Source of the DNA: Candidatus Doudnabacteria bacterium RIFCSPHIGHO2_01_FULL_46_24
GTDB lineage: Bacteria > Patescibacteriota > Doudnabacteria > UBA920 > O2-02-FULL-48-8
Reading direction: 5' to 3'
DNA: 64,000 nucleotides
NCBI GenBank assembly: GCA_001777575.1
Contig: MFEL01000008.1
Span: 42,634 to 106,633, forward strand
Below are positions 1-64,000 of the stretch, in pieces. How positions within the stretch are numbered: position 1 is the stretch's first letter; every line of letters starts with the position of its first letter. Below the pieces are notes generated by a model, which did no database searches, was not told the DNA's origin, and was given only the letters and a program-made list of their open reading frames with translations. Both the position numbers and the translations under genes were made by a program.

Positions 1-105
1 CGACCGGCTAAAATTCACCCAAACCCACCCGTCAGCCAAACTAGTTAAGGAAGCAAAAAATCAATTCAGGCAGCTGATTATGCTGGTCTATCAGGAACCT
101 TAAAC

Positions 106-1539
106 ATGCAATTATTCGCAATTCTAATCCTGGGAGCTATTCTCCGCCTTTATCACAACATTTCCGTTGCACTCTGGCATGATGAGGCTTTTTCCGCGCT
201 CTACATCCGCTATCCATGGGGAGAGATGTTGGGCAGAATCATTGCCGACGTTCACCCTCCACTCTATTACTTCATTCTGCGGTTCTGGTCGTACATTTTC
301 GGCCAATCCCTCCTCTCCCTGCGCGGACTTTCAATTTTATTCGGCATCGCCACTATTTGGATGGGCTTTGTGCTGTTCAAGCAAATTTTTAGCAACAAAA
401 AATGGGCTTTGCTAGCCGCATTGCTAATAGCCATCAACCCATTTCAAATACAATATGCCTTGGAGGCCCGCATGTATACTTTGGGCACTTTCTTGTCGCT
501 TGTCACTTGTTACTTGTTACTCAAAGCCCTCGAGAACGACCAGCGAAAATATTGGGTCTGGTACGGCATCACCGCTGCGCTCACGCTCTACACGCACTAT
601 TTCCTGTTTTTCACTGTTGCCGCGCAAGTTATATACATCATTTATGTCTGGTTCAAAAAAAGAATCAGTCTAAAAAATCCCCTGCTGTCCGGCATCATTG
701 TGGCCGCAATGTATGCACCGTGGCTGCCTTCATTTCTAGTCCAGAACCGACGGGTGTCAGAAGCGTATTGGATTCCAGAAATGGATCGCTGGGCGATTCC
801 GGGCACCGTTTGGAAAATGATATTTGGTGGGCAAAATGTTTCCCGCCCCCTTTTAATTTTGACAACTCTGGCATGTATTGCCTTGCTTATCTACTTTTGG
901 CGTAAAACAAAATCCGAAACCAAATTCCTGATTCTATTCTCCTTGCTCGTCCCCTTTCTGGGTTCTATCTTAATCTCGCTCAAAACCTCCATCTACCTTG
1001 ACCGTTATTTCGTGTTTGCGGGTTTGTTCTTGATTGCCGCTATCGCCGCAGCGTTAATGCAAGTTCCAAATTACAGCGTGCGCAGAATCCTGGCCGCGGT
1101 TTTGGTAATTTTAAGCCTTGCGATGTTTTTCAAAAATTGGAAGGAACTGAACATCAAAAACAAGCCGGGTATGGCTGCGGCAAGCCGGATCATAAATGAA
1201 CAGGCGACGAAAGACGACAAAATTTATGTCGGCTCAAGCTTCATTTTTTTCACATTCAGATACTACAATGAAACCGGAATTAAGCCCTTGCTTTATTCCT
1301 CCGGCTCCCTCGAAACAATTCCGCACTTCTCTGGCACGGCGCTTCTTACAAACGACGATTTAATTTTGGATTTCAAGCAAGCGGAAAAAAACGACCGAGT
1401 TTGGCTGCTCTGGACCACCGGCTTTGGCGCCAGCAAGCCCAATGTCCCGGGAAATTGGAGCATTGTCTCCGAGCATGAATTCCAGGACACCCCTGACTTC
1501 AAAGGTAAAATCGTGGTCACCGAGTACCACGTCAATTAA
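106..1539 (+). CDS. GT-C fold glycosyltransferase, ArnT/PMT (GT39/GT83)-like polytopic membrane protein
   Basis: Multiple predicted TM helices. N-terminal LRLYHNISVALWHDEAF...PPLYYFILRFW motif is typical of ArnT/PMT-family transferases. ATG at 106. Confidence 0.65.
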   Translation: MQLFAILILGAILRLYHNISVALWHDEAFSALYIRYPWGEMLGRIIADVHPPLYYFILRFWSYIFGQSLLSLRGLSILFGIATIWMGFVLFKQIFSNKKWALLAALLIAINPFQIQYALEARMYTLGTFLSLVTCYLLLKALENDQRKYWVWYGITAALTLYTHYFLFFTVAAQVIYIIYVWFKKRISLKNPLLSGIIVAAMYAPWLPSFLVQNRRVSEAYWIPEMDRWAIPGTVWKMIFGGQNVSRPLLILTTLACIALLIYFWRKTKSETKFLILFSLLVPFLGSILISLKTSIYLDRYFVFAGLFLIAAIAAALMQVPNYSVRRILAAVLVILSLAMFFKNWKELNIKNKPGMAAASRIINEQATKDDKIYVGSSFIFFTFRYYNETGIKPLLYSSGSLETIPHFSGTALLTNDDLILDFKQAEKNDRVWLLWTTGFGASKPNVPGNWSIVSEHEFQDTPDFKGKIVVTEYHVN

Positions 1540-1586
1540 AGCACTTGTTCGAAATTTTGAAATACTGAACTGACTAATAATGTTTG

Positions 1587-1775
1587 TTAAACAAATCCTT
1601 CACTGCACCGTAGTAGTGAAGTATTTTTTTTATTCCCTACTAAACGATACCTACACCCTATTAACTTTTCGCACAATCCCCTTATTCGCATCCACGTGGT
1701 CCCGACGACGCAAGGAATATTCATTTCTCTGGCAATAATCGAAGCGTGAGATAAAGCTCCTGGGTAGTCAGTCAC
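1587..1775 (-). pseudogene. Remnant of a PEP-utilising enzyme mobile domain (PPDK/PEP synthase/PtsI-like), truncated and probably frameshifted
   Basis: The translation KRVRGIVTDYPGALSHASIIAREMNIPCVVGT matches the conserved GGRTSHAAIIARELGIPCVVG phospho-histidine motif. There is no N- or C-terminal catalytic domain. An alternative frame after VVGT (DHVDANKGIVRKV) resembles the domain end, which suggests a frameshift. Confidence 0.45.
1598..1632 (+). terminator. Rho-independent terminator-like hairpin downstream of the glycosyltransferase gene
   Basis: Stem cttcact / agtgaag with a 10-nt loop, followed by a run of 9 T, about 60 nt after the stop at 1539. Confidence 0.5.
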
Positions 1776-1878
1776 AATTCCCCTGACTCTCTTGAAGACG
1801 GCATAATTTTTGGCTTAGTCAAAGAATATCTGCCATACCGCATCGTTTTGCAACTCGCGGCGTTCAAAAATCGTTTCT

Positions 1879-2565
1879 CTATCCATGAATTATTGTCCCC
1901 TTAAACTTCCTCCCTGAAAGGAAGTTTTTTAGATTTGAAATCGGATTGCCGTTGAGCATGATTACGGTCAGCCCTAATTTTTGCGCCAGTTTCGAAGCAA
2001 TAGGATCAAACGGCAGATTGGCTCCCGGATGCCACTTGTTGCCTACTAATTTCCGAAATTCTGGCCAAGTTACAGTTTTAAGCGGCTTGGCGTTTCGGCG
2101 CTTAGATGGATCCTTATCGTAAACATAGTCAATATTGCTTAAATTCAAAATTGTTTTTACGCCATATTTGTGAGCCAAAACCACAGCGTCATGATCAGTA
2201 GAAAACCCCGGCCGGAACCCTGCCGCTATGACAATAGGCCTGCTGACTCTTTGCGGCTTGTAGGGATTGGTATTGATTTCAGGATGAGCTAAATTGCGAA
2301 AAATCGTGCGCAGGAGGTGCCCATTTAAGCGCGTCGAATGGATGCCCAACCAGTCCAAATCGTCACGATTGAGCATGCGTAATTCCCTAGCCGCCGCGGC
2401 ATAACGACGCGCGATTTTTCCGCCCCCAGTAATCAGGACAAATTTCCTGCCTCGGCGAACCTCAGCCTCAATAACCCTCTTAAATTCAGACAAAAACCTT
2501 ACATCAATCTGTTCCGGCACAATTAGCGAGCCGCCCAGAGAAATCACGAACCTTTCCGTCTTCAT
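1879..2565 (-). CDS. pyrH: UMP kinase (amino-acid kinase family)
   Basis: 228 aa. The N-terminal ISLGGSLI motif and GGG...ARRY motifs are typical of uridylate kinase. Confidence 0.6.
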   Translation of the reverse strand: MKTERFVISLGGSLIVPEQIDVRFLSEFKRVIEAEVRRGRKFVLITGGGKIARRYAAAARELRMLNRDDLDWLGIHSTRLNGHLLRTIFRNLAHPEINTNPYKPQRVSRPIVIAAGFRPGFSTDHDAVVLAHKYGVKTILNLSNIDYVYDKDPSKRRNAKPLKTVTWPEFRKLVGNKWHPGANLPFDPIASKLAQKLGLTVIMLNGNPISNLKNFLSGRKFKGTIIHG

Positions 2566-3482
2566 TTTTGTTCTCCTTCCGCTGCCGCGGGAATTTGCGC
2601 GCAGGGTGTTGACTTAAAACAATAATAAACCCATTTTTCGCTTCTCATGTCAACGTAAGCCAATCTGGCGCGGTCCTTGGCTGGAATTTGTTTTGACAAT
2701 AACATGCTTAACCCGGATAGTTGGGAATATACCGAGCGGTTGACGTCAAAAAAAGCCGACCACTCTTCCGCGGAAATAAATTGCACTTCATTGGCATATT
2801 TGCTGGTCAATTTGATCGAGTTGACCCTTGTCGCTATCTTGGATGGCCAAGATTTGTGCATGGATAAAATAAATGCAGTCAATTTGGTGTTCGATAAATA
2901 CTCTCCCACCACAACATCTTCTTCAGTTTGCAAAGCCACTTCGGGAAGCCCGTGATTTTCAACGGTTTCCCGGATTACAGTGCCGCTTTCGTCAACCAAG
3001 AATTTCCTATCCTTCACAGCCAGCACAAAACCCGGCACGCGCTCCTTGATTTCGATTTCGATCCGGCGAAACCCGATTCGGTCGGATTTAACCACTTCTT
3101 GTATTTCCGGCAGCGCATTGGTCAACATCTTGTTGACCCTGCCGCGGGTTAAGAGCAGGTAATGGTTCTTTTTGACAAGCAGCAAGCGATTGTTGCCGAT
3201 GGCTTCCAGAGCCTGCTGGATCTGTCCCTGTGTGACCTGACTATTGCCTGCCACCGCCACCTCCGTGATGACAAACCGACTGGAAACGACAAGATAGTAA
3301 ACTATGATGAGCGCCAAAACAATAAGCAACCATTTCAAAAATCTGAAGCGGAAAAGAAAATAGCGAACCGGCGCCAAACTCCGCTTGTAGTTTTGAGCCT
3401 GCCTCAGCCGCGATCGGAATTCCCGTCCCCCGAACCGACGGTGCGGCTCCAGTTTCCTTCTATGCTTCGAAAAAATTTTCAT
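2562..3482 (-). CDS. ftsQ: Cell division protein FtsQ/DivIB-like (single TM + POTRA-like domain)
   Basis: N-terminal basic region, one TM helix, then a periplasmic domain. It lies in the ddl/mur cluster. Overlaps pyrH by 4 nt. Confidence 0.5.
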   Translation of the reverse strand: MKIFSKHRRKLEPHRRFGGREFRSRLRQAQNYKRSLAPVRYFLFRFRFLKWLLIVLALIIVYYLVVSSRFVITEVAVAGNSQVTQGQIQQALEAIGNNRLLLVKKNHYLLLTRGRVNKMLTNALPEIQEVVKSDRIGFRRIEIEIKERVPGFVLAVKDRKFLVDESGTVIRETVENHGLPEVALQTEEDVVVGEYLSNTKLTAFILSMHKSWPSKIATRVNSIKLTSKYANEVQFISAEEWSAFFDVNRSVYSQLSGLSMLLSKQIPAKDRARLAYVDMRSEKWVYYCFKSTPCAQIPAAAEGEQK

Positions 3483-4534
3483 ATAATCATGCTTTTGAGG
3501 TCTTTGGGGATTTTGCTATGAATCTTGGGCTGTTTAGCCACGGTTATCATATCTTCTATTCTAACACCAAATTTGCCCGGCAGATAAATTCCAGGCTCAA
3601 CAGTCACCACGGAATTGACTTTCAGGACATCCTCAGAAGCGGGTGAAAAGTTGGGTTGTTCGTGAATTTCCAAACCTACGCCATGGCCGGTATTGTGGGT
3701 GAAATATTTGCCAAAACCGGCTTGGGTGATAACTTTGCGCGCGGTTTGATCAACCAACGAAGCTTTGTTGCCTATCTGGACTTTCGCGATGGCCTTAAGT
3801 TGGGAGTGTAAAACTGTTTCGTAAACTTTGGCTTGAAAACCTGTTGGCCGGCCAAGAAACAGGGTTCGTGTGAAGTCTGAGTGGTAATTTCCGACTTTGA
3901 AGCCGAAATCCAAAAGCAAAAAATTATTTCTGCCGACTCTGGTCTTGCTGGGAAAATGATGCGGGCTGGCTGCGTTGGAACCAAAAGCTACTATGGGATC
4001 GAAAGCCAAGCCTTCTGCGTCCAACTCTGTCCCATATTTCAAAATCAGTCCTGCAATTTTTGCTTCGGTTAACTCATATTTATTTATATATGCGCGTATA
4101 TACTTTTTTATTTGCTCAAAAGTCTTATCAATAATTGCACTGCCTCGCTCAATCGCCTTAAGCTGTGCTTTGGTCTTTACTGCTCGCACGTTCTCGATGA
4201 CATTAGCAGTTGATTTCCAACTAACCCCTTTCCCAATTTTCTTGAGGCTGGCAAACTCCCGCAAACTGATCCGATCCTCAATCGCGATTTTTTTATACTT
4301 AGCAAGAACCAAGTCTTTGCTAAGTCTTTCTAATTTTCTCACCGGCATGCCTGACTCTTTTTTTGCGCGCAAAAAATACCTCCCGTCAACATACAAAACC
4401 GCCTCGCGCTTGCTTATTACTAAATACCCGGCTGACCCCGTAAATCCCGAAAGATACTGCCGATTGATTTTGGTCAACACCAAAAAAGCATCCAGTTTTT
4501 TTTCAACCAGATAATCATGGATTTGGTTTGTCAT
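3479..4534 (-). CDS. Xaa-Pro aminopeptidase / M24B family metallopeptidase
   Basis: C-terminal HNTGHGVGLEIHE and GVRIEDM motifs of the M24 pita-bread fold. Has the N-terminal creatinase-like domain. Confidence 0.8.
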   Translation of the reverse strand: MTNQIHDYLVEKKLDAFLVLTKINRQYLSGFTGSAGYLVISKREAVLYVDGRYFLRAKKESGMPVRKLERLSKDLVLAKYKKIAIEDRISLREFASLKKIGKGVSWKSTANVIENVRAVKTKAQLKAIERGSAIIDKTFEQIKKYIRAYINKYELTEAKIAGLILKYGTELDAEGLAFDPIVAFGSNAASPHHFPSKTRVGRNNFLLLDFGFKVGNYHSDFTRTLFLGRPTGFQAKVYETVLHSQLKAIAKVQIGNKASLVDQTARKVITQAGFGKYFTHNTGHGVGLEIHEQPNFSPASEDVLKVNSVVTVEPGIYLPGKFGVRIEDMITVAKQPKIHSKIPKDLKSMII

Positions 4535-5681
4535 CCCTTATTTGTAATTTAATGGATTTGGTTGAATCGAGAAGGGAGGATTCGAACGTGGAAATGTAAG
4601 AATTTCGTTGCTGATGCTTTTCTTGGGCCAATTTAAGCAGGGCAGTCACGACTTCTTCCAATTCCATGCCCGAAGCTTTCCAGAGGTGGTGGTAAAGCGT
4701 TCCCGGCATAGTATTGATCTCATTGGCAAAATACTGCTCAGTTTGCTTATTATACAAAAAATCAACGCGGGCGATGCCGCTGCAGCCGAATTTTTTAAAA
4801 ATTTCCACGGCCAGATTCCGGATTTCTGAAGTTGTTTTGTCATCCAGCCTGGCAGGAATAATGATGTTCTGCTGGGCATTGCCCAACTGTGCGCCGCCGT
4901 CTTTGAGATATTTCTCGTCATAGGAGAATAATTCACTTTCAAACACCGATTCTTGCAGCAGCGATGGGCTGGCGTCGTCATTGCCAAGCACAGCGCAGGT
5001 GACATCCATCAAATTTTCTACGGTTTCTTCCACCAAAAAACGCTCGCCGTAGTGTGCGGCAACCTCAATCGCTTCCTCCAACTCCTTGGGATTTTTTGCT
5101 TTGGCAATTCCGATGGACGAGCCAAGCTTGGCTGGTTTGACAAACAACGGCCACCTAAACTTGCTTGCCTCGTTCATTATTGCACTCTTGTTTTTTTGCC
5201 ACTCTCGGGTGGAGTAAAACAAAAATTTGGCCGTTGGTATGCCAAGTTTCTCATAAAGCTGCTTGGTCAGAATCTTGTCCATGGTCACCGCCGAAGAAAC
5301 CACGTCACAGCCGACGTAAGGCAGGTTAAAAATTTCAAACAAGCCTTGGATTGTGCCGTCTTCGCCGTTCATGCCGTGAAAAGCCGGAAAAGCCAGCTCG
5401 ATTTCGTATCGTTTTTTTAGCAATCCTACCGACGCAAATACCATCTTGCCGTTGCTTGACTGCAAATCCAAAACAAACTTGCTGCGTTTCGGGAGAGGGA
5501 ATTGCTGAAAAAATTTCAGGCTCCCCAGTTCTTCGCCGACATTCCAATCTCCGTCTTTGTCCAAATAAACCGGAGTCACTTTGTGCCCCAGCTTCCTAAG
5601 CGTGGAAATTATGAGCTGCCCAGTAATGATTGAGATATCATGTTCCGGGCTGCGGCTCCCAAAAAATACCCCGATATTCAT
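4515..5681 (-). CDS. ddl: D-alanine--D-alanine ligase
   Basis: MNIGVFFGSRSPEHDISIITG N-terminus and ATP-grasp motifs. Adjacent to murF. Confidence 0.85.
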   Translation of the reverse strand: MNIGVFFGSRSPEHDISIITGQLIISTLRKLGHKVTPVYLDKDGDWNVGEELGSLKFFQQFPLPKRSKFVLDLQSSNGKMVFASVGLLKKRYEIELAFPAFHGMNGEDGTIQGLFEIFNLPYVGCDVVSSAVTMDKILTKQLYEKLGIPTAKFLFYSTREWQKNKSAIMNEASKFRWPLFVKPAKLGSSIGIAKAKNPKELEEAIEVAAHYGERFLVEETVENLMDVTCAVLGNDDASPSLLQESVFESELFSYDEKYLKDGGAQLGNAQQNIIIPARLDDKTTSEIRNLAVEIFKKFGCSGIARVDFLYNKQTEQYFANEINTMPGTLYHHLWKASGMELEEVVTALLKLAQEKHQQRNSYISTFESSLLDSTKSIKLQIRDDKPNP

Positions 5682-5787
5682 AAGTGTGATGCGAATTTAC
5701 GAATTTCATGCGAATGCTGCGAATATGCAAATCTTGGCGTTAGTCCATTCGCATATTTGTAGATTCGCATACATTCGCAGATTCGTA
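5682..5787 (-). repeat. Intergenic repeat family 1, copy A (gcgaat/ttgtagattcgcat words)
   Basis: Shares architecture and about 70% identity with 57898-58020 and 58393-58508. Fills the whole ddl-murF spacer. Confidence 0.7.
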
Positions 5788-7128
5788 TCATGTATAATTC
5801 TCCGGCCAATCGTTTTGAAACAAAATGACGTCTCCCGGCTTTACGATGCTCTTAATTGCATTGTGCGCTAGATGGGCTGATCCGAACCATTTGATGTTTT
5901 CGGATTTGAAGCCTTCCTGCAACAAACCCTGTTCAATAAATGGCGTAGCCGAATTTTTAATCAATATGACCACATCCGCCGCATGCGCCAATTGCTTGCC
6001 GATTTCTTTGTGCACCGCTTCGGTTCGGCTGCCCATCTCCACCAAACCAGGTGTGACATAAATTTTTCGCTTATCCTGAAAACCTGCCAAAACTTTTATT
6101 GCCTCTGCCGCCCCATCCGGATTACCATTGTAACTGTCATCAATTACCACCACCCCATTCGAGTTGGGCAGAATTTGAAGGCGATGCGGAATCTGCTTAA
6201 TTTTGCCAATACCGTCACGAATTTCCAACTCGCTTAAACCCAATTCTTTAGCAATTATAACACAGGCGTTGACAACACCCCAAGCGTAACTGCCCAGAAG
6301 CGGCATTTTCACATTTGGAAGCATCTGCAATTCTTTGGAATACCAGAAAACTGGACGCTCGCCAAGATATTTTTGATAGTTTTGCTTGATCAACTCACTG
6401 TCAGAATTCAAAACCACCAACGCCTGCGACTTGGAATTGACGACGATTTCAAACTTAGCCGCAATGGTGTTCTTAATCCCACCAAACAGCTCCAGGTGCG
6501 CTTCATTGATTCCGGTCAGCAACACAATGTCCGGCTGGGCAATAGCGCAAAGCTGAAAAATATCTCCCCTTTTATATGCCCCCATCTCAACGACAAAGAG
6601 CTCGATGTCACCATCAAGCTTATCTAAAATCAGTCGCGAGATTCCCAGCGGAGTATTGATATTTTCCGGCGTGGTTAGGACTTTGAAACGTTGGGATAAA
6701 ACGGCAGACAGGCTTTCCTTCATCGTGGTTTTGCCGAAACTGCCAGTAATGCCGATGATCTTAAGTTTTGGCAGTGTCCGCATTTTTGTCCTAGCCTGAG
6801 CAACTATATAATGCTTAATGGCAAAATCCAGGGGAAAGAGAATGAGCACGGATAAACTTAAAAATATGGGAGCCAACAGGTTTGCCCAAATCAGCCACAG
6901 GAACAGGAAAGCCACAACAAACCAGGGGCCGGTAAATAGGGCTTCAAAATAAGCAACAGTTGCCGCAAATAAAATTGATAATGTCAAAATCGCCAAGGCT
7001 TTGGGCGTCCAGACTATTTTTTTTCGAGGCGCTTGTTTGACCTTAAACACGCCCTTCCAGTAGCGGAGCAGGCTATAATTATTCAGTTGTAAAAAATACA
7101 ATTGGTGCAAGATTGGCCAGCGCGTCAT
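5788..7128 (-). CDS. murF: Mur ligase, MurF-like (UDP-MurNAc-tripeptide--D-Ala-D-Ala ligase), with an atypical N-terminal membrane region
   Basis: GITGSFGKTT P-loop at about residue 128. Central and C-terminal Mur ligase domains are present. The first ~100 aa are hydrophobic TM segments instead of the usual MurF N-domain. Sits next to ddl. Confidence 0.75.
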   Translation of the reverse strand: MTRWPILHQLYFLQLNNYSLLRYWKGVFKVKQAPRKKIVWTPKALAILTLSILFAATVAYFEALFTGPWFVVAFLFLWLIWANLLAPIFLSLSVLILFPLDFAIKHYIVAQARTKMRTLPKLKIIGITGSFGKTTMKESLSAVLSQRFKVLTTPENINTPLGISRLILDKLDGDIELFVVEMGAYKRGDIFQLCAIAQPDIVLLTGINEAHLELFGGIKNTIAAKFEIVVNSKSQALVVLNSDSELIKQNYQKYLGERPVFWYSKELQMLPNVKMPLLGSYAWGVVNACVIIAKELGLSELEIRDGIGKIKQIPHRLQILPNSNGVVVIDDSYNGNPDGAAEAIKVLAGFQDKRKIYVTPGLVEMGSRTEAVHKEIGKQLAHAADVVILIKNSATPFIEQGLLQEGFKSENIKWFGSAHLAHNAIKSIVKPGDVILFQNDWPENYT

Positions 7129-7901
7129 AAGACAAAACCTTCCAAGGCTTTAATAAAACCGGGAGAGTCATCCAGAAAGCTAAAATGCCCGGTAGACGGC
7201 AAAACCACCAGCCGCGACGCTGGGATCAAATCCTTCATTCGATTGCCGAATTCAAGGGGTGTTTCTCGATCCAGCTGGCCCCAAACTAACAGGGTAGGGG
7301 TTTTGATTTTGGGCAAATATGCAGTCACATCCTCATTTATGACCTTAATAAAGGTTTCTTTGAGCTTGCCGCTTGAAGTGTAATCAGAGGCGCCAATTAT
7401 CTTGTAACCGAACCTTCTAAGCCCGCTTAGGCCAGGCAGGAATAAAATTGGCTTAAACAGCTTCATAATTGCTAAAACTGAATATTTCTTGAGACTTGTG
7501 TCCTTAAATCCCGCGCAGTCAACCAAAACCAGCTTTGAAATCAGTTCCGGATACGCGCTGGCAAGCTTGATGGCAATTCTGCCGCCGAATGAGTGCCCGA
7601 TTATTGCAGCGCTTTGAATTTCAAGCTTGGCCATAAAACTTTTCACCACCTCGGCATAATCACCGACGCTGAAAGGCCGCTGTGGCAGCTGGGAGCGGCC
7701 AAACCCCGGCAAATCCAAAGCATAAAATTTAACACTCCTGGAATCAAACACTTCTAGAATGGGCTGCCACGAAAGAGCACTGCCCTGCCAGCCGTGTAAA
7801 AAAACAGCCGTGGCTGCGGCAGCAGGAGGCTCGTTGCAGTAATAAGTCACTGATAAGCCGCTAACGATTATTTGACGCGGAGAGATGGACATGCTTGCCA
7901 A
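7125..7901 (-). CDS. Alpha/beta-fold hydrolase
   Basis: HGWQGS oxyanion region, GHSFGG nucleophile elbow, and a C-terminal His. Confidence 0.7.
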   Translation of the reverse strand: MASMSISPRQIIVSGLSVTYYCNEPPAAAATAVFLHGWQGSALSWQPILEVFDSRSVKFYALDLPGFGRSQLPQRPFSVGDYAEVVKSFMAKLEIQSAAIIGHSFGGRIAIKLASAYPELISKLVLVDCAGFKDTSLKKYSVLAIMKLFKPILFLPGLSGLRRFGYKIIGASDYTSSGKLKETFIKVINEDVTAYLPKIKTPTLLVWGQLDRETPLEFGNRMKDLIPASRLVVLPSTGHFSFLDDSPGFIKALEGFVL

Positions 7902-8658
7902 ACCATTTTTTTGCCAATTTGGAATAACCCGGGTTTAATTTCGTCACTTCCAAGATTATTTTTCCGCTTTTGCCAAGCTGGCTTTGAATTTCCGGATGCC
8001 GTTTGAGGTAACTTTCAAGCTTTCCAGACAGCAAATCTTCCTGCGCGATTATCTTAACATTTTTGGGCAAACCAGCGCGAATTTGCTTTCGAATCAGCCC
8101 GTAATGGGTGCAGCCCAGAATCAGGGCCTGGATGCGATTGGCAATAAGCGGTCTGAGGTAAATTTTTAACGGCTCAACCGTGCGGTTGAGGCGTTGAGCT
8201 TCGATTAGGTCCACCAGCGCGGGAGTAGCAACGGCAAATAGTTTAACGTCGGGATCAATATTCTCTAATTCGCGGCGGTATGCGCCAGAGGCCACGGTCT
8301 GGCGCGTGCCTATGAGCCCCACCCTACGGATGTTTCCGATAGTTTCCACGGTCGGCCGGATGATTCCCAAAATTTTCCTGCCCTTAAATCGCGAATGAGG
8401 TAAATAATCTTGCTGTAACTTTCGCAGCGCTTCTGACGAGACGGTATTGCAAGCAATGACCACCAGCGCGCAATCCTGCTTGAACATGTGCTCAACGGTC
8501 CTCACCGCCAATTTATAAATCTGAGCTTGGGACTTATTGCCATACGGCAAATTTTTGGTATCACCCAGATATAGATAATCGTATTGGGGCAGTTGGCGGG
8601 CAAGCTTCCTCAAAATCATCAACCCGCCCAGACCCGAGTCAAAAATTCCAATCTTCAT
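7861..8658 (-). CDS. murI: Glutamate racemase
   Basis: MKIGIFDSGLGGL and ACNTVS motifs. Confidence 0.85.
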   Translation of the reverse strand: MKIGIFDSGLGGLMILRKLARQLPQYDYLYLGDTKNLPYGNKSQAQIYKLAVRTVEHMFKQDCALVVIACNTVSSEALRKLQQDYLPHSRFKGRKILGIIRPTVETIGNIRRVGLIGTRQTVASGAYRRELENIDPDVKLFAVATPALVDLIEAQRLNRTVEPLKIYLRPLIANRIQALILGCTHYGLIRKQIRAGLPKNVKIIAQEDLLSGKLESYLKRHPEIQSQLGKSGKIILEVTKLNPGYSKLAKKWFGKHVHLSASNNR

Positions 8659-9959
8659 TACTGAATCACGTCAAATCCGGTAAATTCCTGCAAAGCTTTG
8701 GGGACGAGGATGGAGCCGTCAGCCTGCTGGTAATTTTCCATTATGGCGATGGCGGCGCGCATGGTGATGGCTGTGGCGTCATTGGTATGGAGCAGTTCCG
8801 TGGCACCGTCAGGCTTGCGGATCTTGATATTCAACCGGCGCGCTTGATAATCCGTCATCATGTCAGCCGTATGGGTTTCGCGGTAAAGTGCTTGTCCGGG
8901 AAGCCAGCAATTCAAATCCACTCCCCGGGCATTGGGATTACCAATGTCAGCAGTGCATTTCAGCAGCTTTTGGTATGGAATTTCCAAAACCTGCAGCAGA
9001 TACTCCTCAATCGCTACGAAAAACTGGTGCTCCTTGAATGAATTCTCAGCGGTGACAAAAGACTCCATCTCTACTTTGTCGAATTGGTGCAAGCGGATCA
9101 TACCCTTGACGTCTTTGCCGTAACTGCCGGCCTCGCGCCTAAAGCAGGTGGAAATACCGACATAGCGCAGGGGCAAATTTTTCTGGTCCAAAGCTTCGTC
9201 CGCATGCATGGAAACCAGCGTGTGTTCGGCGCTGCCGATAAGATACAAATCATCGTCCGGCAGATAATAACGCTCATTTTTATCCGCATCAGACAAACGC
9301 GCGGTTTTGCGGTAAATGTCAGACTTGATCATCACTGGCGGAATGATGGGAATGAACGGCTTGGCCGGATAGCCCTTTTCAACCGTGTCCGCAATTTTTT
9401 TCAAGGTCTGCTCGCTGGTCAACGTTCTAAGAACAAACTGGATCAAGGCCAGTTCTAAAATCGCCATGCCTCCCTTCCAATATCCGAACCTGCTGCCAGC
9501 CACTTTGGAGCCGCGCTTCATATCGACGACATCCAGCGCCTCTCCCAGCTCAAGATGGTCTTTGGGCTTAAACTTGAATTTCTTCGGTTTGCCCCACTCC
9601 GCCACGATTTGATTCTCAGTCTCATCCGCTCCCACCGGCACGTCCTTCCAAGGAATGTTGGGAATTTCGTACATAGCCAAGAGCCACCGGTCCTCCACTT
9701 CCTTAAGCTCCAGTTCCAGCTTGGAAAGCTTGTCTTTGATTTTCCTGCTTTCGTCGACCAGGCTGTCGTCCTTGCCTTTCTTCAGGTTTTTGGTGATTTC
9801 GTTGCGGCGGCTTCGAAGCGCCTCAGTCTCGATGATCAACTTCCGCCGCGTGTCGTCCAGGCTTAAAACTTCATCCAGGGCTTCAAGATTGGTTCCCTTG
9901 TCCTTGATCGCCTTGCGAACAACCTCTTGATTTTCCCTAATAAATTTTATGTCCAGCAT
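8658..9959 (-). CDS. serS: Seryl-tRNA synthetase
   Basis: N-terminal coiled-coil arm (MLDIKFIRENQE...) and class II core motifs. Confidence 0.9.
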   Translation of the reverse strand: MLDIKFIRENQEVVRKAIKDKGTNLEALDEVLSLDDTRRKLIIETEALRSRRNEITKNLKKGKDDSLVDESRKIKDKLSKLELELKEVEDRWLLAMYEIPNIPWKDVPVGADETENQIVAEWGKPKKFKFKPKDHLELGEALDVVDMKRGSKVAGSRFGYWKGGMAILELALIQFVLRTLTSEQTLKKIADTVEKGYPAKPFIPIIPPVMIKSDIYRKTARLSDADKNERYYLPDDDLYLIGSAEHTLVSMHADEALDQKNLPLRYVGISTCFRREAGSYGKDVKGMIRLHQFDKVEMESFVTAENSFKEHQFFVAIEEYLLQVLEIPYQKLLKCTADIGNPNARGVDLNCWLPGQALYRETHTADMMTDYQARRLNIKIRKPDGATELLHTNDATAITMRAAIAIMENYQQADGSILVPKALQEFTGFDVIQ

Positions 9960-9983
9960 AATTTACTGTTTCCTGATTACTGT

Positions 9984-10586
9984 TTACTGTTTGCTAATTT
10001 CCTTAAAAATATCGGTTAGTTTTTCCAAGGCGTGCTTGCGGTGGTCCAAAATTTTCTCTTCTTCCTCGTCGATTTCGCACCAGTATTTTTTGTAATTGGG
10101 CAGAAATGTAACGGAGCGGTACGGGTAGCGCGGAATGATTTTCTCGGATGGCTTGTCAGCGATAACCCCGGCAATCTCGCCGTGGGAAGTAAAAATCCCA
10201 AACGGGGTGGCAAGCGCGATCACTATGCTGAATTTACAAGTCCTTCTTTCAGCGGGAACACCTTGCATCCGCCTCATAACTTCCGCAATGATTTCCTGAT
10301 CCTTCATTTCATGCCCCAGCCAACGACGGCTTCGCACTCCCGGTTCGCCGCCTAAGGCATCGATTTCCATGCCGCCATCGTCAACCAAAGTCGGCAGGTG
10401 GGATTTTTCAAAATAATATTTAGCCTTATTGATCGCCTCTTCCTCAAACGTCTCGCTTTTTTCTTCCGGTTCCGGGATCTTCAAATCACCCGCCGAAACG
10501 ATTTCGAGCTTAAAATCTTTGAGGAATTTCTTGTAACTGTTCACCTTTGCCTGATTTCCGGTGCCAATAAGCAACTTTTTGGACAT
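9984..10586 (-). CDS. rdgB: Non-canonical purine NTP pyrophosphatase (Ham1/RdgB family)
   Basis: LLIGTGNQAKV...EIVS matches the ATGNxGK Ham1 signature. Confidence 0.65.
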   Translation of the reverse strand: MSKKLLIGTGNQAKVNSYKKFLKDFKLEIVSAGDLKIPEPEEKSETFEEEAINKAKYYFEKSHLPTLVDDGGMEIDALGGEPGVRSRRWLGHEMKDQEIIAEVMRRMQGVPAERRTCKFSIVIALATPFGIFTSHGEIAGVIADKPSEKIIPRYPYRSVTFLPNYKKYWCEIDEEEEKILDHRKHALEKLTDIFKEISKQ

Positions 10587-10618
10587 TTTAGAAATTAGAT
10601 ATTAGAAATTAGAAATTT

Positions 10619-11173
10619 TTACAATCCTATTTCCTCTGCCCTTTCCTTCATGGCATTCAAGCTTATTTCCACCAGTTCCGGCAATTCCATATCGATATAT
10701 TCTTTGCAAAGCAAAATGATTTCCCGGTTCACGCCGGCGGCAAAGCTCTTTTGCCTGAATTTTCGCATCACCGAATCAGTGGTCACGCTGGCTAATTTCT
10801 TATCCGGCTGGATGAGTGCGGCGGCGGTAATCAAACCTGATAATTCTTCCACGCAATACAAGGTTTTCTCAAGCAGGGTTTCGGGCTTGATGTTGTGCGC
10901 CCAGTTGTGGACGTAAATCGCTTTGACAATTTCCGGCTTCAAATCCGTCTTTTGCAGAATCTCTCTGCTGACCTTGGTGTGGCTTTTGAAATCATCCTTG
11001 GTTTTTTCCCAATCCAGGTCATGCAGCGTGCCGGCCAGTTCCCAATCGTCTTCGTTTTGTCCGAACTTTTTCGCCAAGGCTTTCATGATAAATCCAACCA
11101 CCAAGTTGTGCCTGATTAAATTCTGGTTTTTTATGTGCTCATCCAAAAGAGCCAAGGCCTGGTCTCTAGTCAT
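10619..11173 (-). CDS. HD-domain phosphohydrolase
   Basis: H...HDLDW metal-binding motifs. 184 aa. Confidence 0.6.
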   Translation of the reverse strand: MTRDQALALLDEHIKNQNLIRHNLVVGFIMKALAKKFGQNEDDWELAGTLHDLDWEKTKDDFKSHTKVSREILQKTDLKPEIVKAIYVHNWAHNIKPETLLEKTLYCVEELSGLITAAALIQPDKKLASVTTDSVMRKFRQKSFAAGVNREIILLCKEYIDMELPELVEISLNAMKERAEEIGL

Positions 11174-12620
11174 CCTGCCTCATGGGTGGGAAAATTACGG
11201 TTTCGCGCATTGACTTGTTCATCAGCACCGCAAACACGCGCTCGCTCATGCCAAAGCCCACGGCCGGCGGCATGCCGTATTCCAGCGCTTCCACGTAATC
11301 CTCGTCCATCATTTGCGCTTCTTTGTCCCCCGCTTCGCGCAATTTCATCTGTTCCTCAAACCTCATTTTCTGGTACTGCGGGTCATTGACTTCTGACCAG
11401 GCATTGCCCAGCTCCGTGCCCGCGGCCAAAATCTGAAACCGCAGGACTTTTTTGGGATTTTTGGGATCGACTTTTGCCAGCGGTGAAATTTCCGCCGGGT
11501 GTCCGACCAGGAAACATGGCTGAATCAATTTCGGCCGAACGAGCTTTTTGTAAATTACGTCAATCAACCGGCCAACCGAACCTTCCACATCAGCACCCAA
11601 TTCTTTTGCCTTCTTACGAAGATCACCTTCGTTAGCCTTATTCAAATCCAGGCCTGTGGCATCCTTAAACGCCTTAAAGTAATCAACCTTGGGCCATTTG
11701 CTACCCCAATCAATCTTATGTCCTTCGTATTCGATTTCCATGCTGCCACAAACCTTTTTGACAATTTCTTTGAACAGTTTTTCCGAAAGCTTCATACCAT
11801 CTTTGTCATCGGCATAAGCCCAGTAAAATTCCATATCGTCGTATTCCTGCAAATGCTCGCGGTCAATGCCTTCGTTGCGGAACAGTCGGCCGATTTCAAA
11901 CACTTTTTCAAAACCGCCGACCAAAAGTCGCTTGAGTGGCAATTCTAAAGAAATCCGCAAATAAAAATCGCGGTCCAAAGCTTCGTGATGAGTAATAAAG
12001 GGCGTGGCATCAGCGCCGCCAGGAACATCTTCCAAAACCGGCGTCCAAACCTCCAGGAAGCCTTGCTTAATCATGAAATTGCGGATTACTTGCCAAAAGA
12101 CGGCCTTTTTGCGAAACAACTCTTTCGTTTCCGGGTTGGCGATAAGATCAAGATATCTTTTTCTGAGCCTAACTTCTGCGTCCTTAAGCCCAAAGTAATT
12201 CTGCGGAATAGGACGCAAGCTTTTAGCTAATAGCTGATAGCTATCAGCTTCCAAGGTTTTTTCCCCGGTTTTCGAAAGGGCCAAGGTTCCAGTAAACTCG
12301 GCAAAATCGCCGATGTCAAAAAGCTCTGAGAATTGCCGAAATTTCTCACCCAGTACGTCCTCGCGCAGCAAAAACTGGATTGAGCCCGATTCATCCTCAA
12401 GATTGCCGAAAGTCAGCTTGCCATGTGTGCGAATTGAGCGAATCCTGCCAGCCAGTGTTACGTGTTTCGTGTTACGTGTTACGTGATCAAAAAGCTGCAA
12501 AGCCTCACCCACAGTATGGTCCCGCTTCGACTCAACCGGATAAGGATTAATCCCGGCCTTTTTCAAAGCCTCAAGTTTTTGTATCCTAACTTTCCTTAAT
12601 TCTTCGATTTTTTCAGACAT
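11166..12620 (-). CDS. lysS: Lysyl-tRNA synthetase (class II)
   Basis: Aligns along the full length with bacterial LysS (anticodon-binding OB N-domain plus class II core; FRNEGI motif). Confidence 0.9.
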   Translation of the reverse strand: MSEKIEELRKVRIQKLEALKKAGINPYPVESKRDHTVGEALQLFDHVTRNTKHVTLAGRIRSIRTHGKLTFGNLEDESGSIQFLLREDVLGEKFRQFSELFDIGDFAEFTGTLALSKTGEKTLEADSYQLLAKSLRPIPQNYFGLKDAEVRLRKRYLDLIANPETKELFRKKAVFWQVIRNFMIKQGFLEVWTPVLEDVPGGADATPFITHHEALDRDFYLRISLELPLKRLLVGGFEKVFEIGRLFRNEGIDREHLQEYDDMEFYWAYADDKDGMKLSEKLFKEIVKKVCGSMEIEYEGHKIDWGSKWPKVDYFKAFKDATGLDLNKANEGDLRKKAKELGADVEGSVGRLIDVIYKKLVRPKLIQPCFLVGHPAEISPLAKVDPKNPKKVLRFQILAAGTELGNAWSEVNDPQYQKMRFEEQMKLREAGDKEAQMMDEDYVEALEYGMPPAVGFGMSERVFAVLMNKSMRETVIFPPMRQDD

Positions 12621-12721
12621 GTTACGTGTGACGTGATTCGTGTTACGTGGCCTTAATTATACCATAAATCAGTTAAACACCTCAACCGGGTTGAGGTGTT
12701 TAACGGGCTTATGTTAGTCAA

Positions 12722-13036
12722 CTATTTGAGGGTATATTTCACACTGCGTCCGGTGCGGCCGATCTGCACCAGGCGGCCCTGATGCTCCAAATCGTCCAGA
12801 TAGCGCTCGGCGGTGGCGTGCGATACGCCAAGCAAGTCAGCGGCCTCATCATTGGTTATGTCATCGTGATACGAAAGGTGGTGCAAAATTTTGTCCAGAT
12901 TCTCCTGCCGCTCCCGCATCTGCTCGGGGTTTAGGTACTTAAACGCCGCCCTCTTGCCCAATTTCCGCCCAATAAAATAGCTGGCTATGACAGCCAGAGC
13001 AATAATCGTGGCTATCCACATAACAACAACATACAC
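12722..13036 (-). CDS. Hypothetical membrane-anchored protein with a C-terminal winged-helix/HTH-like segment
   Basis: N-terminal TM helix followed by LLGVSHATAERYLDDLEHQGRL (HTH-like). Followed by a hairpin at 12690-12716. Confidence 0.4.
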   Translation of the reverse strand: MYVVVMWIATIIALAVIASYFIGRKLGKRAAFKYLNPEQMRERQENLDKILHHLSYHDDITNDEAADLLGVSHATAERYLDDLEHQGRLVQIGRTGRSVKYTLK

Positions 13037-13042
13037 CCTTAC

Positions 13043-13507
13043 CTATTCTATTGCAATGATTTCGTACTCGGTTTTTCCTGCTGGAGTTTCCACATAAACC
13101 TTGGATCCGTGCTTGGCGCCAAGCAAAGCCTTGCCCACCAGCGATTCGTTTGAAATCCTGCCCTGGGCCGGGTTGGCTTCGTTGGACCCGACAATGGTGT
13201 AGATAGCAGCCTCGGTCATGCCTGTTTTGACTGTGACTGTGGAGCCAACGCTGACGACATTGTGATCGCCGTTGTGCTTGATGATCTCGGCGTTCTTGAC
13301 CATTTCTTCCAGTTCCAAAATCCGGCCTTCGATAAATGCCTGCTCTTCCTTGGCCTGGGCGTAATCGGCATTTTCCGCAAGATCGCCATGACTAATGGCC
13401 TCCTGGATCCGCTCGATGACTTCTTTTCTCCGCTCGTTTTTGAGAACCCGCAGTTCATCCTGCAGTTTCTTAAGCCCGTCTTGAGTCAATAATACTTTCT
13501 TTCCCAT
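13043..13507 (-). CDS. greA: Transcription elongation factor GreA
   Basis: N-terminal coiled coil (LTQDGLKKLQDEL...) plus a C-terminal FKBP-like domain. Confidence 0.85.
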   Translation of the reverse strand: MGKKVLLTQDGLKKLQDELRVLKNERRKEVIERIQEAISHGDLAENADYAQAKEEQAFIEGRILELEEMVKNAEIIKHNGDHNVVSVGSTVTVKTGMTEAAIYTIVGSNEANPAQGRISNESLVGKALLGAKHGSKVYVETPAGKTEYEIIAIE

Positions 13508-13623
13508 TTTACAACCTATTAAAAGGCCTCTTTGGGCCTTAATTTATGAAGGAAGTCTAAATTATATTGCAAACGCTGTCAACCCCGTTGCTATCGAACA
13601 GACAACCCGCGAACGACGCCCGT

Positions 13624-15555
13624 TTACTTATTCATTCTATTGTCATACCACCACTCGTAGACCATCCGCGCCACCGGCACCGCCACCGAACTGCCTTCTC
13701 CCCCAGACTCGACCAGGATGGTCAAGGCAATCTGGGGATCTGCAAATGGCGCATAAGAAGTAAACCAGGCATGGGTCCGGCTTGGGTTTCTGGCGTCAAA
13801 CTGGGCCGTGCCGGTTTTACCCGCAATCTCAACCGGCAAGGAAGCCAAAGATCGCGCGCTGCCGGCAAGCACGGTCCGCCGCATGCCGTCGGCAGCGACT
13901 TTGACCCATTGCGGATCCAGAAAATTCTCCCGTAAAACCTCGGGCGCTTTTCGTTCAATCAGCTCGCCGGAAGGGGTTTGGATTTCACTCACAACTTGCG
14001 GCTGCATAATTTTGCCGCCATTGGCAATGGTGGCGGTCCAGTTGTTGACCTGCAAAGGAGTGACCAACAAATCACCCTGCCCGATTGCGACGTGATAAGT
14101 GTCGCCCAGATACCATTGTTCCTTTTTCACTTCTTGCTTCCAACCAGGCGAAGGAACCAAACCGGATTTTTCTCCTGGCAAGTCAATGCCCAATCTTTCA
14201 CCCAAATTGAATTTGCGATACCATTGTGCCAATTTCTCCGGCCCCAAGCCCTGTACCGGGCTTTTGGGGCTGCCTCCGCCGATAGTGTAAAAATAAATAT
14301 CAGAAGAACGCGCGATGGCGGAATAGATGTCCATCAGGCCCAAACCTTTCGGGTCATAGCCGTAAAAAGTGAAATTGCCGATGCGGATAACCCCGTCATC
14401 CAAAATCCTGGTCTGGGGCGTGATGACCCCTTCGCTGAGAGCCGCGATCGCGAGCATCGGCTTGACTGTGGATCCTGGCGGATAAGTGCCGGAAAGAACG
14501 CGGTTCAAGAGCGGAATGTTCGGATCATTCAGTAAGGCTTGATACTCCCTTAAAGTAATCCCGCGCGCGAACATATTGTTGTCAAATCCCGGCAGGGAAA
14601 CGAAAGCCAACACTGAGCCGGTTTCGGGGTCTTGGGCGATGGCCGCAGCTCTCTTACTGCCACCGCGCCGCATAATCTCCAAAAGCGAATCATAGATTTT
14701 TTTCTGCAGATCGTAGTCAATGTTGAGTTTGAGATTGTTGCCGACAGTTGCCGGCACTTCCGGCAGGTTTTTTTTGAATTTACCGGCAGCGTCAATCTCA
14801 ACCTGTTTTCTGCCGGCAATGCCTCGTAAATACTCTTCGTATTCGATCTCCAAGCCGGTTTTGCCGATATAATCATTGAGCAAATAATTCTGACCCTGGT
14901 ACTGTTTAAGCTCCTCTGCCGTGATTTTACCGGAATAGCCGACCAAATGGGAAAATACCGCGGAATCCTTATAGTCGCGGATAGAAGCATTTTCAACCCC
15001 AAACCCCTTGAGCGAATCCTGCTTGGCAATCAGGATCAGCGCTTGCTCTTTGGTGATATTTTGCGCCAGAGTTTGATTGCCAAACGCATCAGGAACAGCC
15101 TGGCTGATGCGATCCAAAATTTCAGCTTTGTCCTGGCCCAAGATCAATGCGATTTCTTCGATTTCCCTCAATCGCTGCGCATCATCCCGGGGCAGAAGGT
15201 TTATATTAACAGCCAATTCAAAGCTCGGCATGTTGGCCGCGATAACTTTTTCATATTTATCCAAAACCAGACCCCGCGGCGGGAGCACATACTCCACGCG
15301 GAGCTTGTTTCCTTCTGCTAAATCCCGATAAGCTTCGCCATGAACGATCTGAAGCTGGTAAATCCTGCCGGCCAGGACAAAAAATGAAATGAGAACCAGC
15401 CAAACCAGAGGTCGCAAATCAAATCGGTCTTTTTCATCATCCATGATTTGCGGGTCGTCATTTTGCACATCCAAAAAAGCTTCGTCAAAGCTCAGATTTT
15501 TCTGCTCTCTAAGCTTCTTGCCGCCAAAAAAATTGAGATTAAACGGGTCGGGCAT
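13624..15555 (-). CDS. mrdA: Penicillin-binding protein 2 (elongasome transpeptidase)
   Basis: PBP dimerisation domain plus transpeptidase domain. Sits downstream of mreBCD. The start is uncertain (ATG at 15555 or 15444); the ORF track extends further 5'. Confidence 0.8.
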   Translation of the reverse strand: MPDPFNLNFFGGKKLREQKNLSFDEAFLDVQNDDPQIMDDEKDRFDLRPLVWLVLISFFVLAGRIYQLQIVHGEAYRDLAEGNKLRVEYVLPPRGLVLDKYEKVIAANMPSFELAVNINLLPRDDAQRLREIEEIALILGQDKAEILDRISQAVPDAFGNQTLAQNITKEQALILIAKQDSLKGFGVENASIRDYKDSAVFSHLVGYSGKITAEELKQYQGQNYLLNDYIGKTGLEIEYEEYLRGIAGRKQVEIDAAGKFKKNLPEVPATVGNNLKLNIDYDLQKKIYDSLLEIMRRGGSKRAAAIAQDPETGSVLAFVSLPGFDNNMFARGITLREYQALLNDPNIPLLNRVLSGTYPPGSTVKPMLAIAALSEGVITPQTRILDDGVIRIGNFTFYGYDPKGLGLMDIYSAIARSSDIYFYTIGGGSPKSPVQGLGPEKLAQWYRKFNLGERLGIDLPGEKSGLVPSPGWKQEVKKEQWYLGDTYHVAIGQGDLLVTPLQVNNWTATIANGGKIMQPQVVSEIQTPSGELIERKAPEVLRENFLDPQWVKVAADGMRRTVLAGSARSLASLPVEIAGKTGTAQFDARNPSRTHAWFTSYAPFADPQIALTILVESGGEGSSVAVPVARMVYEWWYDNRMNK

Positions 15556-16039
15556 GACGCGACAATTTAAGAGTCCGGTTATGATACCAAACCACGGGAT
15601 AATAAAAGATGGCAGATAAGACCAAATCAAGCCAAAGCTTGTCAAATATCAATCTCTTCCAGTTAACATAGGCGCTTAGGTTCAGAAGGTTGAACAGTCC
15701 TATCATGGAAATTGAAATGAGATAAAAGGTCAGCACTGATGCCAAAACAAGTAAAAACTCGATGTATCTCTGGTCCCGTTTTGAAAAAAATCGATTCAAT
15801 GCCGACTTAAGCGAAAATATGGTAACTGGCGCGGCAACTAAAAAAATTCCGTCAGGTAAGCCTGAGGCAAGATCCATCATCAACCCCAATACCAACGATA
15901 TGGTGAGGGGGTTTTTTTTTGAATAAAAAATCGCGGACAAACCGAAAAGTAACACCGTGTTGCCAGTCAAACCAAACGCCTGAGACAAGCCGCCTTGAAT
16001 CATCAACAAAACCAATGCCGCAAGGATGAAAATAATCAT
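15539..16039 (-). CDS. mreD: Rod shape-determining protein MreD-like (polytopic membrane)
   Basis: 166 aa with 4-5 TM helices. Position is between mreC and PBP2. Confidence 0.55.
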   Translation of the reverse strand: MIIFILAALVLLMIQGGLSQAFGLTGNTVLLFGLSAIFYSKKNPLTISLVLGLMMDLASGLPDGIFLVAAPVTIFSLKSALNRFFSKRDQRYIEFLLVLASVLTFYLISISMIGLFNLLNLSAYVNWKRLIFDKLWLDLVLSAIFYYPVVWYHNRTLKLSRHARPV

Positions 16040-16920
16040 TGAGCCACGATAAATAAGAATTTCAAATTTCGAAGATCAGCGGCTGGCTGGACAAACGCTT
16101 TCTGGAACAATTCCGAAGGAGATGAGCTTAGGGAGCTAATTTCTCCGATTAAAATCCCTTTCGGGAAATCACCGGCTAAGCCAGAAGTTAAAATTTTGTC
16201 CCCTGGTTTAATAACCTCGTTATGCGTAATCAAGTCGAATCTCAGGCTTAAACCATGCTCGCCAGTCACCAACCCTGAAGCGCCCGAATCAACGACAATA
16301 CCGTTGATTTTGATAGACGGGTCGGTGATCAACGTCACTTCCACGGCGTTGTCGTAAATATTTGTGATCTTGCCCACCAATAGCCCCGGTTGCGACACCA
16401 CGGCTGCATTGAGTTTGAGTTCGGCATCGGTTGCGACGTCAAGCATCAAGGTTTGAGTGAAACCCGTGGGGTCCAGGAATTTGACCACTGCCGGGATGAG
16501 GCCAAGCTCCGTTTCTTCGGCAAAGTTCAAGGCTCGCCGCAGTGTTTGGTTTTCCTGCTTCGCAGCCTTGAGCCTCGCGTTTTCGAAAGCCAACTCATCC
16601 ACTTTTTGTTTCAAGAGGTCGTTTTCGTGCGACAAGCCCTTGATCAACAAAAATGTGGCAAAAAAATTTTTAGTTTTGGCTGCGGAATTGGAAATAAAGC
16701 TAGTGCCCGCGCCGTACACTTCAAAAAAAATGCCCTTGGCTTTCGATAAATATCCCTTGGCGTCCGAGACAATAATAAAAGCCACTAAAACCAAAACGAC
16801 AAACAGACGGCGAAATGTTTTGGTGTAGATAAAGCGCATAAATAGCACGCTAGCGGGGAATTTGCTCAAACTCGGTGATGACCAAGACGTCCTTGAGCGC
16901 GTCCAGGTCTTCCAGTACAA
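16036..16920 (-). CDS. mreC: Rod shape-determining protein MreC
   Basis: TM helix, coiled-coil (LKQKVDELAFENARLKA), then the beta-rich MreC domain. Confidence 0.7.
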   Translation of the reverse strand: MYWKTWTRSRTSWSSPSLSKFPASVLFMRFIYTKTFRRLFVVLVLVAFIIVSDAKGYLSKAKGIFFEVYGAGTSFISNSAAKTKNFFATFLLIKGLSHENDLLKQKVDELAFENARLKAAKQENQTLRRALNFAEETELGLIPAVVKFLDPTGFTQTLMLDVATDAELKLNAAVVSQPGLLVGKITNIYDNAVEVTLITDPSIKINGIVVDSGASGLVTGEHGLSLRFDLITHNEVIKPGDKILTSGLAGDFPKGILIGEISSLSSSPSELFQKAFVQPAADLRNLKFLFIVAQ

Positions 16921-17908
16921 TTCCCGTCCCGCGCACCACTGTGGTTAAGGGATCGTCCGCTACGGTCACCGGCATCAGCGTTTCTTCCGCAATCAATCGG
17001 TCAAGCCCCCGAAGCAGAGCCCCGCCGCCAGCCAAAGTTATGCCCTTCTCCATGATGTCAGCCACCAATTCCGGCGGGGTTTCCTCAACGGCAATTTTAA
17101 TGTTGTTGACTATGACCCGCACCGACCGCTGCAAAGCTTGTCGAATTTGGTCGTCCATAACCGTCACTTCTTTTGGCAATCCCGTGACCAGATCACGGCC
17201 GCGGATTTGGGCCTTCATCTTTTCTTTCAACGGATACGCTGAACCGATCTTGATCTTCACATCCTCGGCAGTGCGCTCGCCCAGAAGCAGGTTAAATTCT
17301 TCGCGCGCGAACTGGATGATATTTTCGTTCATCTCATCCCCCGCCACCCTGATGCTTTTGGAAATGACAATGCCGCCAAGGGAAATCACGGCAATCTCCG
17401 CAGTCCCGCCGCCGATATCAACAATCAGGGACCCAGTGGCGTCCTGGACCGGCAACCTCGCCCCAATCGCCGCAGCCATGGGTTCTTCGATCAAAAGCGC
17501 CATTCTGGCTCCGGCATTGAGAGTCGCGTCCTGCACCGCTCTTTTTTCAACTTCGGTCACACCGGACGGTATGCCCACAACCACCCGGGGCCGGTTCAAA
17601 AAACCCAAAGCTGTGGGACTAACCTTTTCGATGAAGTACCTTAGCATCTGTTCTGTGATTTCAAAATCCGAGATTACCCCGTCCGTCAACGGCCTGTTGG
17701 CCACGATGTGGGCCGGGGTGCGACCGACCATGCGCTTAGCCTCTTCGCCAATGGCCAATATCTGCTTGGTTTTCTGGTTGACGGCCACAACTGACGGTTC
17801 ATTAATAACAATACCCTTGCCTTTGACATACACAAGGGTATTGGCAGTGCCAAGATCAATTCCAATGTCTTTAGAAAATTTATTGTAGATTGCGTCTAAA
17901 ATCGGCAT
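16850..17908 (-). CDS. mreB: Rod shape-determining protein MreB (actin homolog)
   Basis: [14 protein letters not shown] phosphate-1 motif. Full-length actin fold. Confidence 0.9.
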   Translation of the reverse strand: MPILDAIYNKFSKDIGIDLGTANTLVYVKGKGIVINEPSVVAVNQKTKQILAIGEEAKRMVGRTPAHIVANRPLTDGVISDFEITEQMLRYFIEKVSPTALGFLNRPRVVVGIPSGVTEVEKRAVQDATLNAGARMALLIEEPMAAAIGARLPVQDATGSLIVDIGGGTAEIAVISLGGIVISKSIRVAGDEMNENIIQFAREEFNLLLGERTAEDVKIKIGSAYPLKEKMKAQIRGRDLVTGLPKEVTVMDDQIRQALQRSVRVIVNNIKIAVEETPPELVADIMEKGITLAGGGALLRGLDRLIAEETLMPVTVADDPLTTVVRGTGIVLEDLDALKDVLVITEFEQIPR

Positions 17909-19142
17909 GTCTGGTTAATCTCTCGGGCAACTCCTTAATCTCAATTATTTCGATTTTATCGCTGTTTCGCTTTTTCAATTCCACGCTTTCTTTTTCTAGC
18001 GTTTTATCCGAAACGACCACACGATGAACAATCCCAATCAGATCCGCATCAGCAAATTTCACTCCTGGCGTTGTGTCCCGCTGATCAAATAGTACCGAAA
18101 CACCGGCACCCTGTAAAGCATTGTAAATGTTTTCGGCTTTTTTCGAATCTTTGGTAATGCTAACCAAATGCACATCAAATGGGCTGACCGCTTGAGGCCA
18201 AATGATACCCCGCTCATCGTGGAATTTTTCCACAATCACGCCCATGAGGCGCGAAACCCCCAGGCCATAGCAGCCCATGACCGGATATTGCTTTTCGTCG
18301 CCGCGGCCTTTGAATCCGAGTTCAAAATCTTTGCCGTACTTTTGGGCCAAATCAAAGACATTGCCCACCTCCGAAGCCGTGGCTGCATTCAGTTTACCGT
18401 TCCTGCACTTAGGACAATTATCGTTTGCTTTCTGTTTGGCTATATCCACATTAACGCAAAACTCGCAAGCATCGCAATACAGGATGTTGTCCTCGCCGGC
18501 GTCGGTTAAAACCATGAATTCATAAGAAATCTTCTCGCTAAAACCGCCGCCCGAGGCTTCGGTCGCTTTGGCCACTAAGCCGATGCGTTTAAAAATTTTG
18601 AGATAAGCCTGCTTGACCACGTCATAAAAATTGTCAAAATCTGCCTGGTTCTCGTGAAAGCTGTACATGTCCTTCATGTAAAACTCGCGCCCGCGCAGCA
18701 AACCTGATTTGCTCCGCAGTTCATCGCGGTACTTCCAACCTATCTGGTAGACGGCCTTGGGCAAATCTTTGTGCGTTTCGATGTATTGCATCACCAAAGG
18801 GGTAACCACCTCTTCTTCGCTTTGGCCCAAGGCATAATCCTTACCCGTGCGGCTCTTGAGCTTAAACAGCACATCCACTTTCTCCCAAGCTCCGGTTTTC
18901 TTCCAGATTTCCGCCGGATGCAACGCCGGCATGAGGATCTCCTGCCCGCCAATTCTATCCATTTCTTCCCGGACGATTTGCTCGATGTTTTTCAAAACCC
19001 GCAAGCCAAGCGGCAGATACGAATACACGCCGGCCATGAGTTTTTTGACAAACCCCGCCCGCGTCAAAAGCTGGGCATTTACTGTTTCTTCGCCCGAAGG
19101 CGCCTGTCTAAGGGTTTTTGTAAATAATTGAGATTGGAGCAT
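17880..19142 (-). CDS. proS: Prolyl-tRNA synthetase (short form without an editing insertion)
   Basis: Class II motifs. 420 aa. A Cys cluster CDACEFC...CPKCRNG. Confidence 0.8.
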   Translation of the reverse strand: MLQSQLFTKTLRQAPSGEETVNAQLLTRAGFVKKLMAGVYSYLPLGLRVLKNIEQIVREEMDRIGGQEILMPALHPAEIWKKTGAWEKVDVLFKLKSRTGKDYALGQSEEEVVTPLVMQYIETHKDLPKAVYQIGWKYRDELRSKSGLLRGREFYMKDMYSFHENQADFDNFYDVVKQAYLKIFKRIGLVAKATEASGGGFSEKISYEFMVLTDAGEDNILYCDACEFCVNVDIAKQKANDNCPKCRNGKLNAATASEVGNVFDLAQKYGKDFELGFKGRGDEKQYPVMGCYGLGVSRLMGVIVEKFHDERGIIWPQAVSPFDVHLVSITKDSKKAENIYNALQGAGVSVLFDQRDTTPGVKFADADLIGIVHRVVVSDKTLEKESVELKKRNSDKIEIIEIKELPERLTRHADFRRNLQ

Positions 19143-19149
19143 AGTTTTT

Positions 19150-19197
19150 GGAGGGGTATCCTCCTGGCTAAACGCTTATCTGGGAGGATGCCCCTCC
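19150..19197. promoter_or_regulatory. Long GC-rich hairpin immediately 5' of proS (15-bp arms GGAGGGGTATCCTCC / GGAGGATGCCCCTCC, 18-nt loop)
   Basis: The arms are reverse complements with one mismatch. Located 8 nt upstream of the proS start codon. Confidence 0.5.
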
Positions 19198-19334
19198 CTG
19201 AAAGTGCCAAGCGCATAAATTCAAATGATGTCTAAATTATACCCTCTCTTGACAATTTGGGCAAAAAATCCTATTTTTAACTGCTCAGTGCTGTGCGTAC
19301 CGATTCATCATCGACTCAAGGCTCAGGAGGAACC

Positions 19335-19529
19335 ATGAAGGAACTCATCAAGGGGTTCTCTTTCGCCATCACGATCGCTCTGATCGCAGCGTCTCTGACC
19401 GCTTCTGGCCACCGCGATTGGGCCTTCGCCGTGTTGTATGGAGCCTTGGTGTGGGTTGGCGTAAGCGTGGGTGTCCATCACCGCCGCCGCTCCCGCCACA
19501 GGCGACAATACCGCCGCGACGTTCACTAA
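19335..19529 (+). CDS. Small GC-rich ORF: two-TM membrane peptide with an Arg-rich C-terminal tail. The frame continues after an in-frame TAA to 19667.
   Basis: AGGAGG 4 nt upstream of the ATG at 19335. GC3-rich codon usage, unlike the host genome. The same frame stays open for 45 more codons after the TAA at 19527. Confidence 0.35.
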   Translation: MKELIKGFSFAITIALIAASLTASGHRDWAFAVLYGALVWVGVSVGVHHRRRSRHRRQYRRDVH

Positions 19530-19977
19530 GTAGTTGTCATTCCCAGAGCCGACGACTTCGTCAAGACTCTGGTCGAGTGCCGACTCGAACGCGAGGCGCA
19601 AAAACTCATCGCCAGAGCAATCCACGACAGGGTCGCCGTTCTCGCACGGCAGGCGGGCATGATCTGATCTAGGTTTCATGCCCAGATCACCGCCTCAAAC
19701 GCGAGGAGAGGATGGCTAAGTAAGCTTCCCTCCTCGCCCCCCTTTTTCCCCTTACTCCATTTCTCTCCTTACTCCCTTTACACCCATTATTCCCCTTTCT
19801 GAGGTTTTTATTTTACCCTAAAGGACACCCCTAAAGGACACCAGGACAACCCAATCAATACTTCACTGCACTGAAGCAGTGAAGTATTGCGTTGTCCAGA
19901 TTGACAGGAAACTTTAATGCGCCAGGCGCCTGGCGCAATAAAATGTTGCTTTAATATTAAATAAACGAAATTTTAAA

Positions 19978-19998
19978 GGCTCAACCGGCGGTTGAGCC
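19978..19998 (-). terminator. Hairpin (ggctcaacc/ggttgagcc) downstream of the rseP stop
   Basis: A 9-10 bp GC-rich stem 8 nt after the rseP stop, followed on the minus strand by a U-rich stretch. Confidence 0.45.
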
Positions 19999-20005
19999 TT
20001 GGCCT

Positions 20006-21124
20006 CTAGAAAATTCTCTGGAACAAATTTTTGAAGTTTTCGCTATAGCGGCTGACGTCCTTGATAGTGACCAGAACCATCAAAAGCAACAGCAGGCCGA
20101 AGCCGATGGTGTTGGCTGCCTGTTCGGCTTTGGCCGGGAGTTTTTTACGGCGGATGGTTTCGATGGCTAAAAACAAGACCCGGCCGCCGTCCAGGGCAGG
20201 AAACGGAACGGCGTTGATTACCGCCAGGTTGATGGAAAGCAGGGCGGTGAATTGCAGAATATAAATAAAGCCAAGTTCAGCCACATCTCTGGTCAGCACC
20301 GCAATTCCCACCGGTCCTGACACAGCCACAGCCACAGACGCGCCCTGAAGCCAGGAGCCAATCACTTCAGCAAACGCCGATATCGTGACGCCGACCAGGC
20401 TGAAAGCGGAAACAAACCCGCGGGGCAATAATTGGTACCAAGGGTAAGAAACTCGCGCCACCATTGCCAGACCTATGCCCAAGGGACCCTGACCCTCCGG
20501 CGGATTTTCCCTGGGCACTAAGTTTTTTTCAAATGTCGAATCTCCGCGCCTGATTTCATACACTGTCTGTCTCCCAACATTCTGCCGCGTCAGCTCCTGC
20601 AGCTGTTCAATGCTGGCAATGATTTCGCCTCCGACTTTGATAATACTGTCCCCGGCCTTGATCCCTACTGACGATGCCGGAGAATCAGCAGCTAAATCTA
20701 TGATTGTAATCGACGGGTTTTTAACCCTGGCCGAGGCAGGCAAGCTTTCGCCTTCATGAATCACGGTCGGCAAACCCAAACCTAAGCCTATTGCGATTAA
20801 AATCCAGGCCAAAACCACGTTCATCGACACTCCGGCGACTAAGACAAAAAATCTCTGCCAAGCGGATTTGTTGGCAAAACTTTTGGAGTCTTGGGATTCA
20901 GCCCCATCTTCGCCGGTAATTTTGACGAAACCGCCCAGTGGAATCCAATTGATCGAATAAATGGTTTCGCCTCGTTTAATCCCGAAAAATCTGGGCGGAA
21001 AGCCAAACCCGAATTCTTCCACGCGCATGCCGGCCCGTTTGGCCATAATAAAATGCCCCAGTTCATGGACAAAAACCAGGAGGCCAAGGATTGCTATAAA
21101 AATGATAATCGTGAGTAGAATCAT
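20006..21124 (-). CDS. rseP: Site-2 protease RseP (M50 zinc metalloprotease with PDZ domain)
   Basis: HELGHFIMAKRAG HExxH motif and a PDZ segment. Polytopic membrane protein. Confidence 0.85.
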   Translation of the reverse strand: MILLTIIIFIAILGLLVFVHELGHFIMAKRAGMRVEEFGFGFPPRFFGIKRGETIYSINWIPLGGFVKITGEDGAESQDSKSFANKSAWQRFFVLVAGVSMNVVLAWILIAIGLGLGLPTVIHEGESLPASARVKNPSITIIDLAADSPASSVGIKAGDSIIKVGGEIIASIEQLQELTRQNVGRQTVYEIRRGDSTFEKNLVPRENPPEGQGPLGIGLAMVARVSYPWYQLLPRGFVSAFSLVGVTISAFAEVIGSWLQGASVAVAVSGPVGIAVLTRDVAELGFIYILQFTALLSINLAVINAVPFPALDGGRVLFLAIETIRRKKLPAKAEQAANTIGFGLLLLLMVLVTIKDVSRYSENFKNLFQRIF

Positions 21125-21236
21125 GCAGTAATGCGTTATTCGTCGGCGCCACGCGTATCGTCTTACGGCTTACGTTTTGCGGCCGCTTACCGTTTAACGC
21201 TTACCAATACGCGCCGCGCTGCCGTTAAACGTTTAA
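21125..21236 (-). repeat. Intergenic repeat family 3, copy 1 (acg/cgt-rich; contains gcgctgccgttaaacg)
   Basis: Shares a 16-mer and vocabulary with 27653-27752 and 35380-35479. Confidence 0.55.
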
Positions 21237-21791
21237 CTAAATGGTCAATACTTCCTTCTCTTTCGCTTCTGCTAATTTTTTAATCTCCTCGTTAAACTTG
21301 TCCACCATTTTCTGCAAATCCTGCTTTGAGGAAATTTTATCGTCTTCCGAAATTTTTCCGTCTTTTTCCTGCTTCTGGATGTCCTTCCAAATTTCCTCGC
21401 GGATGTTGCGGATAGAAACGCGAGTTTTTTCCGCCAATTGCGCCACGATTTTTACCATCTCCTTTCTTCGCTCCTCAGTCATCGGCGGGATGTTGAGCCT
21501 GATGTATGTTCCGTCATTGATGGGATTGATGCCAAGATTGGAAGTCTGGACTGCTTTTTCGATATCTTTCAGCGCGTTTTTGTCATATGGCTGGATGGCG
21601 ATTGAGCGAGCTTCCGGCACCGTAATTTGGGCGATCTGAATCAGCGGCGTTTTGGCGCCATAATACTCAACCTCGAGATGCTCCACAAGCTGCGTGGAGG
21701 CGCGCCCAGTGCGCAGGGTTTTAAGTTCAGACTTAAAATACTGAACGGCTTTGGCAAATTCTTGTTCTTTTTTTGTGAGGTCAATGGTCAT
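21237..21791 (-). CDS. frr: Ribosome recycling factor
   Basis: Full-length RRF similarity (LRTGRASTQLVEHLEVEYYG). Confidence 0.9.
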   Translation of the reverse strand: MTIDLTKKEQEFAKAVQYFKSELKTLRTGRASTQLVEHLEVEYYGAKTPLIQIAQITVPEARSIAIQPYDKNALKDIEKAVQTSNLGINPINDGTYIRLNIPPMTEERRKEMVKIVAQLAEKTRVSIRNIREEIWKDIQKQEKDGKISEDDKISSKQDLQKMVDKFNEEIKKLAEAKEKEVLTI

Positions 21792-22840
21792 TTCTTATCT
21801 CCGAGTCCTAAATATACTATATTTCGCTCCTTGGGATCAATGGTCACGACCCTGATCGCCTGCTCGGTGCGCAATTCATTGGTCTCCCAGGTAATCGCGC
21901 CGTTTAGGCTTTTGAAAATAGTCGAGCCGATACTGACGAAAATATTGTTGGAATTGCCGGGGTTGACTGCCACTGCCGAAACTTTGAGTGCTTGATCCCG
22001 AACCGGCAGAGTCAGCATATTCCAAGCAGCGCCGTCATTGACCGTCCGGAAAAGCCCCTCCTCGCCAGCGAGGTAAATAACCCCGGTCTGCCGCAAGTCC
22101 AAGGCAAAATCATGAAACAGGGAAACATGCGGCAATGATCCCTGCCCCGTTGATATGTTGTCTGTGGTCAAACTGGAAGAGATAAGAGTCCAACTGTTGC
22201 CGGAATCCGTGCTCTTATAAAAACCTGATGTTCTGGCAAGCGCATAAACGGTGTTGAGATTGTTGAACTTGATTTTGATGATACGATTTTGGAAATCGCG
22301 CGAAGCCTGCCAGGTGTTGCCGGAATCGAAGGAACGAATAATCTCCCCGCTCGCCAACCCCCCGATAACCACGGAATTCGACACAGCTAAGCTCGTGACT
22401 GACACCGCTTTGGAAGGTTCGGTATAAGAATCCGTCCAATTCACGCCGCCATCCACGCTTTTGATAATCTTGCCATTGTTACCCGAGAGCCCGGCGGCAT
22501 AAACGGTGGTGGGTTTGCTCAACTCGACCGCAATGTCAGCAACCGACATTCCCGACAGCAAATATCTCCAGTTTTGGCCGCCGTTTTCCGTTTTATAAAT
22601 GCCGGAAGCGGAACCGAGATAAATCACCTCGGGATTCTTGGGATCAAAAGTCAGGGAATTGACGGAAACATTGTTGATGTTTCCCTTTTTTTCCAGCGCG
22701 TTTGAAGCCCTGAAACTCTCGCCGCCGTCTTCGGACTTAAATACACCGCGGCTGCCGGTCGTTATTGAAAACGGGTCAGCCAAATTACAGCTGGCGGCGA
22801 TGAATATCGTTGATAGGAGTGCCAATATGAATTTATGCAT
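21788..22840 (-). CDS. Secreted BNR/Asp-box repeat beta-propeller lipoprotein
   Basis: Lipoprotein signal (…AASC). Repeated S-x-D-x-G-x-(T/N)-W Asp-box motifs (STDSGNSW, SFDSGNTW, SVDGGVNW, TENGGQNW). Confidence 0.6.
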   Translation of the reverse strand: MHKFILALLSTIFIAASCNLADPFSITTGSRGVFKSEDGGESFRASNALEKKGNINNVSVNSLTFDPKNPEVIYLGSASGIYKTENGGQNWRYLLSGMSVADIAVELSKPTTVYAAGLSGNNGKIIKSVDGGVNWTDSYTEPSKAVSVTSLAVSNSVVIGGLASGEIIRSFDSGNTWQASRDFQNRIIKIKFNNLNTVYALARTSGFYKSTDSGNSWTLISSSLTTDNISTGQGSLPHVSLFHDFALDLRQTGVIYLAGEEGLFRTVNDGAAWNMLTLPVRDQALKVSAVAVNPGNSNNIFVSIGSTIFKSLNGAITWETNELRTEQAIRVVTIDPKERNIVYLGLGDKK

Positions 22841-23801
22841 TCAATTCATTATTAAGCATTAAGTTCGTCAGCACGAGCTTACTGTTGAGGTTTTGGTCGA
22901 GCAATAATGTGGTCGCCAACAGATTTCTAAGTTTGGCTGCGGTCGATACCGAAGGTTTGGTTTTCAATTCCTCAGCTAGTTTAACTGTCCAAAAATGAAT
23001 CTTTGAGTGAACCGTATCGTTCTCCTCATCCTCAAGCGCGGAGACCAAAAGAAGCCGTTGCATCTCATCAGTAGAAATAAGATCATTATATTGTGAATCA
23101 ATCTCGCTCAAATGCGCCAAAAAATCTTCATCGCTAGAAATGCGCATCGCAATCCCCGGTTGAGTCGGGGCGTAGGCGGCAATCAGTCTTTTTTGCTCTG
23201 ATGAAAGTTTGGCGGGAAGTAAATTTTCGTAATCCTTGAATTCCGCGCCGCCGAAAGTTATTTTCTGCAATCTCGAGGAAATGGTTTTAAGCAGGCGCTG
23301 CGGGTTGGCGGTGACCAGAACAATAACCGTGTAAGACGTGGGCTCTTCCAGGCTTTTGAGCAAGGCGTTTTGAGCCTCAACCGTCATGTTCTCCGCCTGG
23401 TCTATGATCGCAACTTTATAAGTCGCGCTGTAAGGCTTTAGGGATAATTTGTAAATCAATTCCCGCACCTGACCAATCTTGATTCCGCCTGTGCCATCCA
23501 GCTCTATAAGATCTGGATGGAACCTGTTGCTCTTGTCATCTCTACTCCCCACACCCAACTCCAAAAGCCTCTCCGCAAACCTCCTCGCCGCAGTCCGCTT
23601 GCCCACGCCCTCTGGCCCGGCAAATAAATACCCATGCGCAAGCTTGCCTCGACTTATGGCATTTTCCAAAAATTCCAGTTGTCTTTTGTGTCCGCAAATG
23701 TCTCCCCACATATTATTAATTTTAGCATTTTCTATCAGGATTGACAAAAGCCCCGCCAACGCCGGAGCGTCGCAACAAAAAACCAGCAAGCGAGAGCGCA
23801 T
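22833..23801 (-). CDS. holB: DNA polymerase III delta-prime subunit
   Basis: AAA+ clamp-loader fold. GPEGVGK P-loop. Confidence 0.75.
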   Translation of the reverse strand: MRSRLLVFCCDAPALAGLLSILIENAKINNMWGDICGHKRQLEFLENAISRGKLAHGYLFAGPEGVGKRTAARRFAERLLELGVGSRDDKSNRFHPDLIELDGTGGIKIGQVRELIYKLSLKPYSATYKVAIIDQAENMTVEAQNALLKSLEEPTSYTVIVLVTANPQRLLKTISSRLQKITFGGAEFKDYENLLPAKLSSEQKRLIAAYAPTQPGIAMRISSDEDFLAHLSEIDSQYNDLISTDEMQRLLLVSALEDEENDTVHSKIHFWTVKLAEELKTKPSVSTAAKLRNLLATTLLLDQNLNSKLVLTNLMLNNELNA

Positions 23802-24036
23802 GCTGACTTTTGTTAGGCCCAGTATATCAACTTCGATAAATGGTTTTATCCGCTTTTGCGGTCTACTATAACCAAGCTCTCGGTTATAGTTGATGAAAGA
23901 TCAGGCATTGATCGATCCGACCATTTGAACGCAAAAGCGATCGAAGTTGTATTACTGGGTAGGCTTAACCTCAGCCATTTTCGCAAAAGCAAACTTAGGC
24001 GTCAATCAGGATAAGTGGAAAAAATGTTAGTAAAAA

Positions 24037-24053
24037 GCCACCTCATCGGTGGC
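24037..24053. terminator. Symmetric hairpin gccacc-tcatc-ggtggc flanked by A5 and GTTTTA (bidirectional terminator-like)
   Basis: Lies inside the 575-bp ORF-free region. Read on the minus strand it is followed by a T run. Confidence 0.4.
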
Positions 24054-24399
24054 GTTTTACATACAGATCGGTGTGGTACTGATTTGTCAGCTTCGCCCTT
24101 ACGAACTCCACTGACCGAAGGAAAAGGTCCAAGAGGTTTCCCTTACTTGTTTGACACCGAAGACATTTCTTCTTCAGCGTACCTTTACTAACCAGTATCT
24201 CTTGATCCATCGAACAGCCTTTTTAGAGCCGTCCTGCTTCGCAAGGGTTGCCCCTTACGAAGACCATGGTAGGAACATTCTAACTAGGGTAAAAAATCAC
24301 GTCAAATATTTTTTCAATTACAAAAAATAGCCACATTTGCAGGCTTTTTTGTCAGGCTGTGAATAAGCTGTGCCTATCAAGAGGATAATATCTTAATAT

Positions 24400-24445
24400 C
24401 TATAATATCCCAATATCGATATTAGGATACTAAGATATTGGGATA
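24400..24445 (-). terminator. Perfect 15-bp inverted repeat (taatatcccaatatc / gatattgggatatta) immediately after the mreB-paralog stop
   Basis: AT-rich perfect palindromic arms separated by 16 nt, directly 3' of the stop at 24446. Confidence 0.4.
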
Positions 24446-25453
24446 TTATTTGCTCGCCAATATGCTGCGCTTATAACTCTCCAAGTTTTCCAGTGCCACA
24501 CCCGTTCCTTTGGCTACGCATAAAATAGCATCATCAGCCACATAAGCAGGTACGCCGGTGGATTGGCCAATCAGACGCTCAATGTTCCGCAGGAGCGCCG
24601 TACCGCCAGTTAGAACCATGCCTTTATCAATGATATCCGCGGCCAGCTCCGGCGGCGTTTCCTGCAGGACGGTTCTTACGGCTTTGATGATTTCGCGCAG
24701 TTCTTCCTGGATGGACTCGACAACCTCATTGGTCGAAACCTGTACGGTTTTGGGCAGGCCCTGAATCAAATCCCGGCCGCGAATCTCGATCGTGGTTTCT
24801 TTATCCACGGGCAAAGCCGAGCCAATTTTGATTTTTATCTCCTCAGCCGTACGATCCCCGACCGCCAAGCCATATTTGCGGCGAATATATTCAGCAATAG
24901 CCTGGTCAAGCTTATTACCAGCCACGCGCACGGACGTCTGGGTCACAATTCCGCCCAAAGACAGCACCGCAACATCAGTCGTGCCCCCGCCAATATCGAT
25001 AATCATGTTACCGGAAGGCGTCGAAATATCTATTCCAGCACCTATGGCAGCAGCCACCGTCTCTTTAATGACATAGGCGGCCTTGGCGCCAGCTGCGGTA
25101 GCGGCGTCCACCACGGCGCGGCGCTCAGTCGATGTAATGCCGCCTGGCACAGAAATCATGACTTCCGGCCGGAAGAACCGGATATTGCCCGCCGCCTTGT
25201 TGATAAAATACCGCAACATGGCCTCGGTTACGCGGTAATCCGCAATCACCCCGTCCTTCATGGGCCGGTGCGCCACGATGGTGTCCGGGGTTCGGCCAAG
25301 CATCTCTTTGGCTTCCGCGCCCACAGCCAAAACTTTGTTGTCAACGGTTGAAATAGCCACCACTGTTGGCTCATTGATGATAATGCCTTTTTTCGGCACG
25401 AAGACTAAGGTATTAGCTGTGCCTAAATCTATGCCGATTCTCTTTAGAAACAT
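24446..25453 (-). CDS. mreB: MreB-family actin homolog (second paralog)
   Basis: [14 protein letters not shown] motif. 335 aa. About 50% identical to the copy at 16850-17908. Confidence 0.85.
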
Positions 25454-25521
25454 AGTTATAAATTATTTTATTACGAATTCCGGATTAACGAATTGTCAAT
25501 CCGCAATCCGTTAATTCGCAA
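25454..25521 (-). repeat. Intergenic repeat family 2, copy 1 (cggattaacgaattg / ccgttaattcg words)
   Basis: Related to 55728-55804 and 56960-57034. Contains nested inverted repeats. Confidence 0.65.
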
Positions 25522-26775
25522 TTAATCAATTCTCTTGATATCCGCGCCCAAGCTTTGCAGTCTTTCTTCTAATCGCTCATACCCCCGATCAATATGCTCC
25601 ACTCCGCCTATCTCGGATTGTCCAGTGGCCACCAGAGCCGCAATTATCATGGTCATACCCATCCGAATGTCAAGGCCTATTATTTTAGCACCATGCAGGG
25701 GAGTAACACCAGCGATCTTTACCTGATGGGAGTCTAACACTTCCGCGTTGGCACCCATTTTTTTAAGCTGTTGGACATAGCTGAGACGGTTCTCGTAAAG
25801 CCATTCGAAAATATAAGATTCACCTTCGGCCTGCGTGGCCAGCACGGCCATGGGCGGCATGTCGTCTGAAGCCAACTTAGGATACAACCCGCTTTGGATT
25901 TTAGAGCCAGTATAAGGCTTTTGGGACGGCGACACATGGATATAATCTTTTCCGGTTTCAAAATTTACATGCATCTGCCGCAGTTTCAGCAAAAAATCTT
26001 CCATAAATTCCGGATTCAATCGGGAAATGACCACGTCGCTTTTGGTAGCTGCGGCCAAGGTAATAAAACCGGCAGCCTCGTTGGAATCCGGAATAAGTTC
26101 GGCGGTGGCGCCATGAAGCTCAAGCGCGCCTTCCACGACCAAAGTCGGCGACCCGATGCCGGAAATCTTGGCCCCCATTCTGTTCAAAAATTCGCACAAA
26201 GCCTGGACATGCGGCTCCATGGCCGCCAGTTTGATTATGGTTGTCCCCGAGGCCAAAACCGCGGCCATTAACGCGTTTTCCGTGGCTGTGACCGATGATT
26301 CAATTAAAACGATTTTATTGCCTGTTAATTGCTCGCAGTTAAGCTCAATGCCGTTTCCCTGCCTCACCTCGGCTCCTAAATCCTCAAAAGCGCGCAAATG
26401 GGCATCCACGGGCCGTTTGCCGATCAAATCGCCGCCTGGCAAAATCATGGCGGCTTTTTTCTTCCGGGCCAACAAAGGCCCCAAAAGCAATATGGATCCG
26501 CGCAATTTGGCAGCCAAATCCGGATTAACTTCGGTCTTGGAAAGTTTTGCGGCCCTGATGCTGAGGCGGTGATCTCCCAAACTGACTTCTGCGCCCAAAT
26601 CCGAAAGCAATGACGCCATGGTTTCCACATCGCGGATTTTGGGCACATTGGTCAATATGCACTCGTCCGCCGTCAAAAGGCAGGCCGCCATCATGGGCAA
26701 AACCGCGTTCTTTGACCCCGCGACTGTTATTTCCCCGTTTAGCGGTTTATTGCCGTTTATAATAAATTTAGCCAT
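25522..26775 (-). CDS. murA: UDP-N-acetylglucosamine 1-carboxyvinyltransferase
   Basis: Start reassigned to MAKFIINGNKPLNGEITVAGSKNA (ATG at 26775). The 88-aa N-terminal extension in the ORF track has no similarity. Confidence 0.9.
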   Translation of the reverse strand: MAKFIINGNKPLNGEITVAGSKNAVLPMMAACLLTADECILTNVPKIRDVETMASLLSDLGAEVSLGDHRLSIRAAKLSKTEVNPDLAAKLRGSILLLGPLLARKKKAAMILPGGDLIGKRPVDAHLRAFEDLGAEVRQGNGIELNCEQLTGNKIVLIESSVTATENALMAAVLASGTTIIKLAAMEPHVQALCEFLNRMGAKISGIGSPTLVVEGALELHGATAELIPDSNEAAGFITLAAATKSDVVISRLNPEFMEDFLLKLRQMHVNFETGKDYIHVSPSQKPYTGSKIQSGLYPKLASDDMPPMAVLATQAEGESYIFEWLYENRLSYVQQLKKMGANAEVLDSHQVKIAGVTPLHGAKIIGLDIRMGMTMIIAALVATGQSEIGGVEHIDRGYERLEERLQSLGADIKRID

Positions 26776-26824
26776 ATATAAGCTTGGGTATTTTAACAAA
26801 AAATAGTAAAATAATGAATAGCTT

Positions 26825-27652
26825 ATGAAACTGCGAAATCGGCTATTACTTGTAGGTTTCGGGGTGGTGGTATTCCTAATTGTAACCCCGGCTCTAATCA
26901 TGTTTGCTCGGGGTTTTAAGTTTGACCTGCAAAGTTGGCAATTGATCAAGACCGGGACTCTGGTGGTGAGAACCGAGCCGGAACATGCCACGGTCTTTAT
27001 CGACGATAAGCCGCAAAAAAATTTGACTCCTTTGACCATCCGATTCCTCTTGCCTGGCGATTATGTCATCCGCATCGAAAAAGAGGGTTACAGTTCCTGG
27101 ACCAAGCGACTTTCAATCAAAAGCCAGCTGGCGACCTGGGCCAACGCCAACCGCGAATTTATTACCCTTTTTCTTAAGCAACCCCAGCCGGAAACACAAG
27201 CCGAAGTCCCAAAAAATGAAGCCTTCCCAATTTCGGAGGGTTTAATCCAGGCGGGCCAACTCAGCTTCACTCTCCAGGATTCAATCCTCTTTAGACAAAA
27301 CCCGGGCTTAGAAAAAATTTATGAACCGGTCAGGGAAGCCTATTGGGATGATGAATCTAAAAGGATTGTATTATCCAATAATAACGAAATTTTGCTTCTC
27401 GACCCCCTCAATGACAGCCCTGATCTTATCCTCCGCAGCGTTTCGGAAATCAGAAATGCCAGGCTCAACTGGCATACCGGCTACATGTTTTTCCAAAACG
27501 AAGGCCGGATCAAAGCCATTGAACTGGATGGCCGGGATCACCGGAATGTTTATACAATCACAGATGCCGGGGTAGATTTTACGATAGATGAAAAAGGCGA
27601 GAGGCTGTATGTGATGGGTCAGACAGAGGTTAAGGAATATCGGATACGGTAA
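26825..27652 (+). CDS. Membrane-anchored PEGA-domain protein
   Basis: N-terminal TM helix and the PEGA motif region (…LLPGDYVIRIEKEGYSSW). Confidence 0.55.
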   Translation: MKLRNRLLLVGFGVVVFLIVTPALIMFARGFKFDLQSWQLIKTGTLVVRTEPEHATVFIDDKPQKNLTPLTIRFLLPGDYVIRIEKEGYSSWTKRLSIKSQLATWANANREFITLFLKQPQPETQAEVPKNEAFPISEGLIQAGQLSFTLQDSILFRQNPGLEKIYEPVREAYWDDESKRIVLSNNNEILLLDPLNDSPDLILRSVSEIRNARLNWHTGYMFFQNEGRIKAIELDGRDHRNVYTITDAGVDFTIDEKGERLYVMGQTEVKEYRIR

Positions 27653-27752
27653 ATCGTTGTTCGTCTGCGCTTGCGCGTATCGGTGAACGTCAAACGTCAA
27701 GCGGCCACATAACGCCGCCGTCAGACGATACGCGCAGCGCTGCCGTTAAACG
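27653..27752 (-). repeat. Intergenic repeat family 3, copy 2
   Basis: Contains cgcgcagcgctgccgttaaacgctaag, related to 21125-21236. Confidence 0.55.
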
Positions 27753-28175
27753 CTAAGTGCTTTCATCCAAAGCCTCATTGACTAGCTTATCCGCCAGTTT
27801 ATTTTTTTCCCGCGGAACATGCTTATATTCCACGCTCAGAAACTTGTTCGAAAGCTTAAAAACCTCGGCAGCCAAAAGTTTCAGTTCTTGCTCTTTTACT
27901 TTGTACTTGCCGGTCAGCTGGCGCACCACCAACTCTGAATCCAAAAAACAGGTTAATTCTTTGGCTTCTAAACTTTCAGCTTCTTTGAGGCCTCGGATCA
28001 AAGCCTGATATTCAGCCTGGTTATTTGTGGCATTGCCAATATGCTCGCCTACTTGGCGCAAGGGCTTCTCGCCAACGCCATAAATCACCACCCCAATCGC
28101 CGCCGGCCCGGGATTCCCCCGCGCCCCGCCATCCGTGTAGATTGTAATCTTATTTGGCATAATTTTTAGTGTCAA
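27753..28175 (-). CDS. rnhA: Ribonuclease HI
   Basis: ITIYTDGGARGNPGPAAIG N-terminus and the DEDD catalytic residues. Confidence 0.8.
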   Translation of the reverse strand: MTLKIMPNKITIYTDGGARGNPGPAAIGVVIYGVGEKPLRQVGEHIGNATNNQAEYQALIRGLKEAESLEAKELTCFLDSELVVRQLTGKYKVKEQELKLLAAEVFKLSNKFLSVEYKHVPREKNKLADKLVNEALDEST

Positions 28176-28408
28176 AGATGCCCTTTGACACTAAATCTTG
28201 GTTCAACGAGCCGGAACGCCCGATTTTTTGCAATTTTCTGATTGAATTTACAGGTCTGGCCATAAATTACGTAACAAATTATATAATTATCTCTATAATT
28301 ATAGTTTAGCATATTTGTGCTATAATCTCTCTGCCCAAAGCCTTGCTGCCCCACAGGCCCATGTGTCTGCCGGCGCGTTTTTTTTATTCCACTAAAAACA
28401 GAGTCTTT

Positions 28409-28437
28409 TTGACAAAATTGTCAAGAGAGGATAGAAT
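28409..28437 (+). promoter_or_regulatory. Sigma70-like promoter for the TA operon (TTGACA-17-TAGAAT) overlapping a TTGACAA/TTGTCAA palindrome. Predicts a leaderless transcript.
   Basis: -35 at 28409-28414, a 17-nt spacer, and -10 at 28432-28437. The ATG at 28444 is 7 nt after the -10. Confidence 0.5.
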
Positions 28438-28443
28438 TTAAAT

Positions 28444-28671
28444 ATGACACAAGCAGTAATTACGAAGATCAAATCAAACAGCATTTTACTGCCCAAAACA
28501 TGGAAGGGCAGCAAGGTTCTTTTACGCATCACTGACAACACTGCGACTATTACCAAGGTACCCAAGACAAGCAATATTTTTTCACTTCAAGAAATTAAAG
28601 CTTGGCGACGATTGGGCAAAAAGGTCGCCAAATCAACCCTAAATAAAGCCTTGGCAAAAGCTCGTGAATGA
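28444..28671 (+). CDS. Putative antitoxin (AbrB/MazE-like swapped-hairpin DNA-binding protein)
   Basis: 75 aa. Its stop overlaps the start of the PIN gene by 4 nt. Confidence 0.5.
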   Translation: MTQAVITKIKSNSILLPKTWKGSKVLLRITDNTATITKVPKTSNIFSLQEIKAWRRLGKKVAKSTLNKALAKARE

Positions 28672-29090
28672 AAATCTTTGCCGATACTAATGTTATAGTT
28701 TCCATGCTGCTCTGGGGAAAGTCCTTAGAGCAGCTTTTTGTCCTAATCAACGCTCGCAAGATAACTTTAGGCTTTTCGCCGGCGACAATCGAGGAATTGT
28801 TCCGTGTTGTCAATTATCCGCAAATAGCCAAACAAGCCCTTAAGCAGAATGTTGATGCCGAAGTCCTTGCCGATAAATTAGTTGCCGCTTCTGAAATTTG
28901 TTATCCAAGCAAAACATTTGACATTGTCGCTGATGATCCAAGCGATAATAAAATACTCGAAACAGCTCTGGAAGCCAAAGCCGAGTATATAATTTCTGGG
29001 GACAGGCATTTGCTGCAATTGAAAACTTTCGAAAAAATCCCAATTGTTACACCAGCAAAATTTCTAAAGCTTAATATCAACAATTTTTAA
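28668..29090 (+). CDS. PIN-domain toxin (VapC-like)
   Basis: MKIFADTNVI…DPSDNKILETAL…ISGDRHLL carries the conserved acidic residues of a PIN nuclease. Confidence 0.75.
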   Translation: MKIFADTNVIVSMLLWGKSLEQLFVLINARKITLGFSPATIEELFRVVNYPQIAKQALKQNVDAEVLADKLVAASEICYPSKTFDIVADDPSDNKILETALEAKAEYIISGDRHLLQLKTFEKIPIVTPAKFLKLNINNF

Positions 29091-30821
29091 TTCCAAATTC
29101 GTATTGCCTTTCCAGGAGTTTTCTTCGAGTTCATAGACTGCGTCAATTTTGGTTCCAGAAACAAGTTTATCAGAAAGAAAACCTTGGCCAAAGGCAATGG
29201 CTCCGATAAATTTGCCGGCAAGTTTAAGCCGCATCTTCAAGTGCTTGCTGCCGTTGCCTACCGTCCGGCACTCCACGACTTCCATGCCACAGGAAACGAA
29301 TTTTGGTTTGGGGTTATCCACGCCGAACGGCGCCATTTTTTTTATGTAAGCGTAATTTTCCGCAGTAATGTCTTCTGCGGCTAGTTCGCAATCGACCTCT
29401 AACACCGGCGGCTCGAATTCGGCGCTGACAGTTTCCACGTATTCCAGAAGCTTCTGGTGAAAACTTGGGATGTGTTCGGAGGCCAAAGTGAACCCGGCGG
29501 CCTGGGTGTGCCCGCCGAACCGCACCAGCAAATCCTTGCTGGAATTAAGTGCCGCCACTAAATCAAAATTTCCAATTGAGCGGCCGGAGCCGGTAGCCAA
29601 TAATTCTTCCTTGCGCAAAATCAGCACCGGCCGGCCGTATTCTTCCACCAGTTTGCCAGCCACCAGACCCACTACTCCTTTGGGCCAATCGGCGCCATAA
29701 GCCAGCAGAATTTTCTTGTCCGGCATCAGCGAAAGCTGCTCGCGGGCTTCGCTTAACACCTGCTCTGTCAACGTCTGCCGTTGCTTGTTCAAATCGTTCA
29801 ACTCCAAGGCCAGCCGGCCGGCCTCGGCCTCATCTTCGCTAACCAAAAGCTTGAATGCCAAATCCGCATGCTTGATCCTTCCCGCGGCATTGATGCGGGG
29901 CGCCAAAATAAATCCCAATGTAAAAGTGTCAAAGGGAATCTTTGACACCTGGGAAACGTCCAAAAGCTTCCTAATTCCAAGCCAGCGGGTTTTGGCTAAA
30001 ACTTTGAGGCCAAATGAAACCAGAATGCGATTCTCTCCGGTTAGACTTTGACAATCCGCCACAGTCCCAATGGCTACGAGGTCGAGCAGCCATTTTTCCC
30101 AGCCAGGCGCTACTCCATTCCCGCTGAGAATTCGCTGAGTTGAGCGGGAATCTTGCTGAGATCCCCGATTACTTGCCTGACCCTCCTTTCGGGGATGGTT
30201 TGGGTCTGTGGAGAATAAAGCCTGCACAAGCTTATAAGCGACGCCTACGCCTGTTAAAAATCGAAACGGATAATTGTCCGTTGGATTCTTAGGATTGATC
30301 AAAGCGTAAGCCCCTGGCAATTCCCCTGTGACCTCGTGGTGGTCCGTGACGATCAAATCAATCCCCAGCTCCTGGCAAAGTTTGGCCTCGGCAACTGAAT
30401 TGGTCCCGCAATCAACCGTGATGATCAGCTTACTTCCGCTTTCCGCAATTTTTTTGACAGCATCGCTGTTGACGCCATAACCTTCCGCGAATCGGTCCGG
30501 AATATAACAATCAATGACGGCGCCAAGTTTTTTTAGCGCCAAAAAAACCACGCTGGCGGCGGTAATCGCATCCGCGTCATAGTCTGCGTAAATCGTGATT
30601 TTTTCCTGATTTGTTATTGCTAATTTGACACGCTCCACTGTCTTCTCCATCTCTCGAAACAAGAACGGGTCATGAAGTTTGTAATACTCGGGCTCCAAAA
30701 AACCCCGGATTTCCTCAGCCTCAAACAGGCTGCGCAAGTTGAGCAATTTTAAGACAAACGCCGGATATTCCGGCAGGTTTGGCTGTTGCTGAGGCAAATT
30801 TTTCAATTTCCACTTTTTCAT
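29064..30821 (-). CDS. recJ: Single-stranded-DNA-specific exonuclease RecJ
   Basis: DHH (ITIYADYDADAITAAS) and DHHA1 motifs. Start set at ATG 30821, directly after the receiver gene's stop. Confidence 0.85.
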   Translation of the reverse strand: MKKWKLKNLPQQQPNLPEYPAFVLKLLNLRSLFEAEEIRGFLEPEYYKLHDPFLFREMEKTVERVKLAITNQEKITIYADYDADAITAASVVFLALKKLGAVIDCYIPDRFAEGYGVNSDAVKKIAESGSKLIITVDCGTNSVAEAKLCQELGIDLIVTDHHEVTGELPGAYALINPKNPTDNYPFRFLTGVGVAYKLVQALFSTDPNHPRKEGQASNRGSQQDSRSTQRILSGNGVAPGWEKWLLDLVAIGTVADCQSLTGENRILVSFGLKVLAKTRWLGIRKLLDVSQVSKIPFDTFTLGFILAPRINAAGRIKHADLAFKLLVSEDEAEAGRLALELNDLNKQRQTLTEQVLSEAREQLSLMPDKKILLAYGADWPKGVVGLVAGKLVEEYGRPVLILRKEELLATGSGRSIGNFDLVAALNSSKDLLVRFGGHTQAAGFTLASEHIPSFHQKLLEYVETVSAEFEPPVLEVDCELAAEDITAENYAYIKKMAPFGVDNPKPKFVSCGMEVVECRTVGNGSKHLKMRLKLAGKFIGAIAFGQGFLSDKLVSGTKIDAVYELEENSWKGNTNLELKIVDIKL

Positions 30822-30822
30822 C

Positions 30823-31251
30823 TCAAATTGTCGTTCTCCCGACTTGCTCATCGTCTGAGGGAACAACTGGTTTGGGCTTGGCCGGATTCAAAAGTTCCTT
30901 GACTTTCTGCAAAATTTTAGAAGGATTATCATAGCCCTTGACCATAAAGTTGACGTTTATAAGCTTGGCAGCTTTCTGCTTGTCCTCTTCCCGCCCCAAA
31001 TGTGAGAACAAAATCACGGGAGTGACGGCTGTGGCGACATTGTTGCGCAAATTGTGAATAAGCTCAAATCCATCCATGCGCGGCATGATAATGCCAGTAA
31101 ACAGCAAGTCCGGGATATGTGCCAGCGCCATTTCCAATCCTTCCAATCCGTCATCCGCTTCATAAACCGTAAAACCATTCTGACGAAACAGTTCGGCGTA
31201 AAGCCCTCGTTGCTCTTGGTCGTCGTCAATGACAAGTATTTTCTTAGCCAT
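30823..31251 (-). CDS. Stand-alone CheY-like receiver domain lacking the phospho-acceptor aspartate
   Basis: VIDDD acidic pocket, and S and K at the conserved positions. The CheY D57 position is Gly (LLFTGIIMPRMDG). Confidence 0.7.
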   Translation of the reverse strand: MAKKILVIDDDQEQRGLYAELFRQNGFTVYEADDGLEGLEMALAHIPDLLFTGIIMPRMDGFELIHNLRNNVATAVTPVILFSHLGREEDKQKAAKLINVNFMVKGYDNPSKILQKVKELLNPAKPKPVVPSDDEQVGRTTI

Positions 31252-31260
31252 ATCAATAGT

Positions 31261-32862
31261 TTAAATTTGTTTTAGTAATTGTGGCAGTAAGCTAATCCCG
31301 GTCATTTCTGCAGGCTTAGCCATACCCATCAATTCCAGCACGGTCGGCGATACGTCGGAAAGCACGCCTACGGGAATGACCGAAGACAGAGAAACGATCC
31401 CACCGACCTTGGGTTTTTTTTCTTCAAACTGCCGCCCGACCAATATAAATGGCACAGGGTTGGTGGAGTGTTCCTTGTCCATGCCGCCGGAGCGAATGTC
31501 CAAGAGTTCCTCGATGTTGCCATGGTCGGCTGTGATGATCATGCAAATATCCTGTTCCAGGCAAGCATCCGCCAATTTTTTCAAACATTCATCGATGACT
31601 TTGATTGCCTGAATGGAGGCGCTGACATTGCCCGTGTGGCCCACCATGTCGGGGTTGGCGTAATTGACCAGGAAAAAACTGTAATTGCCGTTAAGCCGGG
31701 ACAATAGCGCGTCCGTGACTTTGTAGGCGGACATCTCCGGAATGTCTTGGTAATTTTGATAGTTCGACATGGGCGAGGTGACAATTTCGCGGTCCTCTCC
31801 CGGAAAAGGATTGATGATTCCGCCGTTAAAGAATACCGACACATGGGCGTATTTCTCCGATTCAGCGACGTGAAATTGCCGCAACCCTTGCTTGCTGACC
31901 ACTTCCGCCAGCCCATTTAGGATTTCCATTGGCGGGAAAGCGATTTTCACTTGCAAGTCTTTGGCATATTCGGTCATAGTCACGACCAATAAATTCTTAA
32001 ACTGCTTAACCGAAGGAAACTTATCAAACCCCGGCTCGACCAAAGCTCTGGTCATTTGCAGCGCTCGGTCGGGACGAAAGTTGAATTGAATGACCGCGTC
32101 GTTTTCCGAAATTACGGCCGGATTGCCGTCCTTTTGGATGATCACCGTCGGTGGAATCATTTCGTCAAAGATGTGTTTGGCGTAATTTTCTTCAATAGCC
32201 GCTTTGACTGAGGTTGCTTTTGGGCCATTCCCCATGACCATGACTTTGTAGGCAAGATCGGTTAAATTCCAATGTTCGGCGCGATCCATGGCATAAAACC
32301 TGCCGGAAATCGATGCAATATTTCCGGTCCCGAACGTGTTGATTTTATGCATGAGTTTCTCCAAAGATTCCAGTGCAATCTGCGGCGGGGTGTCCCGGCC
32401 ATCCGTAAACATGTGGATATAGACGTTTTTCACCTTCGATTCGGAAGCCAAACCCAAAAGCGCATAAAGATGTTCGTCGTAGCTGTGTACGCCGCCGGGG
32501 CTGACCAAACCCATCAAGTGTAAAGAGGAATTATGCTTTTTAACATGCTCCACTGCCGCCGAAAAAGCCTGGTTCTTAAAAAAACTCCGATCTTCGATGG
32601 AGAGCGTAATACGGGACAAATCCTGCCCCACAATTCTGCCCGCCCCCAAATTGAGGTGACCGACTTCGGAATTGCCCATCTCCCCCCACGGCAAGCCCAC
32701 AGCAGGACCAGAAGCCTGCAGGGTGGTATTGGGATAATGGTTGACGAAATGATCAATATTGGCAGGCTGGGCCAAGGTCACGGCATTGCCGTGAGACGCG
32801 GTGGCAATGCCAAAACCGTCAAGGACGACCAGGACGAGTTTTTTGAAAGGCTGGAAAGTCAT
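31261..32862 (-). CDS. gpmI: 2,3-bisphosphoglycerate-independent phosphoglycerate mutase
   Basis: Full-length iPGM similarity (VLDGFG…, metal-binding His/Asp). Confidence 0.9.
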   Translation of the reverse strand: MTFQPFKKLVLVVLDGFGIATASHGNAVTLAQPANIDHFVNHYPNTTLQASGPAVGLPWGEMGNSEVGHLNLGAGRIVGQDLSRITLSIEDRSFFKNQAFSAAVEHVKKHNSSLHLMGLVSPGGVHSYDEHLYALLGLASESKVKNVYIHMFTDGRDTPPQIALESLEKLMHKINTFGTGNIASISGRFYAMDRAEHWNLTDLAYKVMVMGNGPKATSVKAAIEENYAKHIFDEMIPPTVIIQKDGNPAVISENDAVIQFNFRPDRALQMTRALVEPGFDKFPSVKQFKNLLVVTMTEYAKDLQVKIAFPPMEILNGLAEVVSKQGLRQFHVAESEKYAHVSVFFNGGIINPFPGEDREIVTSPMSNYQNYQDIPEMSAYKVTDALLSRLNGNYSFFLVNYANPDMVGHTGNVSASIQAIKVIDECLKKLADACLEQDICMIITADHGNIEELLDIRSGGMDKEHSTNPVPFILVGRQFEEKKPKVGGIVSLSSVIPVGVLSDVSPTVLELMGMAKPAEMTGISLLPQLLKQI

Positions 32863-32903
32863 AAAATAGTTGAAAGTTTATAAAGTTTCGGAACTTTATA
32901 AAC

Positions 32904-34157
32904 TTAGAACTTAGAACTTAATTCTTCTTCTATCGCCATCAACCGGTTGTATTTTGCCACTCTTTCTCCTCTCGCCACCGATCCCGACATTATATAATCC
33001 GCGCCAATGCCGACAGCAAGATCAGCGATGAAATCATCGTTGGTTTCGCCACTTCTATGCTTTGCCACGACTTTGTATCCGTGTTTCTGAGCCAAAGCGA
33101 CAGTCTCAAGAGTTTCAGTAATCGTACCAACCTGGTTTGGTTTTATGATTATCGCGTTGGCAATGCCAAGATCAATTCCTTTTTGCAACCGCGATTTTTG
33201 GGTTGTGAACAAATCATCGCCGATCAAAAGCATTTTCTTGCCCAAGCGATCCTGCATCATCTGCCAGTCTTCAAAATCTTCTTCCATTAACCCGTCTTCA
33301 ATCGCCACAATCGGATATTGCTCGGCCCATTGGTTATACAGCGACACCAAGCGCTCAGCGGACAAGGAGGTATGATCCGCCTTCAATACATATTCCTTGT
33401 GGTTGACGTCATAAAATTCACTGGCCGCGGCATCAATGGCCAGGCCGACACTTTTGTATCCAGTTTCCTTAACCGCCTTCATAATCATATCGAACGCCTG
33501 GCCATTTCCCTCCCAGTTCGGCGCAAATCCGCCCTCAAACCCCAAATCCGTGTCCAACCGATGAAGTTTGAGGACTTTTCGAAGAGATTGGAAAATATCC
33601 GCGCCCATTTCAATTGCCTTGGCAACTGAATCCGCTTGCGGGATAACCATGAATTCCTGAATGTCAAGATTGGTGTCTCCATGCAAGCCGCCTTCAATGA
33701 GCAAAATCGAAGGTTGGGGTAATTTCCAGCCCTTTTTATGCTTATGCAAAAATGCTATGTATTTGTAAACTGGAACTTTTTTCGCAGCCGCAGCGGCTTT
33801 GCAAACCGCGCCGGAAACGCCCAAAATCGCATTGGCTCCCAGCCTGGCTTTATTAGGAGTGCCGTCCAGATCAATCAAAGCCTGGTCAATTTTGCCCTGG
33901 GCCAGCACGTCCATGCCGTGCAATTTCTTGGCAATGACATTGTTGACATGATCAACCGCCTGACTTACGCCCTTGCCGCTGAAAGCCGTACCGCCGTCGC
34001 GCAGCTCCAAAGCCTCGTTCTTGCCCGTGGAAATCCCGCCCGGCACGCCAAAAGTCCCGCTGCCCTTGGCGGTTTCCACCGTGGCCTCCACAGTCGGAAT
34101 CCCCCGCGAATCCAAGATCTGACGGGCAAATGTGTTTTTTATCGTAATTTTAGGCAT
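32904..34157 (-). CDS. eno: Enolase
   Basis: ILDSRGIPTVEA N-terminus and the enolase signature. Confidence 0.95.
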   Translation of the reverse strand: MPKITIKNTFARQILDSRGIPTVEATVETAKGSGTFGVPGGISTGKNEALELRDGGTAFSGKGVSQAVDHVNNVIAKKLHGMDVLAQGKIDQALIDLDGTPNKARLGANAILGVSGAVCKAAAAAKKVPVYKYIAFLHKHKKGWKLPQPSILLIEGGLHGDTNLDIQEFMVIPQADSVAKAIEMGADIFQSLRKVLKLHRLDTDLGFEGGFAPNWEGNGQAFDMIMKAVKETGYKSVGLAIDAAASEFYDVNHKEYVLKADHTSLSAERLVSLYNQWAEQYPIVAIEDGLMEEDFEDWQMMQDRLGKKMLLIGDDLFTTQKSRLQKGIDLGIANAIIIKPNQVGTITETLETVALAQKHGYKVVAKHRSGETNDDFIADLAVGIGADYIMSGSVARGERVAKYNRLMAIEEELSSKF

Positions 34158-35379
34158 GATTGGCCTCCAACACCTTAATTGCAGGAAGTTTTTTGCCGCT
34201 TAGGAATTCTAGCATGGCGCCGCCGCCGGTGGAAACATGATCCACGAACTGGGTGACTTTGGCCGAATTCAAAACTTCCAAAGTTTCCCCGCCGCCCGCG
34301 ACGCCATAAGCCGGTCCTTTGGAGCGACCGGCAAAAACCCGCGCCATTGATTCGCTGCCGAATGCATACCGCTTGATCTCGATCATGCCAAAGGGGCCGT
34401 TCCAGACCAATGTCACGGCATTTTTGACATATTCAGAAAACTTTCTAATCGTTTCCGGGCCGATATCCAGAATTATGTCCTCCGGCATGACCTTGCTTAC
34501 AGCCGCATTGTGAGGTGTATCCTCCAAAGAATGAGCAACCACCACATCCACTGGCAGAATTATTTTTTCTTTAAAATTTCGCGTCAGTTCCTTGGCCAAG
34601 GATTCATCGGCGAATTTGGATTTGCCAATTTCATACCCTTTCGCTTTTAGGAAAGTGTTGGCAATGGCTCCACCCAGAAGAATGTGAGAAGCCCCCTTGA
34701 GTAAATTTCTCATACTTTCGACTTTGTCGGAAATTTTTAACCCTCCAATCAAAATCACCATGGGTTTGGTCGGGTTTCTCAAAAGTCTATACAAGGCTTT
34801 GATCTCCCGTTCAAACGCGATCCCGCAATAGGATTTAAGTTTTACCGCCAATCCATAGGTAGAAGCGGACACTCTGTGGCTGACAGAAAACGCCTCGTTG
34901 ACGTAAAGTTCGCCAAACTTGGCCAGGGTTTGGATGAATTCCGGGTCATTTTCTTCTTCTCCGGCATAAAACCTCAGGTTTTCTAAAAACAATATACTCC
35001 CATTCGGTATCGGCAATTTCGAATAGTCGTGCTTAGTGATATCTTCTGTTAAAAAATAAATATGCGGGATGGGATAGTGCGGCAATTCGGAGGAAATTTT
35101 GACTACTTTCATGCCCAAAAATTCGCCCAGTCTCTTTGCTGCAGGCCACAGACTTTTATCAGCCTGCCGGCCTTCCGGCCTGCCCAAATGGGAAATCAGC
35201 GTGACCTTGGCTTGATTCTGAATCAGATATTCGATCGTTCTTAGAGCGTCCTTGATTCTGGTATCATCCGCCGCCTCCCATTCTTCGGTATGGATATTTT
35301 TTTTCAGAGGCACGTCAAACCCGACGCGAACTATCACGCGCCGGCCTTGCACTTTAACAGAAGTAATGCTCTTAATCAT
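34150..35379 (-). CDS. pgk: Phosphoglycerate kinase
   Basis: Full-length PGK similarity. Confidence 0.9.
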   Translation of the reverse strand: MIKSITSVKVQGRRVIVRVGFDVPLKKNIHTEEWEAADDTRIKDALRTIEYLIQNQAKVTLISHLGRPEGRQADKSLWPAAKRLGEFLGMKVVKISSELPHYPIPHIYFLTEDITKHDYSKLPIPNGSILFLENLRFYAGEEENDPEFIQTLAKFGELYVNEAFSVSHRVSASTYGLAVKLKSYCGIAFEREIKALYRLLRNPTKPMVILIGGLKISDKVESMRNLLKGASHILLGGAIANTFLKAKGYEIGKSKFADESLAKELTRNFKEKIILPVDVVVAHSLEDTPHNAAVSKVMPEDIILDIGPETIRKFSEYVKNAVTLVWNGPFGMIEIKRYAFGSESMARVFAGRSKGPAYGVAGGGETLEVLNSAKVTQFVDHVSTGGGAMLEFLSGKKLPAIKVLEANHA

Positions 35380-35479
35380 TTAGTAATAAGTTAAAGGGCT
35401 GCGATGCCCGTTTCGTCATACGGTGACGCTTTACGTCTAACTCTCAACGATACGGGCTTCGTTACCGTAAGACGCTAAA
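35380..35479 (-). repeat. Intergenic repeat family 3, copy 3
   Basis: acg/cgt-rich words (cgtttcgtcatacggtgacgctttacg…ccgtaagacgctaaac). Confidence 0.5.
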
Positions 35480-36541
35480 CTATAAGTTCTTGCCAATAAG
35501 TATTGCCTGCTCCACAAACCTGTTTGCATACCCAAACTCATTGTCGTACCACGCCACGACTTTGACCAGGTCGCCGTCCACGACTTGCGTTAGCGACAAA
35601 TCAACAATGGCCGAATGGGGATTGCCGACAATGTCCGACGACACGATCGGATCAGTCGTCACTTGCAAAACTTTTTCCCACATGGGATTTTTGGCCGCTT
35701 CCATAAAAACTTTATTAATTTCATCCACCGTGACCTTGCGCTGCAGAACCGCGGTAAAATCCGAAAGCGAACCGCAAGTGACTGGCACGCGATAAGCCGC
35801 TCCGCCAAACAAGCCTTTAAGCTCAGGGATGACTTCAGTAGCGGCAATGGTTGCTCCGGTTGTAGTCGGGATAATGTTGGCCGAGGCGGCGCGGGCGCGG
35901 CGCAAGTCATTTGATTTGCCGCCAGGCGGCGGACCGTCCACCAAATTCTGTTCCGCGGTATAGGCGTGGATGGTGGACATCATCATTTTTTTGATCCCGA
36001 ATTTGCTATGCAAAATGGCGGCCACCGGCGTGATGCAATTGGTGGTGCAGGAAGCGTTTGAGATAATCTGTTGGTTCTGGTAACCCCTATCATTAACGCC
36101 AATGATGAAAGTTAGCGTAATTCCTTCGTCCTTGGCCGGCGCTGAAATAATTACTTTCTTCGCCCCGGCTTTCAAATGCGCGCTGGCCAATTCCGTAGTC
36201 ACAAATCTGCCGGTGGACTCCAATACCACGTCCACGTCCAAATCTTTCCACGGCAAAAGGCCCGGGTCTTTTTCGGCAAACACCGGAACTTTAATTTCAT
36301 CTGCAATCAGACTTCCGACTGAATACGAAACCGAACTGGCTCGTTCGTGCCTGTCGTCAAAGCTGACCTTTTTTTCATAAACGCCATAAACCGAATCGTA
36401 GCGCAGGAGATGCGCCAAAACTTTCGGCTCCGTCAAATCATTGATAGCCGCGACCTTGAGTTCGGGTTTGGTTAAGGCGATTTTGAAGGCAGAACGCCCT
36501 ATCCGGCCAAAGCCGTTGATTGCAACACGTATCGGACTCAT
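35480..36541 (-). CDS. gap: Glyceraldehyde-3-phosphate dehydrogenase
   Basis: INGFGRIGR NAD motif. Catalytic SCTTNC. Confidence 0.9.
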   Translation of the reverse strand: MSPIRVAINGFGRIGRSAFKIALTKPELKVAAINDLTEPKVLAHLLRYDSVYGVYEKKVSFDDRHERASSVSYSVGSLIADEIKVPVFAEKDPGLLPWKDLDVDVVLESTGRFVTTELASAHLKAGAKKVIISAPAKDEGITLTFIIGVNDRGYQNQQIISNASCTTNCITPVAAILHSKFGIKKMMMSTIHAYTAEQNLVDGPPPGGKSNDLRRARAASANIIPTTTGATIAATEVIPELKGLFGGAAYRVPVTCGSLSDFTAVLQRKVTVDEINKVFMEAAKNPMWEKVLQVTTDPIVSSDIVGNPHSAIVDLSLTQVVDGDLVKVVAWYDNEFGYANRFVEQAILIGKNL

Positions 36542-36548
36542 TTTGGCT

Positions 36549-36698
36549 TTAGATGAAATTTGTCAAAAATACGGACACAAAAAGCGCCCAGATCAGAAAG
36601 ATGATGTATTCTTTTTCATCGTCGAAGTTGAAATGCTTGAGCAACCAACCTTCCAAATCATATTTCTTATAAAGCCAGTGGTTATTTTGTTTTGCCAT
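36549..36698 (-). CDS. Small ORF (49 aa) with a C-terminal TM helix, between fba and gap
   Basis: AAAGGA 7 nt upstream of the ATG at 36698. Below the ORF-track length threshold. Confidence 0.3.
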   Translation of the reverse strand: MAKQNNHWLYKKYDLEGWLLKHFNFDDEKEYIIFLIWALFVSVFLTNFI

Positions 36699-36771
36699 TT
36701 TTTATCCTTTCTTTGCTCCCGCCATCTTCGATGGGCGGGGTTCGCTCAACACGGCTGAGCGGCGTCCCGAT

Positions 36772-37665
36772 TTAATCGGGGCGGCGACCTTTATTGCTTG
36801 CTTTTAATATTTTAATTTTTTTCTCAGCTTCGTCCTGGAGCGCATCAGTTGCCGGGGCCAAAATTTTCCGAGGGTCATATATGGATAAGTGCTTCTTAAG
36901 ATTTTCGCGAAGTGCCCGATTGAATGCCACCCGCAAATCAGTGTCTATGTTGAATATCGCCACACCAGTTCTGACGGCGAAGCGAATTTGCTGATCCGGC
37001 ACTCCGGATGCGCCATGCAAAACCAACGGGATTTTGACTTTCCTGCGAATCGCTTGAAGGCGTTCAAGATCGATATGTTCCTTGAGCGTCGTTAATACTT
37101 TTTTGGTTTTCGGATTGACTGGAATGCCGTGCATCGAACCAACCGCCACCGCCAAAGTGTCAATCCGTGTTTCAGACACAAATCTTGCGGCTTCATCCGG
37201 ATCAGTCATCAAATCTTTTCCCGACTTGACCTTCTGCCAATCCTCGTTGCCCAAAATCCGACCAAGCTCGGCCTGGACCCAGACACCTCTTTTGTGGGCG
37301 TACGAAACCACGACTCGTGTCAGCTTCACGTTTTCTTTATAAGTCAAATGCGAGGCGTCAATCATCACGCTGCTGTATCCTAAGTTTATCAGTTTTTTAA
37401 TAAGGTTGAAATCATGGCAGTGATCCTGGTGCAGGGCAATCGGGACTCTGGCTTTTCTGGCCTCAATCTTGATTATCGAAACCAGCTCTTCCATGCCGGC
37501 ATATTCCAAAGCCCCAACCGAGGTTTGGATGATCACCGGCGCTTTCTGCTTTTCCGCCGCCCGCACAATCCCCTGTGTCATTTCCAAATCCTGGGTATTG
37601 AAAGCCGGGATGGCATATTTGCCAATTATTCTTTTGTTTACGATTTTTCCAATGTGTACGAGCAT
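36772..37665 (-). CDS. fba: Class II fructose-bisphosphate aldolase
   Basis: Class II ketose-bisphosphate aldolase metal-binding His residues (HLDH, HGASG). Confidence 0.85.
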   Translation of the reverse strand: MLVHIGKIVNKRIIGKYAIPAFNTQDLEMTQGIVRAAEKQKAPVIIQTSVGALEYAGMEELVSIIKIEARKARVPIALHQDHCHDFNLIKKLINLGYSSVMIDASHLTYKENVKLTRVVVSYAHKRGVWVQAELGRILGNEDWQKVKSGKDLMTDPDEAARFVSETRIDTLAVAVGSMHGIPVNPKTKKVLTTLKEHIDLERLQAIRRKVKIPLVLHGASGVPDQQIRFAVRTGVAIFNIDTDLRVAFNRALRENLKKHLSIYDPRKILAPATDALQDEAEKKIKILKASNKGRRPD

Positions 37666-37666
37666 A

Positions 37667-38089
37667 TCAGCGATTCGAAATTAACGAATGGACATCCGAA
37701 TGATCCGAAACTACAAAATCCGGATTAAGAACCCTCTTGGGTTTAATAAAAGAGCCTCTGAAATTTACTATCAAACCAAGTTCTAAATTTGCCGCTTTAA
37801 GGTACCTCTGCATTTGGATATAATCTTCTTTGGTTATAAAAGTCTTTGCTTTGAAATCTACGAAAATTTTGCGCTCGACAAAAAAATCTACTTTGTTGCC
37901 TCTCGGCGAATTTTTGTTCAGTTTACTAATTTCGAACTCTCGCTCATATTCCCACTTTTCTTCTTTAAGTAACTCTTCAAATCTATCGCCATACTGCTTT
38001 TCTCTACAGAAACGTCCGAGCTCTTTCGCTACTCTAAAGCATAAACCACTAATCTTATAAGATAATTTTGCTTCAACTATTTTTGGCAT
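37667..38089 (-). CDS. GxxExxY family protein
   Basis: LSYKISGLCFRVAKELG…YGDRFEELL…ELGLIVNFRG matches the GxxExxY signature. Confidence 0.8.
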   Translation of the reverse strand: MPKIVEAKLSYKISGLCFRVAKELGRFCREKQYGDRFEELLKEEKWEYEREFEISKLNKNSPRGNKVDFFVERKIFVDFKAKTFITKEDYIQMQRYLKAANLELGLIVNFRGSFIKPKRVLNPDFVVSDHSDVHSLISNR

Positions 38090-38171
38090 ATTCGGATGCG
38101 CGCTTTCGTAGTGCGCCTTTCGGATACTATTCGTGGCATTCGAATGTCCAATTCGTGGCTTCGTATCGCTG

Positions 38172-38381
38172 TCAAAACTTGGCTCCCGCCTTCAGCACAT
38201 CAAATATGCTCGGCAACTCCGTGGCCTTGCCTTTCTGCTTGCAGATGGCGTAAACCAGATGCCACTCGCATTCCAGATTTTTTTCGTTGGCAATGGCCTT
38301 GGTCCCGCGCCAATACAGAAATGCCAGGGCAAACAGGACTAACAGAATCAATTTTGATCTCATGCGTTTTTTGATATACAT
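38172..38381 (-). CDS. Small membrane protein (69 aa; one TM helix plus ~40-aa soluble tail), second gene of the AbrB-like operon
   Basis: ATG at 38381 is 2 nt after the stop of the upstream 59-aa ORF. AAAGGAG lies upstream. Confidence 0.4.
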   Translation of the reverse strand: MYIKKRMRSKLILLVLFALAFLYWRGTKAIANEKNLECEWHLVYAICKQKGKATELPSIFDVLKAGAKF

Positions 38382-38383
38382 AA

Positions 38384-38563
38384 TTATTTTCTCCTTTTTG
38401 TTTTTGCATCCCGGATGACAATCGCGCCCGGGATTTTTTTGACCAGCAGCCGCTGCCGCTCGCGCCACTTAAGCTGCCGCAGCATTTCCGCGGGCAGCAA
38501 CACTCCCAAAGAACTTCTGCCAATCTTAGTTAGCTTGCGAATATTATTTATCGGCCTGGCCAT
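38384..38563 (-). CDS. AbrB/MazE/SpoVT-family swapped-hairpin protein (59 aa; antitoxin-like or transcriptional regulator). Missing from the ORF track because it is under 60 aa.
   Basis: Manual translation gives MARPINNIRKLTKIGRSSLGVLLPAEMLRQLKWRERQRLLVKKIPGAIVIRDAKTKRRK. The TKIG-S-LGV-LP…G-I-I segment is the classic SpoVT/AbrB fold signature. Confidence 0.55.
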   Translation of the reverse strand: MARPINNIRKLTKIGRSSLGVLLPAEMLRQLKWRERQRLLVKKIPGAIVIRDAKTKRRK

Positions 38564-38586
38564 ACGTATACGTAAACCACGTGGTT
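38564..38586 (-). promoter_or_regulatory. Two perfect palindromes (acgtatacgt, aaccacgtggtt) abutting the start codon of the AbrB-like gene
   Basis: A 10-bp and a 12-bp perfect palindrome within 25 nt upstream of the ATG at 38563. Confidence 0.45.
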
Positions 38587-38592
38587 TAATAC

Positions 38593-39408
38593 TTACCTGA
38601 CGAACATAAAAGTGGAAATAATTTGGTCAAAAACTCTAGCATACTCATCCTGCTGCTCTTGCGTCAAATCGCCTCGGATAGTCATAGATATTAGCATAAC
38701 TCCGGTTGTTTTCTCAATAAATAAATATTCCATAGCCTTGTTTGCGGCGAATCCAGAAACCGCCTCGATCTCTCCGCGGCATCGCAGCGCCTTCGCTCCG
38801 CTGATTGTCAAGGACTTGGGATTGCTGCAATAAGACAGCGAGTATTGCGTCATATTTGTCCCCACGTCTACAGGTCCAAACGGAATCTTTAGCCAGGCGT
38901 AATAATCTTTCAATTCTCCGGCATACTTTAGTGTATCGAATCCGGATTCTTTTGTGCTTAGAACAAGATATTTATCTTTACTGCCGTATTCATCAGTCCT
39001 GTCCACCCAATCGCTGGGGTATTCGAATCTGAACCTGAAATCATAAAACGGGCTAAGATAGGTCTGCCAGTTCGCAGCTTCGCCTGCTCCGACCGAAGCG
39101 TCGGAGTCAAGCTGATTTGTGTCTTCAAACCAAGCGGCCGGGCTCCATCCTGGAGGCAAACAGGAATTATAAAACTTTTTAGTCTCGCCATCATTATTTA
39201 CTGCCAAAATTTCTTTTCTTGAACAATCGTTCCCAAACGTCCAACCATATTGCCAATAAAAGACGCCAGCGACAATGCCGGCAAAAACCAGCCCCAAAAA
39301 CACGTAGCCTAAAACCATGTGGCGGCTAAGCCAATTCTTATTTGGCGGCAAGGTCGGCACTGGTTGGTTGCTTATATTTTTCTGTGACACTCCCTGTTGA
39401 TTTTCCAT
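38593..39408 (-). CDS. Hypothetical secreted/membrane-anchored protein (271 aa)
   Basis: Single N-terminal TM helix. Promoter-operator copy 1 lies directly upstream. Confidence 0.5.
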   Translation of the reverse strand: MENQQGVSQKNISNQPVPTLPPNKNWLSRHMVLGYVFLGLVFAGIVAGVFYWQYGWTFGNDCSRKEILAVNNDGETKKFYNSCLPPGWSPAAWFEDTNQLDSDASVGAGEAANWQTYLSPFYDFRFRFEYPSDWVDRTDEYGSKDKYLVLSTKESGFDTLKYAGELKDYYAWLKIPFGPVDVGTNMTQYSLSYCSNPKSLTISGAKALRCRGEIEAVSGFAANKAMEYLFIEKTTGVMLISMTIRGDLTQEQQDEYARVFDQIISTFMFVR

Positions 39409-39420
39409 ACTTCCGTTCTA

Positions 39421-39444
39421 CATTCATACACGACTGTATGAATG
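39421..39444 (-). promoter_or_regulatory. Operator copy 1: palindrome cattcataca-cgac-tgtatgaatg just downstream of a TATAAT -10 box
   Basis: A 32-bp segment (39420-39451) is identical to 39956-39987. The minus strand reads TATAAT-ACATTCATACAGTCGTGTATGAATG. Confidence 0.6.
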
Positions 39445-39453
39445 TATTATAAA

Positions 39454-39945
39454 TTATAGCTGTAAATCTCTGCTTGCTGAACGCTGCTTAAGTTTCTTTG
39501 TGATAAGACGACTAACTTCCGGAATGCCCTCGGTGACCAAATCCGCCAAAAACGTTTCAGCCGGCATTTTTCTCCGAACTCGCCTTTCCAGGATCGTCTG
39601 TCTCTCCTCGCGTTTTCTCTGGAATTTATTTTCCAAATCAACCAATTTCTGATGAACCTTCTTTAATCCTTCGCCCCGGGTCATCAGCGTATTATTAACG
39701 GTTGTGATTGTTCTGGCGGTAACTTTCAGGGCATCCATGATCTCTTCGTATGTCTGACCATCGATGAGGCGCCTAGCGATTTCTAACCGCTTAGCAAACA
39801 TCTTATATTCTGTGTGTGTAAATAAATCCTTAAACAGCAAACGAACATCCTCCTTGGAATCCATTAAAGTAAAGGCTGACCATAAATTGTTCACATAATG
39901 GCCGAAGTGCTGCGGGTCTAAATGTAATCTTGATAGTTTTGTCAT
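39454..39945 (-). CDS. TrpR-like (YerC/YecD family) helix-turn-helix regulator
   Basis: ARRLIDGQTYEEIMDALKVTARTITTVNN matches the Trp-repressor-like YerC/YecD HTH. Confidence 0.6.
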   Translation of the reverse strand: MTKLSRLHLDPQHFGHYVNNLWSAFTLMDSKEDVRLLFKDLFTHTEYKMFAKRLEIARRLIDGQTYEEIMDALKVTARTITTVNNTLMTRGEGLKKVHQKLVDLENKFQRKREERQTILERRVRRKMPAETFLADLVTEGIPEVSRLITKKLKQRSASRDLQL

Positions 39946-39956
39946 TTTTTATTTCA

Positions 39957-39980
39957 CATTCATACACGACTGTATGAATG
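39957..39980 (-). promoter_or_regulatory. Operator copy 2 (identical palindrome) overlapping the promoter of the TrpR-like gene
   Basis: The minus strand reads gcgcTATAAT-acattcatacagtcgtgtatgaatg-tgaaataaaaaATG. Confidence 0.6.
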
Positions 39981-39990
39981 TATTATAGCG

Positions 39991-40965
39991 CTAACTATTG
40001 GCTTTTACAATATTGGGAGGAGTATTGCCTTTCAGTGCCGCAATGATATTTTCTGCGGCCACGCGGCTCATGTTGTCGCGGGCTTCGATGGTGGCGGAGG
40101 CGGTGTGCGGCGTGATGACAATATTCTCAAGTTCGGCTAATCCCGGCGTTAATTCCGGTTCATGCTCCCAGACATCTATGCCGGCGGCAAAGATGTCCCC
40201 TTTTTTCAGGGCATCGCGGAGGGCTGCCTCATTCACCACCGGGCCACGGCTGGTGTTGACGAAAATTGCGGTTTTTTTCATCAGCTCAAACTGCGCCGCG
40301 CCAAACATATGGCGCGTAGAATCCAGCAGCGGCACGTGGACCGAAACAAAATCCGAATTTTTCAAAAGTTCTTCCAGCGTGCAAAACTTGGCGCCCAAGT
40401 CTTTTTCAATCTGGTCATTGGGTTTTTGGTCATGATATAAAATTTTCATGCCAAAGCCTTTAGCCGCCCTTTCGGCCAAAGCCGCGCCGATCCGGCCGGT
40501 GCCGACAATTCCAAGAGTTTTACCAAACACATCCTGGCCCAGCAACAAAAACGGCTGCCAGCCGGTATATTTGCCGGCGCGGGAAAACCGGTCTGATTCC
40601 ACGATCCGCCGACCCGCAGCCAGCATCAGGCCAAAGGCATGGTCTGCCACTGAACCGGTCAAGATGTCTGGGGTATTTGTGACCAAAACGTGTCGCGCTG
40701 CCGCATCCTTGATGTTGATGTTGTCGTAGCCGACCGCGTAATTGGCCACGATTTTCAGCTGCGGTCCAATAGTGTCCAAAACAACACCGTCAATTTTATC
40801 CACCAGTTGGGAAAGCAAGGCGTCACAGCCAGCTGCTTCCAGCATCAATTCCTCGCGCGACAGGGGCCGGTCAAGCGGCGAAATTTTTACTTCGTGCCCG
40901 GCTTGCTTAAGCATATCAATCCCCACTTGAGGAATTTTTCGAGTAACAAATATTTTCATAAGCAT
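39991..40965 (-). CDS. D-isomer-specific 2-hydroxyacid dehydrogenase (glycerate/hydroxypyruvate reductase-like)
   Basis: NAD-binding GxGxxG (GIVGTGRIG) and the catalytic R/E/H triad region. Confidence 0.8.
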   Translation of the reverse strand: MLMKIFVTRKIPQVGIDMLKQAGHEVKISPLDRPLSREELMLEAAGCDALLSQLVDKIDGVVLDTIGPQLKIVANYAVGYDNINIKDAAARHVLVTNTPDILTGSVADHAFGLMLAAGRRIVESDRFSRAGKYTGWQPFLLLGQDVFGKTLGIVGTGRIGAALAERAAKGFGMKILYHDQKPNDQIEKDLGAKFCTLEELLKNSDFVSVHVPLLDSTRHMFGAAQFELMKKTAIFVNTSRGPVVNEAALRDALKKGDIFAAGIDVWEHEPELTPGLAELENIVITPHTASATIEARDNMSRVAAENIIAALKGNTPPNIVKANS

Positions 40966-41062
40966 TTGGTCTATCCCCGACTTGATCGGGGATCCACTAC
41001 AGCTATTAATACCATTTGGTTTTAATTATCGAAGTGGATCCCAAATTAAATTTGGGATAGGC

Positions 41063-42037
41063 TCATATCTCCCTCGCCCTAAACTTTGAGTGCTTTCTTA
41101 AATAATTTTCAATCTGCGCCTTGGTCTGCAAACCTTTATGCGGCCCGACGTGCATGACGACATTGCCGCCGTTTACAGTGCCCCAAGCCATGGCTTCGGC
41201 TACGCTGCGGCCGTAAAACATGGCGGCAGTGAAAGCCGAGCCATACGCGTCACCAGCTCCGGTAGCCTCCACTTTTGGCCCTACAAATTCCTCTAGATAC
41301 CAAACCTTACTCGATCCATTGGAAGCGTAGGAGCCATCCCTTCCATCTGTAATCACGGCGATTTTGGCGCCCAGCTTGTGCAAGCCCTTGAGCAGGGTTT
41401 TTACGTTTTTCGTGTTTTGCTTCAATACCAGCTGCGCTTCTTCGTGGTTGAGAAATAAAATTTCCGTGTGCTTATAAATTCCATTCAGCTTATGCCCCAT
41501 TCGGATTTGAAAAGTTCCTGGGTTAAACGCCAGCTTAACGCCCTTGTGCTTTTCCAAAAAATTCTCAAATTCTTTGTGAAATTTTTCCGTCCCTGCAGCC
41601 ATGGAGGAAAAATAAACCCATGGTGCGTCCAACCTGCTCGGCAATCGGTAGTTAAACTTGTTGTGCTTAATCAGGATTGTCCGCTCGCCGCGGAAAGCCA
41701 GGACAAAATGAAAATTGGTCTGTGCCTGCTTGTCCACATGGATAAATCCGGTATCCACGCCCTCCCGTTTTAGTTCGGTAATGATCAGCTTACCCTGGTT
41801 GTCGCTGCCGACCGAGGTGATAAAAGCATTTTTCATGCCAAGCCGCGCCGAGCCCACGGCATTGTTGGTGGAATTGCCCGCCGGCAGCATAGTCAACTTC
41901 TCATATGGAATCTTATCCGCGTAAGAAAGCTCCAGCTTGCAATCCGTATGATCCACCGCGCAATGCACGCTCGCCTCGTGCAATTCAATAAAAGCGTCAA
42001 TCGTGCAATCGCCGATGGAAACTATGTCGTATTTCAT
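41063..42037 (-). CDS. PfkB-family carbohydrate kinase (ribokinase-like)
   Basis: GAGDAYGSAF anion-hole motif. N-terminal GG motif. Confidence 0.8.
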   Translation of the reverse strand: MKYDIVSIGDCTIDAFIELHEASVHCAVDHTDCKLELSYADKIPYEKLTMLPAGNSTNNAVGSARLGMKNAFITSVGSDNQGKLIITELKREGVDTGFIHVDKQAQTNFHFVLAFRGERTILIKHNKFNYRLPSRLDAPWVYFSSMAAGTEKFHKEFENFLEKHKGVKLAFNPGTFQIRMGHKLNGIYKHTEILFLNHEEAQLVLKQNTKNVKTLLKGLHKLGAKIAVITDGRDGSYASNGSSKVWYLEEFVGPKVEATGAGDAYGSAFTAAMFYGRSVAEAMAWGTVNGGNVVMHVGPHKGLQTKAQIENYLRKHSKFRAREI

Positions 42038-42092
42038 GGATTTTGTTTCAGAAATTTGCCTTAAGACATCTAAATTATAAAGATTTTAATCA

Positions 42093-42124
42093 AATTTGTA
42101 AACCCCGTTAGAAGTGGATATACT
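42093..42124. promoter_or_regulatory. 13-bp inverted repeat (ccccgttagaagt / acttccaacgggg) in the divergent promoter region
   Basis: Stem with one mismatch and a 6-nt loop. Lies between the divergently transcribed kinase and DUF457 genes. Confidence 0.4.
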
Positions 42125-42166
42125 TCCAACGGGGTAAAGAAAGCGCAAAAGATATAAGATAACATT

Positions 42167-42709
42167 ATGATGCCTTATGACCACGCAGCGGCCGGGTTTG
42201 TCTTGACTTTTATTTTGCTGAAAATTATAAACCCGGCGTTGATGCCTGATCAGATTCAGTCGTTGCTTTATTGGAGCCTGTTTTGGGCCGTGATCGTGGA
42301 TTGGGACATGATTATTTCTTACGGCCTGATGCGCTCGTTAAAAATGGGCAAAGTCAGCCATCGCAGTTTCCCAAGCCACGCGCCTTTGCCTTGGATTATA
42401 TTTATTCTGCTGGTTTACTTTTTGGCCAATTCGCTGTATGGCAAATATTTCGCCGTGGCAATAGCCGGAGGAGCCGGGAGCCATCTTTTGGTGGACACGA
42501 TCGAACATGGCATCATGTGGCTGTGGCCATTCAGCAAGAAACAATACATGCTTTATGAAGGCCCGCCCAGCGGCCAATTTTCCGAAGAAAAAAATCTCTT
42601 GATCTATTACGCCAAAATGTTTCGATATGTTTATATGCGCATGCGGTCGTTCAAGGTGGGGCTAGCGGTCGTGGCCGCCGCGCTTGTTATCTTTTTCGGA
42701 AAATTGTAA
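42167..42709 (+). CDS. Membrane-bound metal-dependent hydrolase (DUF457/YdjM-like)
   Basis: TM helices with conserved His (HLLVDTIEHG). Confidence 0.55.
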   Translation: MMPYDHAAAGFVLTFILLKIINPALMPDQIQSLLYWSLFWAVIVDWDMIISYGLMRSLKMGKVSHRSFPSHAPLPWIIFILLVYFLANSLYGKYFAVAIAGGAGSHLLVDTIEHGIMWLWPFSKKQYMLYEGPPSGQFSEEKNLLIYYAKMFRYVYMRMRSFKVGLAVVAAALVIFFGKL

Positions 42710-42759
42710 AAAATACATTGTATTGTATAGAAATTGAAAAAAAATAAAATAAGCTCATC

Positions 42760-42789
42760 AACCTAAATGTGCCATGGCACATTTAGGTT
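42760..42789. promoter_or_regulatory. Perfect 30-bp palindrome aacctaaatgtgccatggcacatttaggtt
   Basis: Centred on CCATGG. Shares the 14-bp core tgtgccatggcaca with the palindrome at 43414-43433. Confidence 0.55.
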
Positions 42790-42811
42790 AACTGACTTTA
42801 TCTGCTTGGTT

Positions 42812-43387
42812 TCAAACTTTTAATCCGAATTTTTTGAGCAAATCGTTTTGGAAATCCAGTTCCTGGACAATGGCAATCCTGACATATCGGTCAATTTCAT
42901 AAATTTCTTTCAAAAAATCTACTTCGTCTTCGCAAGGGTATGGGCATGCCCAGACGCTTTTTTGCATAGGATAAAACCCTATTTCCTTAAGCTGGCGAGT
43001 AAAATAATAGCTGTTTCGCTTGAACTGTTTGGGAATATCAAACATCACCAGGCGCCATTTTTTGTCCCAGGTTTTTTGCGGCTTAATTTGCATCTTGTCC
43101 ATTTTGAACTTCAAAAGTTTCTGCTTGCCATTCTTGGTCATTTTAATGACTGTCTTATGCCTTTCCTCGGTTATCGAAATCAGGTTCTGGTCTTCCATGC
43201 TCTTAAGTGAGCGCCGGATCTGCCACGGTTGATAACGTTTTTGTGTTTTGCCCAAAAAAGGAGCCAAGGCCATGGGCAGGCCAGGCAAGACCGCAACGGC
43301 AACCACAAACCCGGCTGCCGCGATTACGGTTAAAATCATTTTTATTATTTCCGCCTTGCTCCGTTTCTCTTTTTCCACTATTTGCAT
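42812..43387 (-). CDS. PaaX-family transcriptional regulator-like protein with an N-terminal TM helix
   Basis: WDKKWRLVMFDIP…TRQLKEIGFYPMQKSVWACP aligns with the PaaX WDGKWLLLL…KKQLIWQGFGALAPSLMASP segment. A winged-helix-like segment precedes it. Confidence 0.55.
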   Translation of the reverse strand: MQIVEKEKRSKAEIIKMILTVIAAAGFVVAVAVLPGLPMALAPFLGKTQKRYQPWQIRRSLKSMEDQNLISITEERHKTVIKMTKNGKQKLLKFKMDKMQIKPQKTWDKKWRLVMFDIPKQFKRNSYYFTRQLKEIGFYPMQKSVWACPYPCEDEVDFLKEIYEIDRYVRIAIVQELDFQNDLLKKFGLKV

Positions 43388-43413
43388 ATTTTTTAAATTT
43401 ATTGAGCCTACCT

Positions 43414-43433
43414 ATTTGTGCCATGGCACAAAT
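43414..43433. promoter_or_regulatory. Perfect 20-bp palindrome atttgtgccatggcacaaat, 27 nt upstream of the PaaX-like gene start
   Basis: Same CCATGG-centred core as the 42760 palindrome. Putative autoregulatory operator. Confidence 0.55.
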
Positions 43434-43498
43434 GGGTCAACGAGCATGCTCAAATCTACCATTAAGCCTCAATTAACCTAAAAATTATTAATTTCTTG

Positions 43499-43837
43499 TT
43501 AATTTGTAAATTCAAATGTGGCGACGATTGCTTTCAGCTGAGCAAGAGTTTGGTCATATCTCGGATAATAAATAATCTCGTAGAAGTGCTCGTTGTAGCC
43601 GGCAAGGATCACGTAGTAACTTGGACTGCCCTGAACGGTTATGGCCGAGGTAGCCGATCCTGTGGTAAAGGCAGTTTTTTTCTGGTCCTTAAAATATTGG
43701 GGGTCATTGACATACTGTTCAAAGTATTCAACCGGCCGCGGAAGATTTGCAAGACTGCCATAATATTTAATAGTTATGCTGGCCAAATCGGCCCTGGGAC
43801 CGTAGAGACTAATTGCATTAGATAGCCCTGCCATCAC
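43499..43837 (-). CDS. Hypothetical protein (112 aa, Tyr-rich)
   Basis: ORF only; no recognisable motif. Confidence 0.3.
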   Translation of the reverse strand: MMAGLSNAISLYGPRADLASITIKYYGSLANLPRPVEYFEQYVNDPQYFKDQKKTAFTTGSATSAITVQGSPSYYVILAGYNEHFYEIIYYPRYDQTLAQLKAIVATFEFTN

Positions 43838-43921
43838 TGTCCAATCAGAAGGGTATTTTTACATCATAATTTTATCATTAATGCTTAAAAGGCAACAGGT
43901 CTAATATACAATTTTACCAAA

Positions 43922-44896
43922 TCATTTCCTCTTGAGAACTTTTTTAACCGCGTTGAAAATTGCCTTGCCGTCCATGCCCCATTTGGCAATAAGTTCGTTG
44001 GGCTCGCCGCTCTCGCCGAAACTGTCCGGCATGCCTACGAATTCCTGCGGCACCGGAAAATTCCTGCTCAAAACTTCCGCAATTGCCGAGCCAACACCGC
44101 CGGTGATTTGGTGCTCTTCGGCTGAAACTATTGCGCCGGTTTTTTTGACTGATTCGATCAAGGTCCTTTCGTCCATGGGTTTGACTGAAACCATGTTCAA
44201 AACCTCGCACTCAATCCCCTCTTTGGCCAGTTCATTGGCGGCTTGAAGAGCGTAATAAACTTGCGGACCGGCAGCAGCAACGGTGCAATCCTTGCCCTCG
44301 CGGTAAACAAATGCTTTGCCGATTTCAAACGGCGTTTCATCCGTGGTAAATTGCGGAGTTTTTTCCCGCGCCAATCGGATATAGACCGGGCCTTGAATTT
44401 TTGCCGCGGCCACCGTTGCCTTGCGCGCCTCAATCGCGTCGCAAGGCACCAAAACCGTCATGCGCGGCAAAACCCGGGTAATGGCAATATCCTCAAGAGC
44501 TTGGTGAGTCGCGCCATCCGGGCCCACGGAAATGCCGGCGTGAGAGCCAATAATCTTGACATTGTTGCCGGAATAGCAAATTGCCACGCGAATCTGGTCC
44601 CAGTTCCGGCCGGGCGAAAAAACCGCATAAGAGGTGATAAAAGGAATTTTGCCTTCATGCGCCATGCCCGCGCCCAAGCCTGCCAGATTTTGTTCAGCCA
44701 CGCCAACCTCCACAAACCGATCCGGGTAGGCCTTGGCAAAATCCAAAGACCGCGTGGATTCAGTTAAATCGCAGCACAAAACCACTACATTGGGATTTTC
44801 TTTGCCCAAAATCAAAAGGCCGTCGCCGTATCCGTTGCGGATTGGAGCTTGTTTGATATCAGAGGAAAATAAATTGTCGGCTAATTTAACGCTCAT
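43922..44896 (-). CDS. Transketolase, C-terminal subunit (pyrimidine-binding and C-terminal domains)
   Basis: Full-length similarity to split transketolase subunit B. Confidence 0.85.
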   Translation of the reverse strand: MSVKLADNLFSSDIKQAPIRNGYGDGLLILGKENPNVVVLCCDLTESTRSLDFAKAYPDRFVEVGVAEQNLAGLGAGMAHEGKIPFITSYAVFSPGRNWDQIRVAICYSGNNVKIIGSHAGISVGPDGATHQALEDIAITRVLPRMTVLVPCDAIEARKATVAAAKIQGPVYIRLAREKTPQFTTDETPFEIGKAFVYREGKDCTVAAAGPQVYYALQAANELAKEGIECEVLNMVSVKPMDERTLIESVKKTGAIVSAEEHQITGGVGSAIAEVLSRNFPVPQEFVGMPDSFGESGEPNELIAKWGMDGKAIFNAVKKVLKRK

Positions 44897-44949
44897 GGAA
44901 GATTAAAGAGTAAAGATAAAAACGAAAAACATCAACTTAAAATTAAAAA

Positions 44950-45321
44950 CTATCCTTTTTTCAAGGTTAAAATACTAGCCGCTAGTATATTGGATAATTC
45001 TGTTACTTCTTTTAATAAAACTTCAAGCTTATTCTTATCAGCTAGATTAGCATCTCGCATTAGACCCAGCCAGAACTTAGTCTCGTTGGCAGACTTTAAC
45101 GCATGAGTGAAAAAATTGGCAAAATCTTTCCGTGTTCTGCCCGCTTGCGCTTCAATAATATTTGCCCCAATGCTAGTTGCGCTTCTCAAAACTTGTTTGG
45201 ACAAAACTTGACAACTTAGATCACGCTGATCGAGTATTTTTATTAACTTAATAATCTCAAGCGCAAAATTATACGCTCTGGTTTTTGTATCTATCTTAGA
45301 TTTTACTTCGCTGTTTTGCAT
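44950..45321 (-). CDS. Four-helix-bundle protein (23S rRNA intervening-sequence protein family)
   Basis: ATSIGANIIEAQ…FFTHALKSANETKFWL matches the four-helix-bundle family signature. Confidence 0.8.
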   Translation of the reverse strand: MQNSEVKSKIDTKTRAYNFALEIIKLIKILDQRDLSCQVLSKQVLRSATSIGANIIEAQAGRTRKDFANFFTHALKSANETKFWLGLMRDANLADKNKLEVLLKEVTELSNILAASILTLKKG

Positions 45322-45365
45322 TTTGCCTTGAATGTTTTAATCTCTTCTCTTTACGTTTTAATTTT

Positions 45366-46211
45366 CTACTCATGCTCGCTCCTAATCTTCCCTCCCAGGG
45401 TTCTTAATTCTTTCAAGGCTTCGTGGCCTTGCTTGCCATCTGGCGGGATGCCATGCCATTTGTAATCGTATTCCATAAAATCCACGCCCTTGCCAGGGAT
45501 AGTATGACAAATAATCAACGTCGGGTTTTCGGCAATGGCCTTGGCTTTGTTGCAGGCGTCAATAATTTCGCGGATATTATGTCCATCGACTTCAAGAACC
45601 GTCCAGCCGAACGCTTCATACTTTGCCCGCAAAGGCTCAAGCGGCATGACTTCCTCGGTATAGCCGTCAATCTGGATATTGTTGCGGTCCATCAAGGCCG
45701 TAAGGTTGCGTAAATTATTTTTGCCGGCAAACATGGCGGCTTCCCAAATCTGGCCTTCCTCCTGCTCGCCGTCAGACATGACGCAATACACCCGCCAAGG
45801 TTTGTGATCCATTTTAAGCCCCACATAAGCCATGCCCGCGGCTTGCGACAATCCTTGGCCCAAAGGGCCGGAAGAATTTTCCGCGCCCGGCAGAACCTCG
45901 TTGTGCGGATGGCCATGGAGTCGGGTACCGAGCTTTCGCAAAGTCGCTAGTTCATGATGCGGGAAAAATCCGGCATGCGCCAAAGTCGCGTACCACACCG
46001 GGCAAATATGGCCGCAAGACAACACAAACCGGTCCCGCTGGGGCCAGGCCGGATTTTGCGGATCATATTGCATGACGCCAAAATAAAGGGCCGTAAACAC
46101 GTCGGTCATACCCAAAGGTCCGGCCGAGTGCCCGGATTTGGCCGTGACCAGCATCTTGACGATGTCCTGCCGTATTTCGTTAGCTTTTTGTTCCAGTTCT
46201 CTAATATCCAT
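45366..46211 (-). CDS. Transketolase, N-terminal (TPP-binding) subunit
   Basis: TPP-binding GDG…N motif region. Confidence 0.85.
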   Translation of the reverse strand: MDIRELEQKANEIRQDIVKMLVTAKSGHSAGPLGMTDVFTALYFGVMQYDPQNPAWPQRDRFVLSCGHICPVWYATLAHAGFFPHHELATLRKLGTRLHGHPHNEVLPGAENSSGPLGQGLSQAAGMAYVGLKMDHKPWRVYCVMSDGEQEEGQIWEAAMFAGKNNLRNLTALMDRNNIQIDGYTEEVMPLEPLRAKYEAFGWTVLEVDGHNIREIIDACNKAKAIAENPTLIICHTIPGKGVDFMEYDYKWHGIPPDGKQGHEALKELRTLGGKIRSEHE

Positions 46212-46213
46212 AT

Positions 46214-46513
46214 TCAGTATTTTCTAAATTTAATAAAAGCCATACTGGTAAATAATGCCGCGAGAAGCAAAAAATCTATCGGGATCAACCTATATAATGT
46301 AAAACAATCCGGCACTACCGCAGGAACACGAACGTTTACATCAAAAAAAATCGTCCTCAGATAATCCAGCAGTCCGCTGCCAAAGATAATTTTTTCATCC
46401 CTGTTTTGTAAGCATTCCTCCGAAGAATATACCGGGTCCAATTGTATATCAATCACAATTCCGGCGGAAAGAATAAACAAGGCGATTGCCAAAAAAATAA
46501 AAATAATTTTCAT
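46214..46513 (-). CDS. Small membrane protein (about 100 aa), downstream of rpe
   Basis: ATG at 46513 is 10 nt after the rpe stop. N-terminal TM helix. The ORF-track N-terminal extension overlaps rpe and is rejected. Confidence 0.35.
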   Translation of the reverse strand: MKIIFIFLAIALFILSAGIVIDIQLDPVYSSEECLQNRDEKIIFGSGLLDYLRTIFFDVNVRVPAVVPDCFTLYRLIPIDFLLLAALFTSMAFIKFRKY

Positions 46514-46523
46514 TAAGATCCGC

Positions 46524-47180
46524 TTATGTTTCAATATCGGCTTGCAGAGCTTCAATCGCCATCTCTTCATCTTCGGAACGAAAAATTGCCGAGCCGGCAA
46601 CCAATATGTCCGCTCCAGCCTTGGCGCACTGGCGGGCAATGCCAACTTTGATGCCGCCGTCTACGCAAATTATGACATTTTTGGTCAACGCCCGCAATTC
46701 TTTCACTTTTTCTATTGTCTCCGGGATAAATGGACGGCCCTGAGCGCCAGGATGGATGCCCATATGTTGAATCAGGTCAACTCTGGTCAAAAATTTTGCA
46801 GCCGTATAAAGCGGGGTTTCGGGATTGAGCGCTATACCAATTTTCAACCCTATTTTTTTAGCCAGTGCAATCGCTTCCGCAAGTTCTGATTCCTCTCTAT
46901 AGGCTTCGTGATGCACGATCACCCAAGAAAAACCCACAGCCTTGGCGTCCTCGAAATATTTCTGCGGCTCCAAAGCCATAAAATGCGCCATCAGAGTAAG
47001 CGGCGAAGATTTCAAAAAAACCAAATCCTTGGGCATGACGGTCTTGTTACGTATAAACTCGTCATCAATAAAATCCACATGCAGTTTGGAAAAAAGATGG
47101 TTCAGAGCAAAAAGCTCCGCATACTTCTTGCGGAAATCAGAAACGTCATTGCTTAATATCGCGGGCGCTATCTCCGCCAT
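46524..47180 (-). CDS. rpe: Ribulose-phosphate 3-epimerase
   Basis: TIM-barrel Rpe motifs (ILSNDVSDF…HVDFIDDEF). Confidence 0.85.
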   Translation of the reverse strand: MAEIAPAILSNDVSDFRKKYAELFALNHLFSKLHVDFIDDEFIRNKTVMPKDLVFLKSSPLTLMAHFMALEPQKYFEDAKAVGFSWVIVHHEAYREESELAEAIALAKKIGLKIGIALNPETPLYTAAKFLTRVDLIQHMGIHPGAQGRPFIPETIEKVKELRALTKNVIICVDGGIKVGIARQCAKAGADILVAGSAIFRSEDEEMAIEALQADIET

Positions 47181-47629
47181 TATAAATTGATGTCAATTTT
47201 GCGCACCTTGTCGACGCGGCGTTTGAAGCGTTCTTCGTTAGCAAAGGGTGTGGTCAGGAAGGTGTGGATGATTTTATTGGCTTCCGAAAGAGAAACATAA
47301 TCTGCGGGCAGGCAAAGAACATTAGCGTCGTCGTCATTGCGCGCGGCAAATGCAGATTTTTCATTCCAACAAAGCGCAGCGCGCACTCCTTTGGCTTTAT
47401 TGGCCACAATGCATTCACCCTGTCCTGAGCGGCAAGCTAAAATCCCAAACGAGCCGATCTGGCTGCCAACTTTCACCGCCACCGGCCAGGCAAAATCCGG
47501 ATAATCGTCTTTGGAATCGAACTTATGCGCACCCAAATCCTCAAACTCAAAATTCCATTCCGAAAGCCAGCGCTTAATCTCTCCCTTAAGCTTATATCCC
47601 CCGTGGTCAGCCCCGATGTATGCTTTCAC
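47180..47629 (-). CDS. rpiB: Ribose-5-phosphate isomerase B
   Basis: RpiB/LacAB family motifs (IGADHGGY, C-rich active site). Confidence 0.85.
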   Translation of the reverse strand: MKAYIGADHGGYKLKGEIKRWLSEWNFEFEDLGAHKFDSKDDYPDFAWPVAVKVGSQIGSFGILACRSGQGECIVANKAKGVRAALCWNEKSAFAARNDDDANVLCLPADYVSLSEANKIIHTFLTTPFANEERFKRRVDKVRKIDINL

Positions 47630-48380
47630 GTTCGAACTCCTTGATTATTTCCCAAAAATTATTTGGATCCAAAGACGCAGCTCCGACCAAGGCACCGTCA
47701 ATTTCCGAATACTGAGCATATTCCCTCGCATTGTGTTTATTTACTGTGCCGCCATAAAGCACTCGGCAATTTGGTCCCGCAAACTTATGAATATACATGA
47801 TAAGCTCACGCGCATGCTCGCCGTCTGCCGGCTTGGAATGAAGACTGGTGGATATGGCCCAGGTCGGTTCGTAAACAAACACAATTTTATGCAGTTCGTT
47901 CTTTTCAATCCCCTTCATTGTAGCGCGGAATTGCTTGGCTACAATTTTTTTCATGTCCGTTTTTTTGGCTTTGGCCACAGCACCCAGGCATACAATGGGT
48001 ATGATCTTGTGCCTCAACGCCGACCTGACCTTGACATTGACCATTTGGTCTGTCTCGCCCAAACCCAATCTCCGTTCCGAATGGCCCAAAATCGCAAAGT
48101 TTACATTGAACGGCTTGAGCATGGTCGGCGAAGATTCACCTGTAAAAGCTCCGGCTTCTTCCCAGTGCATATTCTGTGCTCCCAATTTTACGCTGTGCAC
48201 ATAATGCGAAAATGCCGGCAAGTACAGAGCCGGAGGGCAAATTACGGCTTCGCTTTTGTTCATCAATGGCGCGCGGTGCTCCAAGATCATCAAAATCCTG
48301 CGCGCTTCACTCAGCGTTTGGGGATTCATTTTCCAGTTTGCGACTATAAGCTTTTTTTTATACATAAATTTAATTATCAA
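47607..48380 (-). CDS. tpiA: Triosephosphate isomerase
   Basis: LIVANWKMN N-terminus. Catalytic His/Glu. Confidence 0.9.
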   Translation of the reverse strand: MIIKFMYKKKLIVANWKMNPQTLSEARRILMILEHRAPLMNKSEAVICPPALYLPAFSHYVHSVKLGAQNMHWEEAGAFTGESSPTMLKPFNVNFAILGHSERRLGLGETDQMVNVKVRSALRHKIIPIVCLGAVAKAKKTDMKKIVAKQFRATMKGIEKNELHKIVFVYEPTWAISTSLHSKPADGEHARELIMYIHKFAGPNCRVLYGGTVNKHNAREYAQYSEIDGALVGAASLDPNNFWEIIKEFERESIHRG

Positions 48381-48448
48381 TTTTCAGTTTTCAATTTACA
48401 ATTAATTTTCAAAATTCAATTTTCAAATCTTGATAATTGAAAATTATG
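48381..48448 (-). repeat. Tandem 'ttttcaa/caatttt' word spacer upstream of tpiA
   Basis: caattttcagttttcaatttacaattaattttcaaaattcaattttcaaatc. Confidence 0.5.
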
Positions 48449-49447
48449 CTAAGGTTGTCTTAAGACATCTGCGGCCACTTCCGGCAGCACGGTATTTACG
48501 TACACGTCCGATCCAAGTTCGAACCCACCCCACACGTTAATCCTGGGTAGAATTTCCAAATGCCAATGGTAACTACGGTCATCATAACGGGTTAAAATCG
48601 AATGCGAAACCGGCAAGGTGTGAATATAATAATTGTAAGACGGATTATGAAGCTTGTAATAAAGCTTTTGCAATGCAAATTTCAAAACCTTTGCCAAGGA
48701 ACGACGCTCTTCGTCCGACAAATCAATAAAGCTTGCACGATGCCGTTTGGCGATAATGCGCATTGCATACGGCACCCGGGACGCAAACGGCGTGAATACC
48801 AAGAAATCTTTATGGTCAAGGACAACCCGTTCACGGTCTGTCAGTTCCTTGAGGATCATTTCGCAATAAACGCATGCGCCGTTTTGCATAAAATACACGA
48901 AACTTCCTGTCACTTCGTCATGCAAATGCTCCGGCACAAAAGGGGTGGCGAATACTTGCGAGTGGGGATGGATCATGGAAGCCCCGCCGTCCCGCCCATG
49001 GTTCTGAAGCACGTGGACATATTGCACCTCGGGATGATTGCTTAAATCCCGCATCCGTTTCTGATACACCTTCAAATTCAAATCCATCAACTCATCCAAC
49101 AAAAAAGCGGTTAAGACGTTATGTGGGCGCGTCACGATGACTTCGTGGTCGCCGATCCCTTCCCTGACTATATAAAAATCGGACCGCTCTCGTCCGCCGC
49201 GGTGTCCCAGAGCCTCATACTTGTTCGGAATAATGCGGACCTGCCAATCCTTTCCTTTGGGATAAGAATCAATTTCCTGATTGAACGCCTCCTTACCTGG
49301 ACAGAACACGCAGTGTGCGTCTATCTCGTCTAATTTGGAAGGGTCAGCCGCAGCTTGAAACAACGTAAAATCCTCCGGGCGCGAGCCGCGGTTGGGCGCG
49401 AACAGCACCCAGTGTTTGGAAACGATATCCTGTCGAAATTCACTCAT
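48449..49447 (-). CDS. galT: Galactose-1-phosphate uridylyltransferase (HIT family)
   Basis: CVFCPGKE zinc motif and HPHSQ HIT motif. Confidence 0.8.
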   Translation of the reverse strand: MSEFRQDIVSKHWVLFAPNRGSRPEDFTLFQAAADPSKLDEIDAHCVFCPGKEAFNQEIDSYPKGKDWQVRIIPNKYEALGHRGGRERSDFYIVREGIGDHEVIVTRPHNVLTAFLLDELMDLNLKVYQKRMRDLSNHPEVQYVHVLQNHGRDGGASMIHPHSQVFATPFVPEHLHDEVTGSFVYFMQNGACVYCEMILKELTDRERVVLDHKDFLVFTPFASRVPYAMRIIAKRHRASFIDLSDEERRSLAKVLKFALQKLYYKLHNPSYNYYIHTLPVSHSILTRYDDRSYHWHLEILPRINVWGGFELGSDVYVNTVLPEVAADVLRQP

Positions 49448-49450
49448 TAA

Positions 49451-49852
49451 TTATTTCGCGTCTAAATATTTTTGCAATATAATCTGAGCCGCAACATTAT
49501 CGATTATTTGTCTTTGTTTTTTATCATGCAAACCTTGAGAATGCAAAAGTTTCCGGGCCTCTACTGAACTGAAGCGTTCATCTGCTAGACTCTGCGGAAT
49601 TCCTGTTTCTCTTGATAACTTATCAGCGAAATTTTTTGTAAGCATTGCCGAATGCCCTTCGTTCCCGCTTGTTGTTTTAGGTATGCCGATTAGAATCCAA
49701 GCGACTTTGTAACGAGCGATAATATATTTGATTTCATTAATTGCCTTTTTGGTTTCTATAACCTTATCCAATGGAAATGCGATTTTACCGTCTTCATCTG
49801 AGATTGCAGCGCCTATTCTCTTACTCCCCCAATCCAAAGCCAATATCCTCAT
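49451..49852 (-). CDS. ruvX: Holliday-junction resolvase-like RuvX/YqgF
   Basis: ILALDWGSKRIGAAISD RNase H-like motif. Confidence 0.85.
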   Translation of the reverse strand: MRILALDWGSKRIGAAISDEDGKIAFPLDKVIETKKAINEIKYIIARYKVAWILIGIPKTTSGNEGHSAMLTKNFADKLSRETGIPQSLADERFSSVEARKLLHSQGLHDKKQRQIIDNVAAQIILQKYLDAK

Positions 49853-51111
49853 TTGTTTTCGCCTAAAATTACCGCCGCTTCTTTTTCGCTCCCTTCCGAA
49901 AGCACTTTCAACTTGATCGTGTCTCCGGGACTATAATTCTTAAGCAACGCCGCCAAACTGTGCTCGCGGTCCACCTTCACGCCGTTGACTTCCAGGATAA
50001 TATCACCTTCCTTAAGTCCGGCTTTGTCCGCAGCCGAACCTTCCAACACCGCCGGATTGGACCTGCCTTCTCCGATAATCAACGCTCCGTAACCAACCGT
50101 CAATTTTCTTTCTTCTTTAATCGATTCGTTGACTAGCACATATCTCACTCCCAAGAACGGCTTGACTATGCGGCCGAATTTCTTAAAGCTTTCGAGGTCG
50201 ATTTTCAAATCCGAAACCGGAATGGCAAAACCAACCAATTGACCCTGTAAATCTATGGCAGTGTTGATCCCAATCACTGACCCGCCGATGTCCAGAAGCG
50301 GCCCGCCGGAATTGCCGGGATTGATGGCCGCATCAGTCTGAATCACTCCTTCCAGCTGCTCTGTGCGGATATTGCTACCCGAAGCCGTGATGGTCCGGCC
50401 GATGCCGGAGACCACCCCGGTTGTTACGGTATTGTGGTACTGGCCCAGGGAATTTCCGATCGCGATGACTTTTTGTCCGATTTCGAGCTTGGACGAATCG
50501 CCCAAAATCAAAGTCGGGAGGTTTTCGGCTTCAATCTTGACCAGGGCCAGGTCATTGACCGGGTCTCTGGATAAAACCTGAGCTTCATATTTCCTGCCGT
50601 CCTGCGTCAGTACTGTATAGGTGGCATCCGTGTCTGCCACCACATGCTTGTTGGTGGCGATCAAGCCGTCAGATGAAATGATAAAACCCGAGCCCTGGCC
50701 GATTTCCTGGACGTTGGGCCGGGCTTCTTGGTCACTGGGATTGCGAAACTGGAAAAATGGGTCAAAGAAAAACGGCCCGAAATCAAACGGAGAGGAAGAA
50801 TAACCGGGCAGTTTGTTTAAGTCTTTGGAAATGACGATGGAAACGACAGCCGGACTGGCTTTTTTTACCACTTCCACAACACCCGAATCTTCATTCACCG
50901 AGACGTTTTTGACCTCGCTGACAGGACTGCCCGCGCTTTTTTTGCTTATTGACGGGAAGAACCACAGACCCACTACCGACCCGGCAAGACCGAACAAAAA
51001 CGAAAGCAAAATCACAGTGGAAATCATTTTCGCTTCAGGGTTCGGCTCGCGCTTTGGAAGGTCTGAAGTCAAACTTGGCATGGCATTTTTTGTTCCTTTT
51101 ATTTCAGGCAT
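49849..51111 (-). CDS. htrA: HtrA/DegP-family serine protease with PDZ domain
   Basis: GNSGGPL catalytic Ser motif, the His/Asp triad, and a C-terminal PDZ domain. Confidence 0.85.
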   Translation of the reverse strand: MPEIKGTKNAMPSLTSDLPKREPNPEAKMISTVILLSFLFGLAGSVVGLWFFPSISKKSAGSPVSEVKNVSVNEDSGVVEVVKKASPAVVSIVISKDLNKLPGYSSSPFDFGPFFFDPFFQFRNPSDQEARPNVQEIGQGSGFIISSDGLIATNKHVVADTDATYTVLTQDGRKYEAQVLSRDPVNDLALVKIEAENLPTLILGDSSKLEIGQKVIAIGNSLGQYHNTVTTGVVSGIGRTITASGSNIRTEQLEGVIQTDAAINPGNSGGPLLDIGGSVIGINTAIDLQGQLVGFAIPVSDLKIDLESFKKFGRIVKPFLGVRYVLVNESIKEERKLTVGYGALIIGEGRSNPAVLEGSAADKAGLKEGDIILEVNGVKVDREHSLAALLKNYSPGDTIKLKVLSEGSEKEAAVILGENK

Positions 51112-51130
51112 AAGAAAAAATCCAGCTTAA

Positions 51131-51895
51131 TTATACCATGTTTGTTAGCGTTTCACAACCGTTTTCCGTTACTATTACCGTATGTTCAAAATGCGCTGAG
51201 CGGCTCCCGTCAGCGGTTTTGACAGTCCAGCCGTCATCGGTAAATATCACTTTCCATGCCCCGGCGTTAATCATCGGCTCTATAGCCAGAACCATTCCCG
51301 AAACAAGTTTAGTTCCTGTGCCGCTTTTTCCATAACAAGGAACCTCAGGGTCCTCATGCACAGATTTTCCAACCCCGTGGCCGACCAACTCTCGAACAAC
51401 GTTGAATTTATTTTGCCGAGCTACTTCTTCGATCGTTTGCCCGATGTCACCGGTAAAATCGCCGGCCCTCACTTTGAGCGCTGTTTTAAGAGCGATCCGG
51501 GCGGTTTCAATAAGCCTTAATGATTCAATATCGACTTTCCCCACGGCAACGGTGACCGCCGCATCGGTGTAGAATCCCTGGTACACAACCCCCAAATCCA
51601 AACCAACAATGTCGCCTTGCCGCAAAATTTTATCCTTGCTGGGAATCCCATGCACGACCTCGTCATTTACCGACACGCATAAGCTTGCGGGAAAGGGTTT
51701 TTGGCCTTTCATGGAACTGTAATTCTTAAAAGCGGAGCAAGCGCCACTGCTTCTGATTTCCTGTTCCGCGATCTGGTCCAGCTCAAGAGCGGAAACCCCA
51801 GGCCTGACGTGCGCTTGCGCAATCGCCAAAGTTTTTGCAAGTATCCGGCCGGATTGCCTAAGCAGGTCAAGCTCTTTTGGATCGCTGGTAATCAT
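51131..51895 (-). CDS. map: Methionine aminopeptidase type I
   Basis: Full-length M24A similarity. Confidence 0.9.
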   Translation of the reverse strand: MITSDPKELDLLRQSGRILAKTLAIAQAHVRPGVSALELDQIAEQEIRSSGACSAFKNYSSMKGQKPFPASLCVSVNDEVVHGIPSKDKILRQGDIVGLDLGVVYQGFYTDAAVTVAVGKVDIESLRLIETARIALKTALKVRAGDFTGDIGQTIEEVARQNKFNVVRELVGHGVGKSVHEDPEVPCYGKSGTGTKLVSGMVLAIEPMINAGAWKVIFTDDGWTVKTADGSRSAHFEHTVIVTENGCETLTNMV

Positions 51896-52469
51896 GGATG
51901 GCTTTCTGGATATCTTGAGCGACTTTTTTAATACGCTGGTCGCCTTTAATAAATCGCAGTTTATTGATTGACTGAAAATATTTAATGCCCTTGTTGGTAT
52001 CGGGATTCTGCCATTGCATCCGCTTCTTTATATATGCGAGATTTGAATCGTCTTCGCGCTCATGTTTGGATAAGCGTTTTTTGAGCCGTCTGTACACTTC
52101 TCTTTCCGGCAATTTGATGAACAAAACAAAAAAATCCCGACGCTTCTCACTCAAAAGTTTTTTCAGCAACCAAGCCTCCGGCTTGAGTCTGGGATTGCCG
52201 ACAAAAATCAAATCACGATTTGAACTTACTGTACTGATTTGATTCTTTAGGAACTTTTTCATCAGAGGCACTGGCGTATATTGACCTCTGTTCATGGTTC
52301 TTCTCAGCCACCGGCCCTCGGCATTATTTTTTTTTGCCATTGCGCGCCAATGCTTGCCGGATTCAACCGGTTTGAGCGAATAACGCTCTTGCAAAATTCG
52401 GGCTTGGGTGTCTTTCCCAGACCCCGGGCCTCCAAGCAGCACTAAATCAAATCCGAGCCGTTCTTTCAT
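51867..52469 (-). CDS. Divergent adenylate-kinase-like NMP kinase (second paralog)
   Basis: GGPGSGKDTQ P-loop. Basic C-terminal extension. Confidence 0.55.
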   Translation of the reverse strand: MKERLGFDLVLLGGPGSGKDTQARILQERYSLKPVESGKHWRAMAKKNNAEGRWLRRTMNRGQYTPVPLMKKFLKNQISTVSSNRDLIFVGNPRLKPEAWLLKKLLSEKRRDFFVLFIKLPEREVYRRLKKRLSKHEREDDSNLAYIKKRMQWQNPDTNKGIKYFQSINKLRFIKGDQRIKKVAQDIQKAIHDYQRSKRA

Positions 52470-52474
52470 TCTGT

Positions 52475-53053
52475 TTACTGATTACTGATTACTAGTTTTT
52501 GCATTATTTCCCGATGCACGTCTTCAATCGGCTGGTCGCCGTTAATTTCCACCAGTTCGCCTTTGCTTTTGTAATGCTCTTTGATCAGGATGTTGCGCTT
52601 CTCGTATTCCTCGTACCTGTGACGGGCAATTTGGGGATCATCATCAGAACGGCCCTGTCCCCGGATGGTTATCCTTTTGACAACCTCTTCCTCGGATACA
52701 TTGAGAAAAACGATTCTTAGATCCTTAATTTTTATATCTTCCACTATCCTGTCCAGATCTTCTGCCTGGCCCATGGATAAGGGATACGTATCAAAAACCA
52801 CGGTGCCAGAGTCGGCAAGAGCCTTCAGCTTCCTGTCAAGAAGCATGCTGGCAATCGCATCGGGTTGCGGGGTCCCCTGGTCATAACGCGCCTTGGCTTC
52901 ATGCGCTTCATCGGAATTTTCTTGGATAAACTCTCTGATCAAATCACCCAAAACAATCCTGGGTGCCCCTAAAAATTTAGCCAATAATTCCGATTGCGTC
53001 CCCTTGCCGCTCCCCGGCGGCCCCAAAACCACAAATATTTTCTGTAACTTCAT
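52475..53053 (-). CDS. adk: Adenylate kinase
   Basis: Start reassigned to MKLQKIFVVLGPPGSGKGTQ (ATG at 53053). The canonical secY-adk-map arrangement is present. Confidence 0.85.
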   Translation of the reverse strand: MKLQKIFVVLGPPGSGKGTQSELLAKFLGAPRIVLGDLIREFIQENSDEAHEAKARYDQGTPQPDAIASMLLDRKLKALADSGTVVFDTYPLSMGQAEDLDRIVEDIKIKDLRIVFLNVSEEEVVKRITIRGQGRSDDDPQIARHRYEEYEKRNILIKEHYKSKGELVEINGDQPIEDVHREIMQKLVISNQ

Positions 53054-53131
53054 GCAAACATTATAGCTAAAAATTACAAATAAAAAAAGGCTTAAATAAG
53101 CCATTTCTAACACCTCACATGGATTGAGGCG

Positions 53132-54430
53132 TTAGAAATTTTCGTAGTCCCGCATGATCATCTGGGACTTGACCTGATTGATAATCTCAATCACTACGGC
53201 CACGACGATCAAAATGCCAGTGCCTCCAAGAGTCAAAGTGGAAGTTTTGGTGAATGATTGGATGATATAAGGCAAAACAGCGATCAAGCCCAAAAACAGC
53301 GCTCCAACCAAGGTGATGCGGTTTAGGACCTTGTACAAAAACTCCGCGGTCTGTCGACCCGGCCGCAGTCCCGGCACAAAGCCGCCCTGTTTTTGGATAT
53401 TGTCGGCGATTTCATCGGGATTAAACACGATCGCCGTGTAGAAGTAGGTAAAAGCGACCACCAGCAAGAAATACATGATACCGTAATAAGTCTGGTTCTG
53501 GAAAAAATCGTTGATGCTTGCGGCAAACGAGGCAATCTGCGGCGTGCGAGACTGTGAAAAGAAATTGGCAATAAGTCCCGGAAACAACAAAATCGAAATG
53601 GCGAAGATGATGGGTATCACACCGGCCTGGTTGACCCTCAGCGGCAAATGAGTGCTGACTCCGCCGTAAAGCTTATTGCCCCGCACGCGCTTGGCGTAAG
53701 AAACGGGGATATTGCGCTGAGCCTCGGTAATACCGACGATTGCGGCGATGACGAGAAACGCCACAGCCAAAAAGCCGACAGCGGTGACGACACCGGTGGA
53801 AGACAGCTGGCCAGTCGAGGTCGTGAGATTAACATAACCCTGCTGGATCGCCGGAGGCAATTGAGAAACAATGCCGGCGAAGATAATCATGGACACGCCG
53901 TTGCCCAATTTATACTCGGTAATCAATTCACCCAGCCACAAAAGCAGCATACTGCCGGCAGTGATGGATAATAACGCCACAAACCACTGGAAAGCCGAAA
54001 ATTCGGTAATGAGGTCGCTGCCGCTCGTGCGCGTAAGCAAGATGATCGTGCCATAGCCTTGCAAAACGGTCAGCGGGACGGTCAGCCAGCGCGTATATTG
54101 GTTAATCTTCGCCCGACCGGCCTCGCCGCCCTCTTTGGCCAACTCTCCCAATTTCGGGACAATGATAGTCAGTAACTGCATGATGATGGATGCAGTAATG
54201 TATGGCCCCACCCCGAGCATGGCCACGGAAAAATTCTGCAGACCGCCGCCGGAGAAGATGTTGAACAACCCGAACAGCTGATTGGAATTAAGCAGATTTC
54301 TCAGATTGGCGAGTTCAACGCCGGGAATCGGAATGTTAGCCAGGATCCTGGTCCCAATCAAAAGCAGAGCGACGAACAAAATTCTGTTCCGCAAATCTTT
54401 CACTTTCCAAAGTTGTGATAGTCTGGACAT
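53132..54430 (-). CDS. secY: Preprotein translocase subunit SecY
   Basis: Start reassigned to MSRLSQLW… (ATG at 54430, 1 nt after the rplO stop). 10-TM SecY fold. Confidence 0.9.
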   Translation of the reverse strand: MSRLSQLWKVKDLRNRILFVALLLIGTRILANIPIPGVELANLRNLLNSNQLFGLFNIFSGGGLQNFSVAMLGVGPYITASIIMQLLTIIVPKLGELAKEGGEAGRAKINQYTRWLTVPLTVLQGYGTIILLTRTSGSDLITEFSAFQWFVALLSITAGSMLLLWLGELITEYKLGNGVSMIIFAGIVSQLPPAIQQGYVNLTTSTGQLSSTGVVTAVGFLAVAFLVIAAIVGITEAQRNIPVSYAKRVRGNKLYGGVSTHLPLRVNQAGVIPIIFAISILLFPGLIANFFSQSRTPQIASFAASINDFFQNQTYYGIMYFLLVVAFTYFYTAIVFNPDEIADNIQKQGGFVPGLRPGRQTAEFLYKVLNRITLVGALFLGLIAVLPYIIQSFTKTSTLTLGGTGILIVVAVVIEIINQVKSQMIMRDYENF

Positions 54431-54431
54431 A

Positions 54432-54872
54432 TTACGTGACCTTGCCGCCCGCTTTTTCAATTTTTGCCTTGGCGGCAGCAGAGAGCAAAACATTCTCGAA
54501 ATTCAAAGCCTTAGCAAGCTCTCCATCTCCCAAAATTTTCACGCTTGTGAGTTGGGACTTGATCAAACCCTTATTGACTAAATTTTTAGGATTAACGGTT
54601 TCTCCGCTTGAAAACTTAACCGCTAAATCAGCCAAACTCAGCGCTTGGGCTTTGGGCGACAAACTCTTAAATCCCCGTTTCTTGGGGATTTGCCGGTGCA
54701 ACGGCATCCGACCGCCCTCAAAGCCGACTGGAATGGAGCTGCCGCTGCGGGCTTTCTGGCCCTTGGCACCCCGGCCGGAAAACGTCCCGTGGCCGGAACC
54801 AACCCCGCGTCCGATGACTTTGCGGCGGCGAGTCGAGCCCTTATACGGTTTTAATTGGGATAGCTCAAGCAT
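54432..54872 (-). CDS. rplO: 50S ribosomal protein L15
   Basis: GRGVGSGHGTFSGRG motif. Confidence 0.9.
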   Translation of the reverse strand: MLELSQLKPYKGSTRRRKVIGRGVGSGHGTFSGRGAKGQKARSGSSIPVGFEGGRMPLHRQIPKKRGFKSLSPKAQALSLADLAVKFSSGETVNPKNLVNKGLIKSQLTSVKILGDGELAKALNFENVLLSAAAKAKIEKAGGKVT

Positions 54873-55353
54873 TGTGGTTCGTTTCCCTTATTTTCATTTT
54901 CGCCAAAGCATGATAAGTCGCCAAAACGTTGTTTATCTTATTGGACGAACCAAGCATCTTCGACAAAACGTTCTTAACCCCGACCAAATCCAAGACTGAG
55001 CGGATAGCCCCGCCGGCAATGATGCCTGTGCCAGGCCGTGCCGGTTTGAGGAAGACCACTGATGATTTGTATTTCAGCTTCATTTCATGCGGAATCGAGT
55101 CATTTACCAAATTGACCTTGATCATATTCTTTTTCGCCTGTGAGACGGCCTTGTTTACGGCTTCTGAGACGTCCGCGCCTTTTTTTACTCCCACTCCCAC
55201 TTTCCCTTTGCGATCGCCAACCACGACCAAAGCGCGAAACCTCATTCGCTTGCCGCCGGCCACGACGCGAGTGACGCGCTTGACCTCGACGACCTTCTGG
55301 TCGAATTCTCTTTTGATTGCTTCTTGTGATCTGCCTCTTGTAGGTCTAGCCAT
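54865..55353 (-). CDS. rpsE: 30S ribosomal protein S5
   Basis: Full-length S5 similarity. Confidence 0.9.
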   Translation of the reverse strand: MARPTRGRSQEAIKREFDQKVVEVKRVTRVVAGGKRMRFRALVVVGDRKGKVGVGVKKGADVSEAVNKAVSQAKKNMIKVNLVNDSIPHEMKLKYKSSVVFLKPARPGTGIIAGGAIRSVLDLVGVKNVLSKMLGSSNKINNVLATYHALAKMKIRETNHNA

Positions 55354-55385
55354 TTGATTAGTAATTAGTAAATAGAAATTAGAAA
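55354..55385 (-). repeat. Stop-codon-rich tandem word spacer (ttagtaa/ttagaaa) between rplR and rpsE
   Basis: ttgattagtaattagtaaatagaaattagaaa. Confidence 0.5.
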
Positions 55386-55727
55386 TTAGAACTTGAGACC
55401 GGCTGACCGCGCGGCGTCAGCCAATTCTTTTATCCGGCCGTGATATTTATAACCGCCGCGGTCGAAAGTGACCTCTGAAATGCCCGCTTTCAAGGCCTTT
55501 TCCGCGGCCAACTTCCCGACCAATGCAGCCAATTGGGTCTTGTTGCTCTTACCCGGCACTTCTCGGCTGGTCGCGCTAATAAGCGTCCTGCCGCTTTCAT
55601 CGTCAATCAACTGCACATAAATATGGCTTAATGATCGAAACACGCTTAAGCGGGGGCGGGCTGCGATGCCGCTTATTTTTGCCCGAACTCTTCGATGCCT
55701 TGATTGTCTTTGCTTATTTCTGGCCAT
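55386..55727 (-). CDS. rplR: 50S ribosomal protein L18
   Basis: Full-length L18 similarity. Confidence 0.9.
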
Positions 55728-55804
55728 ATTCTTATAATTATTTATTAACGAATTGCGGATTACGGATTATCAATTCACAATTCGTTAATCCGTTAATTCG
55801 CCAA
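55728..55804 (-). repeat. Intergenic repeat family 2, copy 2 (between rplF and rplR)
   Basis: ttaacgaattg…caattcgttaa 11-bp inverted repeat nested with a cggattacgg / ccgttaatccg pair. Confidence 0.65.
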
Positions 55805-56359
55805 TTACTTACCACCACCGACTGCCTTCACGACTTTGCCAGCCTTGCGCCTAATGATTTCATCCGAATATTTAATTCCTTTTCCTTTGTAGGGTTCCGG
55901 TTCTCTTTGGGAACGAACAACCGCGGCAAACTGCCCGACCTGTTGTTTGTCGCTGCCGCTGATTGTGATAAGATTTTTGTCGACCTTGGCTTCGAGGCCG
56001 GGAGGAATAGCCATTTCGATCGGATGGGAATAACCTAAATTCAACGTCAGCGACTTACCCGTAACCGCAGCCTTGTACCCAACACCGTTGACTTCCAAGA
56101 TTTTAGTGTACCCATTGGTCACACCGAGGACCATATTGTTGATCAGCGAGCGAAACAGCCCCCACAGCGCCTTTTCTTGTTTCGATGCTTTGTCAGCCAC
56201 TTCCACGACCAATTCCGAATCACGCTTCACCGCTTTGACTTTGGGATGAATCGTAAGCGACAGTTCTCCTTTCGGCCCTTTAACCTTAAGGATTTGGTCT
56301 ATGACTTCGGCGGTAACGCCTGAAGGGATGGTGATCGGTTTTTTTCCTATGCGTGACAT
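55805..56359 (-). CDS. rplF: 50S ribosomal protein L6
   Basis: Start reassigned to MSRIGKKPI (ATG at 56359). Confidence 0.9.
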   Translation of the reverse strand: MSRIGKKPITIPSGVTAEVIDQILKVKGPKGELSLTIHPKVKAVKRDSELVVEVADKASKQEKALWGLFRSLINNMVLGVTNGYTKILEVNGVGYKAAVTGKSLTLNLGYSHPIEMAIPPGLEAKVDKNLITISGSDKQQVGQFAAVVRSQREPEPYKGKGIKYSDEIIRRKAGKVVKAVGGGK

Positions 56360-56367
56360 AAAGTTTA

Positions 56368-56760
56368 TTACCAAATTTGACAAATAATTTCGCCGCCAAT
56401 TTTCTGCTTTCGCGCATTTTCAGCCGTGACCAGCCCCTTGGAGGTCGAAACGATAGTAGTGCCCAGCCCTCCCATCACTCTCGGAATGTCGGTGGTTTTT
56501 TTATAAATCCTCTGTCCGGGCTTGCTGATTCGCTGAATTCCGGAAATCACCGGTTGACCTTCGGCCGTATATTTCAGTTCAAGCTGCAAATTTTTGAATT
56601 TGCTGTCATTGCCGACTTCGAAATTCCTAATCCAACCCCCGTGCATAAGCACTTTGGCTAAATTGTGCTTAAAATTCGAATACGGCACCACTACCTCTGT
56701 CTTGCGAGAGGCATATGCGTTTCTTATTCGTGTTAGCATGTCTGAAATTGGGTCTGTCAT
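56368..56760 (-). CDS. rpsH: 30S ribosomal protein S8
   Basis: MTDPISDMLTRIRNA N-terminus. Confidence 0.9.
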   Translation of the reverse strand: MTDPISDMLTRIRNAYASRKTEVVVPYSNFKHNLAKVLMHGGWIRNFEVGNDSKFKNLQLELKYTAEGQPVISGIQRISKPGQRIYKKTTDIPRVMGGLGTTIVSTSKGLVTAENARKQKIGGEIICQIW

Positions 56761-56764
56761 ATGT

Positions 56765-56959
56765 TTACCATGAAGACTTTGTAACGCCGGGAATTTCGCC
56801 GTTGGAGGCCAGCTCCCGGAAACAAATGCGGCAAATATTGAAATTCCGCATGTAACCGTGCTTTCTGCCGCACCGCCAACAGCGTCTAACTACCCTGGTT
56901 GAATACTTGGGCTTGGTCCGGGATCTTAATGATTTGATTGTTTGAGCTTTAGTGGCCAT
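56765..56959 (-). CDS. rpsZ: 30S ribosomal protein S14 type Z (zinc-binding)
   Basis: 61-aa form with the CxxC…CxxC zinc motif. Confidence 0.85.
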
Positions 56960-57034
56960 AATGCTTAAAAATTATTTATTAACGGATTACGGGTTACGGA
57001 TTTGCAATTCGCAATTCGTTAATCCGTTAATTCT
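56960..57034 (-). repeat. Intergenic repeat family 2, copy 3 (between rplE and rpsZ)
   Basis: ttattaacggattacgggttacgg…caattcgttaatccgttaattc. Confidence 0.65.
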
Positions 57035-57577
57035 CTAATCATTCTTAAAGGGGAAGCCTAAAGATTTTAGCAGAGCGAGCGCCTTCTTGTCATTGTCGGT
57101 ATTGGTCTGAATGTTTATCTCCAGCCCAAATGCATGCTCAATGTGCTCGTCGCCGGTTTCCGGAAAAACATTCTGCTCTTTGATGCCGATGTTGTAATTC
57201 CCACACCCGTCAAATCCTTGCTTGGACAAACCACGGAAGTCGCGGACACGGGGCAACGCAGCTCTAATCAATTTTTCCAAAAAATCATACATGCGCCGGC
57301 CCCGCAGCGTAACCTTAAGTCCAACTACCTGATTCTGCCTGATCTTAAACCCAGCAATGGATTTACGAGCCAATGTTTTAACCGGCCGCTGCCCTGCTAT
57401 GCGTTGGATGTCTTCGATAATGATATCCAAAAATTTGGGATCTTTCAAAGTTTTACCGACTCCAACGTTAAGCACGACCTTCTCGATTTTGGGAACCGCG
57501 GAAGCGTTTTGCAAACCCAACTCTTGCTTCAGAGCTGGGACGATTTTTTCTTTATAAATCGTTCTTAAATCTGTCAT
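57035..57577 (-). CDS. rplE: 50S ribosomal protein L5
   Basis: Start reassigned to MTDLRTIYKEKIVPAL, which aligns with the E. coli L5 N-terminus and abuts the rplX stop. Confidence 0.9.
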   Translation of the reverse strand: MTDLRTIYKEKIVPALKQELGLQNASAVPKIEKVVLNVGVGKTLKDPKFLDIIIEDIQRIAGQRPVKTLARKSIAGFKIRQNQVVGLKVTLRGRRMYDFLEKLIRAALPRVRDFRGLSKQGFDGCGNYNIGIKEQNVFPETGDEHIEHAFGLEINIQTNTDNDKKALALLKSLGFPFKND

Positions 57578-57579
57578 AA

Positions 57580-57897
57580 TTAATTCAAAGTTTTGCCGCA
57601 TTTCTTACAGCGTCTAAAATTGCCCTCATCACTCACCTCGTGAGCCACCCGGGTCGGCTTGCCGCAGTGTGGACAAATCAACATCACTTTGGAAATATTT
57701 AAGGGCCCTGGCAGTTCCATCCGCTGGCCTTTTTCACCGGCTTTTTTCGGGCGTGAAAAACGAAAATGCACATTGAGTCCTTCCACAATGATTCGCGAGT
57801 ACTTGGGCAGGACGCGAATAATCTTGCCCCGTTTGTTCTTATCCTTGCCGGAAAGCAGTTTGACCTCATCGCCTTTTTTGATGCTCAGTTTGTTCAT
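57580..57897 (-). CDS. rplX: 50S ribosomal protein L24 with a C-terminal Cys4 zinc-ribbon extension
   Basis: KOW motif (KKGDEVKLLSGKDK) plus CPHCGK…CKKCGK. Confidence 0.85.
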   Translation of the reverse strand: MNKLSIKKGDEVKLLSGKDKNKRGKIIRVLPKYSRIIVEGLNVHFRFSRPKKAGEKGQRMELPGPLNISKVMLICPHCGKPTRVAHEVSDEGNFRRCKKCGKTLN

Positions 57898-58020
57898 AAG
57901 AATAATATGATGCTAATTTGCTAATTTATGCCAATTGGCGAATTGCTAATGGCCCAACGCTAAGTGTTTGGTTATTCGCAATTTGTAGATTGGCATGACA
58001 TTCGTAGATTCGCATCGTAT
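57898..58020 (-). repeat. Intergenic repeat family 1, copy B (between rplN and rplX)
   Basis: About 85-90% identical to 58393-58508. Confidence 0.75.
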
Positions 58021-58392
58021 TTATATTACTTCCGGGGCTAATGAAATAATTTTCGTAAAACCCAGATCGCGCAATTCCCTCGGAATCGGGCCAAATATGC
58101 GTGTCCCCCGGGGCTCTTGGCTGTCCTTATTCACCAGCACGGCAGCATTGTCATCAAATCGAATATACGAACCGTCGCTCCTCCGAGTCTCCTTCCGGGT
58201 TCTGACGATTACCGCATAAACCTTGTCGCCTTTTTTGACCTGCCCTTTTGGTGAAGCATCCTTAACCGAAGCCGCGACCACGTCGCCGAGCCTGACTACG
58301 CGCCTGCGGTTTTTCCCGGCTACGCCGAATACGGCCAATTCCTTGGCCCCCGTATTGTCTGCAACGTTTAATCTGGTCCTGAGCTGAATCAT
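58021..58392 (-). CDS. rplN: 50S ribosomal protein L14
   Basis: [18 protein letters not shown]-terminus. Confidence 0.9.
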
Positions 58393-58508
58393 GAATATGT
58401 GATGCTAATTTGCGAATCTTATGCCAATCTGGCGAATTGCTAATGGTCCAACGCTAAGGGTTGGGTTATTCGCAATTTGTAGATTGGCATTGCATTTGTA
58501 GATTCGCA
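58393..58508 (-). repeat. Intergenic repeat family 1, copy C (between rpsQ and rplN)
   Basis: Near-identical to copy B. Contains a tandem atttgtagatt(g/c)gcat unit. Confidence 0.75.
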
Positions 58509-58742
58509 TCATATCTTACTGATTACTCTCCAATGCACTGTCTTGGAAATTGGCCGACATTCTTCTATAACAACTCGGTCTCCGGCCTTAAATTCGCCCT
58601 CGCCAATCTGTGCTGGGTATCGTTTGTGCACCTTAAATCGTTTCAGGTATTTTGGGTGGGTTTTTGTAGACTCGACCTTGACCACCACGGTTTTATGCAT
58701 TTTTACGGAATCTATAATCCCAATCAAATGTCTCTTTGACAT
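58509..58742 (-). CDS. rpsQ: 30S ribosomal protein S17
   Basis: Full-length S17 similarity. Confidence 0.9.
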   Translation of the reverse strand: MSKRHLIGIIDSVKMHKTVVVKVESTKTHPKYLKRFKVHKRYPAQIGEGEFKAGDRVVIEECRPISKTVHWRVISKI

Positions 58743-58743
58743 A

Positions 58744-58926
58744 TTATTGCTGGTTTAATATCGTTAAAATTCTGGCGATGTCTTTCCTCAGAACCCTGAG
58801 TTGGTGATTATTCTTAACTTCCTTGGAATAAATCTTGAAACGCATCGTTCGCAGCTGCTCCCGAAGCGAGGCAATCAGCTTGTTCAATTCCACTTCGGAC
58901 ATTCGCTTTAATTCAGAGATTTTCAT
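58744..58926 (-). CDS. rpmC: 50S ribosomal protein L29
   Basis: 60-aa helical protein. Position is between S17 and L16. Confidence 0.85.
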   Translation of the reverse strand: MKISELKRMSEVELNKLIASLREQLRTMRFKIYSKEVKNNHQLRVLRKDIARILTILNQQ

Positions 58927-58928
58927 GA

Positions 58929-59342
58929 TTACTGCCTCTCTTTTGTTATAAATCGAGTTTTAATGGGGAGTTTATGCGAGGCTAATCTCATCGCTTCCGC
59001 CGCTGCTTCGACAGGCACGCCGTCCATTTCAAACAACACTCGTCCTTTCCGGACTACGGCCACGAAATGGTCCACTGCCCCCTTACCGCTGCCCATGGGC
59101 GATTCGTTGCCGTGAGAAGTGATTGGTTTGTCCGGAAAAATCCGGATCCAAATCTTGCCGCCGCGGGCCACATAACGGGTCATGGCGCGCCTAGCCGCCT
59201 CAATTTGGCGGGAGGTAACCCAGCTGTTCTCCACAGCCTTCAATCCGAAAGAACCGAAAGCCACCGTGTTTCCTGACATGGCCTTGCCGCTCGATCGTCC
59301 GCGGTGGTGCTTTCGATGTTTGACTCTCTTAGGTATAAGCAT
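58929..59342 (-). CDS. rplP: 50S ribosomal protein L16
   Basis: [16 protein letters not shown]-terminus. Confidence 0.9.
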
Positions 59343-59396
59343 ATTTATAGATTAAAGATTAAAGAGAAAAGATCAAAATATTTTGCGTTTTTCTCT

Positions 59397-60041
59397 TTAC
59401 GTTTTACTCTTGTCAAAGACTTCGCCCTTATTTATCCAAACCTTTACGCCGATCGTGCCGTAGGTCGTGTAGGCAGTGGCTTTGGCAAAATCAATATTTG
59501 CGCGCAGGGTGTGCAGGGGTAATTTTCCCTTCATCAACCGTTCCGACCGCGCAATGTCAGAACCGCCCAGCCTCCCGGCGACTTCCAGCTTGACGCCGAT
59601 GGCACCGGATTCCATAATCTGTTCAATTGAGCCTTTCATGGCTCTGCGGTAAGCAATCCGCTTCTCCAGCTGGTCGGCGATATTTTGGGCAATAACCTGG
59701 GCTTGCAAATTGATTTCTTTGACTTCCTCAATATTGATCTTAATGTCCAATTTCTTTCCCAGATGTCTGACGATCTTCTTCTTCAACTCGTCAACTCCAC
59801 CGCCGCCCTTACCGATAATCATGCCTGGTTTGACGGTTTTGATGGTCACGTTGACGGCTGCTCCAAAACGCTCGATATCAATGCGGACCACTCCGGCTTT
59901 TTTTAAAATGTTAAACAAAAACTGCCTAATCCTGGTGTCTTCTTCCAGATACTGAGAAAAATGAGTCTTTGTCAGCCAGCGCGATTTCCAAGTGTCGGTT
60001 ATTTTCAGCCTAAAGCTGTTGGCGTTAACCTTTTGTCCCAT
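59397..60041 (-). CDS. rpsC: 30S ribosomal protein S3
   Basis: Start reassigned to MGQKVNANSFRLKIT (ATG at 60041). KH domain. Confidence 0.9.
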   Translation of the reverse strand: MGQKVNANSFRLKITDTWKSRWLTKTHFSQYLEEDTRIRQFLFNILKKAGVVRIDIERFGAAVNVTIKTVKPGMIIGKGGGGVDELKKKIVRHLGKKLDIKINIEEVKEINLQAQVIAQNIADQLEKRIAYRRAMKGSIEQIMESGAIGVKLEVAGRLGGSDIARSERLMKGKLPLHTLRANIDFAKATAYTTYGTIGVKVWINKGEVFDKSKT

Positions 60042-60098
60042 AAAATTTGCTTGCAAATTTTACCCCGAGCGAGCGTTAGCGAGCCGAGGGGTTAATTT

Positions 60099-60665
60099 TT
60101 ATTGCCCGCTCTTCCTGTTAAATAATCTTCGCTTCAAATCCACCAAATGCTTCTTGACCTTCTCTCCCGACTTCGGCGGCGTCTTCGCCTTCTGTTTTTC
60201 CACTTCTATCTTACCGGACATTTTTTCCTCAGGTTGTTTTGGTTCAGCCGCAACCGGAGCAGGACGAATGCTGAAGATCGATCGCTTTGTCTTTTTGGCT
60301 GTTCGAATTCTGGGCTCCAACAGAACAGAAATATGGCTTAAGCGTTTGCGCTCGATAAATCCCCGACCCTGGGCCCGGGGGGAGAGTTTTTTGATAACCG
60401 GACCGGCGTCTACCGTGATGGATTTAATGTACAAATCGTCCCTGTTCAATTCAAAGTTATGTACAGCATTGGCAATTGCCGAATTAATGACTTTGCTGAT
60501 CGGCTGGGCCGCTTTCTTGGATGAAAAGCGCAGTTGTTCCAAGGCTGTGTCCACTGGCGTTCGGCGGATCAAATCAGCGACCAGACGAAGCTTGCGCGGC
60601 GAGACATGAATGTATCGCGCGTAAGCTTTGACTTCCTTGATTTGCTGCTTTTCCTGTGCGGCCAT
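60099..60665 (-). CDS. rplV: 50S ribosomal protein L22 with a ~70-aa Lys-rich C-terminal extension
   Basis: L22 core (ARYIHVSPRKLRLVADLIR) plus a basic tail. Confidence 0.85.
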   Translation of the reverse strand: MAAQEKQQIKEVKAYARYIHVSPRKLRLVADLIRRTPVDTALEQLRFSSKKAAQPISKVINSAIANAVHNFELNRDDLYIKSITVDAGPVIKKLSPRAQGRGFIERKRLSHISVLLEPRIRTAKKTKRSIFSIRPAPVAAEPKQPEEKMSGKIEVEKQKAKTPPKSGEKVKKHLVDLKRRLFNRKSGQ

Positions 60666-60689
60666 GGTTAGTAGTTAAATAATTAATAG

Positions 60690-61034
60690 TTACTTTTTAG
60701 CCTCAGGCTCGGGAGCTTTGGCCGCTTCCATTTGCCGTTTCTCCGCATCTACCGACGCGGCAGCCTCCTCTTTGGCCATGCGGCCGCCATGCCTGACAAA
60801 CTTTCGGGTGGGAGCGAACTCTCCCAATTTGTGTCCGACCATATTTTCATTCACGTTGACAGTGATAAAATTCTTGCCGTTGTGCACCAGAAAAGCCAAA
60901 CCAACCATCTCCGGAAAAATCGTAGAATCCCGGGACCAAGTCTTAATCTCGTTTTTTGAGCCAGGCCTAATTTTCTGGATTTTCGCCCAGAGTTTAGGAT
61001 CAATAAACGGACCTTTTTTAAGGGAACGTGACAT
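60690..61034 (-). CDS. rpsS: 30S ribosomal protein S19 (with a short acidic/Lys C-terminal extension)
   Basis: Start reassigned to [12 protein letters not shown] (ATG at 61034). Confidence 0.9.
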
Positions 61035-61042
61035 ATGGTTTG

Positions 61043-61876
61043 TTAATTCCTTCTCTTTACGATAAATTTCGAACTCGCCTTCTTGGGATTGCGGGTTTTG
61101 ACTCCCAAGGCATGCTTGCCCCAAGGCGTCTTCGGATATTTCAGGCCTATCGGGTTATGACCCTCGCCGCCCCCGTGGGGATGATCCACAGGGTTCATGG
61201 CCTTACCCCGCACGGTCGGCCGCCGGCCCATATGGCGCACTCTGCCGGCCTTGCCGATCCTAACATACATCCAATCGATATTGGAAACCTGGCCGACTGT
61301 CGCATAAGATTCAGACGAAACTTTCCGAATTTCTCCAGAAGGAAACTTCAATAACGTACTCTCACCTTCCGTGGCCACAATAATGGCATAACTGCCTGCT
61401 GATCGTGCAACGGAGCTTCCTTGTGTCCTGTCAATTTGGACATTGTGAACATAGGTGCCGACGGGGATATTTCTAAGCATCATTCGATTGCCCGCGCTAA
61501 CATCGGTGCGAGGAGCGGCAACAATTTCTGATCCGACTTTAAGTCCGTCAGGAGCCAAAATATAGCGCTTCTCTCCGTCTCGATAGGCCAATAGCGAGAT
61601 AAAGCCGCTGCGGGTTGGGTCATATTCCAAAGTTTGGACTTTGGCTGGGATATTCAGCTTGTCGGTGCGCAGAAAATCTACCACCCTTGCCTTCAATCTA
61701 TGCCCCCCACCTTGGTGGCGGACAGTAATTTTTCCCTGGTTATTGCGCCCTGCGTTTTTTTTGAAGGCCACGATCAAATTCTTGGGAGTCTTAACGCGTT
61801 TGTCCAAGACCGAATAATCGGTGACTGAATGAATCCTGCGTCCTGGGCTAGTTGGTTTATAAATCTTGATTGCCAT
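61043..61876 (-). CDS. rplB: 50S ribosomal protein L2
   Basis: Full-length L2 similarity (…[14 protein letters not shown]…). Confidence 0.95.
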
Positions 61877-61878
61877 GT

Positions 61879-62232
61879 TTAGACTCCTTCAATAAGGCCG
61901 GAAATTTTTTCTCCTGTTTTCAAGGTGACCACGGCTTTTTTCCAATCACCGGTTTGGCTCGTAGTCCGCCCTGTCCGCCGCGGCTTCCCCTTGCTATTGA
62001 TGATGTTTACCTTTACAACGTGGACATCATAAGTTTTTTCGACAGCCTGCCTGATTCCCAGCTTGTTTGCTGACTGGGAAACCTTAAACACGTATCTGCC
62101 ATTCTGGCCAAATGCAGTGGTTTTTTCCGATAAGTGGGCATTCTTCAAAATTCGAAAAGCACGGCCGGTGTCTTCTTTGGTTTTCTGTTCTGACCGCGTT
62201 TTGTCCACATCAGTCGGGGTCTCCTTGACCAT
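61879..62232 (-). CDS. rplW: 50S ribosomal protein L23 (start uncertain: ATG at 62232 or 62301; the ORF-track start at 62328 is TTG)
   Basis: Conserved L23 core (ILKNAHLSEKT…DWKKAVVTLKTGEKI). The upstream in-frame stretch is purine-rich and SD-like rather than protein-like. Confidence 0.65.
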   Translation of the reverse strand: MVKETPTDVDKTRSEQKTKEDTGRAFRILKNAHLSEKTTAFGQNGRYVFKVSQSANKLGIRQAVEKTYDVHVVKVNIINSKGKPRRTGRTTSQTGDWKKAVVTLKTGEKISGLIEGV

Positions 62233-62431
62233 ATCCAAAACATTTTCCCCCTGAACTACCTTGCTTCCCTTACCTCCCCTAATTTTACTTAACAGTCCCA
62301 TACCCAGTATATCAACTTTCAGATACAAACAGCTTCGCTGTTTGTATAAAATTAATTAACAATACTAATTTAGCAAACGCAACGACATTTAATCAATATT
62401 TATACGGATATTTCTAAAACTGAAAGTTGTA

Positions 62432-63067
62432 TTACTGGGCATAAGTCTTTTCTATTACTGTCAAAGCGTCTTTCAAAATAATCGGATCGTATTTCAATAA
62501 ATCAAAAATATTCAACTGGTTGGCTGCCAAAATTTTGGCATTGGGCAAATTCTTCCCCGCCCGCTCAAGTTCTCGATTGTGGGCTCCCAGGATCAAAATA
62601 TATTTTTTGCCCAAACCGGCCTTGTCGGCAATTGCAGAAAGTTTCCGCGAAAGATCTTTGGTTTTATTCGCGGCAATGCTATCCACCACTGCCAACTTAT
62701 TATCTTTGACTTTGTCGCTGAGAATCGTAAATAACGCTTTTCTAAAAATACTCTGGTTAAGCTTGATTGAAAAACTACGCCCCTTGGTTGGGCCAAAAGT
62801 GATACCCCCGCCCCGCCAAAGCGGCGAGCGAACAGAACCGGCCCGGGCTCGGCCGGTGCCTTTTTGCTTCCATGGTTTCTTGCCGCTGCCGGAAACTTCT
62901 CCGCGATTCTTAGTGTGGGCAATCGCCGACCGGGCATTGTTCCGCTGAGCCCTAAGTGCAAAATGCACCAAATTAACGTCAATTTTAGCCAAACCAAAAA
63001 CTGCCGGGTTCAAATCCGTTTCCGAGACTTTTTCACCTGTTTGGTTATAGACTGCCGTTTTTGCCAT
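62432..63067 (-). CDS. rplD: 50S ribosomal protein L4
   Basis: Start reassigned to MAKTAVYNQTG (ATG at 63067, 2 nt after the GDPD stop). Confidence 0.85.
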   Translation of the reverse strand: MAKTAVYNQTGEKVSETDLNPAVFGLAKIDVNLVHFALRAQRNNARSAIAHTKNRGEVSGSGKKPWKQKGTGRARAGSVRSPLWRGGGITFGPTKGRSFSIKLNQSIFRKALFTILSDKVKDNKLAVVDSIAANKTKDLSRKLSAIADKAGLGKKYILILGAHNRELERAGKNLPNAKILAANQLNIFDLLKYDPIILKDALTVIEKTYAQ

Positions 63068-63068
63068 A

Positions 63069-63737
63069 TCAATTATGGATAATATTGGGGTAATCGGTGC
63101 CAATCCCATCAACCCCCATCTCTTTCATGATTTCAAATTGATTAATATCGTTAATAACCCATGTCATAATTTTCATCTCAAGATTGTGGATAAATTTAAT
63201 ACGTTTGGAAGTAATCAAATCATGCCTGAGATTAATCGAATAGAATCTTAGAGAACGAAAAAATGGAAAGAGAAATATGTACAAATAATTTCTTTTTGGA
63301 CTAATAATCAAGGCTATTTTGATATTTCTATCCAAAGCTCTAATTTTTCTTAATACTCCTAACTTAAAAGAGGAAATTAAAACCTTAGATGGAAATCCCT
63401 TGATCTCTTCAAGTAATCGTTGTTCAAATCCCGTTTCCTTAACCTCCAAATTCAGAGGCATATGAATTTTATCAAGAACTTCCTTCAATAACGGTGTTGG
63501 GTAATTCACTTTCTGACTCAGAATCTGCAATTCTTCCCAGATAATCTCAGAGATTTTTCTTGGATCGTGATGGGTTCTTAGTAAATCTTCGTCGTGATGA
63601 ACGACGATGTACTTATCTTTAGTCGCTCTCAAATCCATTTCAATCACATCTACCCCTAATTCCTGTGCTTTTTTAAAAGAGCTGATTGTATTTTCTCGCT
63701 CCAATCCTCTAGCGCCCCGATGTCCGGTTATTTCCAT
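63069..63737 (-). CDS. Glycerophosphodiester phosphodiesterase (GDPD family)
   Basis: HRG…E…D GDPD N-terminal motif (ITGHRGARGLERENT, IEMDL, HHDEDL). Lower GC than the flanking r-protein genes. Confidence 0.8.
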   Translation of the reverse strand: MEITGHRGARGLERENTISSFKKAQELGVDVIEMDLRATKDKYIVVHHDEDLLRTHHDPRKISEIIWEELQILSQKVNYPTPLLKEVLDKIHMPLNLEVKETGFEQRLLEEIKGFPSKVLISSFKLGVLRKIRALDRNIKIALIISPKRNYLYIFLFPFFRSLRFYSINLRHDLITSKRIKFIHNLEMKIMTWVINDINQFEIMKEMGVDGIGTDYPNIIHN

Positions 63738-63740
63738 GCG

Positions 63741-64000
63741 CTAGACAGTTTGAATCTTAACGATGCCGCCTCTAGCCCCCGGTACCGCGCCTTTCACGGC
63801 AATCAAATTCCGCTCTGAGTCAACATCCACAACCTCTAAATTTCTGATGGTTCTGACCCCTCCCATCCTACTGGCCATTCTTAAACCCTTCCTGACGTGT
63901 TGTGGAAACCGGCCGCCAATGGCGCCCACAGCGCGCGGATGATCGTGTCCATGCGACGCTGGGGCCCCTTTAAAGCCGTATTTCTTAATAGGTCCGGCAA
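63741..64000 (-). CDS. rplC: 50S ribosomal protein L3 (C-terminal part; the N-terminus lies beyond the window end)
   Basis: C-terminal L3 similarity (…AVKGAVPGARGGIVKI). The reading frame stays open to the window edge. Confidence 0.8.
   Translation of the reverse strand, partial: AGPIKKYGFKGAPASHGHDHPRAVGAIGGRFPQHVRKGLRMASRMGGVRTIRNLEVVDVDSERNLIAVKGAVPGARGGIVKIQTV

Follow-up and report, generated by a model that had tools for sequence, protein, structure and literature searches.

Heptamer arrays in the leader and coding sequence of lysS and before other housekeeping genes in a Candidatus Doudnabacteria genome

Heptanucleotide STRR repeats of heterocystous cyanobacteria were reportedly described by Mazel et al. 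in 1990. The closest known case to the arrays presented here is that of the TAACTGA repeats, heptamer direct repeats that precede start codons in marine Beggiatoaceae, some Cyanobacteria and Bacteroidetes (MacGregor 2015, PMC4679880). They occur as 2–6 tandem copies a few nucleotides before the start codon of essential genes, those of ribosomal proteins included, with no predicted structure and no Shine-Dalgarno (SD) sequence between repeat and start; occasional copies lie within open reading frames, at protein-permissive positions. The same unit serves throughout a genome, and repetition of related heptamers is rare; forward copies within reading frames were deemed impossible, since they bring stops in all three frames (PMC4679880). 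In Nostoc PCC 7120, contiguous heptamers lie near or overlap start codons, or lie near promoters, and effects on translation or transcription have been suggested (bioRxiv 10.1101/2022.06.06.494920). The Nostoc and cyanobacterial repeats consist of few fixed units (e.g. TTTTGAA) at many loci, and in-frame arrays in conserved enzymes are not reported for them. As summarized in the Beggiatoaceae paper, longer simple sequence repeats (SSRs) are in many genomes most often built of heptanucleotide units, and were ascribed by Mrazek et al. 2007 to polymerase slippage (PMC4679880). A literature search found no report of heptamer arrays in CPR/Patescibacteria.

The window analyzed here is a 64 kb stretch of a Candidatus Doudnabacteria genome (CPR, ultra-small bacteria). 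The lysS region has the following features:

11166..12620, minus strand: lysS, class II lysyl-tRNA synthetase of 484 aa (E=1e-125 to PDB 3a74), ATG at 12620..12618
12215..12249, minus strand: internal array r2, in frame in lysS, found by TRF, units AGCTGAT, AGCTATC, AGCTATT, AGCTAAA and AGCTTGC
12457..12485, minus strand: internal array r1, within lysS, TRF period 7, units CACGTAA, CACGTAA, CACGAAA and CACGTAA followed by C
12621..12649, minus strand: lysS leader array abutting the ATG, TRF period 7, 4.3 copies, units CACGTAA, CACGAAT, CACGTCA and CACGTAA followed by C
12656..12664, minus strand: extended -10 element TGgTATAAT of lysS (TTGAGG-18-TATAAT, TG present)
12672..12704, minus strand: terminator-like hairpin of the gene upstream of lysS, a 15-pair stem followed by a T-rich tail

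The terminator-like hairpin indicates that lysS is the first gene of its own transcription unit; the gene directly upstream (12722..13036) encodes a winged-HTH (wHTH) protein. TGnTATAAT or TATAAT is found upstream of the lysS ATG in most Doudnabacteria orthologs examined. Judging from the -10 element and the predicted transcription start, the lysS 5' UTR is probably about 28–30 nt long and consists almost wholly of the array.

On the coding strand, the lysS leader reads C-CACGTAACACGAATCACGTCACACGTAAC-ATG, while r1, from +136, reads CACGTAACACGTAACACGAAACACGTAAC. The two 29-mers match at 25/29 positions in the same orientation, and both are reported by TRF with period 7, at 4.3 and 4.4 copies. 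The motif CACGTAAC occurs 5 times in the window, always within the leader array or r1 (0.69 expected by chance); for CACGTAACACG, allowing at most one mismatch, there are 7 occurrences where 0.41 would be expected, and none of 100 shuffles reached 7. Within the window, the CACGTAA unit is present at these two sites only, and no reverse-complement copy of the lysS repeat was found there. These data confirm two observations of the preliminary description, namely a repeat shared in the same orientation by the lysS leader and coding sequence, and its restriction to these places in the window; they add the tandem 7-nt organization of both copies, the second internal array r2 and many other period-7 arrays in the window. 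The r1 array encodes D45-HVTRNTKHVT-L, and the unit that has TAA in frame reads AAA (Lys) instead. This peptide had been placed in the anticodon-binding domain; alignment to PDB 3a74 locates it at the OB-fold domain, but in the variable linker directly before strand β1 rather than in the domain core. The r2 array encodes (E)ADSYQLLAKSL, which covers the last part of the OB-fold and the linker that joins it to the catalytic domain.

Such a match could come from a mis-joined or duplicated read segment, an explanation that was also raised at the outset. The duplication itself is all that speaks for an assembly or sequencing artefact. At 29 nt, the arrays are shorter than a sequencing read; the lysS reading frame is uninterrupted and can be aligned with LysRS structures over its full length with no indels; and MAGs assembled independently in other studies have arrays at these codons. 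An artefact is therefore rejected, its probability being negligible.

The lysS copies are two of many heptamer arrays in this genome and in other CPR, and are not a lysS-specific signal. Further leader arrays in the window are:

9960..9992, minus strand: ACAGTAA x4, abutting the ATG of serS (8658..9959)
10587..10617, minus strand: TTTCTAA x4, abutting the ATG of the Ham1/rdgB gene (9984..10586)
48369..48426, minus strand: TTGAAAA-type, eight units, ending 2 nt before the ATG of tpiA (47607..48366)
52470..52498, minus strand: TCAGTAA x3.3, abutting the ATG of the adenylate kinase gene adk (51867..52469)
55354..55395, minus strand: TTCTAAT/TACTAAT x5, abutting the ATG of rpsE (54865..55353)
59343..59377, minus strand: CTTTAAT x4.7, abutting the ATG of rplP (58929..59342)

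Seven window arrays end 0–3 nt from an ATG (serS, rdgB, lysS, tpiA, adk, rpsE and rplP). The arrays mostly abut start codons of housekeeping genes, on the sense strand, each with its own unit; five have 4.3–4.4 units by TRF, a narrow length class. The first unit of the serS array forms the stop codon of rdgB. Among arrays of ~30 nt in the window, 8 have period 7 compared with 0 at periods 5, 6 and 8–12, and ~0 are obtained in shuffles. In 554 kb of related loci there are 19 period-7 arrays and at most 6 of any other period; ~89 period-7 arrays were found in 980 kb of loci. None was present in a few non-CPR loci (Thermotogota, Firmicutes).

These arrays resemble the TAACTGA repeats in being tandem 7-nt units next to start codons, in the absence of an SD sequence between repeat and start (here relative to a generic anti-SD) and of predicted structure, in preceding essential genes, ribosomal protein genes among them, and in their occasional in-ORF copies at protein-permissive positions (PMC4679880); contiguous heptamers near or overlapping start codons are also common to the Nostoc case. 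There are several differences. Instead of one unit genome-wide, each array has its own (CACGTAA, ACAGTAA, TTTCTAA, CTTTAAT, TTGAAAA and others). Forward arrays do lie within essential genes, with the in-frame stop mutated. Of the lysS copies, the leader array alone has the start-codon-proximal location of the TAACTGA type. The paper on TAACTGA does not describe units that change in concert from one ortholog to the next or that are common to neighbouring arrays, as found here (PMC4679880); the host phylum, CPR/Patescibacteria, is new as well. Compared with long SSRs and phase-variable contingency loci, the arrays are short (4–5 units) and imperfect; unlike contingency loci, they are associated with housekeeping rather than surface or virulence genes, and the in-CDS copies, being constant in length, allow no on/off frameshift switch.

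The array leaders are A+U-rich, with a G content of 6%, and fold weakly (MFE -3.8 to -6.5 kcal/mol, z -0.3 to +1.5); the lysS leader of ~30 nt has an MFE of -5.1 kcal/mol and z of +1.5. Pairing of -4.5 kcal/mol or better was found for 0 array leaders with a generic anti-SD, which may not be that of the host 16S. No Rfam family reached the gathering threshold in the 64 kb, and the lysS leader gave chance-level hits only. A tRNA-sensing or tRNA-mimic leader (T-box; ThrRS-type operator) was considered and discarded, as there is no meaningful Rfam match and the lysS leader is short and weakly folded. By analogy with the proposal made for TAACTGA repeats (PMC4679880), the leader arrays would most likely act in translation, as structure-free leaders or spacers for SD-independent initiation.

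Most units in the window contain TAA, and a period of 7 spreads TAA over all three frames. In the arrays TAA is modestly commoner than TTA (72 vs 48). A three-frame-stop device was rejected as a defining property: sense stops occur in all three frames in only 14/30 leader arrays, and the lysS leader, with just two TAAs, has them in one frame only.

Comparison of orthologs at serS, rdgB and lysS shows leader arrays that were expanded locally in single lineages, by tandem duplication in increments of ~7 nt, which points to a recent origin. Between the -10 box and the lysS ATG there are 35 nt in the window, 28 nt in the orthologous locus L004 and 21–23 nt in most orthologs. The lysS leader length is accordingly 22, 28 or 35 nt depending on the species, and these 7-nt steps are a point of likeness to long bacterial SSRs and contingency loci. 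The lysS leader array is missing or degenerate in all orthologs compared. In L004 the leader motif is CAAGTAA-like, and position 3 of its three units is A, T and G, while C (CAC) occupies this position in 4/4 leader units of the window. The rdgB leader array is absent from all orthologs sampled. At the rdgB-serS junction, L002 has an independent ATAGNAA array; no array is present in L001, L003, L004, L005, L008 and L010, and orthologs other than L002 have just ..AAATAAT-ATG.

The leading idea of the preliminary description was a site shared by a regulator or sRNA. The copies could then be an operator pair for a DNA-binding repressor, as in gal OE/OI and lac O1/O2, or a pair of targets for a GTTACGTG-repeat sRNA. 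The occurrence of the same 8-mer at +1..+30 and +136..+164 and nowhere else in the 64 kb is in line with such a pair, as is the wHTH gene next to lysS. The copies are, however, direct repeats with a 7-bp period and no dyad symmetry, and the conservation in orthologs expected of a gal- or lac-type pair is absent, as no ortholog leader keeps the sequence. Relatives show no synteny between the HTH gene and lysS; a dedicated wHTH regulator was rejected, the one homologue in 160 loci (L142) having a lysS leader with no array. The window encodes no complementary RNA, and the Rfam search described above gave no match. This idea is unsupported and very improbable.

In contrast with the leader, internal arrays are found at the same codons of several orthologs, with units altered in concert and the in-frame TAA always removed. 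For r1, the lag-7 identity in the window is 19/21 (P<3e-4 relative to randomization of synonymous codons); the same codons hold arrays in L004, L001, L008 and L061. By the same randomization, r1 periodicity has P<=0.003 in the window, L008 and L061 and P=0.005 in L004, and is weaker in L001 (P=0.02). The r2 array has a lag-7 identity of 15/21 in the window (P=7e-4) and of 16–19/21 in L002, L004, L008, L061 and L081, with AGCTATA-type or CACTACT/AACTACA-type units; P is <=0.001 in all six. Lag-7 periodicity at r1 and r2 is lacking in many Doudnabacteria lysS orthologs. The r1 unit is CACGTAA x4 in the window and L004, and CAGATAA x4 in L001, L008 and L061. At r2 the orthologs differ by AGC/AAG/GCT versus AAC/AAA/ACT and TAT/TTA versus TAC/CTC, at an exact 7-nt spacing that runs across codon phases. 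Ser/Asn, Ala/Thr and synonymous sites are thus altered jointly, and reading the array unit through its three frames directly yields HVTRNTK, QITDNRK and SYKLLAK. In every case, the unit with TAA in frame is mutated. According to the preliminary description, the pairing would be coincidental if orthologs encoded the same peptide with other codons and had no leader copy; the leader array is indeed missing or degenerate, but the peptides at r1 and r2 differ, as all positions of the unit have been replaced together and the 7-nt periodicity has been kept. No length differences between orthologs were seen for the in-CDS arrays, an unusual feature in repeats prone to slippage.

Structural and initiation roles for the internal arrays were also considered. 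The window r2 folds into an 11-bp hairpin (z -3.9), since AGCT is palindromic; a hairpin as a conserved feature of r2 was ruled out, as the CACTACT-type arrays of L004, L061 and L081 cannot fold in this way. Folding of r1 with its flanks is not significant (z -1.8). Internal translation start after r1 was rejected because the next in-frame codon is not consistently a start codon (CTG in the window, GTG/TTA in L004, TTG in L001 and L061, TTA in L008); it has a place only in the broader proposal given below.

That r1 and r2 have lasted although synonymous divergence is saturated (67–80% amino-acid identity) could, like the narrow length class, equally reflect selection on a function at the RNA level. 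A phased protein that binds single-stranded RNA, for instance S1 or a cold-shock protein with a ~7-nt site, might use the arrays as binding platforms, the periodicity itself being selected; the lysS leader and in-CDS arrays would then jointly tune translation through standby binding, domain-boundary pausing or autoregulation. The uniform array length of ~30 nt and the strict placement beside start codons point in this direction, as do the significant lag-7 identity of r1 and r2 in at least two clades despite 20–35% protein divergence, and their position at the two LysRS domain boundaries. An in-frame (AAGAATT)5 array is also kept in the essential gene tsaD of other CPR lineages, and S1, Csp and CsrA have been put forward as binders of the analogous TAACTGA repeats (PMC4679880). 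On the other hand, units vary among the arrays of one genome, so that no single sequence-specific binder fits; the orthologous junctions of close relatives mostly have no leader array, which makes these arrays dispensable; and, as noted, many lysS orthologs lack the r1/r2 periodicity. We consider such a platform possible and, on balance, unlikely. A broader proposal would be that selection in CPR acts on ~30-nt heptamer periodicity, whatever the unit, as a signal in cis: the arrays would be read by an RNA-binding factor in phase with them, or by the ribosome during initiation or elongation, and would mark SD-less starts and, within essential genes such as lysS and tsaD, control pausing or internal initiation at domain boundaries; the protein would follow the repeat, and the lysS arrays would be a co-evolving pair. 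This seems more doubtful still.

Array pairs within 500 nt of each other have an identical unit in 4/33 cases, compared with 36/4030 pairs from different loci (P=2.7e-4), a 13-fold enrichment; units within one mismatch are found in 11/33 and 338/4030 pairs, respectively (P=5.5e-5). The leader and r1 might instead have reached a favoured unit of the N4TAA type independently of each other, by drift or expansion, rather than by exchanging sequence. Several unlinked window arrays do share units, i.e. TTCTAAT (rdgB, rpsE), CAGTAA (serS, adk) and CTTTAAT (rplP, tkt), which shows a restricted repertoire, and the ancestral lysS leader already had a CAAGTAA/CAGTTAA-like motif, which differs from CACGTAA by one or two changes. 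Convergence is nonetheless rather improbable in view of the enrichment at short distance, of the atypical, G+C-containing character of CACGTAA among the window arrays and its restriction to these two sites, and of the C at position 3 throughout the leader, which looks like homogenization. Gene conversion between leader and coding sequence is thus the best supported of the three explanations offered in the preliminary description, but is only one case of a general local sharing of units.

Templated (quasi-repeat or quasipalindrome) mutagenesis by template switching is established in E. coli genetics; it introduces several substitutions at once and makes neighbouring direct or inverted repeats more alike, leaving their length unchanged. 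Changes of this type are what r1, r2 and the lysS leader show, as do array pairs in inverted orientation at other loci. It is a mechanism rather than a family of elements, based on E. coli, and for CPR a proposal. With moderate confidence, we favour the reading that the CACGTAA copies are four-unit microsatellites born by slippage and homogenized by local templated copying, the leaders serving as spacers and the internal arrays being passengers. The slippage and conversion steps are inferred from comparison between species. Arrays would arise by replication slippage; template switching or short-tract gene conversion, with no change of length, would then keep each array uniform and nearby arrays alike. 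The lysS leader, ancestrally CAAGTAA-like as in L004, would have gained one unit in this lineage and then been homogenized to the CACGTAA of the internal array, which would be older and lies 135 nt from it. The internal arrays would be tolerated at protein-permissive positions and would not constitute a second regulatory site. The direction and timing of the leader/r1 homogenization are uncertain, because the phylogeny is star-like and the window, closest to L001 (81.5% identity, compared with 76.5% for L004), nonetheless has the CACG unit in common with L004. The best matches (79% amino-acid identity among genome contigs and 76% among metagenome contigs), with star-like pairwise identities, are too distant to order these events.

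CPR/Patescibacteria make up a large share of bacterial diversity and their translation signals have barely been studied. If the pattern is genome-wide, they would have a previously unreported type of region upstream of start codons, in which a short, home-made heptamer microsatellite takes the place of the SD site. In practice, heptamer arrays of this kind have a bearing on the analysis of CPR metagenome-assembled genomes, from gene calling and the prediction of start sites to selection tests based on alignments. In the in-frame arrays, a process at the nucleotide level overrides the choice of amino acids in conserved parts of essential enzymes, and those of lysS are a clear-cut case, found in nature, of a coding sequence that has undergone concerted evolution or templated mutagenesis.

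Heptamer arrays lie directly before and inside lysS; the gene and its arrays, with the units read on the coding strand, are as follows.

11166..12620, minus strand: lysS, class II lysyl-tRNA synthetase, 484 aa (E=1e-125 to PDB 3a74)
12621..12649, minus strand: leader copy, CACGTAACACGAATCACGTCACACGTAAC, 29 nt adjoining the ATG
12457..12485, minus strand: internal near-copy (r1), CACGTAACACGTAACACGAAACACGTAAC, starting at +136, peptide HVTRNTKHVT
12215..12249, minus strand: second internal array (r2), AGCTGAT AGCTATC AGCTATT AGCTAAA AGCTTGC, in frame, peptide including EADSYQLLAKSL

The preliminary description, that one repeat is present in both the lysS leader and the lysS coding sequence, is correct. 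The 64 kb contain five occurrences of CACGTAAC, all within the leader or r1 (0.69 expected), and the 11-mer with at most one mismatch occurs seven times in the window against 0.41 expected, a count reached in 0 of 100 shuffles; the pair is therefore non-random. The window holds no reverse-complement copy. Both copies consist of 7-nt tandem units, CACGTAA CACGAAT CACGTCA CACGTAA C in the leader and CACGTAA CACGTAA CACGAAA CACGTAA C in r1, and Tandem Repeats Finder counts 4.3 and 4.4 copies at period 7. A terminator-like hairpin and a TGnTATAAT promoter of its own lie upstream of lysS, so that the predicted 5′ UTR (~30 nt) is essentially the leader array. An assembly artefact, which had also been suggested, is excluded, since the ORF is intact and independent assemblies of relatives have arrays at the same lysS codons.

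Many further period-7 arrays of similar size and with other units are found in the window by Tandem Repeats Finder. A lag-identity scan detects eight arrays of at least four units at period 7 and none of that length at periods 5, 6 or 8–12, with essentially none in shuffles. Assigned to genes by coding-strand upstream regions and Pfam annotation, arrays terminate 0–3 nt before the start codons of seven window genes.

serS: unit ACAGTAA
rdgB/Ham1: unit TTTCTAA
lysS: unit CACGTAA
tpiA: unit TTGAAAA, 8 units
Adenylate kinase gene: unit TCAGTAA
rpsE: unit TTCTAAT
rplP: unit CTTTAAT

Weaker versions precede rplV and a transketolase subunit gene, and another array lies ~40 nt upstream of iPGM. The tpiA gene with its eight-unit leader (47607..48366, minus strand, E=9e-68) is found where the longest ORF is a plus-strand one of 309 aa (47511..48440), which has no Pfam match and is probably spurious. 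Two adenylate-kinase-family genes are adjacent in the ribosomal protein/secY region (51867..52469 and 52475..53113, minus strand), and the TCAGTAA leader array of the downstream gene overlaps the upstream gene's stop codon. The minus strand carries 66 of the 73 ORFs called in the window; the whole 64 kb lacks tRNA genes and has no Rfam match at gathering threshold.

Other upstream elements in the window are hairpins. Three of ~55–60 nt, alike by eye (25470..25522, 55745..55805 and 56980..57031, all minus strand), have arms made of arrays of AACGGATT-type units and the complement AATCCGT, followed by an A/T-rich tract and the ATG of mreB, rplR (L18) or an S14-like small ORF; their MFE lies between −19 and −23 kcal/mol (z −4.2 to −5.4), and they match no Rfam family. 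Long imperfect hairpins of TGCGAAT / ATTCGCA (and ATTAGCA) units at 5690..5790 (−39.8 kcal/mol, z −6.5), 57898..58025 (weaker, z −2.3) and 58393..58470 (minus strand) lie directly upstream of genes 4515..5681, 57580..57897 and 58021..58392. A TATAAT box with the hairpin CATTCATACAGTCGTGTATGAATG is duplicated at ~39409..39460 and ~39946..39990 (minus strand), upstream of the consecutive genes 38593..39408 and 39454..39945.

The nearest LysRS genes are from Candidatus Doudnabacteria (CPR/Patescibacteria); amino-acid identity reaches at best 79% in the collection of genomes and 76% in that of metagenomes. In 554 kb of related loci, period 7 is the sole enriched tandem period (19 arrays; no other period exceeds 6). 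In 980 kb of loci ~89 arrays were found, of which 46, about half, adjoin a start codon by automatic call. Distant CPR lineages (loci L016, L024, L037, L138 and L139) also have lysS leader arrays, with unrelated units; no array occurs in the few loci from Thermotogota and Firmicutes.

Array leaders fold weakly, with an MFE between −3.8 and −6.5 kcal/mol for ~70 nt and z from −0.3 to +1.5, and the arrays contain 6% G. No array leader pairs at −4.5 kcal/mol or better with a generic anti-SD sequence (the host 16S 3′ end lies outside the window), and only 13–23% of the other window genes pair with this sequence, which may not be the host's. Most window units contain TAA, and repetition every 7 nt brings it into each of the three frames. 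Three-frame stops were nevertheless dropped as a defining property, because sense stops in all three frames occur in only 14 of 30 leader arrays and the excess of TAA over TTA (72 vs 48) is modest.

Judged by ortholog comparison, the leader arrays arose recently, by local expansion. At rdgB, the stop and start codons of orthologs overlap or nearly adjoin, and the 31-nt TTTCTAA array is confined to the window among the orthologs compared. At the serS start most orthologs have AGTAAATAAT-ATG, the window has (ACAGTAA)4, and the related locus L002 has an independent (ATAGNAA)5. Most lysS orthologs have 21–23 nt between TATAAT and ATG, L004 has 28 and the window has 35; the leader of L004 (CAAGTAA TATGCAT CAGGAAT T) is recognisably homologous to that of the window, one unit shorter and without homogenisation. 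A dedicated regulator or sRNA site shared by the lysS repeats, as proposed in the preliminary description, is not supported: neither the unit nor the leader array is conserved among orthologs, searches for a complementary sequence in the window and for an RNA family found neither, and the adjoining wHTH gene is unlinked to lysS in relatives. It is probably mistaken to read the repeats as a regulatory pair of lysS.

Arrays with at least 70% lag-7 identity (matches between positions 7 nt apart) number only three in ~60 kb of coding sequence, against 0.23 in codon shuffles; two belong to lysS and the third to a PMT_2 glycosyltransferase gene. The latter gene (106..1539) has the window's sole in-CDS array outside lysS, CTTGTCG CTTGTCA CTTGTTA CTTGTTA (488..524, plus strand), in frame and encoding the hydrophobic stretch TFLSLVTCYLLL. 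By alignment to Geobacillus LysRS, r1 falls in the variable linker ahead of OB fold β-1, and r2 in the conserved SYxLLxKxLRP motif, on the final OB strand and the linker leading into the catalytic domain. Codon alignments place arrays at exactly the r1 and r2 codons in several orthologs of at least two clades, with no indels and with differing units.

r1, window: (CACGTAA)4, HVTRNTKHVT
r1, L004: CACGGAT CACGTAA CACGGAT CACGTGA
r1, L001: CAGATAT CAGACAG CAAAAAA CAGATAA, QISDSKKQIT
r1, L008: CAGTTAT CAGATAA CAGAAAA CAGATAA, QLSDNRKQIT
r1, L061: CAGGAAA TAGTAAG CAGTAAA CAGATAA
r2, window, L001, L002 and L008: AGCTATA type
r2, L004: AACTACA/CACTACT type
r2, L061 and L081: CACTACT type

The peptides are literal translations of the unit in three frames, with the would-be in-frame TAA substituted (by AAA in r1, by TTA in r2). 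Differences between unit types repeat every 7 nt whatever the codon position (AGC/AAG/GCT vs AAC/AAA/ACT, and TAT/TTA vs TAC/CTC); Ser-to-Asn, synonymous and Ala-to-Thr changes thus arise together, in concert. Tested against randomised synonymous codons, lag-7 identity at r1 is 19/21 in the window (P<3e-4), 17/21 in L008 (P=3e-4), 15/21 in L061 (P=0.003), 17/21 in L004 (P=0.005) and a weaker 14/21 in L001 (P=0.02), and at r2 it is 15/21 in the window and 16–19/21 in L002, L004, L008, L061 and L081 (all P<=0.001). On these P values, r1 and r2 are more periodic than their protein sequence requires; the same test finds no such periodicity in many other Doudnabacteria orthologs. Essential tsaD genes of other CPR lineages contain an in-frame (AAGAATT)5 array that follows the same stop-avoidance rule as lysS.

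That tsaD array (L097 4810..4852; also L019, L025, L102, L103, L112 and L113) encodes VEELRIKNEELRIVG, its in-frame TAA being GAA or AAA; the L097 gene has three more heptamer arrays, one of which lies 36 nt downstream of the first and is approximately its reverse complement. A third array position within lysS, at ~+470 with GAATCCA/GAAACCA units, is found in a different Doudnabacteria-related lineage (L011 2158..2187, equal to L094 721..750).

Sharing of units between neighbouring arrays is a general rule. Identical consensus units, direct or inverted, are found in 4 of 33 array pairs at most 500 nt apart and in 36 of 4030 pairs from different loci (Fisher, P=2.7e-4); within one mismatch, the counts are 11/33 and 338/4030 (P=5.5e-5). 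Inverted neighbours form hairpins, and direct neighbours resemble the lysS pair. The CACG-type r1 is common to L004 and so is older than the window's lineage, and a CACGTAA-like lysS leader is found in the window only; position 3 of the leader unit is C in all four window units (CAC) and A, T and G in the three of L004. Short-tract templated copying across 135 nt may thus have made the leader resemble r1, or may have homogenised the two together. Selection for the periodicity itself, for example through a phased binder resembling Csp or S1, of the sort suggested but never tested for the TAACTGA repeats (PMC4679880), stays a live rival to such copying, because arrays fall in a narrow length class and r1 and r2 persist despite saturated synonymous divergence. 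That the periodicity is a selected cis-signal constraining the protein sequence we consider unlikely.

Of the systems described so far, the TAACTGA repeats of marine Beggiatoaceae, some Cyanobacteria and Bacteroidetes come closest: these heptamers directly precede start codons (PMC4679880). The start-codon heptamer repeats of Nostoc are also close. The TAACTGA repeats likewise have a 7-nt unit in 2–6 copies beside the start codon, without SD or structure and with essential genes downstream. In contrast, each array here has a private unit, forward arrays lie within conserved essential genes, where the in-frame stop is mutated away, orthologs change in concert, units are shared locally and the host phylum is CPR. 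In the literature searched, arrays of this kind are not described for CPR bacteria, and the lysS pair is an instance of a wider trait of CPR genomes that has apparently gone undescribed.

Follow-up and report, generated by a model that had tools for sequence, protein, structure and literature searches.

The 863-bp spacer between rseP and proS in a Candidatus Doudnabacteria genome is probably a lineage-specific variable slot that holds the eroded remnant of a small, GC-rich cassette of orphan genes that has a promoter and a terminator of its own. Within the window (the whole 64-kb stretch of DNA that was analysed), this Doudnabacteria-specific accessory-gene slot would split an ancestrally adjacent rseP-proS pair, and its cassette would be transcribed away from proS, towards rseP. 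The order proposed for the cassette is a promoter (19249-19277), a Shine-Dalgarno sequence, ORF1, a relic of a gene of the family herein called famA, and a hairpin plus T/C run (19701-19760) as its end; the 64-aa ORF1 peptide, with two predicted transmembrane (TM) segments and a polybasic tail, would be its product. The observations drawn upon are the anatomy of the spacer, its presence in independent assemblies, the variable occupancy of the junction in relatives, the blocks shared with the nearest relative (L012), the similarity of ORF2 to famA, and the rarity and GC bias of famA itself.

An earlier note, made by reading the sequence, had described an island of about 60% GC bearing six unusual elements (hairpins, an ORF, a pyrimidine tract, a 13-mer repeat, and a palindrome), and all six are indeed in place. 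The composition stands for 19335-19740, to which the figure of about 60% is confined and which is the most GC-rich 400-nt window of the 64 kb (0.605 vs. a mean of 0.472, sd 0.043; top 0.03%), but not for the whole spacer, which has 51.4% GC compared with 47% for the 64-kb window. Hairpins at 19701-19737 and 19976-20000 and back-to-back promoter matches at 19236-19277 are features that the note had not listed. A literature search on Doudnabacteria gave nothing on the rseP-proS locus.

The gene order frr-rseP-proS-mreB is conserved, and the rseP-proS spacer is short in L018, L037, and L087. Among Doudnabacteria relatives with ProS 73-81% identical (a metagenome scan with ProS returned few close relatives), the junction is either 17 or 112 bp long or contains an insert of 1.0-1.3 kb; four of the five insert-bearing relatives have small ORFs on the strand opposite proS, and ORFs without a Pfam match are found in this orientation, in inserts of 1.0-1.3 kb, in L012, L092, L174 (P0005 contig), and L177. 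Neither these ORFs nor ORF1, ORF2, or a minus-strand ORF of the spacer scored above threshold in Pfam, PHROGs, NCBIfam, or PADLOC. The large spacer of L014 and L036 holds an ordinary same-strand membrane-protein gene with no relation to the island. With the junction empty in some Doudnabacteria and occupied by other orphan ORFs elsewhere, the suggestion that an acquired gene has decayed here is largely supported.

The closest comparison is provided by L012, which possesses the promoter block and terminator hairpin of the window yet carries different genes, famB and famA. The putative cassette promoter is sigma-70-like (TTGACA-17-TATTTT; 19249-19277, plus strand), although its -10 box, TATTTT, is weak, and it overlaps back to back with the putative proS promoter on the minus strand (TTGCCC-17-TATAAT; 19236-19264, TATAAT box at 19236-19241). 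The block 19235-19284, which contains the cassette promoter, shares 78% identity with L012 over 50 nt; it is conserved also in the pair L012 and L177 and in the trio L092, L174, and L177, and the proS promoter block with its TATAAT box is conserved in L012, L174, and L177. The candidate terminator, likewise shared with L012 (77% identity over 56 nt), is non-canonical, consisting of a 15-bp hairpin followed by CCCCCC and TTTTT (19701-19737, plus strand; -23.6 kcal/mol, z -4.5); its T run starts 6 nt past the stem, after six C, and a consensus terminator scan did not call the hairpin. The adjoining T/C run is 84% identical between the window and L012 over 38 nt. From these sequences we infer promoter and terminator activity of the cassette.

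ORF1 (19335-19529, plus strand) encodes 64 aa with hydrophobic, presumptively TM segments at residues ~4-22 and ~28-47, followed by a His/Arg-rich tail (HHRRRSRHRRQYRRDVH). A Shine-Dalgarno sequence, AGGAGG (19325-19330, plus strand), lies 4 nt 5' of its ATG; its GC content by codon position is 0.62/0.48/0.72; and its frame runs past a single TAA for 45 more codons to the TGA at 19665-19667, so that the ribosome-binding site, GC3 bias, two TM segments, and continued frame of the earlier description are all borne out. A homolog search for ORF1 and ORF2 in 5.8 billion proteins returned the query itself as the sole match, and all Pfam and PHROGs matches of ORF1 were sub-threshold. ORF1 resembles other TM plus poly-Arg proteins in composition alone (z 2.8). 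ORF1 thus appears to be an orphan that is possibly still expressed.

The continuation beyond the TAA, ORF2 (19530-19667, plus strand), has 45 codons and no ATG, GTG, or TTG start, and corresponds approximately to residues 22-67 of the famA protein P0124, without helix 1 and the start codon. By Smith-Waterman alignment with P0124, it scores 55 compared with 23.1±4.1 for shuffles (z 7.75), and it ranks first of 1446 six-frame segments of the window against the famA proteins P0124, P0128, and P0137. BLASTP reported no ORF2-famA alignment and the famA profile HMM was marginal (E 0.03 with 42 sequences, E 2.3 with 1446); the homology therefore rests on the pairwise score, the rank, and the position of ORF2, which, like famA in L012, is encoded opposite to proS and directly upstream of the terminator hairpin that the two genomes share. 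The aligned part is the famA loop and helix 2 (VMLPxVDEFI...REAQ; tested pattern [VI]MLPxVDEF[IL]...REA), and the invariant N-terminal helix motif R-T-A-L-x-x-H-x-A-K-H (RTALVTHHAKHG) occurs in none of the six reading frames of the spacer. As the best match to famA in 64 kb, ORF2 is therefore read as a 5'-truncated relic of a famA gene, and the in-frame continuation can be regarded as the relic of a real gene. TGG stands in place of its stop codon in strains L003 and L008; such a difference between strains ~99.9% identical is counted as evidence for loss of constraint.

famA and famB are working names for uncharacterised families that have no Pfam, NCBIfam, or PADLOC model. famA, a very rare helical-hairpin family (RTALVTHHAKHGVMLP) found in a few Patescibacteria only, is represented in L012 by an 88-aa protein, and famB by a Zn-ribbon protein; the two families are rare, with only 12 proteins retrieved from 5.8 billion and 19 from a set of 1.84 billion representatives, and copies of the two are also found at chromosomal sites unrelated to this one, among them L179, the P0127 contig, and L180. 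AlphaFold models famA with an N-terminal helical hairpin of good confidence (pLDDT about 90 for residues 1-45), the famB model has a mean pLDDT of 64, and neither matched the PDB at E < 0.1 in Foldseek. famA genes have 58-66% GC compared with 40-51% for the host loci and exceed all of the hosts examined in GC content, a bias that would account for the local rise in GC. Modules of the TM plus poly-Arg type recur: one is fused to famA in P0142, one forms a separate upstream gene in L179, and one stands at the N-terminus of an L092 ORF; this 184-aa ORF looked by eye similar to famA and ORF1, but the similarity was not significant (z 0.4 and 2.8), and the parallel is one of architecture only.

A phage or mobile-element remnant, which had been the earlier note's suggested source, finds no backing. 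DNA searches of phage and plasmid collections gave no match to the window, tblastn of famA and famB against phages gave none, and scans of IMG/VR with famA and ORF1 returned nothing; four matches to a 17-nt terminator pattern did not extend and were treated as chance. The sole viral link is the Zn-ribbon motif of famB, a gene absent from the window. No integrase, target-site duplication, terminal repeat, or significant flanking direct repeat was found at the locus.

The remaining 270 bp would constitute a zone between convergent units, in which the T/C run is present in triplicate and a 13-mer in duplicate, and which also contains two further palindromic hairpins and the putative rseP terminator. 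The pyrimidine tract (19727-19815, plus strand) is the most pyrimidine-rich 89-nt window of the 64 kb, but is not C/T-only as had been claimed: 10 A and 4 G leave it at 84% C+T. Within it are three degenerate copies of the T/C run (19739-19756, 19756-19773, and 19783-19800), which is single-copy after the L012 terminator. There follow a perfect tandem 13-mer, CCCTAAAGGACAC x2 (19816-19841), absent from L012; a nested hairpin (19844-19897; -31.2 kcal/mol, z -7.9) whose outer stem measures 7 bp and whose perfect inner stem, at 19856-19889, measures 14 bp, and to which a core sequence at 1598-1621 of the window is related; a palindrome (19913-19942) with a perfect 18-bp core at 19919-19936; and, on the minus strand, a putative rseP terminator (19976-20000), whose 11-bp hairpin, followed by UUUAAAAUUU, starts 5 nt after the rseP stop (z -4.3). 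On the proS side, the TATAAT box at 19236-19241 defines a presumed 5' leader of ~88 nt, in which a minus-strand stem-loop (19150-19197) lies 7 nt from the proS ATG (19142, minus strand); its 15-nt arms, with one G.U pair, bear GGAGG and CCUCC motifs and can be extended to 22 nt at 82% complementarity. Since proS is leaderless in L012, L174, L092, and L115, the hairpin is, on these comparisons, lineage-specific; a hairpin-bearing leader was also seen in L093.

These structures raise the question of whether the hairpins act as RNA, with that at 19150-19197 regulating proS translation or stability and the 19700-20000 array serving as an sRNA or 3'-UTR element. Such a function is consistent with the folding of 19680-20010, which is better than that of shuffled sequences (z -7.4 and -5.9), with that of the 90-nt proS leader (-32.3 kcal/mol, z -3.4), with the pairing of GGAGG and CCUCC beside the proS start codon, which no Shine-Dalgarno sequence precedes, and with the leader hairpin in L093. 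It is nevertheless judged unlikely: Rfam has no match at any threshold, T-box included (none at the gathering level in the whole window, and only chance miRNA and snoRNA matches for 18500-20700 at E ≤ 10); ARAGORN found no tRNA or tmRNA; none of the leader or 19700-20000 hairpins is conserved in L012, and proS is leaderless in the four relatives named; and palindromes and tandem repeats that are perfect suggest recent events at the level of DNA, not selection for an RNA fold. The earlier proposal of an ncRNA is accordingly not sustained, and that of regulatory structures for proS survives in part, in that a putative promoter lies inside the left edge of the island and the hairpin would fall in the proS leader. 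The 270-bp zone would instead be local duplication and palindrome debris with a terminator or insulator effect, not conserved RNA. An origin of the island as an assembly chimera or artefact, raised by the earlier note as an alternative and hinted at by a 10-N gap at about 19655-19664 in one scaffold (L005), is excluded, because the 863-bp sequence recurs with at least 99.7% identity (the N-gap aside) in at least eight independent assemblies (JGI, ENA, NCBI, and Logan); moreover, other species have islands with the same promoter and terminator blocks.

Other readings concern the coding content. ORF1 and ORF2 could together form one gene for a membrane-anchored famA-like protein, made by programmed readthrough of the TAA or recently inactivated by a single nonsense mutation, and the continuous frame, a famA HMM alignment that passes the stop by one residue, and the TM plus poly-Arg modules fused to or paired with famA (P0142 and L179) or forming the N-terminus in L092 all favour this. 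It is very unlikely all the same, as TAA, whose possible reassignment had been raised as a check, is the commonest stop of the long ORFs of the window (21 of 47) and is not reassigned; the downstream stop is itself polymorphic between strains; and the helix 1 motif, the most conserved of famA, is missing, not merely interrupted, so that one nonsense mutation cannot explain ORF2. Still less credence is due to the minus-strand 118-aa ORF (19679-19323) as the real gene. It is the longest ORF of the spacer, is annotated in GCA_001777815.1 and by several gene callers, and is called as a gene in L003, L004, L008, L009, and L011, but Pfam, PHROG, and tblastn of the first set of related loci (L012-L091) were blank, its GC by codon position (0.68/0.46/0.63) does not have the GC3 excess of the plus frame, and both strain SNPs read as nonsynonymous in its frame; in addition, the promoter, Shine-Dalgarno sequence, terminator, famA similarity, and orientation of the relatives' cassettes all fit the plus strand. 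A further proposal, which seems decidedly improbable, is that ORF1 is a small membrane-damaging peptide that serves as toxin in a module resembling holins or type I toxin-antitoxin systems and is restrained by antisense transcription from the convergent rseP unit, with the hairpin array setting the level of antisense RNA. Its small size, two hydrophobic segments, highly charged tail, and strong Shine-Dalgarno sequence would suit such a role, as would the convergent arrangement with several hairpins between the units and weak matches to Pfam Phage_holin_2 (E 0.0064) and a PHROG of unknown function. Every match is, however, under curated thresholds (17.1 bits compared with a gathering cut-off of 32 for Phage_holin_2), which leaves the holin-like gene of the earlier note without support; PADLOC and NCBIfam gave nothing; neither an endolysin or lysis cassette (the neighbours are proS, rseP, mreB, and frr) nor an antitoxin RNA promoter was identified, a consensus scan finding no antisense promoter over ORF1; and ORF1 has no homologs in which a family behaviour could be seen.

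The preferred reading thus remains a decayed cassette in a variable slot, for which an ancestral L012-like cassette followed by replacement or deletion in this lineage may be the order of events. A bolder and unlikely proposal is that the TM plus poly-Arg peptide, famA, and famB make up an unrecognised, self-contained mobile Patescibacteria cassette that would bring a promoter and terminator of its own, be foreign in GC content to every host, and insert beside housekeeping genes, supplying or reshaping their promoters; on this view the copy in the window would be degraded, though its ORF1 may be active, and the module could, as one possibility, be a tiny addiction, exclusion, or defence system derived from CPR phages. 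If the decayed-cassette reading is right, even very small Patescibacteria genomes would retain intergenic hot spots at which rare orphan genes of foreign composition are gained and lost, and this one would rearrange the promoter and leader of an essential synthetase, proS being leaderless in relatives and having a presumed 88-nt hairpin leader here. famA, famB, and the recurring membrane-anchor plus poly-Arg module, all uncharacterised, may be markers of a CPR-specific pool of mobile genes. As to annotation, the 118-aa minus-strand ORF stands in the public record, whereas the evidence favours a plus-strand 64-aa ORF and a pseudogene relic; the findings have no bearing on any long-standing open question.

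Several known systems invite comparison. Class II phage holins and type I toxin peptides are, like ORF1, short, with two hydrophobic segments and a highly basic C-terminal tail, but ORF1 stays below the Phage_holin_2 cut-off (17 vs. 32 bits), has no homologs, and adjoins no endolysin or identified antisense RNA. The GC-rich hairpins with T-rich runs at 19701-19760 (plus strand) and 20000-19960 (minus strand), located between convergent units, resemble intrinsic (Rho-independent) or bidirectional terminators, although in the cassette hairpin 6 nt separate the stem from its T run, and neither strand bears a T run beside the two middle hairpins (19844-19897 and 19913-19942). Compared with famA and famB, the window has no famB and ORF2 has neither the invariant RTALVTHHAKHG helix nor a start codon; nevertheless, in pairwise alignment ORF2 pairs with the famA loop and helix 2, and it occupies the same place before the shared terminator as famA of L012. 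Strain- or lineage-variable genomic islets, intergenic hot spots occupied by orphan accessory genes or by "morons" that carry a promoter and terminator themselves, differ in that here neither a phage context nor an integrase, a tRNA target, or flanking repeats could be found, the host has an ultra-small Patescibacteria genome, and the cassette promoter overlaps that of an essential aminoacyl-tRNA synthetase gene; they are matched, in turn, by a small, compositionally deviant unit with a putative promoter and terminator of its own, placed between housekeeping genes at a site whose occupancy and content vary among close relatives and whose gene content is decaying.

The island under study is the entire spacer that separates proS (17880-19142) from rseP (20006-21124), two Pfam-confirmed minus-strand genes within the conserved block frr-rseP-proS-mreB-mreC-mreD-PBP2. 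The 863-bp spacer was recovered over its full span at 100% identity in five independent assemblies and at 99.8% identity in two further ones, while an eighth is identical except for a 10-N scaffold gap; this near-identity across eight assemblies contradicts the chimeric join contemplated in the earlier note, and the spacer is a genuine, lineage-specific accessory islet. More distant CPR genomes (L018, L037, and L087) have a short rseP-proS junction, as do two Doudnabacteria (17 bp in the contig encoding P0008 and 112 bp in L093), and other Doudnabacteria, with ProS 73-81% identical, carry inserts of 1.0-1.3 kb. These encode a 157/173-aa Zn-ribbon ORF and an 88-aa ORF in L012, the nearest relative (their families are here termed famB and famA, respectively); a 96-aa ORF and a 128-aa famB in L174 (the P0005 contig); a 184-aa ORF in L092; a 206-aa famA in L177; and, in L176 (GCA_023246005.1), a 173-aa gene (2566-3087) whose precomputed Pfam matches are PaaX_M and, weakly, Cas2-like. 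The last lies on the same strand as proS, and the insert ORFs of L012, L174, L092, and L177 lie opposite to it; L115, a short contig that ends before rseP, has an AT-rich 260-aa ORF divergent from proS. As the junction is empty, short, or differently filled across relatives, it constitutes a variable slot, the ancestral state of which, we infer, was plausibly empty.

All six elements named in the earlier note were located at the positions it gives: the proS leader hairpin (19150-19197), ORF1 (19335-19529, plus strand, 64 aa), a pyrimidine tract (19727-19815), a tandem 13-mer (19817-19842), a 14-bp-stem hairpin (19856-19889), and an 18-bp palindrome (19919-19936). The GC content of roughly 60% holds for 19335-19740, where the 64 kb reaches its highest GC over 400 nt, but not for the spacer overall (51%); likewise, the tract described as C/T-only is 84% pyrimidine, albeit the highest-pyrimidine 89-mer of the window. 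Relative to shuffled sequence, folding was favored for the proS leader (z -3.4), for the hairpin at 19844-19897 (z -7.9), and for 19680-20010 overall (plus strand, z -7.4; minus strand, z -5.9). Missing from the earlier list were hairpins at 19701-19737 and 19976-20000, the latter starting 5 nt past the rseP stop codon, and two promoter matches that overlap back-to-back (TTGACA-17-TATTTT, 19249-19277, plus; TTGCCC-17-TATAAT, 19264-19236, minus). A hairpin core, CTTCACTGC…GTGAAG, occurs at only two sites in the 64 kb (1598-1621 and 19861-19884; chance expectation zero), and at 1598 a T run comes after it, as in a terminator.

Only three blocks of DNA are common to the window and L012, namely a promoter block (19235-19284; 78% identity over 50 nt), a hairpin block (19699-19754; 77% over 56 nt), and the T/C run that follows it (19785-19822; 84% over 38 nt). 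The pyrimidine tract comprises three degenerate copies of a run present once in L012, and this comparison revealed no L012 counterpart of the 13-mer duplication, the 14-bp hairpin, or the 18-bp palindrome. Conservation of the promoter block extends to the pair L012 and L177 and to L092, L174, and L177 compared with one another; these common blocks indicate that the plus-strand cassette opposite proS retains a predicted promoter and a predicted terminator even as its genes swap. Elsewhere in the window, 28406-28440, the promoter region of a candidate VapBC-like pair (28406-29090) in which a 75-aa ORF (28444-28671, no Pfam match) overlaps a PIN_3-domain gene (28668-29090), matches the proS/cassette promoter block at 19233-19267 with 88.6% identity across 35 nt and carries the perfect palindrome TTGACAAAATTGTCAA. 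A 23-nt block, GCAAAA[C/T]TACCGGCTGTCAAAAT, occurs in both L180 (4319-4341, at the contig end, 3' of a famA gene) and L092 (3378-3400, between proS and the cassette promoter); the two copies differ at one position and are inverted relative to each other.

ORF2, the in-frame continuation of ORF1 past its TAA (19530-19667, plus strand), aligned to P0124, the famA protein of L012, with a score of 55 (shuffles 23.1 ± 4.1; z 7.75; 0/500 reaching 55). Translated in six frames, the 64-kb window has 1446 stop-to-stop segments that are 25 aa or longer; ranked among all of them, ORF2 came first for P0124 and for the famA members P0128 and P0137, and took second place for P0130. The alignment covers the famA loop and second helix, and ORF2 has neither the invariant first helix (RTALVTHHAKHG) nor a start codon; BLASTP of ORF2 against famA yielded no alignment, and the famA HMM gave only a marginal result. 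With its matching position ahead of the shared hairpin counted in, the sequence makes it quite probable that ORF2 is homologous to famA. The ORF2 stop codon reads TGG in strains L003 and L008, and of the three differences that separate L008 from the window across 7 kb, two are located at 19668 and 19675; the altered stop and the clustered differences fit a loss of constraint. The 10-N gap of scaffold L005 (ANAN16), at 19655-19664, coincides with this spot, and 19655-19675 is a hot spot of micro-heterogeneity. Reassignment of TAA is excluded because no other stop codon ends as many of the window's long ORFs (21/47).

Both families are very rare: 12 members were found among 5.8 billion proteins, a profile run exhaustively over 1.84 billion representatives identified 19 famA members, and no Pfam domain was found in members of either. 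The AlphaFold model of famA is a confident helical hairpin and that of famB is of low-to-moderate confidence; neither matched the PDB. The GC content of famA genes (58-66%) exceeds that of their host loci (40-51%), which accounts for the local GC jump in the window and argues for a common, compositionally foreign gene pool. Family copies also lie elsewhere on chromosomes: between smpB and a CSD/infC block (L179), flanked by cupredoxin and UvrD/AddB genes (P0127 contig), and within a run of small ORFs (L180). In L179, similar ~40-nt blocks (TAGTTAG.GCC.AATTTACAAA…TGGT.AA; 2810-2850 and 3826-3865), seen by eye and not reported by blastn self-comparison, precede each small cassette (TM/poly-Arg gene; famA) and might represent repeats at the cassette boundaries. 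A famB-like Zn-ribbon motif (CHCGKKGLYRV..C.DHR; CHCGKKGLYRVNEYYYCSDHR) begins a 192-aa ORF of the IMG/VR viral contig L181 (2050-2628; IMGVR_UViG_3300010396_000056), the remainder of which reads like a DUF559/Vsr-type endonuclease-like domain, with neighbors that read like helicase-like and HNH-like ORFs. This motif is the only viral link, and the window has no famB. That TM/poly-Arg, famA, and famB proteins make up a CPR-specific mobile mini-cassette is a more novel but rather improbable reading.

ORF1 has a strong Shine-Dalgarno sequence, an ATG, a GC3 > GC1 > GC2 pattern, and two hydrophobic segments, after which comes HHRRRSRHRRQYRR. A TM segment beside a His/Arg-rich stretch is repeatedly associated with famA: P0142 joins famA to RHHRHSRRRRR and a C-terminal TM segment, a separate cassette 5' of famA in L179 encodes a 164-aa TM…RRRRR protein, and the L092 ORF has an N-terminal TM segment and then a poly-Arg stretch, RRRARKHHRK. 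These features suggest that ORF1 may be the membrane-anchor part of a TM/poly-Arg module as opposed to a random ORF, the likeness being compositional and lacking statistical support (z 2.8). Searched together with ORF2 against 5.8 billion proteins, ORF1 matched only itself, with no homologs; its matches to Phage_holin_2 (17 bits, cut-off 32) and to a PHROG of unknown function were sub-threshold, and PADLOC and NCBIfam gave no match. GenBank annotates a 118-aa ORF on the minus strand, which is less likely to be a real gene, given that it has no homologs and no GC3 excess and that both strain SNPs are nonsynonymous in it. The minus-strand TATAAT lies ~94 nt upstream of the proS ATG, implying an ~88-nt leader (within 19143-19241) that bears the GGAGG/CCUCC hairpin; in L012, L174, L092, and L115, TATAAT lies 7-8 nt upstream, so that proS would be leaderless. 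L093 proS also has a predicted hairpin-bearing leader (~80-90 nt), and in both it and the window a Shine-Dalgarno sequence just 5' of the ATG is absent. As the hairpin, which might regulate translation or mRNA stability, is not conserved, a dedicated regulatory RNA is unlikely; Rfam gave no gathering-level match in the entire window and only chance-level matches (E ≤ 10) near the spacer, with no T-box, and no tRNA or tmRNA genes were found.

In summary, the islet holds an orphan membrane-peptide gene that is possibly live (ORF1), a probable pseudogene remnant of famA, divergent predicted promoters that overlap, and a predicted terminator zone crowded with duplications and palindromes, and it falls within a known class, that of variable intergenic islets carrying decaying orphan genes.

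Follow-up and report, generated by a model that had tools for sequence, protein, structure and literature searches.

Correia/NEMIS elements of Neisseria are reportedly processed by RNase III. In the Coxiella 23S IVS, a 28-bp terminal inverted-repeat stem carries an S23p ORF in its loop, tandem heptameric repeats are present in variable number (GACAGAT, two to three times), and RNase III excises within the stem (PMC4990558). IVSs of 23S rRNA that carry such an S23p (PF05635) ORF are known from Leptospira, Coxiella burnetii, Brucella and Xanthomonas, and ORF-less IVSs from Salmonella and others (PMC4990558; bioRxiv 10.1101/2024.02.27.582315). The PF05635 protein (23S-rRNA-IVS protein or S23p, hereafter IVP) is treated in the literature as Avd-related. 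REPs are 20-40 nt long, with 5-13-bp stems and 2-20-nt loops, and include a CGTC class without a dedicated transposase (PMC3733652). In phage T7, hairpins between the cistrons of the early mRNA are RNase III processing sites (Dunn and Studier 1973, as cited in PMC4990558).

In this study, a stretch of 64,000 nucleotides from Ca. Doudnabacteria, hereafter the window, was analysed for three spacers, frr-rseP, PEGA-rnhA and pgk-gap, that a preliminary description had grouped into a repeat family. The gene names flanking them were confirmed by Pfam. There is no rRNA in the window, and all three copies lie between protein-coding genes.

Results

The three spacers are homologous. Aligned over their full length, they have a mean column identity of 76%, and a covariance model of the family gave exactly three matches in the window, with E values of 1e-25 to 1e-27 (Table 1) and a runner-up at E 0.13. 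A degenerate 27-nt arm pattern also matched these three spacers only, and had 0 matches in 100 shuffles, even with 3 mismatches. The family of recurring short words proposed in the preliminary description is thus real. Its exact 16-mer, GCGCTGCCGTTAAACG, was found by exact search of the window at 21216-21231 and 27737-27752 only; the string in the title of that description was exact, and the one in its reasoning was a 15-mer. The stretch common to copies 1 and 2 comprises 24 of 25 bases (ATACGCGCnGCGCTGCCGTTAAACG), and the third spacer matches this 25-base shared stretch at 72% (35450-35474). The 10 kb to the left of the window contain no extra copy.

Table 1. Position of the three hairpin copies and of their arms in the window
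Feature	Position	Strand	Sequence	Evidence
Copy 1, subfamily A	21119..21239	-		covariance model, 92.2 bits, E 7e-27
Copy 1, 5' arm	21205..21231	-	CGTTTAACGGCAGCGCGGCGCGTATTG	pattern match
Copy 1, 3' arm	21134..21160	-	CGATACGCGTGGCGCCGACGAATAACG	read from sequence; arm complementarity
Copy 2, subfamily A	27640..27760	-		covariance model, 86.2 bits, E 5.9e-25
Copy 2, 5' arm	27726..27752	-	CGTTTAACGGCAGCGCTGCGCGTATCG	pattern match
Copy 2, 3' arm	27655..27682	-	CGATACGCGCAAGCGCAGACGAACAACG	
Copy 3, subfamily B	35374..35482	-		covariance model, 88 bits, E 1.6e-25
Copy 3, 5' arm	35448..35474	-	CGTCTTACGGTAACGAAGCCCGTATCG	pattern match
Copy 3, 3' arm	35396..35415	-	CGAAACGGGCATCGCAGCCC	

Word counts in the spacers were compared with those of dinucleotide shuffles. 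CGTATCG, counted on both strands, occurs 4 times in 312 nt against 0.13 expected (0 of 500 shuffles attain 4), and at 0.09 per kb in the remainder of the window; CGTTAAACG was observed 3 times against 0.08 expected. ACG/CGT reaches 122 per kb in the three spacers, versus 21 per kb elsewhere in the window. The proposed enrichment holds for these words and fails for ACGCTAA, which by itself is not enriched (71 of 500 shuffles attain its count). Similarly, the spacers had been said to be GC-richer than their surroundings, which is true of two of them (0.54 and 0.59) and not of pgk-gap (0.46, for a window mean of 0.47). The words recur because the arms are reverse complements of each other and degenerate units of ~7 nt, containing CG, make up the sequence: CG spacings of 7, 13 and 19-20 nt form peaks in the family, reaching up to 14.7 times the mean of mononucleotide shuffles, and a spacing of 7 predominates among the CGs of all three window copies. 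A ~100-nt hairpin with this periodicity accounts for the words, which do not form an independent vocabulary. Several further word-built spacer families are present in the window, as had been suggested.

Each window copy is a single long imperfect hairpin spanning the entire gap between two coding regions. Copy 1 occupies the whole spacer from frr stop to rseP start (21125-21236). The frr TAG stop (21237-21239) is part of its conserved left end, and its right end, ...ATTACTGC, is immediately followed by the rseP ATG; the copy is unchanged in two contigs of the same species (L001 and L005). Copy 3 occupies in the same way the spacer from gap stop to pgk start (35380-35479), the gap TAG stop (35480-35482) belonging to its conserved left end TAGTTTAGCG. 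Copy 2, in the spacer 27653-27752, sits exactly between the convergent stops of rnhA (TAG, 27753-27755) and of the PEGA-domain gene (TAA, 27650-27652). Promoter activity, for which a reporter test had been suggested, finds no support: copies 1 and 3 are inside co-directional pairs (frr->rseP, gap->pgk), copy 2 is between convergent stop codons, and a promoter-like or terminator-like site was called on none of the three. Intrinsic terminators were rejected as well, since at the three spacers no U-tract follows the hairpin, which gives way directly to a start codon or a convergent gene, and no terminator-like call was made.

The minimum free energies of copies 1, 2 and 3 are -42.1, -44.3 and -30.9 kcal/mol, with z-scores of -1.25, -2.74 and -2.50. 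These z-scores are modest because CG-rich self-complementary words fold well even when shuffled. The family hairpin is conserved with compensatory changes: in a 25-copy alignment, in which the search pattern dictated the left arm of each outside copy (an ascertainment bias), 83% of the cells in the 23 stem pairs are paired, and sliding the partner column by 1-3 lowers this to 24-38%. In four pairs (alignment columns 19-118, 21-116, 24-113 and 28-108), both partners differ between subfamilies A and B. Units of the family are ~100 nt long. Their stem has ~23 pairs and their loops measure 12-130 nt; they show internal loops and a nested inner hairpin, and the ORF is optional. Mismatches have no strand asymmetry (G-U 16, A-C 39), and the arms have the same orientation as the flanking genes in 16 cases and the opposite one in 11, suggesting that the stem could matter as DNA rather than as RNA. 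More generally, 18 of the 29 short spacers of the window fold better than their shuffles (z <= -2).

Members of the hairpin family are spread over many phyla, at gene junctions that are unrelated. The 27-nt arm pattern, whose information content of ~44 bits corresponds by calculation to ~0.07 chance matches in 596 Gb of genomes, was found at 9 loci in genomes and 36 in metagenomes. Among the hosts with a name are Omnitrophota, Nitrospiria, a delta-proteobacterium, Syntrophorhabdus, Rikenellaceae, Saccharibacteria and Doudnabacteria, and at none of the arm-pattern loci outside the window was a homologue of the window's flanking genes encoded. Copy 1 is 78% identical to copies on unrelated metagenome contigs (~120 aligned columns) and 70% identical to copy 2, which, with the range of phyla, speaks against a vocabulary specific to this genome. 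Comparison with Rfam gave no match at gathering score for any part of the window, and none around copies 1 and 3 with the threshold relaxed to E <= 10. As far as our literature searches reach, the arm sequence family has no earlier description.

At the same junctions in related Doudnabacteria, the spacer is either empty or different. The frr/rseP junction holds other hairpins in L064 (109 nt) and L065 (83 nt), and in L066 the two genes overlap at ATGA. Between rnhA and the PEGA gene, the same three relatives have a different 107-nt hairpin, 1 nt and 0 nt, respectively, and gap and pgk are separated by a different 116-nt hairpin (L067) or overlap (L068). All replacement spacers fold as hairpins (z -2.7 to -5.3) and are unrelated in sequence to the window copies. 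The elements have therefore been gained, lost or replaced; they are dispensable insertions, and the proposed modular cassettes used by the genome are not supported. The flanking frr, rseP, gap and pgk are syntenic housekeeping genes, whose order is kept in relatives without the element. No clear target-site duplication, TA or other, was seen, empty and filled orthologous sites being too diverged for one to be made out; AACTTAT is present at both ends of copy 3, with nothing comparable at copies 1 and 2.

Longer forms of the unit contain a gene. In locus L011, arms of the copy 3 type are split by a 145-aa ORF matching PF05635 (E 2e-16). This IVP subfamily (IVP-A) lies between the same arms in L035, L052, L056 (Brocadia, where the unit lies between cas1 and cas2), L060 (Curtissbacteria), L069 (Cloacimonadota) and L070, that is, in 7 of 7 loci with L011, and IVP-A identity across phyla is 65-84%. 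Copy 3 aligns to positions 2436-2488 and 2901-2952 of L060, as a full unit without its ORF would, and likewise to both ends of the units with an ORF in L011 and L052. In 3 of 3 loci, IVP subfamily C is flanked by cognate, word-built arms of its own, and a third arm type flanks the gene of subfamily B (a single locus). The pairing of IVP subfamilies and arm families is one-to-one. The seven units with an ORF all have arms of the B type, and none was seen with arms of subfamily A, that of window copies 1 and 2. IVP is the sole gene found between arms, and no transposase gene was seen adjoining any copy in about 50 loci. The window contains no IVP gene, and no rnc gene was seen there by motif check.

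Discussion

The three spacers are probably miniature copies, without ORF, of an inverted-repeat element of IVS type, placed at cistron boundaries; the part played by RNase III is proposed by analogy. On this reading, the full-length unit consists of a left arm, a PF05635 four-helix-bundle gene of ~130-145 aa and a right arm, of which the window copies retain both arms and short ORF-adjoining stretches. The presumed direction, ORF loss as opposed to ORF insertion into a pre-existing hairpin, is judged from the one-to-one pairing of IVP and arms. By analogy with rRNA IVSs, once the operon mRNA is transcribed, the arms would pair into an imperfect double-stranded stem of ~23 pairs, and RNase III would cut this stem without religation, as inferred from experiments on rRNA IVSs. 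In a 23S helix, such a cut would fragment the rRNA harmlessly; between two cistrons, it would merely yield two independently translatable messages. Stop/start junctions would, for this reason, be exactly the places that tolerate the elements.

Two other readings of the same hairpins have to be weighed. They might be regulatory hairpins of the host that evolved where they stand and were selected for their structure, as terminators or attenuators between cistrons, stabilisers of the mRNA or processing sites; their likeness would be convergent. We consider this quite improbable: the position of the copies at cistron boundaries and the hairpins in most short spacers of the window agree with it, and the different-sequence hairpins that relatives often have at orthologous junctions are expected from selection for structure alone, but this does not account for 27-nt arms, sometimes with ~78% identity over ~120 columns, shared by unrelated junctions and phyla, nor for the same arms bracketing a conserved gene. 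Some close relatives, moreover, have no spacer at all at these junctions, and neither a U-tract nor a terminator-like call is associated with the hairpins. Host use may still have come as a secondary step, after insertion. Alternatively, ordinary non-autonomous DNA transposons (MITE/REP-like) could have been moved in trans by a transposase, RAYT/IS200-type or another, recognising the hairpin ends, with the four-helix-bundle gene as a passenger. Terminal inverted repeats, a size of ~100 nt, intergenic location, presence/absence polymorphism, insertion in both orientations and mismatches without strand asymmetry are all in keeping with this, as is the fact that many copies begin with CGTC, the tag of REPs reported without a dedicated transposase (PMC3733652). 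This explanation is nevertheless unlikely, given that no transposase gene was seen adjoining any copy in about 50 loci, that IVP is the only gene ever found between arms and that its subfamilies follow the arm families one-to-one; a stem of ~23 pairs and loops of 12-130 nt contrast with those of REPs, and a target-site duplication could not be established.

Two further candidates were rejected. Integron-type attC sites, with the flanking genes as cassettes, are suggested by an imperfect ~100-nt palindrome directly after a stop codon and by the left end GTTTAAC, which fits the R'' consensus RYYYAAC; this left end is, however, the only defining feature tested that was found. The right end (...GACGAATAACG or ...CCCTTTAAC) is without GTTRRRY (R'), there is neither integrase nor cassette array, and the flanking housekeeping genes keep their order in element-free relatives, making attC sites highly improbable. 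A chance or compositional artefact of CG-rich spacers would agree with the behaviour of ACGCTAA and with that of the 16-mer, which, with up to 3 mismatches, gives at least 2 matches in 18 of 100 window shuffles. The probability of such an artefact is nonetheless close to nil in view of the full-length alignment, covariance-model E values of 1e-25 or lower, the absence of the 27-nt pattern from shuffles and its presence at 45 loci outside the window, with ~0.07 chance matches expected in the genome collection.

The IVS-type reading can be taken further, as a tentative and rather doubtful proposal. Units made of a hairpin and a four-helix-bundle gene might constitute a distinct class of mobile elements without transposase, colonising rRNA helices and cistron junctions. 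The PF05635 protein would act as mobility factor through recognition of cognate arms built from heptamers, and hairpins of ~100 nt without ORF would be its miniature derivatives. Helices of rRNA and cistron junctions would then be the two kinds of site where an RNA cut without religation is tolerable. If this is true, much of the intergenic "vocabulary" found in CPR genomes may be explained by miniature hairpins.

Among known systems, the hairpins of T7 early mRNA resemble what we propose for the window copies, namely a stem between cistrons that is cut to give separate mRNAs; they have no sequence relation to them, and are fixed sites of one phage genome, whereas the present family is dispersed and dispensable. 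MITEs of the Correia/NEMIS type are, like our copies, non-autonomous inverted repeats of ~100-150 nt near genes, co-transcribed and forming long hairpins. Our long form differs in carrying a four-helix-bundle gene instead of a transposase, and the family spans many phyla; terminal repeats common with a transposase-encoding element, which define a MITE, were not found, the only ORF between arms encoding a PF05635 protein. REP/BIME and CGTC palindromes share with the copies their extragenic position in operon spacers and their occurrence in both orientations, and many copies begin with CGTC or CGTT. REPs have a conserved unpaired tetranucleotide, GTAG or CGTC, at one end; in subfamily A the CGTC or CGTT start is paired with AACG at the other end. 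REPs of 20-40 nt with short loops contrast with elements of ~100 nt, in which the stem has ~23 pairs, internal loops occur, an inner hairpin is nested and an ORF may be present, so that the family does not fit the size, stem and loop that define REPs. With 23S IVSs, the family has in common the long terminal inverted-repeat stem, the PF05635 ORF in the loop of long forms and its absence from short ones, heptamer repeats adjoining the arms, and a patchy, seemingly horizontal distribution (PMC4990558; bioRxiv 10.1101/2024.02.27.582315). RNase III excision is reported for 23S IVSs and predicted by analogy here. The 23S IVSs lie in helix 25 or 45 of 23S rRNA, and our copies between protein genes, in operons or convergent pairs; being outside an rRNA helix, they are filed as an IVS variant rather than as members in the strict sense.

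Three spacers of the window form one hairpin family

The preliminary description had seen in three spacers a repeat family built from ACG/CGT-rich words, part of a modular vocabulary of intergenic cassettes. We found that these spacers (copies 1 to 3 in the feature table) align end to end with 76% mean column identity, and that a degenerate 27-nt arm pattern matches them only, with 0 matches in shuffles. With a covariance model of the family, these three copies are the only ones detected in the window and the adjoining 10 kb, 74 kb of this genome being covered in all. Under the word-enrichment null model proposed with the words, CGTATCG occurs 4 times in the 312 nt of the three spacers against 0.13 expected, and CGTTAAACG 3 times against 0.08; ACG/CGT density is about 6 times that of the rest of the window. 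ACGCTAA, also quoted as recurring, shows no enrichment. The exact 16-mer said to be shared by two copies indeed occurs twice in the window and no more, and Pfam agrees with the gene names. The spacers had been called GC-richer than their surroundings, but the GC content of the pgk-gap spacer does not exceed that of the window (0.47, with most genes on the minus strand). The reading as promoter cassettes did not hold either: none of the promoter or terminator sites called falls on the elements, and regional totals are near the shuffle expectation. Rfam had no match for the whole window at gathering score, nor at E <= 10 for the surroundings of copies 1 and 3, and the tRNA/tmRNA scan was likewise empty.

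On the minus strand, which is the coding strand, each of the three gaps between coding regions is taken up entirely by a single long, imperfect hairpin. Its 5' arm reads CGTYTWACGGYARCGnnGCSCGTATYG, with an imperfect complement as 3' arm, and the loop holds a smaller inner hairpin. Two arm subfamilies were distinguished, A (copies 1 and 2; ...GGCAGCGCnGCGCGTATCG / CGATACGCGCnGCGCCGACGAAnAACG) and B (copy 3; ...GGTAACGAAGCCCGTATCG / CGAAACGGGCnTCG...), with CG dinucleotides spaced by 7, 13 and 19-20 nt in the family. The words thus have two sources, one being that the two arms are reverse complements, the other the degenerate units of about 7 nt. Because RNAalifold alone gave no more of the stem than its inner 11 pairs, and added a spurious local stem of 3 pairs, the full stem of 23 pairs was written by hand and tested with slid controls: over a 25-copy alignment, 83% of positions are paired, versus 24-38% for slid partner columns. 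Between subfamilies A and B, four stem pairs are altered on both sides. Folding z-scores of copies 1 to 3 are modest, because shuffled CG-rich words likewise fold well. A comparison of G-U with A-C mismatches, which bears on whether the stem is RNA or DNA, revealed no strand asymmetry; given this and the mixed orientation of outside copies, the palindrome may have a role at the DNA level. Element boundaries are accurate to within a few bases.

Positions of the elements and of other features, in the window and at outside loci
Sequence	Position	Feature	z (MFE for copies 1-3)
Window	21125-21236	Copy 1, frr/rseP spacer	-1.25
Window	27653-27752	Copy 2, rnhA/PEGA spacer	-2.74
Window	35380-35479	Copy 3, gap/pgk spacer	-2.50
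Window	35474-35489, 35385-35395	AACTTAT at or just outside both ends of copy 3	
Window	5682-5787, 57898-58020, 58393-58530	Hairpins of GCGAAT / ATTCGC words, operon spacers	-5.4, -2.0, -4.3
Window	25454-25521, 55728-55804, 56961-57034	Hairpins of CGGATTA / ACGAATT / TAATCCG words	-4.2 to -4.5
Window	10587-10618, 55354-55385	32-nt AT-rich spacers, TTTCTAATTTCTAAT words only	non-folding
Window	39409-39453, 39946-39990	Spacer palindrome TATAATACATTCATACAGTCGTGTATGAATGT, twice	
Window	42753-42788, 43410-43445	Spacer palindrome, AAATGTGCCATGGCACATTTAGGT-type, twice	
Window	1594-1625, 19857-19888	Spacer palindrome AATACTTCACTGCA...TGCAGTGAAGTATT, twice	
Window	23802-24445	644 nt with no convincing ORF and no Rfam match at gathering score	
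Window	24037-24053	Terminator-like hairpin in this stretch	
Window	19228-19267, 28406-28445	40-nt inverted pair	
Window	28444-29090	VapBC-like toxin-antitoxin pair	
L049 (metagenome contig)	676-833, 1956-2110	Two ACG-type hairpins	
L052 (Doudnabacteria)	3450-3545, 3915-4000	TTTCTAATTTCTAAT words as IVP-C arms	
L056 (Brocadia)	2340-3130	Arm-IVP-arm unit and two solo ACG-type hairpins	
L060 (Curtissbacteria)	2436-2488, 2901-2952	Segments aligned to copy 3	

The family is spread across phyla

With its information content of about 44 bits, the arm pattern should, by our calculation, have some 0.07 chance matches in 596 Gb of genomes. It was found at 9 loci of species-representative genomes and at 36 metagenome loci. 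Hosts of the 9 genome loci are a delta-proteobacterium (on a 2.97-Mb contig), two Omnitrophota, Nitrospiria, Syntrophorhabdus, Rikenellaceae, Saccharibacteria, Doudnabacteria and one unclassified bacterium, the taxon names of MAG contigs being those of their depositors. Phages were considered as vectors and rejected, with 0 pattern matches in viral contigs. In all outside copies, the left arm is fixed by the search pattern; the complementary arm follows 12-130 nt downstream in almost all of them. No homologues of frr, rseP, rnhA, PEGA, gap or pgk were found at the outside loci, which are therefore independent sites and not orthologous, so that compensatory evolution in situ is not readable from them. 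Copy 1 resembles the outside copies L040 and L029 (78%) more closely than it does copy 2 (70%). Among distinct elements, 27/38 lie between co-directional ORFs, usually 5-35 nt from the upstream one, and the orientation of the pattern arm relative to transcription is mixed (16 same, 11 opposite). On the metagenome contig L049, a single ychF-like GTPase gene has an ACG-type hairpin at either side, and is thus bracketed by two separate elements.

The arms flank a PF05635 gene

[quoted passage not shown] The same arms surround the same subfamily, IVP-A, in 7/7 loci: L011, another Doudnabacteria (L052), Curtissbacteria (L060), Cloacimonadota (L069), Brocadia (L056), L035 and L070. Across these phyla, IVP-A proteins share 65-84% identity; their match to the Xanthomonas S23p structure 2GSC is weak (E 0.0058). 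In every ORF-carrying ACG unit, the ORF is on the strand of the host genes. Copy 3 corresponds to the whole of the L060 unit except for a segment that begins about 12 nt ahead of the ATG and ends with the stop codon. Among copies with A-type arms, none carrying an ORF was seen, and no IVP gene was found within the window.

Other IVP subfamilies have other arms: CTAATTGACCTAATT... / ...AGGTCAATTAGAAATTAG for IVP-C in 3/3 loci, and GATAGTT-type words for IVP-B in a single locus. The one-to-one pairing of protein subfamily with arm family is an argument for joint movement of arms and ORF as a single unit, and against an ORF inserting into any available hairpin.

The Brocadia unit, with its solo hairpins alongside, lies in a CRISPR locus between cas1 and cas2. 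The 23S_rRNA_IVP family has reportedly been called 'cas-associated', and such insertions might account for this. In L011 and L052, IVP units are found in a type-IV-secretion-like operon (PrgI / TraC-like / VirB4-like), where the ACG-armed unit occupies a different junction in each. Downstream of PrgI, the two contigs carry IVPs of different subfamilies (24% identical over 86 aa) within different arms, which indicates whole-unit turnover at this junction.

Junctions are filled, empty or replaced in relatives

State of the three junctions in the window and in related genomes
Junction	Sequence	Content	Length
frr -> rseP	Window	ACG hairpin	112 nt
frr -> rseP	L064 (frr 83% identical)	Different AT-rich word-built hairpin	109 nt
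frr -> rseP	L065 (frr 84% identical)	Another different hairpin	83 nt
frr -> rseP	L066 (frr 81% identical)	Genes overlapping at ATGA	
rnhA / PEGA	Window	ACG hairpin	100 nt
rnhA / PEGA	L064	Unrelated hairpin	107 nt
rnhA / PEGA	L065		1 nt
rnhA / PEGA	L066		0 nt
gap -> pgk	Window	ACG hairpin	100 nt
gap -> pgk	L067	Unrelated GC-rich hairpin	116 nt
gap -> pgk	L068	Overlapping genes	

All replacement spacers in relatives are hairpins (z -2.7 to -5.3). That orthologous junctions occur filled, empty or replaced implies that the elements are dispensable, and gained, lost or replaced at cistron boundaries.

The upstream gene ends with TAG at all three window copies, within the few bases still alike between copies at unrelated sites: these bases are TAGTTTAGCG in copy 3, L011 and L060, and AGTTAAR in copy 1 and L040. 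Relatives end these genes with TGA, TAA or TAG. At the other side, the downstream ATG lies at most 3 nt after the common right end ATTAC(C) in copy 1, L040 and L029, immediately so in the latter two. These few sites suggest that the element may supply both stop codon and start context; in annotation, those of housekeeping genes may thus be element-derived.

The replaced hairpins would also fit host hairpins evolved in place at the same junctions, an explanation at odds with identity across phyla, the link to a gene and the empty sites. Inverted repeats, polymorphism and occurrence in both orientations would fit elements that a transposase moves as ordinary MITEs or REPs; neither a transposase nor a target-site duplication resolvable at the ACG copies was found, however, and the sole enclosed gene is the IVP. 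In size and stem length, the hairpin is moreover outside REP dimensions. An attC site was rejected, as the right-end core site and any integron context are absent; when tested, the three spacers did not qualify as intrinsic terminators, nor as chance resemblances.

The AACTTAT at the ends of copy 3 (...GAACTTATAG|TTTAGCG and ...TTTAACTTATTACTAA|ATG) could be a target-site duplication or chance; no comparable terminal repeat was noticed at copies 1 and 2.

Other spacers of the window

The GCGAAT / ATTCGC hairpins, two of them 92% identical, have the same architecture as the ACG family, and are probably one of the two other families of the preliminary description. Copies of the CGGATTA-word family follow an mreB-like gene or lie within the ribosomal-protein cluster. 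The TTTCTAATTTCTAAT words are the cognate IVP-C arms in three outside loci (L052, L035, L041), and the 32-nt spacers may be solo-arm remnants. Palindrome TATAATACATTCATACAGTCGTGTATGAATGT, preceded by TATAAT, could be a promoter plus operator or a leader hairpin. The 644-nt stretch, which opens with the word-built hairpin TATCCCAATATC...GATATTGGGATA, may hold an unrecognised RNA gene. The 40-nt inverted pair, 85% complementary and 9 kb apart, carries TTGACA...TATAAT/TAGAAT-like hexamers and looks like a shared strong promoter module ahead of two divergent units. The VapBC-like pair is typical of its kind, with a 75-aa ORF that overlaps the gene of a PIN-domain protein (PF13470); the relatives L064 and L065 lack it at the corresponding place.

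Comparison with 23S rRNA intervening sequences

Genomes very commonly carry PF05635 'four helix bundle protein' genes, but the literature searched describes them as apparently mobile only inside rRNA. [quoted passage not shown] PF05635 ORFs are also found in rRNA insertions of CPR bacteria (bioRxiv 10.1101/2024.02.27.582315). We found no description of IVS-type units at protein-gene junctions or of ORF-less derivatives, which is weak evidence given thin coverage of subscription journals, and nothing specific on CPR intergenic hairpin families, likewise weak evidence as coverage was incomplete.

By analogy, transcription would run through the element, its arms would pair within the operon transcript, and RNase III would cut the paired stem, as in the rRNA IVS; no RNase III signature motif was found in the window, to which that search was confined. 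Cleavage in rRNA leaves a fragmented, still functional rRNA, and cleavage between cistrons would leave two separate mRNAs. We propose that placement is strictly at junctions because rRNA and cistron boundaries both tolerate cleavage without religation. Any role of the four-helix-bundle protein is one we infer.

With the ACG element, the word-built hairpin spacers filling operons of this CPR genome find a concrete explanation. The element brings IVS architecture to ordinary gene junctions, with subfamily-specific arms, ORF-less miniatures, filled, empty and replaced sites and spread across phyla, and makes an old question, what moves the IVS and what its four-helix-bundle protein is for, testable by comparison and biochemistry. 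In architecture it is a 23S rRNA IVS and has three defining IVS features in common with it; it lies, however, between protein genes instead of in rRNA, and for this reason we class it as an IVS variant, not a member.
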